The notes under the pieces were generated by a model that had not been told where the DNA came from, ran no database searches, and worked only from the letters and a program-made list of their open reading frames with translations. Both the position numbers and the translations under genes were made by a program. A stretch of DNA of 35,289 bases from Candidatus Enterousia sp. (lineage in GTDB: Bacteria; Pseudomonadota; Alphaproteobacteria; Rs-D84): assembly GCA_045634405.1 (NCBI GenBank), contig JAZRAD010000049.1, positions 1-35,289 of the forward strand, read 5' to 3'. Shown piece after piece: positions 1 through 35,289 of the stretch; position 1 is the stretch's first letter; each line of letters starts with the position of its first letter.

Positions 1-1
1 G

Positions 2-244
2 GCAAAAGACGACGTAATTGTTTTTACTGGCACAGTTGAGGACAAACTACCAAACACTATGTTTCGTGTAAGATTGGAAAACGGCCACGTAATCTTGGCG
101 ACTGTATCTGGGAAAATGCGTAAAAATCGCATTTGGATAAATGTTGGCGAAACTGTTCGCGTTGAAATGACACCATACGACCTGGACAAGGGACGTATAA
201 CATTTGTTGAACGCAACAAACCGACAACAGAAAATGCCCAATAA
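2..244 (+). CDS. infA: translation initiation factor IF-1 (5' end cut by window edge)
   Basis: Translation [72 protein letters not shown] matches the IF-1 S1-fold consensus (LPNxxFRVxLENGH, SGKMRKNxI, [13 protein letters not shown]). Stop at 242-244, followed by a hairpin terminator. Confidence 0.95.
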
Positions 245-257
245 AAAATTCTGAACA

Positions 258-279
258 AACCGCAAAAAGCGGTTTTTTT
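258..279 (+). terminator. rho-independent terminator after infA
   Basis: Stem aaccgc / gcggtt with an a5 loop, followed by a T7 run. Confidence 0.8.
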
Positions 280-323
280 ATTTGTTAAAAACCAAACTTT
301 CTGATAAAATATATACAAATATA

Positions 324-2690
324 ATGAAGGGAAGAATACTGTCTTTTGTTACAGTGCTGTTATGCGTTGGCGTTGCTGACGCTGCTGTTCGTACAACAAA
401 CAGTATTATACGAAACAAACCTCAATCCAACATTCGCACAACTTCTATTGCACGTTCTGCAACCAGCCGTTCAAACACAGTTACCAGTCGCACTACAAAA
501 AGCAATACTGTATCTTCTCGTTCGGCGCGTTCAACAACACAACAGTATGCACCAAACACAAAACAGACATCAAATAAATTAGTATCACGCAACACCACAC
601 CAACAAAAGCAAAAAAAACTATTGTTGCACGATCAGCAGCTATTGATACGACCAGCAATCTAGGAACTGGATACAACACATGTCGCGACGCATATTTTAC
701 ATGTATGGATCAATTCTGCGGAACACTAAATGAAACATATCGTAGGTGTGTATGCTCTTCAAAGCTTAGCGAAATCCAATCACGCGAACGCGCACTGGCA
801 CAAACAGCAACACAACTGGAAGACTTTAAATCATTAAATCTGGAAGTAGTTGATAAAACCGCCAATGAAGTTAACGCAATGATTAGCGCCAGCGAAGGCG
901 AAATCGCACAGTCATCTGCCAAGGACAAATCAGCCAGTGCCAAGGCACTAAATGGTATCAGCGATGTTCTGGCAAACACAAAGAAACAATCACTGTCTAC
1001 CCAAGGCACACTTGATATTGCTGGCGACATCAGCACGATATGGAACACATCCAATCTGGCGGGTGGTACAATTATCGCAAACCTGACGGGCGAAGCGTTA
1101 TACAACGCAGTTCATGCACAATGCGTTGAAATGGTTGCAAACGAATGCTCTAATGCCGCGACCCGTTCAATGGTTGTATCTGCATACGGGATGTATATTG
1201 AAAACGATTGTTCTTTATTAGTAAACGGGCTGGATAAAAAACAAACTGTGGCGAATACATCTGTGCGTGATACAAAATACGAACTGGGCGATAAAAGACT
1301 GGAAAACTATAACTATCATAACAGCGCACCTATCAACGATTGCATTGCCCAGGTCCGCGCAGACATAACATCAAACTATGCGTGTGGCACAGATTATGTA
1401 CATTGTCTGGACGTAACAGGTCTATATTTAAATTACGAAACAGGCGAACCAATATATTCATCACGTTTCTTTGAATTAAATAACATGACGTCTATGGATG
1501 GCGACCTGTTGGTAAACCAGGCCAATCGTATGACTGTTCTTCGCCTGCGCGAAATGCGTAATTATGCTGAACGCGGTCTGGACACATGTCGTGATATATC
1601 TGATGAGGTATGGGACGAATTCCTGCGTCAGGCCATTACAGAAATACATCAGGGTCAACAAGACAAAATACGTCAGGTAAAAGACGAATGTATGGAAGTC
1701 GTCAACAAATGCTATGACGAACAAAATAAATCATTAAAAGACTTTAGCAATACAGACGAAGCATTACTGTTAGGTTCACGTTTGGAATTGTCCGAAGAAA
1801 TGTGCAAAACAAAATTGGACGCATGTGACAGCGTATATGGTGGCCGAACAAACCTGGTATTGGCAATGCATGAAATTGTCGACCAACAAATCGCCCAAGA
1901 ATGCAAAACAACACTGGAAAGCTATCTGGCTGAATTATGCGCCACACCCAGCAACGACACATATCACAGCTATCCATACAGCTGTCGCACATATTCACCA
2001 GGCAGTGAATCTGATGCAATTGGCACAAACCCAACAACAACATCTGTTTATTATAAATTAACCGAATATGCAAAACAAACATGTGTTCGCCCAACAGAAA
2101 GCGGAACACTGCCGGGCCCAATATTACAAGACATAAATACCGTTATATCCAAATTTAAAACAGATATGGCAAACGAACTGGCCAAGGAATGCGAACGCCA
2201 AACTGGCGAATGGCAAATATATGCATTTAATCCGGACTTTGATAAAACAGATTTGGTCCATAATGAATTCTATACAGAAACAGCCGCCAATGACCAATGG
2301 GGTTGGTGCGCCAGCCTGAAAGCGATATGGAAACAAGCATGTGAAAACTATGGTGGCACATGGATTAACGACACAATATCAAATACGGCAAACTATGCAA
2401 ATGTCCAATTCCTTGCAACTTTTTACAACAACTATCCAGGCGCAGATAAAACCGTGGGATTTTGCGTTGATAAACATGCTACAGCACTAGCTGTTTGTCA
2501 CAAAACAGAAGAAGGTGCCCAAATATGTGGTCCGCTAACACAAGAAAAAGAGGATCCAAATACACCTTCAGCATACTTAACTAATATGGACAACATATTT
2601 GGCAACATATCAGAATATAAAGACCTCGGAGAATGTGTAGACAAAACTACTGCAGAAACACAAAAAGGAAAAGGTAAAACCTGTGAATAA
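324..2690 (+). CDS. large secreted cysteine-rich protein (Cys-module family, member 1), unknown function
   Basis: Long ORF. The ATG at 324 gives the signal peptide MKGRILSFVTVLLCVGVADA. This is followed by an S/T/R/N-rich low-complexity stretch, then CRDAYFTCMDQFCG...RRCVCSS and many further C-x6-C pairs with coiled-coil-like spacers. The TTG at 282 in the ORF track abuts the infA terminator, so the ATG is preferred. No clear SD. Confidence 0.8.
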   Translation: MKGRILSFVTVLLCVGVADAAVRTTNSIIRNKPQSNIRTTSIARSATSRSNTVTSRTTKSNTVSSRSARSTTQQYAPNTKQTSNKLVSRNTTPTKAKKTIVARSAAIDTTSNLGTGYNTCRDAYFTCMDQFCGTLNETYRRCVCSSKLSEIQSRERALAQTATQLEDFKSLNLEVVDKTANEVNAMISASEGEIAQSSAKDKSASAKALNGISDVLANTKKQSLSTQGTLDIAGDISTIWNTSNLAGGTIIANLTGEALYNAVHAQCVEMVANECSNAATRSMVVSAYGMYIENDCSLLVNGLDKKQTVANTSVRDTKYELGDKRLENYNYHNSAPINDCIAQVRADITSNYACGTDYVHCLDVTGLYLNYETGEPIYSSRFFELNNMTSMDGDLLVNQANRMTVLRLREMRNYAERGLDTCRDISDEVWDEFLRQAITEIHQGQQDKIRQVKDECMEVVNKCYDEQNKSLKDFSNTDEALLLGSRLELSEEMCKTKLDACDSVYGGRTNLVLAMHEIVDQQIAQECKTTLESYLAELCATPSNDTYHSYPYSCRTYSPGSESDAIGTNPTTTSVYYKLTEYAKQTCVRPTESGTLPGPILQDINTVISKFKTDMANELAKECERQTGEWQIYAFNPDFDKTDLVHNEFYTETAANDQWGWCASLKAIWKQACENYGGTWINDTISNTANYANVQFLATFYNNYPGADKTVGFCVDKHATALAVCHKTEEGAQICGPLTQEKEDPNTPSAYLTNMDNIFGNISEYKDLGECVDKTTAETQKGKGKTCE

Positions 2691-2706
2691 AAACAAAGGA
2701 AAAAAC

Positions 2707-3417
2707 ATGAAAAAAAATATGATATTTACGATTTTATCAATTATATATTCAACCGCTGCGGCCAATGCTGTTGACTGGTGGAATCAGGCAACCGTATGTA
2801 AATACGATACAAGACCATGTTATACCACAATGGGTGCAGGCTTTGACCCTGAAATATGGGACGTAACAGCAGGTTGCCGTGGCATGAAATATATCTGTCC
2901 AAATGCATTAAAGCAACAGTCACAAAACCCTGAATTAATCAGCATAAATAATATCAAACAAAAAACAAATGCAGATTATGACACAGAAACGCTTGGTGAA
3001 TCTGGCGATTGTTTCGGCAAAAGACACTCTAAAATTACTAAAGAAAATGTTTCTGTTATGGTCAATGGCGATTATGTAAATCTGTATTGTCATGGCATTT
3101 TAAACAAACCAAACGAAACATTAGCAGATGGTGAAATTATTTATAACCATGACGAACAACCAACTTGTGAATCTTTGAAAACAGATGGATATATCGCCGT
3201 CAAAAATGGCAAATGCGTTGGCAAATACATCGACGAATCAAAATATTACATTGATTGCGGTACAGATTTACTGCCTAAACGCCTTGTTCTGTTAAATGGT
3301 GCAGAAGTAACTACCAACAATACCGGAAACATAACAACACAAAAAGATGCAAAAAATTTGTTTGATAAAATGTTAAGTGTATCTCAAAAACAAAAGCAAC
3401 AATACTTTAACAAATAA
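2707..3417 (+). CDS. secreted cysteine-rich protein, unknown function
   Basis: AAAGGA SD at 2695-2700, 6 nt before the ATG at 2707. Signal peptide MKKNMIFTILSIIYSTAAANA. About 12 Cys in the mature part. Terminator follows directly. Confidence 0.75.
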   Translation: MKKNMIFTILSIIYSTAAANAVDWWNQATVCKYDTRPCYTTMGAGFDPEIWDVTAGCRGMKYICPNALKQQSQNPELISINNIKQKTNADYDTETLGESGDCFGKRHSKITKENVSVMVNGDYVNLYCHGILNKPNETLADGEIIYNHDEQPTCESLKTDGYIAVKNGKCVGKYIDESKYYIDCGTDLLPKRLVLLNGAEVTTNNTGNITTQKDAKNLFDKMLSVSQKQKQQYFNK

Positions 3418-3443
3418 AAAAACCGGCAATGCCGGTTTTTTTA
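3415..3443. terminator. bidirectional intrinsic terminator
   Basis: Hairpin aaccggcaatgccggtt flanked by an A-run on the left and a T-run on the right. Lies between convergent genes. Confidence 0.8.
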
Positions 3444-3872
3444 TTTAGTATTTTGTCTTAACTGTTTAACATAACCTACAATATCTTTATCAAATGAAAT
3501 ACGGCTGCGTTCAACCATCAATCTGTCTGCAAATCGTTGTGCTTGGCCGTTTTCTGCAATTTCTTTGACCGGTGTGCGCAACGCCAACATTGGTGTATTA
3601 TAATAGTGACTAAGATGCAAATTCGGATTCATACCATTTGCACGCAAAATATGTCTTGCCACATTTACATCTGATTTATTGGGAATAAAACAATATAAAT
3701 ATTCACGACCATTACGTGCACTTGTATAAAAAACATTACCAAACGATAAATACATCAACGCCTTGGCATCCTTATTCATATCACGATTTTCCAGTGCAAC
3801 AGCACTGCCAGAAAATAAATCTTTGACATAATCAATAACAACATATAAAACGTTTATTCTATTCTGCTTCAT
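3441..3872 (-). CDS. hypothetical protein (143 aa), no recognisable motif
   Basis: Clean ORF between the bidirectional terminator and an intergenic region with TTGACA-type promoter elements. No signal peptide and no family recognised. Confidence 0.6.
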   Translation of the reverse strand: MKQNRINVLYVVIDYVKDLFSGSAVALENRDMNKDAKALMYLSFGNVFYTSARNGREYLYCFIPNKSDVNVARHILRANGMNPNLHLSHYYNTPMLALRTPVKEIAENGQAQRFADRLMVERSRISFDKDIVGYVKQLRQNTK

Positions 3873-3950
3873 TATTTTACCTTATATAATATTATAGTTG
3901 GACTATTGTTTACTATAAAAGTTATTTTGTCAAGGACTCACACCCACAAA

Positions 3951-6900
3951 CTATATTCCCAATTTGTGGGTCATTTTTAACATAAATACAGATTCATTAC
4001 CAAATTTATCTGTATGATTTGGGTTTACACGATAAATAAATCCAAATGCACCATCTGTAAATTCACCGAATTTATGACGATAGGTTCCCATAAATCTTGT
4101 TTCGCGAACATCTGCCTGTAATGATAAGTCTGCCACATGTGTATCAACAATATTTAACTGCGAATTATCATCAACATCATACTTTGCATACGCGTATTTC
4201 AAGGAACCGTCTGTAATTGCCAATGGTTGTGAAACGCTGAATTCAAAATTTCCAATATTCGCACCAAGCGCAAATGCATTTGAATCAATATCTGTCAGCC
4301 CCAGTATAAAATTACCGGACGCATCTGATGTTGTGCGTGCAAATGTTGCGCGTGCAATAACCCCAATTTTATCAGAAAAATCATAACGCGTTTCAATATC
4401 TGTATATATTGTATCCCCTGCCCCCAAGTCTAATAAGCCATCGGAATACGCACCCAACAATGTATCAGATTCATTTGCCATACCAATCAACGCCTTGACC
4501 GACAACCTATCACCATTAAAGGCAACATAAGAATCAGCCCCCTGCATTAAACCAAGCTTTGCAGGCATATATTGTGATGATATCGTTGGGTCTGTTTCCA
4601 GAAGGCCTTCGTCTGTAATTGCCCCAGAAAATACACGACCACCAAATGCAAAGCGACCATAATTATATTCTGCATCAGACACAACTGCATTTGACGCCAA
4701 TCCCATAATTGGATTTTGCAAGCCACTGAAACGAGACACTCCGTCTGTTAAATAACGCTGATAAGACGCACCAAAATTCCAATTACCAGAATTATATTTC
4801 AAAGTTAAATTATCCAAACCACCCATATAATCATCATATGCACGTTCAGATGTTGCCATTGAAAAATCAATACTTCCAATTTTAACCGTCTGAGAATTAT
4901 CACGTACAGTCTTTAATTCTCCCAATACATCACCCATATACAACCCACGTGAATCAGTTGCACCAAATGCAAATTCATTTTCCCAAATACGTGGCACAGA
5001 CAATTTTCCATCTGTACTTTCCAGAACATCAAAGAACGGCGCACTGATTGTCGCACTACGTAAATTCAACGCGCCGGACGCACGAAAAGCAGTATTTGTT
5101 GCAGCACGCCAATACGCATCACCATTTGCAGACACAATCCTATCACCATCAAAGAAATAAACAGATGTTCCTGGTTTTGTTGCGCGTTCCAAATTTATCA
5201 AACCGTAACCAAAGACTTCGGCAAAGGCATCCAAATAATCCATTTTACCCTGACTTATATAATATGTATATTCTGTTGGCAAAATATACATATTCTGCAA
5301 ATAAGATACCAATGATTCTTCGGACATTGCCTTGCCTGTTGCATCTGTCGCCAACAACGGCCCATCCGCTGTCAATGCCAACAACGAGAAAACCTGTTTA
5401 TTTGATAAATAAGCAAACGCAGACTGCACCGCACCAACAGCACCTGCAACACTGGACACAGCCCTTTCATCCGTCATCCCTGCACCCGCAAAGCACCATG
5501 GATCAACATTTGATGTTCCACTGCCCGCATCACCACAAGCACGTGATTTATAATATTTTGCATTTTCGCCTTGACCAACTTGCCACTGCGATAACATATA
5601 CTTACCTGTTGGCGCAAAACCAGAAACATCTGTTGCTTCACTTGTACCCGATTTTGTTAAGCCAACACTAACCACCGACATAAAATTATATTTTGCATTA
5701 TCAAAAACCAACGGCACAGCGTTTTCAAATGTAGCACTTTGTACAACACCAGAATATTTACTGTCTGTTTCAGAAGCACCAGTTGCAAAAATCACCATTG
5801 GTTGAAAACTGGACCCTAATTTACCAAAGAAATTATACGCATCTGTACCAGGGAAATAAGCATCTTCCACCACATCATAATAATCATTTACATAATTAGA
5901 AAAAGTAGTCTGCTTGTTTTCACCAGACAACACATCATTTATTGTATTAGCATCTTTTGCATGCAACGATTCAACAACTGACACATTCGCAATTACACCT
6001 GGTCGTGAACGCCCACCAGATATATCACCAGCACTCCATAAATCGGCAGCATTTATTAATGCTTTGTAATTCATATAATCAACACTGCCTGCAACACCAG
6101 ATAGTGTTAATACGCCATCATCAGACATTGTATACATCTGATTTATAACACCATCAGCTTCACTATCAATATACAACTTGCCATTTGTTCCGATGTAACC
6201 TTTATACGTTTTTGGATTTTCAGTACCAGAATCTGTCGCAACAAAAGTATTTCCATCTTGCAGAACAGTCAAAGTTTCACCAAACAAGACAATTTCTGTT
6301 ATTTTTCCATTTGTTTGAGTATATGTACCTGTTATTTCTTCTGTTGGTGTAACAATACCTGTACCATTACCAGTGCGATAAATTGTCATCTGTCCATTTG
6401 GCATAAACCCCATAAAATCTGCATCTTTATACCCAGAATCACGTCCACCTACGACCTTGGCCAACAAATTATCTACAATTGATGCATTTGCATTATTTAC
6501 AACAGTTCCCCAACCTGCCAAATCAAAACTACTTAAAATAGATTCATCTTCAACTGTCACTGCATTTGTCAAAGTTTCTTCGCCGATTCCCAACACAATC
6601 TTGTTATTATAGTATTTACTGGAAATCATCGTATCATCAGCCTGATTTACCGCATCTTTATTCACAGTTGTCCACGGTATCAAAGTATCACCCAACGAAG
6701 ATTCTGAAATAACGCCATACTGAAAATTATCAGCATTTACACCATTTGATGTAACCAAAGCGACATTCACAGGTCGTCCACCCATAACCTGAATTCCGCG
6801 CCAATTTATATTTTTTGTTTCAATTGGCGCCAACACAGAATTACGTGGTGTACGCATTCCCATATACCCACGCGCCAAAGGAGAATAACCATGCATCATC

Positions 6901-7568
6901 AATAAATAATTTTGCGTATAATCCCGAGACATCAATTCAAAATTCTTGCCATAATTCAAAGTACCGCTGGTCGTGCTGTATAAATCTAAATTCGCGGTAT
7001 AAAATTTATACTCATCATTTGCAGTCGGCATTGCAGGTCCATATGGCAATGTAAACGCGACTGTTCCACCAGATTGCGCGCCACCACCAGAACCATCGCC
7101 ACCAGGTCTGTTTCCTCCGCTAGACGGATTATCATTATTGTTACCTGGGTCAAACAAATCTGTCAGCAAGAACAAGCCACCTACGACAACGGCGGCCCCC
7201 GCCGCCGTTAAACTAATGCTTTGGGCAGACGACAGTCCGCTAAACAATCCACCAGACGACCGCGGTTTGGTTCGATTATTGTATTTCTTAATTTGTGTAT
7301 CGCATTTTGACGCATCAGCACCATACATTTGCAAAATTTGTGCAGCACGCACATCATTATTCATCAACGCAGTACAAACGATAGACAATCCCGTTGAATC
7401 TACAAAATTTACATTCGCACCTGCATTCACCAAACTTTGCACCTGTTGGATATCGGCATTTTTAGCTGCTGCCAACAATTGTGCCGCCACCGTAAAATCA
7501 TTACTTGCGCCAAAAGACGCGATTGGGATAAAAAACAACGAAAACATTAAAATTCTGATAAATTTCAT
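3951..7568 (-). CDS. large surface protein: signal peptide, 2 ankyrin repeats, hydrophobic segment, Gly-rich linker, large passenger, C-terminal beta-barrel (autotransporter-like)
   Basis: MKFIRILMFSLFFIPIASFGA signal. LLAAAKNADIQQVQSLVNAGANVNFVDSTGLSIVCTALMNNDVRAAQILQMYGADAS fits the ANK consensus twice. ISLTAAGAAVVVGGLFLL is the hydrophobic segment. GGNRPGGDGSGGGAQSGG is the linker. The last ~300 aa show alternating beta-strand patterns typical of OM barrels. Confidence 0.8.
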   Translation of the reverse strand: MKFIRILMFSLFFIPIASFGASNDFTVAAQLLAAAKNADIQQVQSLVNAGANVNFVDSTGLSIVCTALMNNDVRAAQILQMYGADASKCDTQIKKYNNRTKPRSSGGLFSGLSSAQSISLTAAGAAVVVGGLFLLTDLFDPGNNNDNPSSGGNRPGGDGSGGGAQSGGTVAFTLPYGPAMPTANDEYKFYTANLDLYSTTSGTLNYGKNFELMSRDYTQNYLLMMHGYSPLARGYMGMRTPRNSVLAPIETKNINWRGIQVMGGRPVNVALVTSNGVNADNFQYGVISESSLGDTLIPWTTVNKDAVNQADDTMISSKYYNNKIVLGIGEETLTNAVTVEDESILSSFDLAGWGTVVNNANASIVDNLLAKVVGGRDSGYKDADFMGFMPNGQMTIYRTGNGTGIVTPTEEITGTYTQTNGKITEIVLFGETLTVLQDGNTFVATDSGTENPKTYKGYIGTNGKLYIDSEADGVINQMYTMSDDGVLTLSGVAGSVDYMNYKALINAADLWSAGDISGGRSRPGVIANVSVVESLHAKDANTINDVLSGENKQTTFSNYVNDYYDVVEDAYFPGTDAYNFFGKLGSSFQPMVIFATGASETDSKYSGVVQSATFENAVPLVFDNAKYNFMSVVSVGLTKSGTSEATDVSGFAPTGKYMLSQWQVGQGENAKYYKSRACGDAGSGTSNVDPWCFAGAGMTDERAVSSVAGAVGAVQSAFAYLSNKQVFSLLALTADGPLLATDATGKAMSEESLVSYLQNMYILPTEYTYYISQGKMDYLDAFAEVFGYGLINLERATKPGTSVYFFDGDRIVSANGDAYWRAATNTAFRASGALNLRSATISAPFFDVLESTDGKLSVPRIWENEFAFGATDSRGLYMGDVLGELKTVRDNSQTVKIGSIDFSMATSERAYDDYMGGLDNLTLKYNSGNWNFGASYQRYLTDGVSRFSGLQNPIMGLASNAVVSDAEYNYGRFAFGGRVFSGAITDEGLLETDPTISSQYMPAKLGLMQGADSYVAFNGDRLSVKALIGMANESDTLLGAYSDGLLDLGAGDTIYTDIETRYDFSDKIGVIARATFARTTSDASGNFILGLTDIDSNAFALGANIGNFEFSVSQPLAITDGSLKYAYAKYDVDDNSQLNIVDTHVADLSLQADVRETRFMGTYRHKFGEFTDGAFGFIYRVNPNHTDKFGNESVFMLKMTHKLGI

Positions 7569-7627
7569 ACCTACACTCTTTAATATGAATTATATTTTAT
7601 CATAAGAGTGTTTTATATGTCTAGTAT

Positions 7628-7663
7628 AAAAAACAAAAAAATCAGGTCACATTTCTGTGACCC
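7628..7663 (-). terminator. rho-independent terminator of the PK-repeat gene
   Basis: Minus-sense hairpin ggtcaca-gaaa-tgtgacc followed by tttttttgtttttt. Confidence 0.75.
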
Positions 7664-7692
7664 GATTGTGCATTTGCACAAACACATCTGAA

Positions 7693-8241
7693 TTATCTTT
7701 GGTTACAACCACCAATACTGCACGCATAGCCCCATGCAATAGTTGGTTTCTTAACTACTTTTGCAGTATCCTGTGGCACAACATTACGCACAGTATCGTT
7801 AACAACAACATTGTTACGCACAGTGTCGTTTACAACAACATTGTTACGCACAGTATCGTTAACAACAACCGGTTTTGGCTGTGGTTTTGGTTTTGGTTTT
7901 GGTTTTGGTTTTGGTTTTGGTTTTGGTTTTGGTTCTACGATAACATATACAGTATCATTACAACCGCAATCATCTTTAACAGATGGTACCTTGACATCAT
8001 TATTATTTTCAATTTTAACGCTGTCATCAACAATAATTACACTGTTATTATCAATTTCAACACCACCATCAACAATAACTTTGTTATTATTCACAATTTC
8101 AATTTTTTGTTTTTTTACAGGTTCCTTGCATTTTTTGCCACAAGAATCACCCGAACACTGTTTCATACCAAACAATGTCGTCAAAACAATCAATGAACCC
8201 GTACCCAATGTCAACATAACATCTCTTACTTTATTAGACAT
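7693..8241 (-). CDS. membrane-anchored repeat protein with a (PK)n rod and two other tandem repeat blocks
   Basis: AAGGA SD 7 nt before the ATG at 8241. N-terminal anchor LTLGTGSLIVLTTLFGM. VxVDxxVxIxNN repeated 3 times. EPKPKPKPKPKPKPKPKPKPQPKP. VVVNDTVRNN repeated 3 times. Has its own promoter and terminator. Confidence 0.8.
   Translation of the reverse strand: MSNKVRDVMLTLGTGSLIVLTTLFGMKQCSGDSCGKKCKEPVKKQKIEIVNNNKVIVDGGVEIDNNSVIIVDDSVKIENNNDVKVPSVKDDCGCNDTVYVIVEPKPKPKPKPKPKPKPKPQPKPVVVNDTVRNNVVVNDTVRNNVVVNDTVRNVVPQDTAKVVKKPTIAWGYACSIGGCNQR
7781..7869. repeat. 30-nt tandem repeat, about 3 copies, in frame (10 aa per unit)
   Basis: attgttacgcacagt(a/g)tcgtt(a/t)acaacaac is repeated head to tail. 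It encodes VVVNDTVRNN on the minus strand. Confidence 0.9.
7871..7936. repeat. hexanucleotide microsatellite (GGTTTT)n, 8 perfect plus 3 imperfect units
   Basis: Perfect ggtttt units from 7883 to 7930, with degenerate units on both sides. Encodes (PK)n on the minus strand. Confidence 0.95.
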
Positions 8242-8284
8242 ATTTAAATCCTTTTGTTTAATTGTTTTTTATCTTACACATAAT

Positions 8285-8313
8285 ATTATAGACAAACATT
8301 GCTGTTTTGTCAA
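8285..8313 (-). promoter_or_regulatory. sigma70-like promoter for the PK-repeat gene
   Basis: Minus-sense TTGACA (8313-8308), 17-nt spacer, TATAAT (8290-8285). Confidence 0.6.
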
Positions 8314-8339
8314 GACTTAAACATAAAATTATTTTTTCT

Positions 8340-8369
8340 TTGCACCACCCTGCCATATTATGATATAAT
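8340..8369 (+). promoter_or_regulatory. sigma70-like promoter for the 8387 gene
   Basis: TTGCAC (8340-8345), 18-nt spacer, TATAAT (8364-8369). Divergent from the promoter above. Confidence 0.55.
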
Positions 8370-8386
8370 CCATCATCAGAGAGAAT

Positions 8387-9247
8387 ATGAAACAGCGCAT
8401 TTTATCTTCATTGTTATTTATTACATTGTGTTCTGGGGCCTTTGCTGCAACACAACAGTGTTCACGCGCCAATTTAACACGTTGTTTAGATTCAGTATGC
8501 GCAATAAACATGTCATCAAATCCGGCTGCACGTTGCCAATACTGTGGCTCAGACAGTGCTGGCACCCCACCAAACACCAAGATGAAATCAGTATCCGTCG
8601 GTGCATCTGCAAAATATAATATTTCTGAAAAAGACCTTAAAAAGGCACCAACTGCACCTGGGGAACGCTATGCATGGGCAACAAAACAATGCATTGCCAA
8701 GGTTCCGGGTTGTACGCCTGATGATGTAACAGACACATATGATAAATTGATTGAACAATCTTGTACTGCGGCTGGCGTTTCTGCCCAGATGGCCAAATTA
8801 CAGGCTGACTTAAAAAAGACTCGAACAAAATCAGATTGCGAATCGGAAATTTCTGCATGCGTTATTGATGCATCTGGCTGTACTGCTGATTATCGCGCTT
8901 GTAAAGAAAACGCCAGTTTTGACCGCGTCTTTGCATCGTGCAGCGCGCTGTCCACAGGTTGCGACAATTTCACATCTGAAATCCGCACCGCATTACTGAA
9001 CGAACGCGACAATGCCGTTGAAAATGCAGATTTAATCTTGGCCAAGATTGTCGGCGCATATCAAGCAATGCGTGACGCAACACTGGCAGACACAAAAAAT
9101 GGTTGCAAAGACAATCGCAGATACGACGAATGTGTTGAAATGGTCTGCAACAGAAATATGCCAGACAAATGCGCCGCCGAAGACGAACAAGTATCCGCAG
9201 GTCTGTTATGCCAATTCCACAAGACAGCATGTAACACATTGGACTAA
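8387..9247 (+). CDS. secreted cysteine-rich protein (Cys-module family, member 2)
   Basis: Signal peptide MKQRILSSLLFITLCSGAFA. CSRANLTRCLDSVCA...RCQYCGS parallels the member 1 module. Further CESEISACVIDASGCTADYRAC and CKDNRRYDECVEMVCNRNMPDKC. Confidence 0.8.
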   Translation: MKQRILSSLLFITLCSGAFAATQQCSRANLTRCLDSVCAINMSSNPAARCQYCGSDSAGTPPNTKMKSVSVGASAKYNISEKDLKKAPTAPGERYAWATKQCIAKVPGCTPDDVTDTYDKLIEQSCTAAGVSAQMAKLQADLKKTRTKSDCESEISACVIDASGCTADYRACKENASFDRVFASCSALSTGCDNFTSEIRTALLNERDNAVENADLILAKIVGAYQAMRDATLADTKNGCKDNRRYDECVEMVCNRNMPDKCAAEDEQVSAGLLCQFHKTACNTLD

Positions 9248-9258
9248 ACAGGAAATAA

Positions 9259-10602
9259 ATGACAACAAACAAGAAACTTTATTTACATAAAATTCTGACA
9301 TCTGTTATCGGATGTATGTTTGTTATATATTCTGCAAATGCGACCAGTGTATCATCACGTGGTGGTCAACGCGCAACACAGGCGGCCGCACGTGCAAACA
9401 CACAAAAGGTATCAACAACAAAAACAGTTGAAAAAAAATCAACAACAAAAACTGTCGCCAAAACAGACATCGAACAAGAACTGGAAGAAAAGTTAGTAAT
9501 TGAAAACAAATCATCACAATTTGACGACTTTTTAATCGAAGTAGCAGAAACACAAAACGCAGACAGCGACCAAGATTTGGCCGAGAAAATCAGAAAACAG
9601 CGCGAGGCTTTTAACGCCCAATCCGCCAAGGATGTCGCCATCACAAAAACAAAAACCGCATTATCAACTGGCAAGAATGATTGCGACCAAAAATTGCGTG
9701 CTTGTATGAAAACAAAATGTGGCGAAGACTTTACAAAATGCGCCGGCGACACAGACACAATATGGGGCGACAAATTGGATTTATGCCGCCAAGGCATCAC
9801 TTGTACTGGTACTGAATACAACCTGTTTACCCAAGAAATAAAGGCCGACCGTGATTTAAATCAACAGCTGGCAGGCTACAAATCAATTGTCGATTGCGGC
9901 AACAGATATAACGATTGTATTATCACCCAATGCGGAACAACATTTTCAAATTGCTTGGGCAAATCTGCAGGCGACGCAGCGATAAAAAAATGTGAAAAAA
10001 TCGCAAACGAATGCAAACAACAGGACAGCGGTATGTCTGCCCGTGTTGCCGAAGTGATGGGCAACCTGCGTGTAAATGCCGAAGAACTGATCGCACGCGA
10101 CGAACAACGTCTGTACGACCTGCGCGATCAAATGCGTGCAACGTGTCAGCGTCTGGGCGCATTATTTGACGACCGCACATTAGACTGCGTATATTCCATT
10201 GAATTCCACGGTGGTGAAAGTGGCGATTTGATGGCTTCAAAAAAAGCATACGCCGGAACCAGTTTCAATTGCGACGCAGACTGGTTTGGCGTTGACGTAA
10301 CCACATTTATGGAAAATGCAGCCCGCCTGACAAAATCAACCAAATCTGCAACATCTGCGGCATTAGGTGCCGGCGTCGGTGTTGGTGTTGGCGCATTAAC
10401 ATCTGGCGCAATCGGTCGCGCAATGGACACAGCTAAGGCCAAGAAAGAACTGGACGAAGCAGAAAACGGCACCAAAGAAGAACAAAAAGCTGCAAAACAA
10501 CAAGAAAAACAAGATAAAAAAGATCAAAAACAAGCAGAACGAGACCAGAGAAAGGCAAATAGAGTCGCAGCAAAAAAATTAAAAGAAGGGAACAATACCT
10601 AG
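9259..10602 (+). CDS. secreted cysteine-rich protein (Cys-module family, member 3) with a C-terminal Gly-zipper segment and a K/E/Q-rich tail
   Basis: AGGAA SD before the ATG. N-terminal hydrophobic signal, then an S/T/R/K-rich region. Two tandem C-x6-C-x4-C-x6-C modules (CDQKLRACMKTKCGEDFTKC and CGNRYNDCIITQCGTTFSNC). AALGAGVGVGVGALTSGAIG followed by a lysine/glutamate tail. Confidence 0.8.
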   Translation: MTTNKKLYLHKILTSVIGCMFVIYSANATSVSSRGGQRATQAAARANTQKVSTTKTVEKKSTTKTVAKTDIEQELEEKLVIENKSSQFDDFLIEVAETQNADSDQDLAEKIRKQREAFNAQSAKDVAITKTKTALSTGKNDCDQKLRACMKTKCGEDFTKCAGDTDTIWGDKLDLCRQGITCTGTEYNLFTQEIKADRDLNQQLAGYKSIVDCGNRYNDCIITQCGTTFSNCLGKSAGDAAIKKCEKIANECKQQDSGMSARVAEVMGNLRVNAEELIARDEQRLYDLRDQMRATCQRLGALFDDRTLDCVYSIEFHGGESGDLMASKKAYAGTSFNCDADWFGVDVTTFMENAARLTKSTKSATSAALGAGVGVGVGALTSGAIGRAMDTAKAKKELDEAENGTKEEQKAAKQQEKQDKKDQKQAERDQRKANRVAAKKLKEGNNT

Positions 10603-10689
10603 GAAGGATGGCAAATAATACCGCTAAAAACAACGAGTTAAACAACACAACAACCACAAAAAAATAACACAACAAAATAATTATTCGGT

Positions 10690-10825
10690 CATTTCCCCCA
10701 TTCCTGCGCAGGCGGGAATCCACTGCGTCGCAGACAGTTATTCTTTTACCCCTGCATTACAAACCCACCTCGTAACTGCGTGACACCACTCCCGCACCCA
10801 ACCCCAACACAAGTCAGGGAATTAT
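10690..10825. repeat. C-rich and relatively GC-rich intergenic element with a REP-like palindrome
   Basis: attcctgcgcaggcgggaat (10700-10719) forms an 8-bp stem (one G-U pair) with a gcag loop. ctgcgtcgcag (10723-10733) is a second palindrome. A C-rich tract cccacctcg...cccgcacccaaccccaacac follows. Composition stands out by eye from the AT-rich surroundings. Confidence 0.5.
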
Positions 10826-10842
10826 TTTGATTTTTTTTATCA

Positions 10843-10871
10843 TTGCGGGGAATTGCAAAAAATGGTATAAT
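10843..10871 (+). promoter_or_regulatory. extended -10 promoter for the 10903 gene
   Basis: TTGCGG (10843-10848), 17-nt spacer with TG at 10863-10864, TATAAT (10866-10871). Confidence 0.5.
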
Positions 10872-10902
10872 ACACTCCATAGACAGGGAGAGAATTTTAT
10901 CC

Positions 10903-11565
10903 ATGAAACGCATTGCATCTATCTTTATCGCATTATCATTATGCACCCTGCCCTGTTTTGCAGAAACTTCATCAATTCCTAGCGCAGAAATTAATCCCAC
11001 TCTGGCAAATCAAAACGAACAATTAAAAGGCAAAGTTGCAACACTTAAAGTAAAAGAAATAGAAAAACCTGAAATAAAAAATATAATAAAACCAATACTT
11101 AACTCCAAGGATTTGTTAAGTGCATTCTGCACAAAGACACAAGGCAAAAAAACAGAATTAGGCACGGTAAAGTGTAAAAAAAACGCTATCACCATTACAT
11201 GTAATGAAAATAAAACAGAAAATAAAACAACATTTTCAAACAACAAATACGACTTTTCAATAATCTGTCCTGATGGCGACAACAAAACATCATACAGCAT
11301 AGAAGTAGTTTTAGCCAAAAAAGCCCAAAAAAAAGCCGATGAAGCTTCACAAAAAACAAATTGCAAAAAAGATGGCCATGGCGAATGGAACGACACACTA
11401 AATAAATGCAACTGCAACAGCGGATATGTGTTGGACGAATCGCCTGGAACCTGCGTCAAAGAAACAACAGCATTCAAAAATGCAAAAGAAAAACTGACTG
11501 CGCTTAAATCAACGCTAGATGATGTCGTGAAAGAAATAGAGAAAAAACAACCACAAGAACAATGA
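10903..11565 (+). CDS. secreted Lys-rich protein with a C-terminal CxCNS cysteine module
   Basis: The ATG at 10903 gives the signal peptide MKRIASIFIALSLCTLPCFA; the upstream extension in the ORF track has none. C-terminal CKKDGHGEWNDTLNKCNCNSGYVLDESPGTCV. ATGA stop/start overlap with the next gene. Confidence 0.75.
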   Translation: MKRIASIFIALSLCTLPCFAETSSIPSAEINPTLANQNEQLKGKVATLKVKEIEKPEIKNIIKPILNSKDLLSAFCTKTQGKKTELGTVKCKKNAITITCNENKTENKTTFSNNKYDFSIICPDGDNKTSYSIEVVLAKKAQKKADEASQKTNCKKDGHGEWNDTLNKCNCNSGYVLDESPGTCVKETTAFKNAKEKLTALKSTLDDVVKEIEKKQPQEQ

Positions 11566-12785
11566 AAAAACTTGCATTAACATCTTTACTAATTGTTTTA
11601 TCACTGCCCGCGTTTGCAGACACTGAAAATTATACATCAAAATTTACTGATGTAGAAACAATACAAGACGCATATGCAACATACAGGGCAAACGCCGATG
11701 CAATTATAAAAGAAGCAAAAAAATTTAAAGCAACAAATTCAGAAATAAAAAATCTGGAAAAGATTCGTGACACTGTTTTGGCAGATAACCCAACAACAAA
11801 ACCAAAAGAACGAACCAAAACAGAACTAACTCCCGAAGAACAAGCAGAAAAAGAAGCAAAAGTCGCAGCTGCCCAGGAAAAATATGACGCCGCCAAGGCC
11901 GAAGAACAATCTGCAGAAAACAAACTGTTGGGCGCAACAACAATGATGGCAACAGGTATGGGCGCAATGGAACTGGCATCCAGTATGTCTGAACAAAAAG
12001 CAGACCAAGAAGCCGAAGATGAAATGCGCGCTTACCTTTCTACATTCTATTGCAAATACGGCAGTAAACGTGTCCCAGGTGGCACCAAAAACGCAGAAAT
12101 TGGTGGTGGTAACGAACTTATCAACCTGTACGCACAATATGTCAATCTGGCAAATGATTTAAAAGCACGCAAAACTGCACTGGGCATCGCCCCAGGTATC
12201 GAATCCGAAGCAATTTTAGACAACGCAACCGCCGGCCTGCACGACGATGAAAATATTGGCAAACGTGGCGGTATGTTCACATCACTTGCACGTGCATTAC
12301 AAGACCCAACCGGCGAAGACGCAAAGAAATGGAAAGCGCAACAAGAAGAATCTGCCAAGGGTATCAAAGACGGTGCAACTGCACTGGGGGTTGGCGCAAT
12401 TGGTTCGGCGGTTATTGACCTGGCAATGAATCACACCGGCGACAAAGACGAAGACAAAGAAGATGAAGAAGAAAAAGAATTAACAGATACCGAAAAATCA
12501 GAACTGTGCAACAAAGGTGAACTTGGCAATTGGGACGCCGATACAAAAACATGTACATGTAACAGTAATCATGCAATCTGGGGAACAAGTTTAGTATTTA
12601 ACAGCGAATTACATATATGCACAACTCTAACAGACCAAGATATCAAGAATCTGACCAAAAAAGAGAAAAAAGAACTGCAAACTTGCAACAAAAGCGCATC
12701 ACAATACGTATGGAATAAAACAACGAAAAAATGCGTAGACAAATCAAAAATTAAAGAAAAGAATAAATCTAAATTCGCGATATAA
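11562..12785 (+). CDS. secreted protein with coiled-coil, Gly-zipper segment, acidic linker and CxCNS cysteine modules
   Basis: Signal peptide MKKLALTSLLIVLSLPAFA. GATALGVGAIGSAVIDLAM followed by DKDEDKEDEEEKE. CNKGELGNWDADTKTCTCNSNH is paralogous to the module in the previous gene. Translationally coupled to it (ATGA). Confidence 0.8.
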   Translation: MKKLALTSLLIVLSLPAFADTENYTSKFTDVETIQDAYATYRANADAIIKEAKKFKATNSEIKNLEKIRDTVLADNPTTKPKERTKTELTPEEQAEKEAKVAAAQEKYDAAKAEEQSAENKLLGATTMMATGMGAMELASSMSEQKADQEAEDEMRAYLSTFYCKYGSKRVPGGTKNAEIGGGNELINLYAQYVNLANDLKARKTALGIAPGIESEAILDNATAGLHDDENIGKRGGMFTSLARALQDPTGEDAKKWKAQQEESAKGIKDGATALGVGAIGSAVIDLAMNHTGDKDEDKEDEEEKELTDTEKSELCNKGELGNWDADTKTCTCNSNHAIWGTSLVFNSELHICTTLTDQDIKNLTKKEKKELQTCNKSASQYVWNKTTKKCVDKSKIKEKNKSKFAI

Positions 12786-12835
12786 GTTCCTGGCCTTGTA
12801 TTCCTGGTATATGGAAAACTTTACGCTGTTTTTTC

Positions 12836-12864
12836 TTGCAGGTACAAATTTGTTCCCATATAAT
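12836..12864 (+). promoter_or_regulatory. sigma70-like promoter for the HAD gene
   Basis: TTGCAG (12836-12841), 17-nt spacer, TATAAT (12859-12864). Confidence 0.55.
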
Positions 12865-12904
12865 CTGACAGAAAACCCACATCCAAAATAAAAGGATTTT
12901 ATTT

Positions 12905-13510
12905 ATGCTGCAGAAAACAGATGTTGTTTTATTTGACTTTGACGGAACGCTGTCTGCATTTGATTCAAATGTTGAATTTGCAAAGTACTGCTTTCGTCAT
13001 TCCGTACGCCCTTGGTTCTTTATACCTGTAATTGCATTTGGGCTGGCATGCAAATTTTTAAATCCAGATGGCATCTGGTGGCGTCAGGTTTCACGCTGTT
13101 TTTTAACTAAAAAGATGGTAAAAAAACTGGCACCTGGTTTCATCAAACAACATAAACGCAATCGATTCGGTTGGGCCAAAGAACGTGTCCAAAGCGAACG
13201 TGACGCCGGTCGCAAAGTATTATTGATTTCCGCATCTGCAAACTATCTGTTGCGTCCACTGGTTCGCGATATGAATTTTGACGCAGTATTTTGTTCCGAA
13301 ATGGAAGAAGACACACCATGGAAATATAAATCACTATGCTGGGGACAAACCAAGGTTTATACAATGGACGAATGGGCCAAAGAACATAAATTTATCCCAA
13401 ATGTTGTACGCGCTTATTCAGACAGCAAATCTGATTTGCCAATGATGGAAATCGCAGCTGAACAGATCTGGATTGACCCAAAAACAGGTATGAGAAAAGA
13501 ATCCTGCTGA
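12905..13510 (+). CDS. HAD-superfamily phosphatase (HAD-IB-like)
   Basis: Motif I VVLFDFDGTLS near the N-terminus, LISAS (motif II-like), and YSDSKSDLPMM (motif IV). AAGGA SD before the ATG. Confidence 0.8.
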   Translation: MLQKTDVVLFDFDGTLSAFDSNVEFAKYCFRHSVRPWFFIPVIAFGLACKFLNPDGIWWRQVSRCFLTKKMVKKLAPGFIKQHKRNRFGWAKERVQSERDAGRKVLLISASANYLLRPLVRDMNFDAVFCSEMEEDTPWKYKSLCWGQTKVYTMDEWAKEHKFIPNVVRAYSDSKSDLPMMEIAAEQIWIDPKTGMRKESC

Positions 13511-13541
13511 TTTAACAATCATAATATATTATGATGCTTTT

Positions 13542-13802
13542 ATGGCAATCATAGACACACTTTTTGATGTACTAAGCGCGACAATCGGCGCAATTGGTGG
13601 TGCAACTTTTGCATTCTTTTTAAACAAAAAACGCAACAGACAAATGGTGCGACAATCACAAATCAGTCGCCAAGAACTAACCGCGCTGCGCGAAGAAAAC
13701 GAACGATTGTTACAACAAATCAAAACCAAAGAAGACATAATATTAAAAATGCAAATGCAATTATTATCCACACCTGCAAAAAATAAAAATACAAAAAAAT
13801 AA
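13542..13802 (+). CDS. small membrane-anchored coiled-coil protein (86 aa)
   Basis: N-terminal Gly-rich hydrophobic helix LSATIGAIGGATFAFFL, then a heptad-like segment ELTALREENERLLQQIKTKEDIILKMQMQ. Ends at a terminator. No clear SD. Confidence 0.55.
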   Translation: MAIIDTLFDVLSATIGAIGGATFAFFLNKKRNRQMVRQSQISRQELTALREENERLLQQIKTKEDIILKMQMQLLSTPAKNKNTKK

Positions 13803-13826
13803 TGCCCCAAACGGGGCATTTTCTTA
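13796..13826. terminator. bidirectional intrinsic terminator
   Basis: Hairpin atgccccaaacggggcat with an A-run on the left and a T-rich run on the right. Lies between convergent genes. Confidence 0.8.
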
Positions 13827-14144
13827 TAAGATATCAACCAGTTTTACTTTGAACACAACAGCCTTGCCCGCCAAGCCTTCGACATATGGTTCAGGGAAAG
13901 TAATGTTGACATCACGTTCTTCACCCTCTGCCATGCCGACCAACTGTTCTTCAAAACCTGGAACAAATGTATGACTGCCTAATTTCAATTTATAACCACT
14001 GGCCGTACCACCATCAAACTGTGTACCGTCCAAGAAACCAGCAAAATCAATTACAACTGTATCACCATTTTTTGCAGTTTGCTGACCACATGCTGTCAAA
14101 CCTAATACTGCCAAAACACCCATAACAGACGCTATTTTTTTCAT
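13824..14144 (-). CDS. FKBP-type peptidyl-prolyl cis-trans isomerase lipoprotein
   Basis: AAAGGGGAAG SD before the ATG at 14144. Lipobox [71 protein letters not shown] matches the FKBP / trigger-factor PPIase domain pattern. Confidence 0.85.
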
Positions 14145-14167
14145 AACTTCCCCTTTTTTATTCATTT

Positions 14168-14731
14168 TTATTGATTATAAACACATCTGAAACCATATTC
14201 ACGCATGGCGGCACCTTCAGCCTCTATTCTATAATCAAAATAAGGCGTTGGACGCATTACATCAAATGATGGTTTATCATAAACCATAACTATACTGTCC
14301 GCATTACGGCCACACACGCGTTTCATTTCATAGTCTGCAACCTTGGCCAACACAGAACGAATATCGCCATCAATGTCCATACCGTCTGCATTCTGCATCA
14401 AGCGCAAACGCATTTCACGCATATCTGTTCCACCAAGCAGGATTTCAACACGAACCATTGCACCCTTGTATTCTTGCCAACGTGTTTCCTTTCTTGCGGT
14501 TTCCCAACGATTATTTGTTTGTTCTTTTTCAGCAGCAGTTTTTGGATTGAACGAATCGATATTGGAATACTGATTTTCCGCCTGCATAAATTCACTGGTA
14601 CGTTCATTATACAATGGCGCATCAGGTCCACCCTGTGCAAAGTCAGTTTCATTATATGGCACATCGCCACCATTTGTACAGCCAGCCAACACCAGCGCAC
14701 CTAAAATTGCAAATAAAAATGATTTTTTCAT
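14168..14731 (-). CDS. lipoprotein, unknown function
   Basis: Signal plus lipobox [18 protein letters not shown]. 23 nt upstream of the PPIase gene, so probably one operon. Confidence 0.7.
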
Positions 14732-14814
14732 GTTTTGTTCTCTCTTATCTTTTTTACAATTTTATCAAATAAACAGTTTTGATTCAAGTCACGATTTATG
14801 ATAAAATAACATTG

Positions 14815-15774
14815 ATGTCAAATATTGTTCTGGAATCTTTATTAAAACCACTGGAAGAATTCTACAAACCATCGTTCGTAGAAGAAATCGCAATAAATCA
14901 TGCTGGCGAAGTATGGATGCGTCTGCATGGCGCGCGTGTTCCATGGGCATCTTATAAATCCGAAATACTTAGCAAACAATACTTGGTTGACCTGATTCAT
15001 ACAGTGGCCAATATTTACGAGCGCCCATTTGACCCAATACATGGTATACCTGTGGTATACGCAACATTACCAGGGAATCACCGTTTTACTGCAATCGCAG
15101 GTCCAAACGTTCAATATGACGAACATGATATCACGGGTGGCGTTGCTCTAAACATTCGTGGTGGCGGTGCACACGATACCAGTTTTGAAAACTATCATCT
15201 GCGTCGTGGTCAACAATTATTAAAAGTTAAACCGCGTGAAAATATACGTCCAGACGACCCATACGAAAGACTGATGTCCGCAATAAATGACGGCAGTCCT
15301 ATTTTAATAAGCGGCGCAACAGCAACCGGTAAAACAACATTCTTAAATCATATGCTGACGTTAATCGACCAAAACAGTCGTGTTATAACCGTCGAGGACG
15401 CACGTGAAATTCGCGTTCCCCAAAAGAATCGGGTGCACTTTATCTTGTCACGTACAGAACAAACAAATAACTTTAACTATGCACGTCTGCTGGACTTGGT
15501 TGTGCGTATGACCCCAGACGTAATTATCGGTGGTGAAATTTCAACAGACAACGCATCTGTACTGTGGGAAATGTTGGGTACTGGTCACGACCATTTCTAT
15601 ACAACAATTCATGCTGAAAATTCCGAGGCAGCATACGCTGCATTCGCAGACAGAATCTTACACACCCAACCTGCATACGACCGCACAGATTTAATTACAG
15701 AAATGAAAAAGAAAATTCGTGTCGTTCAGTTATCACGCGACGGTTCGCTGCGTGCAGTTACCGAAGTTGTTTAA
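14815..15774 (+). CDS. virB11: VirB11/TrbB-family secretion ATPase (orphan in this window)
   Basis: Walker A GATATGKTT, Asp box ITVEDAREI, Walker B PDVIIGGEI, His box GHDHFYTTIHA. About 320 aa, which is the VirB11 size. The ATG at 14815 is preferred to the TTG at 14779. Confidence 0.8.
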   Translation: MSNIVLESLLKPLEEFYKPSFVEEIAINHAGEVWMRLHGARVPWASYKSEILSKQYLVDLIHTVANIYERPFDPIHGIPVVYATLPGNHRFTAIAGPNVQYDEHDITGGVALNIRGGGAHDTSFENYHLRRGQQLLKVKPRENIRPDDPYERLMSAINDGSPILISGATATGKTTFLNHMLTLIDQNSRVITVEDAREIRVPQKNRVHFILSRTEQTNNFNYARLLDLVVRMTPDVIIGGEISTDNASVLWEMLGTGHDHFYTTIHAENSEAAYAAFADRILHTQPAYDRTDLITEMKKKIRVVQLSRDGSLRAVTEVV

Positions 15775-15803
15775 AAAAATCCCTAATCAGGGATTTTTAT
15801 TTT
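15773..15803. terminator. bidirectional intrinsic terminator
   Basis: Hairpin atccctaatcagggat flanked by A- and T-runs. Lies between convergent genes. Confidence 0.75.
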
Positions 15804-16408
15804 AATCCGAATTTATATACTGCACCAAAGTAAAATTCTGTAGCACTGACATCTGTGGTCGCAAATTTATTTCCATGTTCAACAGCACCATAGTACTGAT
15901 ACTTTAGCCCCAGATTTGCATCAACACGATTATTCAGTGCAAAGTTTAGACCAACCATCGCCTGATAAGAAAAGTCAAATGCCATATCTACCTTGTGATA
16001 CATATCAGAATCAACATCCGCCCAAATACCAGACATACCAATACCAACACCAACATACGGCGATATTGCACCAGAAAACTCTTGGAATAAATACATATTA
16101 AACATATTTGCCCATACATCATAATTAAAATCTGTTACCCCACGTTGCGATTCTCCACCAGTATAAGATGTTTCAAATTCTACCTTTACATAATCACTAA
16201 GACGATTACCAACAACCGCCCCCAATCCAAAATTATCACGACGCAACGTTGTTGTACCGCCATTTTCTAGGTTATACGCAAACGCAATATTTTCATTCTT
16301 GTGAATTCTGAAACCGACGTAATTATCACATGCATTTTCATCACAATAATCTGCCATAACAGGACTTGCCAACAATGATACACATAACGCAAACAATACT
16401 TTTTTCAT
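15797..16408 (-). CDS. small outer-membrane beta-barrel protein (OmpA-like / Omp25 / opacity-type barrel)
   Basis: Signal peptide MKKVLFALCVSLLASPVMA. Alternating aromatic/hydrophobic strands, Gly-rich turns, and C-terminal ...FYFGAVYKFGLK. Confidence 0.75.
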   Translation of the reverse strand: MKKVLFALCVSLLASPVMADYCDENACDNYVGFRIHKNENIAFAYNLENGGTTTLRRDNFGLGAVVGNRLSDYVKVEFETSYTGGESQRGVTDFNYDVWANMFNMYLFQEFSGAISPYVGVGIGMSGIWADVDSDMYHKVDMAFDFSYQAMVGLNFALNNRVDANLGLKYQYYGAVEHGNKFATTDVSATEFYFGAVYKFGLK

Positions 16409-16488
16409 GAATACCTTCCTTTATTTCACTGATTGTATCTTTATAAATTCTGCTAAAAAACGCAAGGTATTTATGATAAAATACATAC

Positions 16489-18255
16489 ATGCAGAAACAA
16501 AACACCAGATATCGCAAACCAGAACAAACGCCTAAATCTTGGAAATGGCGATTGTTTGTATACATATTCAATGCGATGCTGTTATGCGGGGTTGCCGTTG
16601 GCGCCTATGTTTCAGTTATATATCTGCGAATGCCATCATTGGATGCAATATTACACGAAACCAGACCTGCATCTGTAACATTCTTGGATAATTCTGGCAA
16701 TAAAATCCGCAGTGCAAATCGCATTATGGGAACACCTGTATCTGTAGACACCCTGCCCCCACATGTTTGGCAGGCGATAATTGCAATTGAAGACAAAAGA
16801 TTTTTCAAACACGGTCCAATTGATTTGCGTGGCATAACACGCGCAGTATTTTCAAATCTGGCATCTGGGCGAATTGCGGCGGGCGGTTCAACAATAACTC
16901 AGCAGACAGCCAAAAATATTTTCTTATCTCGCGAAAAAAAGATTTCACGCAAGGTTCAAGAACTAATCCTATCACACTGGTTGGAAAATAGATTTACTAA
17001 AAATCAAGTACTGGATTTATATATGAATCGTGTATCATTGGTTGGTGGTATGCGTGGAATTGACGCTGCATCACGCATACTGTTTCAAACACCTGCAAGC
17101 AAATTATCAATTGGTCAGGCTGCGCAAATCGCTGCTATGTTAAAAGCACCAACAACATACAGCCCACTGCGAAACCCAGAAAAAAATATTGAACGTGCGC
17201 GCGTCGTTTTAACAGAAATGGTACGCCAAGGATATATCACAATAAACCAAGCACGTTTTGCAGCCCAAAATCTGGAACCCGCAACTGTTGCACCTGATAC
17301 GAATTTATATCGTTACTGGACAGATTTTGTAATGGACGAACTGCGTTCCAGAATTGGCGAATTTGATTCAGATATGTATGTTCATACAACACTAGATATG
17401 GGTCTGCAAAGCAAAGTTGCCGCAACAATATCAAACAAGGTCGGCACATACCAAGGTGCAGTTATTGCGATGACCCCAGACGGTGCATTACGTGCAATGT
17501 CTGGCGGGCGCGATTATCAATCCAGTCAATTTAACCGTGCAACATCCCCACGCCAACCCGGCAGCAGTTTTAAACCTGTGGTATATCTGGTTGCATTAGA
17601 AAATGGTATGACACCTGATTCATATGTAAATGATTCACCGTTTGCAGTTGGGGATTACAACCCAAAGAACTATAACGAAAAATATTATGGCGACATTACA
17701 TTATCTACTGCATTTGCAAAAAGTGTAAATTCTGTACCACTTAAACTGACCAAAGAATACGGAATTGATTCCGTGTTAAATATGGCAGGCCGATTGGGTG
17801 TTGGCACAAAACTGCGCCGCGAATATTCAACAGTACTTGGCGCATCGGAAATGAGTCTGCTTGACCTGACAAACATTTATGCAGTTATTTGGAACAATGG
17901 GTATTCTGTGCGGCCATATTCAATAACCAAGATTACAGACAGCCATGGCAACATTATATACGAACGTAATCCGTCTGAACCTATTCAAGTGCTGCAACCA
18001 CAAACAGTTGAATATATGTCGCACCTGCTGGCAGATGTTGTCACCGTCGGTGGCACAGGTGGTCGCGCACGCGCAAACGGTGTACTGGGCGGCAAAACAG
18101 GCACCAGCAACAACAACCGTGACGCATGGTTTGTTGGCGCGACAAAAGATATAATTATTGGAGTATGGATGGGCAATGATGACTTTACCCCAATGAATTC
18201 AAAAATCACAGGTGGCACAATCCCCGCAGAAATATTCAAGGAAATAATTCAATAA
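16489..18255 (+). CDS. mrcA: class A penicillin-binding protein (glycosyltransferase GT51 + transpeptidase)
   Basis: N-terminal TM helix. GT51 motifs EDKRFFKHGPID, GGSTITQQTAKN, RKVQELILSHWLE. Transpeptidase motifs SSFKP (SxxK), SVN (SxN), KTGTS (KTG). Confidence 0.9.
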   Translation: MQKQNTRYRKPEQTPKSWKWRLFVYIFNAMLLCGVAVGAYVSVIYLRMPSLDAILHETRPASVTFLDNSGNKIRSANRIMGTPVSVDTLPPHVWQAIIAIEDKRFFKHGPIDLRGITRAVFSNLASGRIAAGGSTITQQTAKNIFLSREKKISRKVQELILSHWLENRFTKNQVLDLYMNRVSLVGGMRGIDAASRILFQTPASKLSIGQAAQIAAMLKAPTTYSPLRNPEKNIERARVVLTEMVRQGYITINQARFAAQNLEPATVAPDTNLYRYWTDFVMDELRSRIGEFDSDMYVHTTLDMGLQSKVAATISNKVGTYQGAVIAMTPDGALRAMSGGRDYQSSQFNRATSPRQPGSSFKPVVYLVALENGMTPDSYVNDSPFAVGDYNPKNYNEKYYGDITLSTAFAKSVNSVPLKLTKEYGIDSVLNMAGRLGVGTKLRREYSTVLGASEMSLLDLTNIYAVIWNNGYSVRPYSITKITDSHGNIIYERNPSEPIQVLQPQTVEYMSHLLADVVTVGGTGGRARANGVLGGKTGTSNNNRDAWFVGATKDIIIGVWMGNDDFTPMNSKITGGTIPAEIFKEIIQ

Positions 18256-18260
18256 AAAAA
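18206..18260. repeat. direct repeat copy 1 (authentic 3' end of the PBP gene)
   Basis: tcacaggtggcacaatccccgcagaaatattcaaggaaataattcaataaaaaaa. Recurs at 20310-20363 with 2 substitutions and one fewer A. Confidence 0.95.
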
Positions 18261-18262
18261 CA

Positions 18263-18291
18263 TTGACAACATATCAATTTTGTGTTATAAA
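18263..18291 (+). promoter_or_regulatory. near-consensus sigma70 promoter upstream of the ABC transporter
   Basis: TTGACA (18263-18268), 17-nt spacer, TATAAA (18286-18291). Leaves a ~160-nt leader before the ATG at 18455. Confidence 0.6.
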
Positions 18292-18454
18292 CCCCATCGC
18301 ACTATCATTTAACCAAAACAAACATACAAAGGAGGCACCAGTGATATTGCTGTATATGTAATGTTGTCCGTCAAAAATATTTGTGACCACGCGATCATTG
18401 GGGGGCAATATTTTTAGAAATAAAAAATTTAATTTTTAACAAAAAGGATAACTT

Positions 18455-20269
18455 ATGTTACGCAGAATCATTGGACGGCCAAAGTCTTCCAATAAAAAAC
18501 GAAAAACACAAGATTTAGCGTTACCTAAATCATTGTGGAAATTTTATTTTAAACACACACTTCATGGTTCACGTTTTGCAATTGCGATGTGGGCAGTGTT
18601 CTATTTTATCATTTCACTGGACGGTGTATTATTTCCGAATTTCCAACGTTGGTTTATTGCCCTGTTTGAAAATCCGGTACCAGATGGTATGACATTAATG
18701 GAACACGCAACGCCGACAATACTGTTAATTGTTTCGTTGCTATTGATACTGGACATCAGCTCCTTGATACGCAGTACTTTTTCAGGTCGTTGGATTCCAC
18801 GCGTTAAAAATCGCGTGTCTGTTGTACTGAATGACTATGTCCACAGCCAATCAATGTCGTTTTGGACAGGACGTATGTCTGGCAAAGTTCATACACAAAT
18901 ATCATATGTCGCAGATGGATTTCGTGCGGTCGAAGATTTTTGGCGCATAATTTGCCTAACAACAGTAATATTAATAAACGTCAAATTGATATTGGCCATC
19001 AATTCGTATGTTGCAATTATATTCGGAATTGTCTTTGCATTTCGCGCTGCATACAGTTGGTTTATGATTAAACCGATGAACCGCGCATCCAAAGACCAAA
19101 GTGCTGCATACAGTGAACTGTCTGGTCGCACAGTTGACAGTTTATCAAACTTTTCTGTTGTAAAGCTGTTTGCAGGCACAAAACGCGAACGCAAATACCT
19201 AGAACCAATACGTGAAAAAAGCATCAAATCATTTATACATACTTTTTTCGTTCAGCGTATTTTTTGGGGCGTTCCAATGGTTATTTGGGACATCTGCTAT
19301 GGCGCAACATTATTGTTATGCGTATGGCTGTACGCCAAAGGCAAAATAACCATTGCGGAAATTGTGTTTACAAATTCTGTATTCTTTAATGTTATGAGTA
19401 CCATCGCAGTAATTGTAAACCAAATACCAACCATATCAGAACGCTTGGGCGCTGCATCAAAAGCATATAAAGAATTGGTTGTACCAATCGATGTTAGCGA
19501 TGCAGAATCTGCGCCTGCGTTAAAGGTAGCCAATGGTGAAATAGAAATCAAAAACCTGTCGTTTAAATATAAACGCAAATGGATTTTACGTGATTTCAAC
19601 CTGAAAATAAAATCAGGCGAACGCGTTGGGCTGGTTGGACCATCTGGCGCAGGCAAAACCACATTGGTAAATTTGCTGATGCGTTTTTACGACCCGAACA
19701 AAGGCAAAATCTTGATTGACGGTCAAAACATTCGTGATGTTCAACAAGATTCCCTGCGCGAAAACATTGCATTCATACCACAAGAACCGACAATGTTTAA
19801 CCGCACATTGCGTGAAAACATCGCGTACGGCAAAGAAAATGCAACAGATGCACAAATTCGTACTGCTGCCAAACGCGCATCTGCACACGAATTCATCATG
19901 GGGACAGACAAGAAATATGATTCCATGGTTGGCGATCGCGGTATTAAATTATCTGGCGGTCAAAAACAACGTGTTGCAATTGCACGCGCATTTTTGAAAG
20001 ATGCACCTATTTTGGTTCTAGACGAAGCAACATCTGCATTGGACAGTGAAACCGAAGTCGCAATTCAAAAATCATTTGATGAATTGGCCAAAGGACGCAC
20101 AACTGTTGCAATTGCCCACAGATTGTCAACACTTCGTAATATGGACAGAATTGTCGTATTAAAAGACGGCCATATTATCGAACAAGGCACACACAGCCAA
20201 CTGTTGCACAAGCGTGGCGAATACGCCCGCCTGTGGAAAATGCAATCTGGCGGATTCTTGCAAGAATAA
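18455..20269 (+). CDS. ABC exporter, fused permease + ATPase (MsbA / multidrug-exporter type)
   Basis: Six predicted TM helices, then Walker A GPSGAGKTT, signature LSGGQKQRVAIARA, Walker B ILVLDEATSALD, H-loop IAHRLST. AAAGGA SD. Confidence 0.9.
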   Translation: MLRRIIGRPKSSNKKRKTQDLALPKSLWKFYFKHTLHGSRFAIAMWAVFYFIISLDGVLFPNFQRWFIALFENPVPDGMTLMEHATPTILLIVSLLLILDISSLIRSTFSGRWIPRVKNRVSVVLNDYVHSQSMSFWTGRMSGKVHTQISYVADGFRAVEDFWRIICLTTVILINVKLILAINSYVAIIFGIVFAFRAAYSWFMIKPMNRASKDQSAAYSELSGRTVDSLSNFSVVKLFAGTKRERKYLEPIREKSIKSFIHTFFVQRIFWGVPMVIWDICYGATLLLCVWLYAKGKITIAEIVFTNSVFFNVMSTIAVIVNQIPTISERLGAASKAYKELVVPIDVSDAESAPALKVANGEIEIKNLSFKYKRKWILRDFNLKIKSGERVGLVGPSGAGKTTLVNLLMRFYDPNKGKILIDGQNIRDVQQDSLRENIAFIPQEPTMFNRTLRENIAYGKENATDAQIRTAAKRASAHEFIMGTDKKYDSMVGDRGIKLSGGQKQRVAIARAFLKDAPILVLDEATSALDSETEVAIQKSFDELAKGRTTVAIAHRLSTLRNMDRIVVLKDGHIIEQGTHSQLLHKRGEYARLWKMQSGGFLQE

Positions 20270-20272
20270 AAA

Positions 20273-20298
20273 ATGCCCCAATGGGGCATTTTTATTTT
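20273..20298 (+). terminator. rho-independent terminator of the ABC gene
   Basis: Palindrome atgccccaatggggcat followed by ttttatttt. Confidence 0.8.
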
Positions 20299-20309
20299 AT
20301 CTTGGTCGG

Positions 20310-20363
20310 TCACAGTTGGCACAATCCCCGCAGAAATAATCAAGGAAATAATTCAATAAAAAA
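20310..20363. repeat. direct repeat copy 2 (non-functional remnant of the PBP 3' end)
   Basis: tcacagttggcacaatccccgcagaaataatcaaggaaataattcaataaaaaa. Still reads TVGTIPAEIIKEIIQ* in the PBP frame. Confidence 0.95.
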
Positions 20364-20380
20364 CCCGCCAAACGGCGGGT
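20355..20380 (-). terminator. rho-independent terminator of the 20398-20805 gene
   Basis: Minus-sense hairpin acccgcc-gttt-ggcgggt followed by a T-run. Confidence 0.7.
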
Positions 20381-20397
20381 TAAAAAACATATACAAA

Positions 20398-20805
20398 TTA
20401 TTTCTGCAGCAAGCTTTCTTGTAACTTATTGTAATACACTTGTTTTTTCTGTTCTAAGATGGCTTTTTCTTTTTCAATCCTTATACGACACTTTTCTTGT
20501 TCTTGTTGCTGATACAAATCTCTTATATCATAAAATATACCCCTGGCAACATCTTTATCAACTGATTGCTTTTTGCCATTAATAGTCAAAGACAATGCAT
20601 GATAACCTTTCGTTATGTTATATCCGAAAATTTCAAGAATCTTATTTCCATTTTTCACAACAGCATACCCCACCCAATTCTCATTAGATATGTTCTCTTC
20701 AAATCCTCCGAACAGTCCGCCATAAATATGCCGACTAACAGATCTTGTTTCTTCTATCATCTCAATAGAAACAGTTTTATCTTTCAACAATTCAGATATT
20801 TTCAT
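20398..20805 (-). CDS. hypothetical protein (135 aa) with a C-terminal coiled-coil
   Basis: Clean ORF with its own terminator. The C-terminus QQQEQEKCRIRIEKEKAILEQKKQVYYNKLQESLLQK is heptad-like. No family recognised. Confidence 0.6.
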   Translation of the reverse strand: MKISELLKDKTVSIEMIEETRSVSRHIYGGLFGGFEENISNENWVGYAVVKNGNKILEIFGYNITKGYHALSLTINGKKQSVDKDVARGIFYDIRDLYQQQEQEKCRIRIEKEKAILEQKKQVYYNKLQESLLQK

Positions 20806-20920
20806 ACTTTATCCTTTTTATGCCTGTATCAAACACGACCGTAATACAACTAGCTGCTTTTGGCAATAAAATTAAATTTAAAATCTTAGTTGGCCACAAC
20901 AGAATGCCTCGACAAACAAA

Positions 20921-20950
20921 CTAAACAAAAAATCCCCCGATTGGGGGATT
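20921..20950 (-). terminator. rho-independent terminator of the Pmp-like gene
   Basis: Minus-sense hairpin aatccccc-aatc-gggggatt followed by ttttttgttt. Confidence 0.8.
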
Positions 20951-20957
20951 TTTGAAT

Positions 20958-23900
20958 TTAAAACTGACCACGGAATTTTATCATCCCTGTATGCGATGTA
21001 TAATCTTCGTGTAAATCTAAATCATACATTGCCGATAATTCAACCCCGTTATAAAATGCAGTCAATCCAATACCAAATTCTGCGCCAAATTTTGACAGTC
21101 CCTGACCTTCAATTGCATACGAAGAACCAACAGATGGGATTGTTACATTTATCTGTGACGCATCACTGATAAAGTCATATGTCGCAGCAGCATGCATTTC
21201 AGGACGGAATTTTATATTAGCATTTGAATCAATCATAAATGCATATCTTAATCCCGCAACACCTGTCAAGAAGTCAGAATCAATTGCAGCTACTTCATTA
21301 ACACCGTTGGTGTATTTATCCTGTGCAACATGCAAATAGCGCAGACCAAATTCTGGTGTCATACCAGTTGCATAGTCATATCCAGACATCAACTGAACGC
21401 CATAAGAATCAACATCATACAGACTTTCTACAAAAGCACCAAACGGATCTGAATTTTCTGTATATTCAGACATCGTATATGCCAATGTCGCATTTACGAA
21501 CCATTTGCTTGGCTGATATTGACCATACATAAATACAGTTTTACTGTCGATATCTGTTTTACGTGTACCAGATGTAACATCTGTATTATTGTACGCAAAA
21601 CCAACACCCAATGTGTATTTATTATCAATTATCGTATCAGCACCAAATGCAAATCCACGTCCAGAACCTTCAAAGACATTTGATAATTTAGATTTGCTGT
21701 AAACACCCTGGGCCCACAGACCATTCTGTTGTGAATCACCACCAGAACGCCCAACAGATGCAACCGCGCCCGACATACGATTTGACGCCAATGACATTAC
21801 ACGGCCAGCAACTGACATCGATGCAGATTGTGCAACAGTTTTATCTTCTGGATTTAATTTAGCAGCTTCTTCTGCCAACGCCTTGGTATCGCCAGAATTT
21901 AACAAATGCTGTGCAGCCAAAGAAATCTTTTGAATATTTTTATCAGCAGAATTTGCCAGCGCACTTACAACCCCAGCAGTCTGTGATGAAATATTTATAT
22001 CCTTGACCAAATCTTCAATTGGTTTAACAGATACGACAATGCCATCTTTGCCGTTATTCACAACATTATAAGCCTTGTCCATAATATTGATAGCAATATT
22101 ATTATCGCTTGTTTCATCAAATATTTTATATGTACCAGATGAAGCGACAGTCAAATTGATAACACCGCCACCAGTAATATCGCCATACAATTTTGCAAAA
22201 TCATACGAGCTTAGCGCAGATGCGTTTACTGTACCATCAATATTGATTGCATCTTGGATAACAGTTGCAGTTCCCATATTCATGGTTGCGTCTTTGGCAA
22301 TATTTAAGACACCTGTTTCACCTGTGATACCACTATCTATATTCAATGTACCAGATGTAACATTTAATGTTCCCAGATTGTAAATATCGTTTTTATATTT
22401 ACCTGCAAAATTATTTGCAAAAGTATTTGTTCCTGCAAAGTTTATTGTACCGCCTGCATCGTTATAGATTGCACCACCATACAATCCTGCCTTGTTATTC
22501 TTAAACGTATTTACACCTGTCAGATTGATAATACCATGATTAGTAGAATCAACACCTGAACCACCACCATAGTTTACATCAATACCGTTATAGATTGCGC
22601 CACCTGATTTTTGTGCTTTATTTTCATCGAATTCGGCATTATTGATATTTACAGTACCAGCATATACATTTGCAATACCGCCACCAAAATTAGCTGACTT
22701 ATTATATTCAAACAATGCAGCATCGATGTTCAGTACATAACCTTCGCCATGACGTGCAGATATTGCGCCACCACGTGCGCCCGATTCGTTATCTTCAAAG
22801 ACGACGTTTTTCAATGTTACATCAGATGTACCACCAACCAATATAGCACCACCACCGTCAGATTGTTTTACATCCGCAGTAACACCACCCTCTGTAATAG
22901 CAGCAGTATTTTCACTGAACACAGTATTTTCAACCAGTACTTTACCATACAGCCCAGCTGCACCTGCGTCTGCACTGGCATGGTTTTCAGAGAATACAGC
23001 GTTTTTAATTACTGTTTCAGAACCAACATTCTGCATATCAGAAAAAGCGCCACCCACATATGCAATATTTTCTTCAAACATAACAGGATTTTCTGTTGTG
23101 CCCAAAATGTCTAATTTTCCTGCGTAATTAAAGATTGCGCCACCCATTGCATAGTTGTCACCAGAAATAGACTTATTATTTTTAAATTGACCGCCATTAA
23201 TTGTTAAAGTTCCGCCATCATTATAAATTGCGCCACCCCACCAATTAGTTTTATTTTCATAAAACGATCCATTATTAATCGTCATCGTACCTGTATTAGC
23301 AATTGCGCCACCAAAACTGGTACCTGTATTCTTTTGAAAATAAGACTCGTTAACAGTCATTACGCCATCATTATAGATTGCGCCACCACTATGCTTGGCA
23401 ACATTATTTTCAAACACTGCAACAGCATTGCTTAAATCAACATTTGCCCCTGTGCCACCATTATAAATTGCACCACCAAAATTGCCTGCGATATTATCAT
23501 TAAATGTAACATTGCCTGCAAAATTCACAGCGGTCGAAGATGTAGTATCTGCATCTGTCCAATTCATAATCGCACCACCATTGACACCGGCTTCATTTTC
23601 ACTGAACAAAGTTGTACCGATAACATTCACAACCGCAGAAGAATCTGGGTCATCTGTACGCGATTCAATTGCGCCACCGTTCTGCAAAGCGATATTATAT
23701 GTAAATGTATTTTTACTGCTGCCATCTGCAAAACCAATTGTTAATTCTGCAGTAGATTCAGCACCACGGTTATACAATGCACCACCGCCATATTTATAAT
23801 ACTTGCTTTCTGAAGCAACCGCTGTTTGATGGTTTCCTGTGAACAGATTTTCTTTGGCCAAGAAACTCATATCTCCGGCATTAAATATTGCACCACCATA

Positions 23901-25085
23901 CATGTCTGCCATACCGCCTGAAACACTTATTTTATTAGCCTGAAGAACCATATCTGATAAAACAGTAGAATTTACAAATATACCACTGCCCGTATCAACC
24001 TTATCACCACTGAACGAAATATTACCAGTTGTTCTGAAATCTACCAATCCACCGACAAGAGCATCTTTGCTATATTCTGTACCTGGGCTTGATATTTTTG
24101 CATTTACAAAAGTAATATTGCCATCACCGTTATAAAAAATCTTTTTTTGTTCATCTGTTGTACTATATCTGTTATTCAAAACAACATTTTCAAACTGCAC
24201 ATCACCACCAAATTTAACTGTGCCATTATTGTATAATGTAAATTTGCTACCATTATTGGTACTAAACAATACATTTTCAGATTGAGACAAATCCAACGTT
24301 GCACCATTTTCAACATCTATACGTGAAGCATTTTGCACAACAAAATTATTTGCTTTAATAGACGTATATCCATCAGAAGCATTATACAAACCGTTCTTGA
24401 TGTTTTTTGGTACATTTGCATTTGCGATATTCAAATTTGACGCATTAATAACAACATTATTTGCAACAACGTTTGTACCATCTAAGGTCAAATTAACGTT
24501 ATCTGCACTGAAATTTCCAGCGACAACTGTATCATCACGATGTGCGAACAAAGACAAACCGTACGCCATCTTTAAATAATTTTCGTCTTTTGAAACATCA
24601 AATCCTGTTTTTCCAATGATTGTTTCAAGACTGTCATTCCAAACAATTCCAGCCTGTTTGGCGATATCAACATCTTTGTATGATACTTCGCCTTCTTTTA
24701 GTTCTGTATCTGCCCAATTAGACTCGCCATCTGTACCTGCAACTTGCCAATTATAAACAAATTCTTCGCTTTCCCCTAATTCACGCAAAGTCAAATTAAC
24801 AGGTCCAACATACAAACTAGGCTTTTTACCAGCAATACCAGCAATATTCACAGAACGACCGACCACATTATATTCTGGAAAGTCATTTCCACGATCACCA
24901 TTTATCACAGAGACTCGTCCACCAATTGCTGAATTATTTGCAACATCATAATCCAAATTTAAATCACCAAAAACCCACGCATTACCAGATGTATTCGGCA
25001 AATCTGCCACGGCCGGCATAACAACCAATGCAGGCAAAACGCTACAAACTTTTAATATTTCAGATAAATGTTTGGTATTTGACAT
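20958..25085 (-). CDS. polymorphic-membrane-protein-like (GGAI/FxxN repeat) autotransporter
   Basis: AAAGGGGG SD 6 nt before the ATG at 25085. Signal MSNTKHLSEILKVCSVLPALVVMPAVA. At least a dozen GGA[IL]xN repeats interleaved with F(S/E)xN motifs. C-terminal ~280-aa beta domain ends ...GMIKFRGQF (terminal Phe). Confidence 0.9.
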   Translation of the reverse strand: MSNTKHLSEILKVCSVLPALVVMPAVADLPNTSGNAWVFGDLNLDYDVANNSAIGGRVSVINGDRGNDFPEYNVVGRSVNIAGIAGKKPSLYVGPVNLTLRELGESEEFVYNWQVAGTDGESNWADTELKEGEVSYKDVDIAKQAGIVWNDSLETIIGKTGFDVSKDENYLKMAYGLSLFAHRDDTVVAGNFSADNVNLTLDGTNVVANNVVINASNLNIANANVPKNIKNGLYNASDGYTSIKANNFVVQNASRIDVENGATLDLSQSENVLFSTNNGSKFTLYNNGTVKFGGDVQFENVVLNNRYSTTDEQKKIFYNGDGNITFVNAKISSPGTEYSKDALVGGLVDFRTTGNISFSGDKVDTGSGIFVNSTVLSDMVLQANKISVSGGMADMYGGAIFNAGDMSFLAKENLFTGNHQTAVASESKYYKYGGGALYNRGAESTAELTIGFADGSSKNTFTYNIALQNGGAIESRTDDPDSSAVVNVIGTTLFSENEAGVNGGAIMNWTDADTTSSTAVNFAGNVTFNDNIAGNFGGAIYNGGTGANVDLSNAVAVFENNVAKHSGGAIYNDGVMTVNESYFQKNTGTSFGGAIANTGTMTINNGSFYENKTNWWGGAIYNDGGTLTINGGQFKNNKSISGDNYAMGGAIFNYAGKLDILGTTENPVMFEENIAYVGGAFSDMQNVGSETVIKNAVFSENHASADAGAAGLYGKVLVENTVFSENTAAITEGGVTADVKQSDGGGAILVGGTSDVTLKNVVFEDNESGARGGAISARHGEGYVLNIDAALFEYNKSANFGGGIANVYAGTVNINNAEFDENKAQKSGGAIYNGIDVNYGGGSGVDSTNHGIINLTGVNTFKNNKAGLYGGAIYNDAGGTINFAGTNTFANNFAGKYKNDIYNLGTLNVTSGTLNIDSGITGETGVLNIAKDATMNMGTATVIQDAINIDGTVNASALSSYDFAKLYGDITGGGVINLTVASSGTYKIFDETSDNNIAINIMDKAYNVVNNGKDGIVVSVKPIEDLVKDINISSQTAGVVSALANSADKNIQKISLAAQHLLNSGDTKALAEEAAKLNPEDKTVAQSASMSVAGRVMSLASNRMSGAVASVGRSGGDSQQNGLWAQGVYSKSKLSNVFEGSGRGFAFGADTIIDNKYTLGVGFAYNNTDVTSGTRKTDIDSKTVFMYGQYQPSKWFVNATLAYTMSEYTENSDPFGAFVESLYDVDSYGVQLMSGYDYATGMTPEFGLRYLHVAQDKYTNGVNEVAAIDSDFLTGVAGLRYAFMIDSNANIKFRPEMHAAATYDFISDASQINVTIPSVGSSYAIEGQGLSKFGAEFGIGLTAFYNGVELSAMYDLDLHEDYTSHTGMIKFRGQF

Positions 25086-25285
25086 AAAAAGCCCCCTTTC
25101 TTTGATATGCTTCTTATTCATAGCACATAAAAATTCATAAGCAATATAAATTTTTACTAAAATCAATCTACAAAAAAACAATATTGCCTATTTATTAGCT
25201 ACAACATAATTGTAAATTCCCGTATTCGCTTACGCTGTGTCGAACCAGTGCAACATATTGTTGCATGGTACAAACCAATATAAAT

Positions 25286-25304
25286 ACGCCCCATTCCGGG
25301 GCGT
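25286..25304 (-). terminator. probable intrinsic terminator of the 2-gene cassette
   Basis: Hairpin acgcccc-attc-cggggcgt. T-rich on the minus-sense downstream side (atttatatt). Confidence 0.5.
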
Positions 25305-25415
25305 TTGAATACTGGTTGTGCTATCTGTGCAGTTTGCGAGCCGAATTGTTGGAAATCGGGCAAGAAATTGACGAGTTCAAGAGGAAACAAATCTAATAAA
25401 TCATATTGTACAATG

Positions 25416-25868
25416 TTATCTATCTATATTAAGACCACGACCTATTCGCAGTTTAGAATGATTGCGTTCATATTCATCAACATATTCTTTGATTGCATAA
25501 TATTGCCCCGCACTTATTCTAAATAATTGTGTATAAATATCATCCTCAACAAGAAACATCTTTTTACCGTTTTCGTCTTTTACCGATATCCCGTCGGATT
25601 TTACATACATATGAATCCCTTTTGCTAAGTCCGGATTTAATTTTTCCGCCCTTTTTATAAGTTGCACTAATTCTTCTGGTTGGCTCTCTTTTGAATATGA
25701 CATCCATTCCGCGTCTTTTAATTGTGCTTGTGCAAAAACTTTATCTGTTTTGGGTGTTTTTACAGGATTACGATATGGTTTAGTAATTTCCTTTATATCT
25801 TCAATCAATTGGTTATCTACTTCTTCCATAAAATAGAGTGTGACTGGATCTGAACGCGTCAACCACAT
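25416..25868 (-). CDS. hypothetical protein (150 aa)
   Basis: ORF 27 nt downstream of the preceding gene. No SD seen, so the start is uncertain (alternative Met at 25829). No motif recognised. Confidence 0.55.
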   Translation of the reverse strand: MWLTRSDPVTLYFMEEVDNQLIEDIKEITKPYRNPVKTPKTDKVFAQAQLKDAEWMSYSKESQPEELVQLIKRAEKLNPDLAKGIHMYVKSDGISVKDENGKKMFLVEDDIYTQLFRISAGQYYAIKEYVDEYERNHSKLRIGRGLNIDR

Positions 25869-25895
25869 GTTATTATCTGTATATCTAGGAGTTTT

Positions 25896-26288
25896 CTAAT
25901 AACCGTTGACTGTATTACGCCTTACAACTTTTCCGTTTATTGTTCCCAGAGAAAAATATTCATCTAATGCTAAAAACAAGTTCCCATCAGCAACACAATT
26001 AAGTGAGATTCTATATTTTGGAAAAATTTTATAATCAAGTATATTATGTCTTACGATTGGGGATTTGTGATAATTCCAATCGTAATTTTGTTCAATGGAC
26101 ATACCACAATGCGGAATTTCGGCATTTGCGGACCAGTTTTTATCAACAATTCTGCTTTTTGGAAAATCTGCTTGCCTAAGATTTTCATATTTTTGTTTTA
26201 TTTCAATATAAATTCTACCTTTGTTAAATGATTCTTCTCTCACCTCTATTTTTTCTTTTTTGGGAAAATTTATTTTCAAAACCATCAT
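25896..26288 (-). CDS. hypothetical protein (about 130 aa)
   Basis: AAGGAG SD (26297-26292) lies 3 and 6 nt upstream of tandem ATGs at 26288 and 26285. The GTG at 26303 in the ORF track overlaps the SD. No motif recognised. Confidence 0.6.
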   Translation of the reverse strand: MMVLKINFPKKEKIEVREESFNKGRIYIEIKQKYENLRQADFPKSRIVDKNWSANAEIPHCGMSIEQNYDWNYHKSPIVRHNILDYKIFPKYRISLNCVADGNLFLALDEYFSLGTINGKVVRRNTVNGY

Positions 26289-26397
26289 TTTCTCCTTATA
26301 CACTGCTTAAAAGTATATCACAAATAGTTCGAAAATGATAATTTTTTGTTGTTTTCTATTTTCCAACTTTCGAACTTTCTGTAAATATTACAATTCC

Positions 26398-26426
26398 AAC
26401 AAAAAACCGCTCTGAAACGAGCGGTT
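26398..26426 (-). terminator. rho-independent terminator of tRNA-Gln
   Basis: Stem aaccgctc / gagcggtt with a 6-nt loop. Minus sense is followed by ttttttgtt. Confidence 0.8.
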
Positions 26427-26434
26427 GTCTATCT

Positions 26435-26508
26435 TGGTTGGGGCAGCTGGATTCGAACCAACACTGACGGAGTCAGAGTCCGGAGTTCTACCGTTAAACT
26501 ATGCCCCA
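26435..26508 (-). tRNA. tRNA-Gln (anticodon CUG), CCA encoded
   Basis: Hand-folded cloverleaf: acceptor TGGGGCA/TGCCCCA, 3-bp D stem GTT/AAC, anticodon stem CGGA/TCCG, loop CTCTGAC (anticodon CTG), T arm GTTGG-TTCGAAT-CCAGC, discriminator A, CCA. Architecture mirrors E. coli tRNA-Gln. Confidence 0.95.
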
Positions 26509-26518
26509 AGCACGGCGG

Positions 26519-26547
26519 ATTATAAGGCTTTTTTATTTCCAATGCAA
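26519..26547 (-). promoter_or_regulatory. sigma70 promoter of tRNA-Gln (copy A)
   Basis: Minus-sense TTGCAT (26547-26542), 17-nt spacer, TATAAT (26524-26519). The -10 ends about 10 nt upstream of the tRNA 5' end. Confidence 0.7.
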
Positions 26548-26563
26548 GCAGAAAGTTAATCCC

Positions 26564-26584
26564 CATGTAAAAAATATGTAAAAA
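26564..26584 (+). repeat. ATGTAAAAAATATGTAAAA motif, copy 1
   Basis: catgtaaaaaatatgtaaaaa. Contains an internal direct dyad ATGTAAAA-N3-ATGTAAAA. Confidence 0.9.
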
Positions 26585-26757
26585 TTTTTGCAAAATGAAA
26601 GCACTTTTATACATATAAAATATGTATCTAATACACCCCTAAACAATAACCATCACCTTGATTTTACATTAAAAACACCATATTCCCGCCACTTTTAATT
26701 TTTCCAGACCATTGTTCCGCTAGTCCGCCGGTCTGGGAAATGCACAAAGAACAACAC

Positions 26758-26782
26758 TTCCTGTGTAAAACCGGGATTTTTT
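26758..26782 (+). repeat. left copy of the TTCCTGTGTAAAA...C(C/T)GGGATTTTTT repeat
   Basis: ttcctgtgtaaaaccgggatttttt. The two halves recur at 30620-30632 and 30748-30759. Confidence 0.85.
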
Positions 26783-26827
26783 CACCCCCTTTTGAACAAT
26801 ATTTGACCTTTTTTTCACTACGGCTCA

Positions 26828-26850
26828 CACATGTAAAAAATATGTAAAAT
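26828..26850 (+). repeat. ATGTAAAAAATATGTAAAA motif, copy 2
   Basis: cacatgtaaaaaatatgtaaaat, about 60 nt beyond the stop of the last operon gene. Confidence 0.9.
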
Positions 26851-26910
26851 GTTCATAAATAAAATAAAAATATAGTTCCAACACGACGGCATATTTTACC
26901 AAATCTGAAA

Positions 26911-28188
26911 CTAACTAGATTTTTTTACGTTTTTATTATTAGATTGTTGCCAACGTTCAAAAACAGTTTGAGCAGCAAAACTCTTTAAAAATTTTTCTGG
27001 GTTTTCACACATTTCTCTTTCTATCTCTCTTTCTGCCCCTTCTTTATATCTAGTAGCCAGAGATTTGTTGCCCATTTTTTCCTGTCCCATAAAAGTATGG
27101 TTTATTATTTTTCTGTCCTTTATCCAGTTCATATATTTTGCAATTTTTGCCAGATGACTAGCAGTAAATTTCATGTCTCCATATTTTGCAACAATAATGG
27201 GTTTTATTTTTGCTACCATATCCGTTGGTAAGATATTTTGTGGGGTAGCAACCATTACGACTTTATCTTTTTTGGCCAATTGTTCAGCAATAACAGGATC
27301 ACTTATGAAAATAGCTGTCTGTCTAAAATCTTCGTCCGCAATATTTTTATACGGAACTATGCGAACTTTCAGTTTAAAAAATGGACTCTCCTGAACAGAT
27401 GCAGGCAGTTTACCATAAAAATCCTTATGAAAATCATCTAGTTCTTGACTTATAATGGGTTTAGAAAAATCTTGAGAGAATTGTATTGCGGACGTTAGTA
27501 AAGTTTGTAAAGAAGAATCTAAGCCAAATTCAGTTTTTAGTATATGTTCATAACAATACAGCCAAGCTTGACAATGACCATATGTATAGTCGTCAATATT
27601 ATTTAATTGATGTTCTATTAAATCTCGTGCTTCCTTAAAATAAAGAATTAAAGCAGCAAAGGCTTCTAAAAACCTTTTGTCATACTTTTTGGTTACATCT
27701 TGATCGCTACGAAAAATCTGAAAACACTTAGAATAGTCGAACAAGTATATTTTGTCTGCATTTTTTTCTGTATAATTCCAACCATTTTTTTCAAAAATCG
27801 CATGAAACAATGATGTAAAACCAATAGTCATTAAAACAATAAAACTTTCCGTCTTAAAGGTAGTTAAGGGATTGTTGTAATGTTGTACAGCAGACAATAT
27901 AGCATTTTTAGATTTTTCTAAAAGCTTTTCACATAGATAAGAGTTTTGTGATTTCAAACGAGTCTGAGAGAAAGATTTTTTAAATTGTTCTAACGATACT
28001 AAACTTCCAAAGTTATCTATTGGTTTATAATATTTGCCATTTCGACGAACAACATCACCTACTTTCCACAAACTTTTTTCCGTCGTTTTTACAGTCCACC
28101 CAGAGGCTTCTGATAACTGAGATAAGGTAAAGCTTGTGTGGCTTTTTATAAATTTATAAGCATTCTCAATTTTAGTAGTTTGTCCCAT
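26911..28188 (-). CDS. 425-aa protein: N-terminal wHTH-like region + DUF3644-like core, fourth gene of the R-M operon
   Basis: LLEKSKNAILSAVQHYNNPLTTFKTESFIVLMTIGFTSLFHAIF resembles, from memory, the DUF3644 signature (A..A.E.YNkP...fr.E.F.iL...aWE.LLKA). 9-nt gap from the upstream gene. No nuclease or NTPase motif recognised. Confidence 0.65.
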   Translation of the reverse strand: MGQTTKIENAYKFIKSHTSFTLSQLSEASGWTVKTTEKSLWKVGDVVRRNGKYYKPIDNFGSLVSLEQFKKSFSQTRLKSQNSYLCEKLLEKSKNAILSAVQHYNNPLTTFKTESFIVLMTIGFTSLFHAIFEKNGWNYTEKNADKIYLFDYSKCFQIFRSDQDVTKKYDKRFLEAFAALILYFKEARDLIEHQLNNIDDYTYGHCQAWLYCYEHILKTEFGLDSSLQTLLTSAIQFSQDFSKPIISQELDDFHKDFYGKLPASVQESPFFKLKVRIVPYKNIADEDFRQTAIFISDPVIAEQLAKKDKVVMVATPQNILPTDMVAKIKPIIVAKYGDMKFTASHLAKIAKYMNWIKDRKIINHTFMGQEKMGNKSLATRYKEGAEREIEREMCENPEKFLKSFAAQTVFERWQQSNNKNVKKSS

Positions 28189-28197
28189 GATTTACTC

Positions 28198-28740
28198 TTA
28201 ATTACTTTTTGGTACCGGCAAGCCAAATTTCTGCAGTGGAATGTATTCAAAGTAATATGAACAACCTACAGATACGATATAATCCAGCACATCTTGATAA
28301 CAAGCCTGTTTGAACCAATCACTCAGCAGATAAATATATTCTATTTCCATATTCAATTGTGCCAACAGTTTTTTATATTGTTTCTTCTTAAAATCACATG
28401 TTTGCAATTTCTCGTCCACGGATCCAGCAACACGTTGAAATTTACATTCAATTACAAAAAATGTGTTGTTTATGACAACATAAATAGAATCGTCTGGTAG
28501 CAACTTTTTTGACAATATAGATTTCCAATCTATGCCACGATATTCTAAAAACTTATACAATGCATTTTTCTTGAAAATTGATGCAACTTCTTCGCCTTTG
28601 TACAAGACAGAAACCCAGCCACGTTTGTCATCAGCACAATCATACCCTGGTTGATTGCACAGGAATGTACGCAGATCTGTCTTGCCCTCAAAAACTAATC
28701 CTGTTTTAGTGTTTGCACCACCAATACCATTTGCTTTCAT
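28198..28740 (-). CDS. small PD-(D/E)XK-type nuclease candidate (putative restriction endonuclease)
   Basis: LLPDDSIYVVINNTFFVIECKFQ gives D-x14-E-x-K in the beta-strand context typical of PD-(D/E)XK. 3-nt gap after the MTase gene. The 180 aa do not resemble R.DpnII as I recall it. Confidence 0.6.
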   Translation of the reverse strand: MKANGIGGANTKTGLVFEGKTDLRTFLCNQPGYDCADDKRGWVSVLYKGEEVASIFKKNALYKFLEYRGIDWKSILSKKLLPDDSIYVVINNTFFVIECKFQRVAGSVDEKLQTCDFKKKQYKKLLAQLNMEIEYIYLLSDWFKQACYQDVLDYIVSVGCSYYFEYIPLQKFGLPVPKSN

Positions 28741-28743
28741 TTT

Positions 28744-29523
28744 TTAATCCTTCTTTTCAGATGCATCATATAATCTTTTTTCAGCCAATTCAACAAATTG
28801 TGATTCCATGTCTATGCCGACAAAGCGGCGACCATGTTTCAGTGCGGCGACACCGGTTGTACCACTGCCCATAAACGGGTCCAGAATCAAATCACCAGGA
28901 TTAGTTGATGCCAAGACTATGCGCTCTAATAATTCCAATGGCTTTTGTGTTGGGTGTTTCCCGTGTATCTTTTCAGCCTTGGTCGGTGTGCCAATTGCCC
29001 AAACACTACGCATCTGACAGCCCGGCTTTTTAATAAAATCTTTTGGGAAATCACCGTTCTTCATCGCTTCATAGTTGAAAGTATGCTTAGATTTTTTGTT
29101 CTTTCTGGCCCACAGCAATGTTTCATGACTGGCTGTAAAATAGCGACAAGACATATTCGGGCTGGCATTTGGCTTAAACCAAGTAATGTCGTTCAAGATA
29201 TGAAAGCCCAACAACTGCATCGCATAGCCGCATGAATAAATGCTGTGATATGTACCACTGACCCACAATGTTCCATTTGGCTTTAATACACGATGACAGG
29301 CACACAGCCACTTTTTATGAAACTCAAAATCTTCACTAAGGCCATGCGATTTATCCCAATCGCCTTTGTTCACAGAAACAACACAACCATTCTGGCAGGT
29401 GATACCACCATTAGACAACATGTATGGAGGGTCCGCAAAAATCATGTCAAAAGTGTTTTCGGGGATTTCAGCTAACTTTTTCAGGCAATCTTCACAATAA
29501 AGTCGATACTGTTTCTTATTCAT
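28744..29523 (-). CDS. beta-class N6A/N4C DNA methyltransferase, DpnA (M2.DpnII)-like
   Basis: Motif IV first (DMIFADPPYMLSNGG), then VSVNKGDWDK, KHPTQKP and motif I DPFMGSGTTGVAA. The order and strings match the DpnA / M.MboII-type beta class. Confidence 0.9.
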   Translation of the reverse strand: MNKKQYRLYCEDCLKKLAEIPENTFDMIFADPPYMLSNGGITCQNGCVVSVNKGDWDKSHGLSEDFEFHKKWLCACHRVLKPNGTLWVSGTYHSIYSCGYAMQLLGFHILNDITWFKPNASPNMSCRYFTASHETLLWARKNKKSKHTFNYEAMKNGDFPKDFIKKPGCQMRSVWAIGTPTKAEKIHGKHPTQKPLELLERIVLASTNPGDLILDPFMGSGTTGVAALKHGRRFVGIDMESQFVELAEKRLYDASEKKD

Positions 29524-30499
29524 AATTTGTAATCAAAAGTTCCCGAATTGCATCACGACCGTCCGCCTTGGAGTTTATCAGTCGCTTGGCCATAATGCGA
29601 TTTATCTTATAATCTTGGTACAGGTCGTCAAAGAATGGGTCATCAACATAGTTCGTTGGGTCGGAATTACTTAACATCTGCAAAGCCCCCATTTGATGAC
29701 AGATATCAAAAACGTTCTTTAATCTGATTTGTTCATTGTCATCAAAGTCACCAACCGCATACGAATTAAATGACGAAGTTTCACGAATTGGGCGGTATGG
29801 AGGGTCGTAGTATATAAATGTGTCATCCGTCACATACTTTGATGTATCGCCAAAGTCGCCCTGAATAATGGTTGCAATCTGCAAAGCATCAGACACATTA
29901 CGCAGGTTTTCTTCATCCAATATGCGTGGGTTTGTATATTTGCCCATTGGAACATTGAACTTGTTCTTGCTGTTCACACGGAACAGGCCATTAAAGCAAG
30001 TCCGATTCAAGAATATCGTCAAAGCCGCACGGCGAACAAAACCGGTACGATAGACATTTGCATCGATATCTTTGTCGAATTCATTATATTCATCACGACG
30101 TGCGTAATAGTATTCTTTTTGATTCTCGGTCAACCGATATTCAGTCTGCAATTTGGTCAGTTCGACAATCAATTCTTCAACATTATGCTTGATAACATTG
30201 TACAGAATAACCAATTCAGGATTGATATCGAACAAATATGCTTCTTGGATTGGGTATTTATTATAGATATCAAAGAATACGGCACCGCCACCAACAAACG
30301 GTTCAACATAGCGTTTGACGCCACCCATTTTCAGTTTTAATGGCAATTTAGGTTCGATTTGATCCAATAACTGACCCTTGCCACCAGCCCATTTCAAGAC
30401 AGGTTTGCAATCAACATAATCCGGCAATCTGGCAGGTATTGCAATCACGTATTCCTTTCCTTTAACTTGATAATAGAAAATATTACCAGATTGATCCAC
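29516..30499 (-). CDS. Dam-family (alpha-class, D12) N6-adenine DNA methyltransferase, DpnM-like
   Basis: LKWAGGKGQLL, EPFVGGGAVFF (motif I), FNGLFRVNSKNKFNVP, YYDPPY (motif IV). 8-nt overlap with the next gene. The start is non-ATG (GTG at 30499; alternative GTG 17 codons downstream after a GGAAAGGAA SD). Confidence 0.9.
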   Translation of the reverse strand: MDQSGNIFYYQVKGKEYVIAIPARLPDYVDCKPVLKWAGGKGQLLDQIEPKLPLKLKMGGVKRYVEPFVGGGAVFFDIYNKYPIQEAYLFDINPELVILYNVIKHNVEELIVELTKLQTEYRLTENQKEYYYARRDEYNEFDKDIDANVYRTGFVRRAALTIFLNRTCFNGLFRVNSKNKFNVPMGKYTNPRILDEENLRNVSDALQIATIIQGDFGDTSKYVTDDTFIYYDPPYRPIRETSSFNSYAVGDFDDNEQIRLKNVFDICHQMGALQMLSNSDPTNYVDDPFFDDLYQDYKINRIMAKRLINSKADGRDAIRELLITNYE

Positions 30500-30619
30500 A
30501 CAAATTATTTACTTTCTAGAAAAATCATACCTCTCATCATTAACATCCCTGATACTTCATAGTTCAAGAAAATAAAAACTATAAAGTATCAAGTAAAAAA
30601 CACCCTAAAATTACCAAAA

Positions 30620-30644
30620 TTCCTGTGTAAAAAATATGTAAAAC
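30620..30644 (+). repeat. right copy of TTCCTGTGTAAAA fused to ATGTAAAAAATATGTAAAA-like motif, copy 3
   Basis: ttcctgtgtaaaaaatatgtaaaac. Confidence 0.9.
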
Positions 30645-30744
30645 TGAAACTATATACGGACCAGCTTAAACCAGCCTGTATGCAGTGATATGCACAAATG
30701 TTAAACGGCCATTTTTGCCCGTGATTCAATCTGTATCATGCGAA

Positions 30745-30760
30745 AAACTGGGATTTTTTG
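30745..30760 (+). repeat. right copy of the AAAC(C/T)GGGATTTTTT half-repeat
   Basis: aaactgggattttttg versus aaaccgggattttttc at 26767-26782. Confidence 0.75.
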
Positions 30761-30775
30761 TTGTGTAGCATATGT

Positions 30776-30816
30776 GGAGTCAGAGTCCGGAGTTCTACCG
30801 TTAAACTATGCCCCAA
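30776..30816 (-). pseudogene. tRNA-Gln 5' fragment (positions 1-40, with 1 upstream nt)
   Basis: 41 nt identical to 26469-26509. Identity stops inside the 3' strand of the anticodon stem. There is no T arm or acceptor 3' strand. Confidence 0.9.
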
Positions 30817-30826
30817 TGCGTCGCAG

Positions 30827-30855
30827 ATTATAAGGCTTTTATTTTATCAATGCAA
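30827..30855 (-). promoter_or_regulatory. second copy of the tRNA-Gln promoter (copy B), now facing the R-M operon
   Basis: Minus-sense TTGCAT (30855-30850), 17-nt spacer, TATAAT (30832-30827). Same geometry as copy A. Confidence 0.65.
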
Positions 30856-30865
30856 GCACAAAGTT

Positions 30866-32332
30866 TTACATATCTTTTTGACAGTCGCATTTTGCCCATG
30901 ATTTGTATGATTGATATTCTATTTCTTTGAAACGAAATTCTGTAAAACCAATCAACTCTGCAATCAAACTCTCTTTTTCCGAATGCGTGAATTTGCGTGG
31001 CTTATGTTTTGCCCTAAATTCAGAACGCATGGCACGCAATTGCGCAACTTGATTCGCATTTGGCATCGAATGTGCCAATAATTTCTTATCAGTACGCACA
31101 ATACTGTTCTGACGCAGGTTTATATACGACATATCGCCCGGCCCTTCGGTGTAATTTTTGTATTTAAATCCAACAAGACCCATTTTTTCAAAGAACAATA
31201 TCATTCTTTGAAAGAACAGATTTTCATGCGTATAAACATCAAACAATGTTTCTTGTTTTAATTCTGCCTGCATTGCGTCCGATGATATGTTGCCTACAAT
31301 TGGTTCACACACCCAATCAAATTCCCACGGCACATCAATATCGGAATCCAATACACGCTGACGCGCAGATACGATTTGTTTTTCAAATTCTGCCTTGTCT
31401 TCAATATTCAAGACGCGATTAAAATCTGCGATTTTATCAGCACACATATACTGAAATAAAATGCCCATATAGTTTTGCACACTGTGGTCATTTAAATCTG
31501 GAATTTCTGCCCAGCGACCAGAAGATAAATTCACAGGTATAATTATCGGCTTGGTAATATCAATATTTGGGTCGCGTTTCCATTTGCCCTCGTTCAAATT
31601 CGCCTGTGCATTTATCAGTTTTCCGAAATGCGTCAGCGGACGAAAATAATCAAATTCATAATATGTTCCATGATATGCAACCAATGGATTACCATCTGCC
31701 CCCATCAATACAGGCGACAACCAATCTGGGATTTCCGGCATTGAAAAAGATTTCCCATCATGTTCTAACTTGAAAAAACCTGCATTTGGCATACCGGCAC
31801 GTGTCCAACGCGCAGGCGTCAATTTCTGAATTATAACCTTGGCCACACCAGTATGAGTTGCAATACCAATTGTTTTTGCATCTGTATTTTTCACAATTTT
31901 ATTCAACGTATCCAAGACACGTTTCACAAACTGTGTATGACTTTCGCCGTTTGGCGGCATATAGTCATCTTGGACAACCAAATCAAAGGGTATATATACA
32001 ACATCACCTTTTTGTTTGATTGGTGTATCTGCTGAATCTTCTGTCAAGCGGCAGATATTACCACAAAAATCCCCAAAATTATGTTCACGCAAACCATCAT
32101 CTGTTATAATTTCTGTATCATTATTTCCCACCACGACACGTGCAGTATCCAGCGCACGCGATGAAGACGACGAATAAACACAATCAAACTTAACATCATT
32201 TAATTTTTTCGCCAAAGCATGCGCCTGGGCAACCCCATTTTCATTTAATGGAATATCCAGCCAGCCCTGCATACGCTTTTCCACGTTATAGTTTGTTTCA
32301 CCATGCCTGAAAATATATAATGTCTTTTTCAT
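30866..32332 (-). CDS. histidine phosphatase (PGM/cofactor-dependent mutase superfamily) fused to a ~290-aa C-terminal domain of unknown function
   Basis: N-terminal LYIFRHGETNYN (RHG motif), SSSRALDTA, and a second His region ATHTGV. The C-terminal half (from about residue 195) has no motif I can name. Confidence 0.8.
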   Translation of the reverse strand: MKKTLYIFRHGETNYNVEKRMQGWLDIPLNENGVAQAHALAKKLNDVKFDCVYSSSSSRALDTARVVVGNNDTEIITDDGLREHNFGDFCGNICRLTEDSADTPIKQKGDVVYIPFDLVVQDDYMPPNGESHTQFVKRVLDTLNKIVKNTDAKTIGIATHTGVAKVIIQKLTPARWTRAGMPNAGFFKLEHDGKSFSMPEIPDWLSPVLMGADGNPLVAYHGTYYEFDYFRPLTHFGKLINAQANLNEGKWKRDPNIDITKPIIIPVNLSSGRWAEIPDLNDHSVQNYMGILFQYMCADKIADFNRVLNIEDKAEFEKQIVSARQRVLDSDIDVPWEFDWVCEPIVGNISSDAMQAELKQETLFDVYTHENLFFQRMILFFEKMGLVGFKYKNYTEGPGDMSYINLRQNSIVRTDKKLLAHSMPNANQVAQLRAMRSEFRAKHKPRKFTHSEKESLIAELIGFTEFRFKEIEYQSYKSWAKCDCQKDM

Positions 32333-32414
32333 ATATAACCTATTTTACCCGATGCAAGAATGTTATCATATAAAAAATAAACCAACACTAAAAAAATATG
32401 ATATAATACCACTT

Positions 32415-32951
32415 ATGAGAACATCAATCGAAACAATCAATAAATTTCATCATGCACGAACACAGGCACATATTGATTGCTTGAATTATCATGCATCTTT
32501 GCTGGGCTATCATTTTCCAGAACATGATAATGATAAACACTCTGGTCCAATGATGATTGCTTATTCTTATAAAAACTATAACAGCTATCATCCTGAATAT
32601 CATATTCCGGAAACAAACAAAGAATTATTTAGAAAAATGAATGCCGAACACCATGCAGCGCAAATACACCATCTGGAACACTATAGCGATGTTTCAGAAA
32701 TCAGCGACATTACATTGATTGAAATGGTATGCGATTGGTTCAGCGCAAATTTTGAACAAAGATACCTGACCCACGAAGACCCTAATGATTTATCTGTACG
32801 AAAATGGTTTGATACACAATTGCGTCACAATCCAAAATACAAATGGTCACAAAAACAGATTGATTTAATCTGTTCAACTATTGAATTTCTTGAAATGTAT
32901 GCCAATCATGACGAAGTTATGAAAATATGGCAACCTTTATTGTCAATGTAA
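32415..32951 (+). CDS. His-rich putative metal-binding protein (possibly DUF5662 / HD-like)
   Basis: HHARTQAH, EHDNDKHSGP, AEHHAAQIHHLEH, EMVCDWFSA. The start is ambiguous: ATG at 32415 lies 7 nt after a GATATAAT box (possible leaderless mRNA), or ATG at 32352 with no SD. Confidence 0.6.
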   Translation: MRTSIETINKFHHARTQAHIDCLNYHASLLGYHFPEHDNDKHSGPMMIAYSYKNYNSYHPEYHIPETNKELFRKMNAEHHAAQIHHLEHYSDVSEISDITLIEMVCDWFSANFEQRYLTHEDPNDLSVRKWFDTQLRHNPKYKWSQKQIDLICSTIEFLEMYANHDEVMKIWQPLLSM

Positions 32952-33018
32952 ACAGCAAAGGTTCCTAGTGCAAAATTCCCCGATATATAAATAATTTTAT
33001 CAAAGGGGGAAACGCACC

Positions 33019-34098
33019 ATGAATAAAATATTTTTTACCACAACATTATCGGTCTGTATTGCACTGTGCCAATCTGCCAGCGCATGCACAGGAATCACAT
33101 TAAAATCCAAAGACAACGCAACTGTTGTTGCACGAACAGTTGATTGGTCAGGTTCAGAAATGAATAATCTGTACACAATTGTTCCACGCGGACACAATCA
33201 GCAATCATTACTACCCGACGGCACAATGGATGGTCTGAACTTTATATCGCTATACGGATACGCAGGAATCGCCGTTGAACAACCAGAATTTGTTGTTGAT
33301 GGCACAAACGAAGCAGGCCTGTCTGCCGCCCTGTTCTATTTTCCGAACTATGGCGAATATGTCGAATACAACGAAAAAAGCAAAGACATATCACTGGCTG
33401 ATTTCCAGGTTGTATCATGGATTCTGTCACGATTTGCCACCATTGACCAAGTCAAAGCCGCAATCAACGATGTTCGCATTATAAACATTGATCCAACTGC
33501 ATCAACTGTGCATTGGCGAATAACAGAACCAAACGGCCGCCAAGTCGTATTGGAAATTGTTGATGGCAAACCAAACTTTTATGAAAACGAAATCGGGGTT
33601 TTAACCAACTCACCTGGATTCCCATGGCACATGACAAATCTGAACAACTATGTAAACCTGCATCCAGGAACTGCCGGCCCAACAAAATTTGGTCCAATAA
33701 CACTGCGCGCGTTTGGTTCGGGTTCTGGTATGCGTGGATTACCAGGCGACTTTACACCACCATCACGTTTTGTTCGTGTTGCGTTTTTGAAAACATTTGC
33801 ACTGGAACAAGAGTCAGGCGAAAAATCTGTTGAGCAAGCATTTCATATCTTGAACAATGTTGATATTCCATCTGGTGTTCAGTTCGCAGTCGGAAAATCC
33901 CCAACAGATATGCCAGCTGCAACACAATGGACAGTTGCCACAGACCTGAAAAACATGCGAATATATTATCACACAATGTACAACCGAACAATTCGCAGTA
34001 TTGATATGAGTAAAATAGACTTTGCGACAGTTCCGTTCCAATATCATCCACTGGACACAGAAAAACAGCAAACTATATTTTCTGTAAAAATTGACTAA
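33019..34098 (+). CDS. choloylglycine hydrolase family Ntn-hydrolase (bile salt hydrolase / penicillin V acylase-like), secreted
   Basis: Signal peptide ends ...CQSASA, immediately followed by the nucleophile Cys in CTGITLKSKD. VVARTVDW and TNEAGLS are family motifs. AAGGGGGAAA SD. Confidence 0.85.
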   Translation: MNKIFFTTTLSVCIALCQSASACTGITLKSKDNATVVARTVDWSGSEMNNLYTIVPRGHNQQSLLPDGTMDGLNFISLYGYAGIAVEQPEFVVDGTNEAGLSAALFYFPNYGEYVEYNEKSKDISLADFQVVSWILSRFATIDQVKAAINDVRIINIDPTASTVHWRITEPNGRQVVLEIVDGKPNFYENEIGVLTNSPGFPWHMTNLNNYVNLHPGTAGPTKFGPITLRAFGSGSGMRGLPGDFTPPSRFVRVAFLKTFALEQESGEKSVEQAFHILNNVDIPSGVQFAVGKSPTDMPAATQWTVATDLKNMRIYYHTMYNRTIRSIDMSKIDFATVPFQYHPLDTEKQQTIFSVKID

Positions 34099-34143
34099 TT
34101 AAATACAGCATGCTATATTCCCTGAAAACAAAAGGAATATAGC

Positions 34144-34521
34144 ATGTATGAATATGGTCCACATTGTAACGGATGTAATCAAAATTGCGACATTTATGCA
34201 CTATCATTTGGTTGCGTTGTTATTGGCGAAACACGGGTACATTGTTCTGCACATGACAACACAGAAGACTTTGGATTAAACCTGTGTAAATTATGTGTAC
34301 ACTATGACACAAAAACACCCGGCAAAAAAACATTTGAATTAAAACCAGACATTCGTTGTAACGGCTGCGCGGAGAACTGCAAAATTACATGTGACCCAAC
34401 AAAACAATTTTGGGTCAAGATTGGCGATATGCATACCCCAGGTGCACATGTCAGCGAACACGCCGCAATGCTGCACGGATTAAATGTATGCAGAAGATGC
34501 AAAAAAAATAAAACAAAATAA
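34144..34521 (+). CDS. small cytoplasmic Cys/His-rich protein with an internal duplication (putative double zinc-binding module)
   Basis: CNGCNQNC...H..H...GLNLCKLC and CNGCAENC...H..H...GLNVCRRC are two copies of one ~55-aa module. AAGGAA SD. Terminator follows. Confidence 0.7.
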   Translation: MYEYGPHCNGCNQNCDIYALSFGCVVIGETRVHCSAHDNTEDFGLNLCKLCVHYDTKTPGKKTFELKPDIRCNGCAENCKITCDPTKQFWVKIGDMHTPGAHVSEHAAMLHGLNVCRRCKKNKTK

Positions 34522-34523
34522 AA

Positions 34524-34546
34524 ATCCCCAAACGGGGATTTTTTTT
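34524..34546. terminator. bidirectional intrinsic terminator
   Basis: Hairpin atccccaaacggggat flanked by A- and T-runs. Lies between convergent genes. Confidence 0.8.
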
Positions 34547-35288
34547 ATGACAGTTTATGAATTACCAAACCACTGCGCAATTTTGGTTCAAACCAAGTTG
34601 TCTTTGGTGGCATGATATTTCCTGTATCTGCAATATCAATAATTTGACGCATTGTAACAGGATACAGTGCAAATGCTGCAACCATTTCACCACTATCAAC
34701 ACGTTTTTGCAATTCACCCAATCCACGAATTCCGCCTACAAAGTCAATTCGTTTACTGGTTCGCAAATCACCCAAATTCAGTATCTTATCAAACACCAAA
34801 TTAGACAGCACAGTTACATCCAAAACCCCAATTGGGTCATTGTCGTTATATGTACCCGCCTTGGCGGTCAAAGAATACCATTTACCATCCAGATACATAC
34901 CAAAGTTATGTAACGCATTTGGTTTATAGATTTCCGCACCCATTTCCACAACATCAAAAGATTCAGACAGTTTTTCCAAGAACTGAGTTGATGTTAAACC
35001 ATTTAAGTCTTTGACCAAACGGTTATAGTCAATAATCTTTAATTGGCTTTCTGGGAAAATCACCGCCAAGAAATAATTATATTCTTCTTCGCCTGTGTGA
35101 TTTGGATTTTGTTCACGTTTTTCTGCACCGACACGTGCGGCTGCCGCAGTGCGATGATGACCATCTGCAACATACAGCGCAGGAATTTCCGCAAATATTT
35201 CTGTAATACGTTTATTTACATTTGCATCACGAATTACCCAGAAAGTATGTCCAAATCCATCTGGCGCAACAAAGTCATATTCTGGTTC
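34545..35288 (-). CDS. DUF1015-family protein (N-terminus beyond window edge)
   Basis: The frame stays open to the window end: ...LYVADGHHRTAAAAR...NYFLAVIFPESQLKIIDYNR...IMPPKTTWFEPKLRSGLVIHKL. ADGHHR and PPKxTxFxPKLxSGL are the family hallmarks. The internal TTG start in the ORF track is an artefact. Confidence 0.85.
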   Translation of the reverse strand, partial: EPEYDFVAPDGFGHTFWVIRDANVNKRITEIFAEIPALYVADGHHRTAAAARVGAEKREQNPNHTGEEEYNYFLAVIFPESQLKIIDYNRLVKDLNGLTSTQFLEKLSESFDVVEMGAEIYKPNALHNFGMYLDGKWYSLTAKAGTYNDNDPIGVLDVTVLSNLVFDKILNLGDLRTSKRIDFVGGIRGLGELQKRVDSGEMVAAFALYPVTMRQIIDIADTGNIMPPKTTWFEPKLRSGLVIHKLS

Positions 35289-35289
35289 T

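What the first reader, a model, noticed from the sequence alone, without database searches (positions are those of the whole stretch)
26435..30865. R-M islet with no integrase, between an intact tRNA-Gln and a duplicated promoter + 5' half of the same tRNA
Positions 26469-26557 and 30776-30865 are imperfect direct repeats. The first 41 nt are identical and cover tRNA positions 1-40. The next ~50 nt are similar but diverged, and they contain a complete TTGCAT-N17-TATAAT promoter in both copies. The 4.3 kb between the repeats holds a compact 4-gene R-M-type operon, with no integrase, transposase or recombinase. Classical tRNA-targeting islands duplicate the 3' part of the tRNA, supplied by attP. 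Here the promoter plus the 5' part is duplicated, and identity ends inside the anticodon stem, which is a classical integrase crossover region. Three explanations fit: (i) an element that restores the 5' end and promoter; (ii) an ancestral tandem tRNA-Gln pair whose upstream copy lost its 3' half to the insertion; (iii) cassette exchange by flanking homology, as known for the pneumococcal DpnI/DpnII cassettes.
Basis: partly seen in the sequence, partly recalled or inferred. Interest (0 to 1): 0.75.

Follow-up and report, generated by a model that had tools for sequence, protein, structure and literature searches.

The report
Integrase-less gene cassette splitting tRNA-Gln
A 4.3-kb mobile cassette carrying a restriction-modification system has inserted into the tRNA-Gln gene of a small-genome gut bacterium; it brings its own promoter and 5' half of the tRNA but no recombinase, and it belongs to a family of such cassettes with the same ends and different cargo.

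Summary
tRNA-Gln(CTG) lies at 26435-26508 (-). An exact 41-nt copy of tRNA positions -1..40 plus an ~80%-similar promoter lies 4307 bp upstream. Four genes sit between them: a Dam-type MTase, a DpnA-type MTase, a 180-aa PD-(D/E)XK nuclease and a DUF3644/PDC-S19 protein. None is a recombinase.

Related metagenome contigs (Candidatus Enterousia-like Alphaproteobacteria) settle most of the interpretation.
- The closest relatives have an empty site with a single tRNA-Gln, driven by the promoter that is the displaced copy in the window.
- The same cassette (~95% identical) sits at the same tRNA position in genomes whose flanks are only ~75% identical.
- At least four other cargos lie between the same ends. 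One end is a 165-nt left module that starts after tRNA position 37-40. The other is a TTTTACA-rich right module followed by a promoter and the tRNA 5' part.
- One contig holds two cassettes in tandem.

So this is a mobile, integrase-less cassette family that targets the anticodon-loop region with 5' polarity. The polarity itself is known but rare: about 4% of Islander islands. The recombinase was not found. Action in trans is inferred from the attP-like architecture. Spread by homologous recombination through the tRNA cannot be excluded.

The parts
26405..26426 (-). Intrinsic terminator of tRNA-Gln (native downstream flank).
   Evidence: An 8-bp stem followed by a T run. The flank resembles the sequence downstream of tRNA-Gln in relatives.
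26435..26508 (-). Functional tRNA-Gln(CTG). Inferred to be chimeric: positions 1 to about 37 from the cassette, the rest native.
   Evidence: ARAGORN and Rfam, 62.9 bits. The chimeric origin is inferred from the empty-site comparison and from the limits of identity.
26469..26509 (-). Exact 41-nt repeat, copy 1: tRNA positions -1..40 next to promoter A (attR-like).
26519..26547 (-). Promoter A, TTGCAT-N17-TATAAT, carried by the cassette. It now drives the tRNA.
   Evidence: Sequence. The same promoter type follows every cassette right end in L004, L014, L015, L017 and L019, and differs from the native promoters.
26509..26910 (-). Cassette right end (non-coding). It holds the TTTTACA heptamers: pairs at 26566-26583 and 26832-26849, and a single copy at 26764-26770. 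It is followed by promoter A.
   Evidence: Exact 18-mers. About 70-fold heptamer enrichment, Poisson 1.6e-11. The proximal ~75-130 nt are conserved in cassettes with other cargo.
26911..28188 (-). 425-aa DUF3644 protein; matches PADLOC defence candidate PDC-S19.
   Evidence: Pfam 2.6e-25; PADLOC 1.9e-29.
28198..28740 (-). 180-aa PD-(D/E)XK nuclease (P82-D83 ... E98-x-K100). It takes the place of the DpnII nuclease after the two methyltransferases.
   Evidence: PF20472. Invariant motif residues among 25 homologues. AF2 model at pLDDT 77, with weak matches to restriction enzymes and XisH. It follows M1-M2 in three unrelated contexts.
28744..29523 (-). M2: beta-class N6/N4 DNA methyltransferase (DpnA/CcrM-like).
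   Evidence: Pfam 6.6e-63. An identical protein lies next to canonical DpnII nucleases elsewhere.
29516..30499 (-). M1: Dam-family N6-adenine methyltransferase. The real start is probably the GTG at 30448, giving 310 aa.
   Evidence: TIGR00571, 2.7e-84. Relatives are called at 310 aa with the ribosome-binding site AGGAAAGGA. Module homology starts at 30487.
30614..30778 (-). Cassette left end: a 165-nt conserved non-coding module that starts after tRNA position 37. It contains the heptamer pair at 30626-30643.
   Evidence: More than 90% conserved across at least five cargo types, with an abrupt end of homology after CAGGAATTTTGG.
30776..30816 (-). Exact 41-nt repeat, copy 2: the displaced native 5' part of tRNA-Gln (attL-like remnant).
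30827..30855 (-). Promoter B, the native tRNA-Gln promoter. It now points into the cassette.
   Evidence: It matches the promoter of the empty site in L001. No terminator or other promoter is predicted between it and M1.
30866..32332 (-). It marks the chromosomal side of the insertion.
   Evidence: Pfam His_Phos_1. 93% identical in L001, directly next to the unsplit tRNA-Gln.

Best explanation
The 4307-bp interval (26510-30816, or equivalently 26469-30775) is one unit of a family of small, recombinase-less mobile cassettes. These cassettes insert into the anticodon-loop region of tRNA-Gln(CTG) in Enterousia-like gut Alphaproteobacteria.

Each unit has three parts:
- a conserved 165-nt left end;
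- variable cargo;
- a right end rich in TTTTACA heptamers, followed by a tRNA promoter and tRNA positions 1 to about 37.

Proposed mechanism:
- A circular form would join the right end, the tRNA 5' part and the left end into an attP-like site, with the heptamers on both arms.
- Recombination with the chromosomal tRNA at or just 5' of position 37 puts the cassette's promoter and 5' half in front of the native 3' half.
- The native promoter and 5' half are pushed upstream, where they point into the cargo. Here they probably transcribe the cargo.
- Repeated events stack cassettes in tandem.

What is shown: the insertion, the target position, horizontal spread, the modular ends and the tandem stacking.

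What is inferred: the circular intermediate, a site-specific recombinase (most likely a tyrosine integrase with an arm-binding domain) encoded elsewhere and acting in trans, and read-through expression of the cargo.

The cargo in this window is a DpnII-type pair of methyltransferases, an alternative small PD-(D/E)XK nuclease, and a separate candidate defence gene (PDC-S19).
For: - Empty sites. L001 and L047 are the closest relatives and each has a single tRNA-Gln. The L001 promoter matches the displaced copy B.
- Horizontal spread. The cassette is 94.6-97.7% identical in L004, L014 and L019, while chromosomal flanks are 74.6% identical in L019. Upstream and downstream neighbours differ in each genome.
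- Shared ends, different cargo. The same left end, abruptly bounded, lies next to at least five cargo types:
  - the R-M set;
  - a 421-aa gene plus an S8-like peptidase;
  - a 689-aa protein;
  - a 7-gene set;
  - an unknown cargo.
  The related right ends are shared too.
- Tandem stacking: L014 holds two cassettes in tandem.
- Position of the crossover.
  - tRNA positions 1-37 are identical in all remnant and intact copies, apart from one shared polymorphism at position 16.
  - Positions 38-42 vary: TCCAC, TCCAT, AGCCT and ACCAC, against native TCCGT.
  - The left end itself diverges by 5-8%.
  - So the element-borne positions 1-37 are under tRNA-type selection, and the crossover lies at or before the anticodon loop.
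- Heptamers. Seven sense TTTTACA copies lie in 678 nt of cassette ends, against five in the other 34.6 kb. The exact 18-mer occurs three times against 0.39 expected. Native tRNA-Gln promoters lack these repeats.
- Known target type. The anticodon loop is an established integrase sublocation, and 5'-fragment islands exist (PMC4383910; 10.1101/2020.11.02.365908).
Against: - No recombinase gene was found in the 35-kb window, nor within about 10 kb of the locus in roughly 20 related contigs.
- No integrase-bearing relative with the same ends was found.
  - IMG/VR.
  - Phage and plasmid collections.
  - JGI metagenomes gave two hits, both cassettes without an integrase.
- No read-level evidence of a circle exists. 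Contigs L004 and L017 stop exactly at tRNA position 40, which is only suggestive.
- The right-hand half-site of the putative core varies between copies.
- The heptamers could be regulatory sites rather than recombinase arm sites.
- The cargo-facing role of promoter B rests only on the absence of a predicted terminator.
Confidence: 0.6

Rival explanations
1. Homology-driven spread. The junction between the tRNA 5' half and the left end formed once. Cassettes now move between genomes by RecA-dependent recombination after DNA uptake. The invariant tRNA sequence serves as portable homology: the 37-41-nt remnant on one side and the 74-nt intact gene on the other. Alternatively, a looped-out circle could re-enter by a single crossover. 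No dedicated recombinase is needed.
For: - No recombinase was found anywhere near the locus.
- The tRNA is the only sequence identical among genomes whose flanks are about 75% identical.
- Left-end variants and cargos are re-assorted. The same R-M cargo occurs with the TCCAC, TCCAT and AGCCT junction types, which needs homologous exchange between cassettes.
- The M1-M2 genes have themselves been swapped between elements at gene borders.
Against: - Every independent insertion would need a crossover confined to about 40 nt.
- This model gives no reason for the 165-nt left end to stay conserved across unrelated cargo. That end includes a 57-nt block identical in eight copies and has a sharp common boundary.
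- It also gives no reason for the heptamer arrays on both sides.
- It does not explain how the first junction, at a canonical integrase sublocation, arose.
Confidence: 0.27
2. A dead relic. The islet is what remains of a classical integrase-bearing island after deletion of its integrase module. It is now fixed and immobile.
For: Integrase-bearing islands with the same M1-M2 genes exist in the same bacterial populations (L021-L024 and L072-L075). Some cassettes are visibly decayed: in L048 the remnant and most of the left end are gone.
Against: - Those islands use other sites (a tRNA-Thr 3' fragment), have other arm repeats (TTTGCTAC) and lack the cassette ends.
- At least five cargo types share the ends, and none of them has an integrase.
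- The cassette is about 95% identical across genomes with about 75% flank identity, and the nearest relatives have empty sites. Both point to recent movement.
Confidence: 0.08
3. An ancestral tandem pair of tRNA-Gln genes whose upstream copy lost its 3' half, or an assembly artefact.
For: The two promoter-plus-5'-half copies are in direct orientation.
Against: - Relatives have a single tRNA-Gln.
- The start of the left end resembles the tRNA 3' end no more than chance would give.
- The same junction is present in at least six independent assemblies.
Confidence: 0.02

Closest known systems
tRNA-gene genomic islands that displace a 5' tDNA fragment (Islander database; anticodon-centred attP)
   Same: An intact tDNA plus a displaced fragment in direct orientation. 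The element restores the disrupted part. Identity ends at the anticodon loop or stem. Tandem arrays occur.
   Different: Islander islands contain a tyrosine integrase by definition and are at least 2 kb, usually much larger. Here no unit has a recombinase, units are 1.5-5 kb, and the element must also supply a promoter.
CIMEs (cis-mobilizable elements of streptococcal ICESt1/ICESt3) and ccr-less pseudo-SCC elements at staphylococcal rlmH
   Same: att-flanked cargo units without recombination genes. They accumulate in tandem at one site and are thought to be moved in trans by a related element's recombinase. This comparison rests on general knowledge; ICEberg 2.0 (PMC6323972) was only listed by the CIME literature search and was not read.
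   Different: For those elements the helper element and its recombinase are known, and the target is the 3' end of a protein gene. Here no helper is known and the target is the 5' side of a tRNA.
Integron gene cassettes
   Same: Small cargo units without a recombinase, stacked at a fixed chromosomal platform. An upstream resident promoter faces into the array.
   Different: No intI, attI or attC is present. Each cassette carries about 300 nt or more of conserved ends and its own promoter. Cargo can be multi-gene and in either orientation.
DpnII / MboI / LlaDCHI-type GATC restriction-modification systems, and the pneumococcal DpnI/DpnII cassette exchange
   Same: A Dam-family methyltransferase followed by a second DpnA-like methyltransferase and a nuclease. 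The identical M2 protein lies next to genuine DpnII-family nucleases in sister elements. Alternative nucleases occupy the same slot.
   Different: The nuclease here is an unrelated 180-aa PD-(D/E)XK protein (PF20472). The GATC specificity is untested. The pneumococcal exchange is a simple allelic replacement between common flanks, with no split tRNA.

Membership tests
tRNA-integrating genomic island (tyrosine-integrase type) | An intact tDNA and a cognate tDNA fragment in direct orientation bracket the insert. | tested here: met
tRNA-integrating genomic island (tyrosine-integrase type) | An unoccupied site exists in relatives and the insertion boundary is precise. | tested here: met
   L001 and L047 are empty. 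The junction is the same in at least six assemblies.
tRNA-integrating genomic island (tyrosine-integrase type) | An integrase gene lies inside the island. | tested here: not met
   No Phage_integrase, Resolvase or transposase domain in any cassette gene or window ORF.
tRNA-integrating genomic island (tyrosine-integrase type) | An attP with a core at a tRNA sublocation, flanked by arm-type binding sites. | tested here: inconclusive
   Identity ends at the anticodon loop or stem, and TTTTACA arrays lie on both arms. No protein is known to bind them.
CIME-like cis-mobilizable element | Flanked by att-type repeats and lacking recombination and transfer genes. | tested here: met
CIME-like cis-mobilizable element | A cognate autonomous element exists with the same att sites and a recombinase. 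| tested here: not met
   Not found in the related loci or in the JGI, IMG/VR, phage and plasmid collections.
Integron | An intI gene with adjacent attI and Pc, and cassettes ending in attC. | tested here: not met
   No integrase lies next to the array in any locus. The cassette ends are not attC-like.
DpnII-type (GATC) type II R-M system | A Dam-family methyltransferase plus a second DpnA-like methyltransferase. | tested here: met
DpnII-type (GATC) type II R-M system | A DpnII-family endonuclease (PF04556). | tested here: not met
   The nuclease is PF20472 PD-(D/E)XK. Sister elements with the identical M2 protein do carry PF04556.
DpnII-type (GATC) type II R-M system | GATC recognition, m6A methylation and cleavage of unmethylated GATC. 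| not testable with these tools
   This needs methylome data or enzyme assays.

The most novel reading that the evidence does not exclude
tRNA-Gln in these reduced-genome gut symbionts acts as an integron-like gene-capture platform, run by an unlinked and still unidentified recombinase. Each incoming cassette supplies a fresh promoter and 5' half for the essential tRNA. Each displaced tRNA promoter becomes the expression signal for the cassette behind it. In this way small recombinase-free cassettes (defence, peptidase and metabolic genes) circulate across species with roughly 75% flank identity.
Probability: 0.3. Interest if true: 0.8.

Novelty: new variant of a known kind. Interest (0 to 1): 0.6.

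Why it matters
Island finders such as Islander require an integrase inside the island, so they are blind to units like these. Here a whole family of recombinase-free cassettes shares defined ends and a defined tRNA target, and it turns over quickly in bacteria with genomes under 1 Mb that are otherwise poor in mobile DNA.

If a trans-acting recombinase is confirmed, this would be a compact cassette-exchange system. Its attP-like site (about 300 nt) and attB (the tRNA-Gln anticodon region) are already delimited. It would also be an example of an element that must carry a promoter because it replaces the 5' side of its target.

The locus also shows restriction-modification genes being re-assorted one gene at a time: the same methyltransferase pair is combined with unrelated nucleases.

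Tried and rejected
- **Exact-protein look-ups.** The flanking phosphatase and M1 (327-aa form) are not on record.
- **IMG/VR scans.** The left-end core, the left-end start and the heptamer pair gave nothing or only chance matches to the pattern itself.
- **Phage and plasmid collections.** The left end has no match.
- **Known RNA families.** Nothing in either cassette end.
- **Structured RNA in the remnant plus left end.** The consensus fold has no compensatory pair in 52 predicted pairs.
- **Left end as a decayed tRNA 3' end plus downstream flank.** The alignment is not above shuffles.
- **Inner right end (26584-26831) as a decayed second left end.** Only the heptamer pair aligns, and the score is within the shuffle range.
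- **The 389-aa and 402-aa integrases found next to the same M1-M2 genes as the missing recombinase.**
  - The 389-aa islands sit at a tRNA-Thr 3' fragment, have different arm repeats and share no cassette ends.
  - No homologue of the 389-aa integrase was found near any tRNA-Gln locus fetched up to that point; the loci fetched later were not re-scanned for it.
  - The islands carrying the 402-aa integrase have no tRNA-Gln or cassette-end sequences either.
- **L004 (4331 nt = 4307 + 24) as a circular contig.** The 24-nt overlap fits graph branch points at tRNA positions 16 and 40 rather than an assembler k-mer overlap. It is ambiguous.
- **dif-like / XerCD (IMEX) target.** Comparison by eye with a Proteobacterial dif consensus recalled from memory found no convincing similarity.
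- **PDB sequence search for the nuclease and the DUF3644 protein.** Nothing significant.
- **Literature search for promoter-restoring tRNA elements.** Unproductive beyond the Islander and Klebsiella papers.


Full report
**Observation**

The window holds one tRNA gene, tRNA-Gln(CTG), at 26435-26508 on the minus strand.
- An exact 41-nt direct repeat links 26469-26509 to 30776-30816. It covers tRNA positions 1-40 plus one upstream base.
- About 50 nt at 80% identity follow. Both copies read TTGCAT-N17-TATAAT on the tRNA strand.
- Four co-directional minus-strand genes lie between the repeats:
  - a Dam-family methyltransferase (29516-30499);
  - a beta-class N6/N4 methyltransferase (28744-29523);
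  - a 180-aa PD-(D/E)XK protein (28198-28740);
  - a 425-aa DUF3644 protein (26911-28188), which matches PADLOC defence candidate PDC-S19.
- No recombinase domain was found in these genes or in the other window ORFs scanned.

**Host and empty site**

- The flanking histidine-phosphatase fusion gene recovered a 93%-identical locus in a Candidatus Enterousia MAG (L001).
- Enterousia belongs to the order Rs-D84 of the Alphaproteobacteria, whose members have genomes under about 1 Mb (PMC12306168).
- In L001 the phosphatase gene is followed directly by a promoter and one complete tRNA-Gln.
- That promoter aligns with the window's upstream copy B, not with copy A next to the intact tRNA.
- A second close relative, L047, is also unoccupied on this side.

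So the window differs from the ancestral state by a 4307-bp insertion that carries promoter A and the tRNA 5' part. The native promoter and 5' part are the displaced remnant.

**Mobility**

- Proteins identical to the nuclease, the DUF3644 protein and M2 occur on many metagenome contigs.
- The whole cassette recurs at 94.6-97.7% identity in L004, L014 and L019. The chromosomal genes next to it are only 74.6% identical between the window and L019.
- The neighbours on both sides differ between genomes.
- In every case the cassette lies at the same position in tRNA-Gln.

**A family with modular ends**

- L014 has a second cassette upstream of the R-M cassette. It has the same left-end sequence, different cargo (a 421-aa protein and an S8-like peptidase on the other strand), and its own right end, promoter and tRNA 5' part.
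- A scan of JGI metagenomes for the left-end core found two more loci with further cargos (L029 and L030).
- A survey through the neighbouring choloylglycine-hydrolase gene found the S8 cassette in many contigs and a seven-gene cassette in L052.
- Aligned, the left end is a 165-nt module that is more than 90% conserved.
  - It starts right after tRNA position 37.
  - It ends abruptly after ...TTTTACATATTTTTTACACAGGAATTTTGG in all cargo types.
  - It contains a 57-nt block identical in eight copies.
- The right ends fall into two subtypes. Both are rich in TTTTACA and share the promoter region.
- Native tRNA-Gln promoters lack these repeats: L001, L047, L057, and the remnants in L019 and L030.
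- In the window, seven of twelve sense-oriented heptamers lie in the 678 nt of cassette ends. The exact 18-mer occurs three times against 0.39 expected.

**Where the crossover lies**

- tRNA positions 1-37 are identical in all remnant and intact copies. The one exception is a C/T polymorphism at position 16, and the window has C in both copies.
- The next five bases differ between cassette lineages: TCCAC, TCCAT, AGCCT and ACCAC, against native TCCGT.
- The left end itself diverges by several percent. Perfect conservation of the element-borne positions 1-37 therefore implies that they regularly become part of the working tRNA.
- This places strand exchange at or just 5' of the anticodon loop.
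- The anticodon loop is one of the established integrase sublocations. Displaced 5' fragments are known but rare: 159 of 3919 Islander islands (PMC4383910). Islands integrated upstream of a tRNA gene have also been reported in Klebsiella (10.1101/2020.11.02.365908).

**Mechanism**

If the ends are joined in a circle, the order would be: heptamer-rich right arm, promoter, tRNA 1-37, left arm with a heptamer pair about 140 nt from the core. This is the layout of an attP with arm-type sites.

I therefore favour a site-specific recombinase acting in trans. That recombinase was not found:
- not in the window;
- not within about 10 kb of some twenty related loci;
- not with these ends in IMG/VR, phage or plasmid collections.

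The main rival is spread by homologous recombination, using the invariant tRNA as portable homology. It explains the missing recombinase and the visible re-assortment of left-end variants and cargo. It does not explain why the long ends are conserved.

No terminator or promoter is predicted between the displaced promoter B and M1. The R-M genes are therefore probably read from the displaced tRNA promoter. This is an inference.

**Cargo**

- The M1-M2 segment (28735-30487) is shared at 95-96% identity with unrelated islands. The breakpoints lie at gene borders.
- In those islands it is followed either by a genuine DpnII-family nuclease or by the 180-aa protein.
- The 180-aa protein belongs to a widespread, highly conserved family (6753 hits).
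  - It has an invariant P-D...E-x-K motif.
  - Its model has a nuclease-like fold, but matches to solved structures are weak.
- It is best read as an alternative nuclease partner of a GATC-type methyltransferase pair. Its specificity is untested.

**Verdict**

- The polarity is rare but known.
- What is new is the family: small recombinase-free cassettes with defined ends, stacked at the 5' side of one tRNA and moving between fairly distant genomes.
- The finding falls under 'new variant of a known kind', with moderate to high interest.
- The open question is the recombinase.

Noticed in passing
L001 3342-3526; L048 7599-7853; L055 592-1103 (two copies); L014 7087-7250; absent from the window: The 3' side of tRNA-Gln is also a hot spot in relatives. 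Non-coding mini-elements of 165-256 nt are bounded by direct repeats of the tRNA 3' end (CAGCTGCCCCAACCA). Most, though not the L014 copy, share a conserved right end (TTGTATATCGAGGCACC). Some copies are tandem and one has a gene inside (L057 845-2187).
   Followed up: partly
L065 1475-8473; L068 405-7403: A ~7-kb insert lies between the tRNA-Gln 3' end and the mini-element. It encodes a 501-aa large serine recombinase (Resolvase+Recombinase+Zn_ribbon) and an AAA_15/21 ATPase. The recombinase ORF runs antisense into the tRNA 3' end. Islander states that only tyrosine recombinases are known to target tDNAs.
   Followed up: partly
window 26320-26382; L052 5100-8700; L056 560-4600: Downstream of tRNA-Gln, relatives have single-gene units (MYG1 exonuclease, acetyltransferases, a radical-SAM protein, a 198-aa protein) in shuffled order and orientation between strains. 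Many of the units are led by the inverted repeat GTTCGAAAGTT-N27-CACTTTCGAAC; the others have a single arm. The window has one copy, in front of its 135-aa gene.
   Followed up: partly
window 28735-30487; L020-L025: The M1-M2 methyltransferase pair is a module shared at 95-96% identity by unrelated islands, with breakpoints at gene borders. It is combined with either a DpnII-family nuclease or the 180-aa PD-(D/E)XK nuclease.
   Followed up: yes
L021 5500-19240; L022 7900-13850; L023; L024: Islands with a 389-aa P4-type integrase (99.5% identical between contigs) lie next to a tRNA-Thr(TGT) 3' fragment. Their defence cargo varies between strains: McrBC, Hachiman-like HamA plus helicase, GmrSD, PLD, PIN, KAP NTPase and AAA_15/21. 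TTTGCTAC repeats lie next to the integrase gene. At the far side there is a separate repeat-rich region (TTTTACACGA x3 and others).
   Followed up: partly
window 30866-32332; L001 1750-3255; L014 7405-8217: The phosphatase fusion gene is 488 aa here and 501 aa in L001, where it runs through the tRNA promoter. A GAA-to-TAA change creates the earlier stop. Its C-terminal ~270 aa are homologous to stand-alone proteins of about 270-350 aa that are common in these bacteria. The 270-aa gene downstream of tRNA-Gln in L014 has the same length but was not compared.
   Followed up: partly
window 26493 and 30800 (tRNA position 16): Both tRNA 5' copies in the window have C at position 16, while every other locus has T. 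One copy should be native and the other cassette-derived, so this suggests gene conversion between the repeats or a cassette long resident in this lineage.
   Followed up: no
L004 (4331 nt) and L017 (3792 nt), contig ends: Two independent contigs of the R-M cassette stop exactly at tRNA position 40 after the right end, and L004 starts at position 17. This is as if the assembly graph branches there, which would fit a circle, a tandem copy or a strain mixture.
   Followed up: partly
window 282-12785: Nine consecutive large ORFs (143-1205 aa) have no Pfam match at E <= 0.001.
   Followed up: no
L082 (Neisseria gonorrhoeae NZ_CP119140.1 10933-11482): A 53%-identical homologue of the 180-aa nuclease lies in two tblastn pieces in a gonococcal 2.17-Mb record that is filed as a plasmid. 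It is unannotated there and may be a pseudogene.
   Followed up: no

Follow-up and report, generated by a model that had tools for sequence, protein, structure and literature searches.

A mobile island of Candidatus Enterousia sp. carrying a probable GATC restriction-modification module and a DUF3644-type HEPN gene as a probable second defense layer

The window analyzed here, 35,289 nt of Candidatus Enterousia sp. (contig JAZRAD010000049.1), contains a mobile island of ~4.3 kb with a copy of the 5′ half of tRNA-Gln at either end. We read this island, with a probability of roughly 70%, as housing two independent defense layers: a restriction-modification (R-M) module for GATC and a self-contained HEPN gene carried as swappable cargo. 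The first layer would be a Type II system made up of a DpnM-like methyltransferase (MTase), a beta-class MTase at the DpnA position, and a 180-aa PF20472 endonuclease. This small nuclease would fill the place of the DpnII/MboI-type enzyme in the classical cassette and is predicted to cut the unmethylated GATC sites of incoming DNA. The second layer would be a single-gene HEPN protein of 425 aa, composed of a winged helix-turn-helix (wHTH), a DUF3644/EC042_2821 HEPN domain, and a divergent C-terminal domain. The protein presumably stays latent until an infection- or plasmid-derived cue is sensed by the wHTH and/or the C-terminal domain; once activated, it would cleave RNA at the R188/H193 site and thereby stop phage or plasmid propagation in an Abi-like manner.

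Island borders, gene layout, and methyltransferases

All four minus-strand ORFs given in the preliminary description were recovered (Table 1), together with their tight spacing: an 8-nt overlap between the MTase genes (29516–29523), a 3-nt gap upstream of the nuclease gene (28741–28743), and a 9-nt gap between the nuclease and 425-aa genes (28189–28197). A terminator scan found no intrinsic terminator between any of these genes, and the sole strong minus-strand terminator lies 3′ of the tRNA-Gln; the four genes are probably transcribed as one operon. GC content falls along the cassette, from 0.40–0.42 in the MTase genes through 0.35 in the nuclease gene to 0.315 in the 425-aa gene.

Table 1. 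Features of the island, with positions in the window and the basis of each assignment
Feature	Position	Strand	Basis
Left island border	30776–30865	−	Truncated tRNA-Gln copy and upstream region; repeat search
Dam/DpnM-like alpha-class N6-adenine DNA methyltransferase	29516–30499	−	ORF list; PF02086, 8.2e-61; TIGR00571 dam, 2.7e-84
Beta-class N6/N4 DNA methyltransferase, DpnA position, 259 aa	28744–29523	−	ORF list; PF01555, 6.6e-63
180-aa PD-(D/E)XK nuclease, putative GATC Type II restriction endonuclease	28198–28740	−	ORF list; PF20472 match, motif, AF2 model
425-aa single-gene HEPN defense candidate	26911–28188	−	ORF list; PF12358; PADLOC PDC-S19; AF2
wHTH of the 425-aa protein (aa 1–75)	27964–28188	−	AF2 model, Foldseek
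HEPN/DUF3644 of the 425-aa protein (aa ~85–245)	27454–27936	−	PF12358
Divergent C-terminal domain of the 425-aa protein (aa 246–425)		−	AF2 model
18-nt motif TTTTACATATTTTTTACA, three exact copies	26566–30643	−	3 matches vs 0.02 expected
Right island border, intact tRNA-Gln(CTG) (26435–26508) and upstream region	26435–26557	−	ARAGORN; Rfam tRNA, 62.9 bits

The left border consists of a tRNA-Gln copy truncated after 40 nt, with positions 30776–30816 forming a perfect 41-nt repeat of 26469–26509, and of ~50 nt of promoter-like tRNA upstream region that is 80% identical to 26504–26557. On the right, the direct repeat spans nt 26469–26557. Matches to two related loci, L012 (92.8%) and L091 (94.8%), start at the left border, and the island as compared with L091 is 94.8% identical against only 72.8% in the flanks. 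A look-up of the 488-aa neighboring protein, made for an empty insertion site, returned no exact match on record. The motif TTTTACATATTTTTTACA, which is built of tandem heptamers, occurs upstream of the first MTase gene (30626–30643), downstream of the 425-aa gene (26832–26849), and upstream of the tRNA (26566–26583). The MTase-upstream and tRNA-upstream copies are both conserved in L091, L092, L093, and L096; L012 retains the former, and the latter is retained in L094 and L095, which have no MTase region.

The order of Dam-class MTase, beta-class MTase, and endonuclease is that of the S. pneumoniae DpnII cassette (dpnM-dpnA-dpnB) and of MboI/LlaDCHI, to which a fourth gene is appended here. 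Further likenesses to these GATC systems are the strong avoidance of GATC and the first MTase, which among solved structures is nearest to DpnM. Its best PDB match was DpnM (2DPM, 9.5e-54), better than E. coli Dam (4.6e-32); the longest ORF encodes 327 aa, and relatives are annotated at 310 aa. The second MTase matched the PADLOC MTase_II profile PDLC03371 (4.6e-98), and a gonococcal homologue has been named DpnIIB-like (PMC4269198). This enzyme is DpnA-like by class and position, and its best solved relative is CcrM (6PBD, 1e-61), a GANTC rather than a GATC enzyme. Against the equivalog model for CcrM it fell far short of the cut-off (254 vs 830 bits). Because of this closeness to CcrM, a GANTC (CcrM/HinfI-like) specificity was considered; it is disfavored, as GATC shows strong depletion but GANTC shows none in the window and only a mild one elsewhere. 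The earlier assignment of a DpnM/DpnA-like pair stands, with the second member being a beta-class N6_N4 MTase at the DpnA position.

The 425-aa HEPN gene and the slot 3′ of the nuclease gene

The 425-aa protein had been described as having a helix-turn-helix-like N terminus, a DUF3644-like core, and no catalytic motif. The first two features were borne out. The AF2 model supports a wHTH (helices at residues 6–16, 22–29, and 33–42, followed by a beta hairpin at 47–56), and PF12358 matched residues 88–243 (E=2.6e-25, profile positions 1–156 of 183); the Pfam search found no domain besides DUF3644. The third was mistaken: a HEPN signature, R188-D-L-I-E-H193 (Rx4H, nt 27610–27627), is present and does not vary in either of two alignments (24 and 36 homologues, with identity as low as ~21%). 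Further invariant residues in the alignment are K92, N105, P107, and E192.

DUF3644 has been assigned to the HEPN superfamily, and the EC042_2821 family was described as [wHTH]-HEPN-CTD proteins that occur in R-M operons (PMC3710099, 2013). The 425-aa protein shares with that family the wHTH, the DUF3644 HEPN domain, a C-terminal domain of ~180 aa, the Rx4H motif, and the location in an R-M operon. The EC042_2821 C-terminal domain was described as a novel REase fold (PMC3710099); the corresponding domain is poorly modelled in the 425-aa protein, with pLDDT <60 for residues 278–315. Unlike the wider family, the clade of the 425-aa protein has an extra insert of ~30 residues and lacks the acidic and lysine residues of the C-terminal consensus (..AVEFV.. 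and ..IKEK..). The AF2 model is helical over residues 81–221. Foldseek with the whole model gave wHTH matches only (MarR/IclR/Sso10a-type, all low-significance local alignments) and recovered no solved HEPN structure; likewise, the family profile found nothing among PDB sequences.

Five PDC-S19 profiles of PADLOC matched the protein (best 1.9e-29, residues 87–336); they span the HEPN domain and the middle region and leave the wHTH and the final ~90 residues uncovered. PADLOC PDCs are single- or multi-gene candidates embedded in known defense systems, and PDC-S19 is a candidate defense family of putative function, for which literature searches found no papers. Two relatives of the single-gene type have a DUF3644-type HEPN, in their case as an N-terminal catalytic module. 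In HEC-08, the HEPN histidine (Rx4-6H) is needed for defense by a single cloned gene (bioRxiv 10.1101/2024.01.29.577857). The HEC-08 profile, searched in a library with HEC models, did not match the 425-aa protein at E≤1, and the latter lacks the CxxC clusters of HEC-08. Ishtar is described as a DUF3644-type relative acting as a single-gene anti-plasmid defense, with an N-terminal HEPN, a C-terminal domain of 5–7 strands and 3 helices, and a plasmid-loss phenotype (10.64898/2026.07.06.735840). By that description, Ishtar differs from the 425-aa protein in having no wHTH and acts on plasmid RP4.

Linkage of the 425-aa gene to the nuclease was assessed in 80 species-level loci with a homologue of the 180-aa protein. 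A 425-aa homologue was present in 0/80, and even the closest relatives, with nucleases 92–97% identical, were without the gene. The families also differ greatly in size: the nuclease has 6754 homologues, and the 425-aa family has roughly 25 to 387. At 54–65% identity, homologues of the 425-aa protein were located behind a Zorya-like cluster, within integrase islands (in one case beside a Type ISP enzyme), and near a C5-MTase, and a more distant homologue (29%) adjoins an Eco57I/MmeI-type enzyme; the 180-aa nuclease and the GATC MTases are absent from these contexts. A conserved linkage of the two families, one of the checks raised in the preliminary description, was thus absent, and its view of all four genes as one functional unit does not agree with the lack of co-occurrence or with the other defense contexts of the 425-aa homologues.

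Similarity among the cassettes breaks off in the final codons of the nuclease gene, and the next gene in slot-bearing relatives starts 1–25 nt after it. What follows is variable. Three of the closest relatives (L010, L011, and L084) have an ApeA-type HEPN gene (PF18862; PADLOC PDC-S58) 1–12 nt downstream. This is an unrelated family with the HEPN at the C terminus and no detectable sequence similarity to the 425-aa protein, and its members have been noted in the literature as embedded in R-M operons. The slot of L018 gave a weak, sub-threshold pEK499_p136-like HEPN match, that of L020 holds a GmrSD_N/NsnA-like gene, and the nuclease gene of L066 and L067 is abutted or overlapped at its end by a GmrSD/HEC-06-like gene; L013 has a terminator-like hairpin only. 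The absence of linkage, the other defense contexts, and the other slot genes together argue for a portable second defense layer and against a nuclease subunit. From these comparisons, the 425-aa gene is best described as swappable cargo in a slot directly behind the nuclease gene, with no role as a subunit or specificity factor. The suggestion of a second defense layer riding on the R-M module thus fits the evidence, but to call it uncharacterized was an overstatement: DUF3644 has been placed among HEPN domains of R-M operons since 2013 (PMC3710099), the gene falls in PDC-S19, a candidate family of PADLOC, and there is experimental support for its DUF3644 relatives HEC-08 and Ishtar.

Functional coupling with the R-M system, instead of simple hitch-hiking, could underlie the 9-nt gap and the arrival of several HEPN types at one slot. 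In a PrrC-like guard arrangement, the MTases or the nuclease would hold the 425-aa HEPN protein inactive, and a phage anti-restriction factor would free it as a suicidal RNase. Anantharaman et al. (2013, PMC3710099) put this model forward explicitly for HEPN families linked to R-M, and it is in keeping with the tight packing of the operon, the absence of a terminator between the genes, and the different HEPN types in the same slot of related genomes. An extended version, which we regard as doubtful, would make the slot 3′ of the GATC nuclease a dedicated docking point at which unrelated HEPN RNases (DUF3644, ApeA-type, and a weakly matched pEK499_p136-like type) were recruited convergently as guards of Type II R-M. 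Against the guard model speak the 54–65% identical homologues in Zorya-like, Type ISP, C5-MTase, and integrase contexts without this R-M module, and the slot also holds non-HEPN genes (GmrSD-like or unknown) or none. Moreover, the relatives HEC-08 and Ishtar defend as single cloned genes. PrrC-EcoprrI and RloC, the textbook case of possible cooperation in such a pair, resemble the present one in having a HEPN RNase gene in or beside an R-M operon, but they are anticodon nucleases tied to Type I systems with an N-terminal ABC-ATPase domain fused to the HEPN. The 425-aa protein lacks a PrrC-type ABC-ATPase sensor domain, and its partner is a Type II system that is not conserved. To our knowledge, coupling of a HEPN guard to R-M has so far been shown for Type I systems only. 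Overall, we consider a guard function unlikely and prefer an HEPN gene that acts independently of the R-M module.

The 180-aa nuclease and its likely target

The 180-aa protein matched PF20472 (PDDEXK_11) just above threshold (24.7 bits, cut-off 23.7) over an aligned stretch of 21 residues (92–112), and most of its homologues have a precomputed match to the same family. The D-x14-ExK motif noted earlier was confirmed as D83/D84...E98-C-K100 (nt 28441–28494), with D83, E98, and K100 invariant in an alignment of 52 homologues. The AF2 model (pLDDT 82) has a beta-beta-alpha-beta core formed by strands 85–90 and 93–100, helix 115–129, and strand 132–139. The top Foldseek matches were mostly PD-(D/E)XK nucleases (XisH, Lassa endonuclease, BspD6I small subunit, BstEII, BsoBI, and MUS81-EME1), although these were generic and of low significance, all with E≥0.005. 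The homologues share 60–97% identity across many phyla and occur in at least 592 GTDB species, including gut, host-associated, and environmental bacteria.

The observation that the nuclease does not resemble the DpnII and MboI enzymes also proved correct. Whereas the DpnII cassette has a ~288-aa endonuclease of the DpnII family (PF04556), the 180-aa protein had no match to PF04556 at E≤1, and neither REase_II nor any other PADLOC model matched it. Alignment of the two family profiles with hhalign gave a probability of 0.4%. By comparison, a true DpnII-family neighbor in locus L039 matched PF04556 at 2.8e-111. There is a weak local likeness in the catalytic strand (IEcKF..GS..KL in the 180-aa protein, IEtNF..GGSKL in the DpnII family). 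NCBIfam had no model for either the 180-aa or the 425-aa protein, sequence searches of both against PDB chains gave noise only, and a phage collection contained no match to the 180-aa protein. Literature searches on PF20472/PDDEXK_11 found no papers, and the family is apparently widespread but unstudied. Two candidate identities were rejected: pneumococcal DpnIII was ruled out because it is Sau3AI-like and has a C5 methylase, and HrgA/DUF511 is a separate family of ~310–320 aa. The enzyme may correspond to R.HpyAIII (HP0091) of H. pylori, a lead that was considered.

In the 80-locus survey, a Dam-like and/or beta-class MTase was nearby, usually adjacent, in 74 loci, and in five of the six loci without one the contig ended just upstream of the nuclease gene. 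Of the 4-nt palindromes in the window, GATC shows the strongest depletion, with 22 sites observed against 103 expected (O/E 0.21), and it was also the most depleted over 70 loci with the family (pooled O/E 0.55, median 0.41). By MTase partner, GATC O/E was 0.34 with both enzymes, 0.71 with the beta-class MTase only, and 0.53 with the Dam-like MTase only; the corresponding values for GANTC were 0.73–1.06. In Neisseria gonorrhoeae, a decayed pair of beta-MTase and 180-aa nuclease was found at the leuS/drg (dam) locus, where the methyl-GATC-specific Drg took the place of dam (PMC4269198, PMC6789123). With its MTase neighbors and the depletion of GATC, the 180-aa protein is most likely a GATC restriction enzyme.

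A bona fide DpnII-family REase lies beside the 180-aa homologue in 8/80 loci. The small nuclease is therefore not always the only one and could act otherwise, for example, as an accessory GATC-linked enzyme (MutH-like nicking or cleavage of hemimethylated DNA) in a cassette that serves mainly for methylation. Conservation across phyla that is unusually high for a REase, as well as the missing REase_II match, would suit such a role. However, the eight double-nuclease loci look like two adjacent M-R pairs, and in about 66/80 loci no nuclease besides the 180-aa homologue was detected alongside the MTases. The strong avoidance of GATC in host DNA is a signature of restriction pressure, and the decay of the pair in gonococci with the methyl-GATC-cutting Drg and the weak catalytic-strand likeness to the DpnII family also favor a restriction enzyme. 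An accessory role is thus quite unlikely.

The preliminary description had also proposed a two-component nuclease, with the 425-aa protein as DNA-binding or specificity subunit and the 180-aa protein as catalytic subunit, an idea supported by the wHTH and by a gap of just 9 nt between the genes. This is very improbable given the 0/80 co-occurrence, which includes the relatives with 92–97% identical nucleases, the disparity in family size (6754 vs roughly 25 to 387), the occurrence of the 425-aa family without the nuclease, and the protein's own invariant HEPN catalytic site. That the 425-aa protein might regulate the R-M operon through its wHTH as a C-protein analogue, perhaps at the three copies of TTTTACATATTTTTTACA in the island, is scarcely credible, since its gene lies downstream, not upstream, of those to be controlled, is missing from most cassettes of this type, encodes invariant HEPN residues that point to an enzyme, and belongs to a family found with unrelated systems.

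Meaning for restriction-modification and HEPN families

The component genes are of known kinds of system and do not form a new two-part nuclease, and the HEPN gene is of a type already known to ride in R-M operons. What the analysis adds for the PF20472 family, judged from sequence, is a likely function, GATC restriction, for a very large group catalogued only as PD-(D/E)XK nucleases; it would be a minimal, biochemically undescribed lineage of GATC restriction enzymes present in hundreds of species. Decayed remnants of the cassette could be traced to the well-studied neisserial dam/drg locus. The island also provides a clean natural case in which accessory defense genes have been exchanged at a single exact boundary next to a conserved R-M core, lending support to discovery through "guilt by embedding". 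With its natural three-gene and alternative-cargo variants, this compact four-gene cassette is a test bed for distinguishing a HEPN protein that acts alone from one that guards an R-M system.

Composition of the cassette and its 425-aa HEPN protein

The locus is best explained, with a probability of about 0.7, as a GATC Type II restriction-modification (R-M) cassette followed by a separate, swappable DUF3644 HEPN gene. The four minus-strand genes lie where the preliminary description had placed them, with an 8-nt overlap, then a 3-nt gap, then a 9-nt gap. No terminator-like sites were found between them in the window sequence, and the sole strong minus-strand terminator is 3' of a tRNA-Gln gene, further downstream than the cassette; the four genes are probably co-transcribed. 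GC content falls stepwise from 0.40–0.42 in the methyltransferase (MTase) genes to 0.35 in the nuclease gene and 0.315 in the HEPN gene, consistent with a mosaic origin.

Coordinates of the cassette, its borders and flanking features
Feature	Position	Strand	Remark
Dam-like MTase, 327 aa	29516-30499	minus	ORF call
Beta-class MTase, 259 aa	28744-29523	minus	ORF call
180-aa ORF	28198-28740	minus	ORF call
Weak local likeness to DpnII family	28441-28494		within 180-aa ORF
425-aa ORF	26911-28188	minus	ORF call
Repeat-bearing borders	26435-26557 and 30776-30865		bracket 4.3-kb cassette
41-nt direct repeat	26469-26509 and 30776-30816		perfect
tRNA-Gln(CTG) gene	26435-26508		intact
18-nt motif	26566-26583, 26832-26849, 30626-30643	minus	exact copies
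18-nt motif, inverted	near 30862-30884		partial copy
488-aa protein	30866-32332	minus
1407-aa protein	20958-25181	minus
150-aa and 135-aa ORFs	25416-26303	minus

The first MTase belongs to the Dam family (TIGR00571, 2.7e-84), and the DpnII-system enzyme DpnM ranks as its nearest solved structure (2DPM, 9.5e-54), with E. coli Dam behind. The second is a beta-class N6_N4 enzyme (PF01555, 6.6e-63) nearest to CcrM among solved structures (6PBD, 1e-61), although at 254 bits it falls far under the CcrM equivalog threshold of 830. The gene layout matches dpnM-dpnA-dpnB, in keeping with the earlier suggestion of a DpnM and DpnA-like pair.

The DUF3644-like core previously proposed for the 425-aa protein was recovered as a PF12358 match (E = 2.6e-25). 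A winged helix-turn-helix (wHTH) is predicted at amino acids 1–75, in keeping with the N terminus first described, and is followed by the HEPN domain (~85–245) and a C-terminal domain (246–425). This is the architecture described for the EC042_2821 family, as which DUF3644 was placed in the HEPN superfamily (Anantharaman et al., 2013; PMC3710099). The protein had been thought to lack a catalytic motif, but its DUF3644 core contains the HEPN RNase signature Rx4-6H (R188-D-L-I-E-H193). R188-x4-H193 is invariant in an alignment of 24 close and distant homologues and also in 36 wHTH-bearing homologues, to ~21% identity, where K92, N105, P107 and E192 are likewise invariant. In the window's clade, the C-terminal domain, which may be a (dead) restriction endonuclease fold, is poorly modelled (pLDDT <60 at residues 278–315) and lacks the acidic and lysine residues that make up the consensus elsewhere in the family.

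The 425-aa protein also matches PADLOC family PDC-S19 (E = 1.9e-29), one of 145 candidates compiled from genes found inside known defence systems. Two DUF3644 relatives are backed by experiment: HEC-08 is anti-phage and requires its HEPN histidine (bioRxiv 10.1101/2024.01.29.577857), and Ishtar, encoded by a single gene, brings about plasmid loss (10.64898/2026.07.06.735840). We propose a latent RNase role for the 425-aa protein: a cue from infection or from a plasmid, sensed via the wHTH and/or C-terminal domain, would activate it, and it would then act in an Abi-like manner. A variant in which it serves as a PrrC-like guard is doubtful.

The 180-aa nuclease and its association with GATC

The D-x14-ExK motif reported for the 180-aa protein is present (D83...E98-C-K100), and D83, E98 and K100 are invariant among aligned homologues. 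The match to the PD-(D/E)XK family PF20472 is barely over the Pfam threshold (24.7 versus 23.7 bits). The AlphaFold model (pLDDT 82) shows a beta-beta-alpha-beta core resembling that of PD-(D/E)XK enzymes, and its top Foldseek matches, all weak (E ≥ 0.005), are mostly PD-(D/E)XK nucleases, including XisH, arenavirus endonuclease, BspD6I small subunit, BstEII, BsoBI and MUS81-EME1. No match was obtained to DpnII (PF04556), NCBIfam or PADLOC restriction enzyme models, in agreement with the initial impression that the protein is unlike a DpnII-type endonuclease. Profile-profile comparison with the DpnII family (hhalign, alignment A4) was non-significant at 0.4% probability; it pairs the catalytic strands, IEcKF..GS..KL in the 180-aa nuclease versus IEtNF..GGSKL in the DpnII family. 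This weak local likeness (IECKFQ..GSVDEKLQT versus IETNFYGSGGSKLNET) is a hint, and nothing more, of a distant common origin.

The family is very large and markedly conserved: sequence searches returned 6754 homologues, and identities are 60–97% across Alphaproteobacteria, Akkermansia, Campylobacterota, Bacteroidota, Elusimicrobiota, Patescibacteria, Clostridia and others. The neighbourhoods of 80 species-level loci carrying the family were each compared with the window's four proteins. Both MTase types were near the nuclease in 28 loci, the beta-class enzyme only in 31 and the Dam-like enzyme only in 15; the six loci with no MTase include five cut at a contig edge. A nuclease of constant sequence, paired interchangeably with two unrelated MTase classes, fits the expectation for a restriction enzyme with a site that is protected by both. 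Among 4-nt palindromes, GATC shows the strongest depletion in the window (22 observed versus 103 expected, O/E 0.21) and also over 70 family-bearing loci (pooled 0.55, median 0.41). The depletion is present in all three MTase-partner classes, and GANTC is mildly low at most. Both MTases would methylate GATC, and the 180-aa enzyme would cut unmethylated GATC in incoming DNA.

The protein could instead be an accessory nuclease, as a genuine DpnII-family enzyme (PF04556) lies directly beside the 180-aa-type gene in 8 of the 80 loci, each from a different species and each with two MTases and two nucleases (L039, L088, L072, L058, L056, L068, L085 and L022). These clusters, however, read as two adjacent, back-to-back GATC M-R pairs, and we regard an accessory role as unlikely.

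Cassette-like remnants also occupy locus coordinates 3197–5550 of the Neisseria gonorrhoeae leuS/drg (dam) locus (L090; NZ_CP119140.1, 5933–16482, a 2.17-Mb chromosome deposited as a plasmid). Behind the DpnI-like drg lie a DpnA-like MTase gene with a frameshift and then a truncated or frameshifted gene homologous to that of the 180-aa nuclease (52.7% identity), an arrangement that looks like a decayed copy of a window-type cassette. The published accounts consulted on this locus describe the truncated MTase, and no mention of a nuclease remnant was found in them.

Island borders and flanking genes

The four genes are flanked by the 41-nt direct repeat, which continues for a further ~50 nt at 80% identity. 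Its right copy makes up the 5' half of the intact tRNA-Gln gene; the left is a truncated duplicate comprising the 5' 40 nt of the tRNA gene and a promoter-like upstream region. The duplicated portion is thus the 5' rather than the usual 3' half, and no integrase was found within the island. A related metagenomic contig, L091, has the whole island including the tRNA at 94.8% identity, compared with 72.8% for the flanks; the whole island therefore either moves or undergoes homogenisation as a single block.

The 18-nt motif TTTTACATATTTTTTACA, in which two TTTTACA heptamers are spaced 11 nt apart, occurs in three exact copies (0.02 expected by chance) confined to the island and its edge. L091, L092, L093 and L096 retain both the copy preceding the first MTase and the one preceding the tRNA; L012 keeps the former and L094/L095 the latter. 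The motif could be an operator, promoter element or recombination site.

The 488-aa gene abutting the left repeat encodes an N-terminal histidine-phosphatase domain (PF00300, residues 5–198) and a C-terminal half of ~290 residues with no domain assignment. L091 lacks this gene at the syntenic position, so this spot holds a second variable insertion. Just past the tRNA, the 150-aa and 135-aa ORFs had no match in Pfam, NCBIfam or PADLOC, and L091 has a different 175-aa ORF at that site. The 1407-aa autotransporter-like protein contains numerous GGAI-type (Pmp-like) repeats; in L091, the product of a related 1110-aa gene has Chlam_PMP (faint) and Autotransporter domains.

The variable position 3' of the nuclease gene

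None of the 80 loci encodes a 425-aa homologue, including the five closest (L010, L011, L012, L013 and L084), whose nucleases are 92–97% identical to the window's and whose nucleotide similarity to it ends at the nuclease stop codon. The 425-aa family is also much the smaller (25 matches by indexed search, 387 clusters by exhaustive search). Homologues with 99% and 78% identity lie within the same four-gene block, and others lie after a Zorya-like ZorA/ZorB/DUF8245/UvrD cluster (65%), alone in an integrase/Bro-N island (60%), beside a Type ISP enzyme in an integrase island (61%), near a C5-MTase system (54%) and adjoining an Eco57I/MmeI-type enzyme, an HNH protein and RmuC (29%). Because of this zero co-occurrence, the difference in family size and these other contexts, the two proteins are not the single functional unit first suggested. 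A two-component nuclease and a regulatory role for the 425-aa protein are, even taken together, highly improbable. The Zorya-like cluster (L003–L006; ~2400–7780 in L003) is directly upstream of the 65%-identical homologue and comprises a ZorA-like MotA, an OmpA-family ZorB-like protein, DUF8245 and a UvrD-type helicase.

Aligned junctions show that cassette homology stops within the final codons of the nuclease gene. The next gene usually differs, starts 1–25 nt past the nuclease gene and has its own ribosome-binding site. It encodes a DUF3644 HEPN protein in the window, L007 and L091; an ApeA-type HEPN protein in L010, L011 and L084 (PF18862 plus C-terminal R-NVIV-H; PDC-S58); a protein in L018 that weakly resembles, below threshold, the small HEPN family pEK499_p136; a GmrSD_N/NsnA-like protein in L020; a GmrSD/HEC-06-like protein in L066 and L067, where it abuts or overlaps the nuclease gene end; and proteins without family assignment in L016 and L017. 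L013 has a terminator-like hairpin only. The variable contents, the end of homology at the junction and the GC steps therefore make the 425-aa gene one of several alternative cargoes.

Embedded or appended defence genes of this pattern are already in the literature, including DUF3644/EC042_2821 HEPN genes in R-M operons (PMC3710099, 2013). The preliminary idea of a second, uncharacterised defence layer thus stands as to a separate appended gene and not as to novelty of kind.

The locus resolves into known kinds, a GATC Type II R-M cassette and a DUF3644/EC042_2821 HEPN gene, with a PD-(D/E)XK nuclease that is apparently a catalogued, uncharacterised alternative to the usual enzyme. What remains of interest is this very widespread, unstudied nuclease family, the precise cargo-swapping junction and PDC-S19, which is still a candidate defence family.
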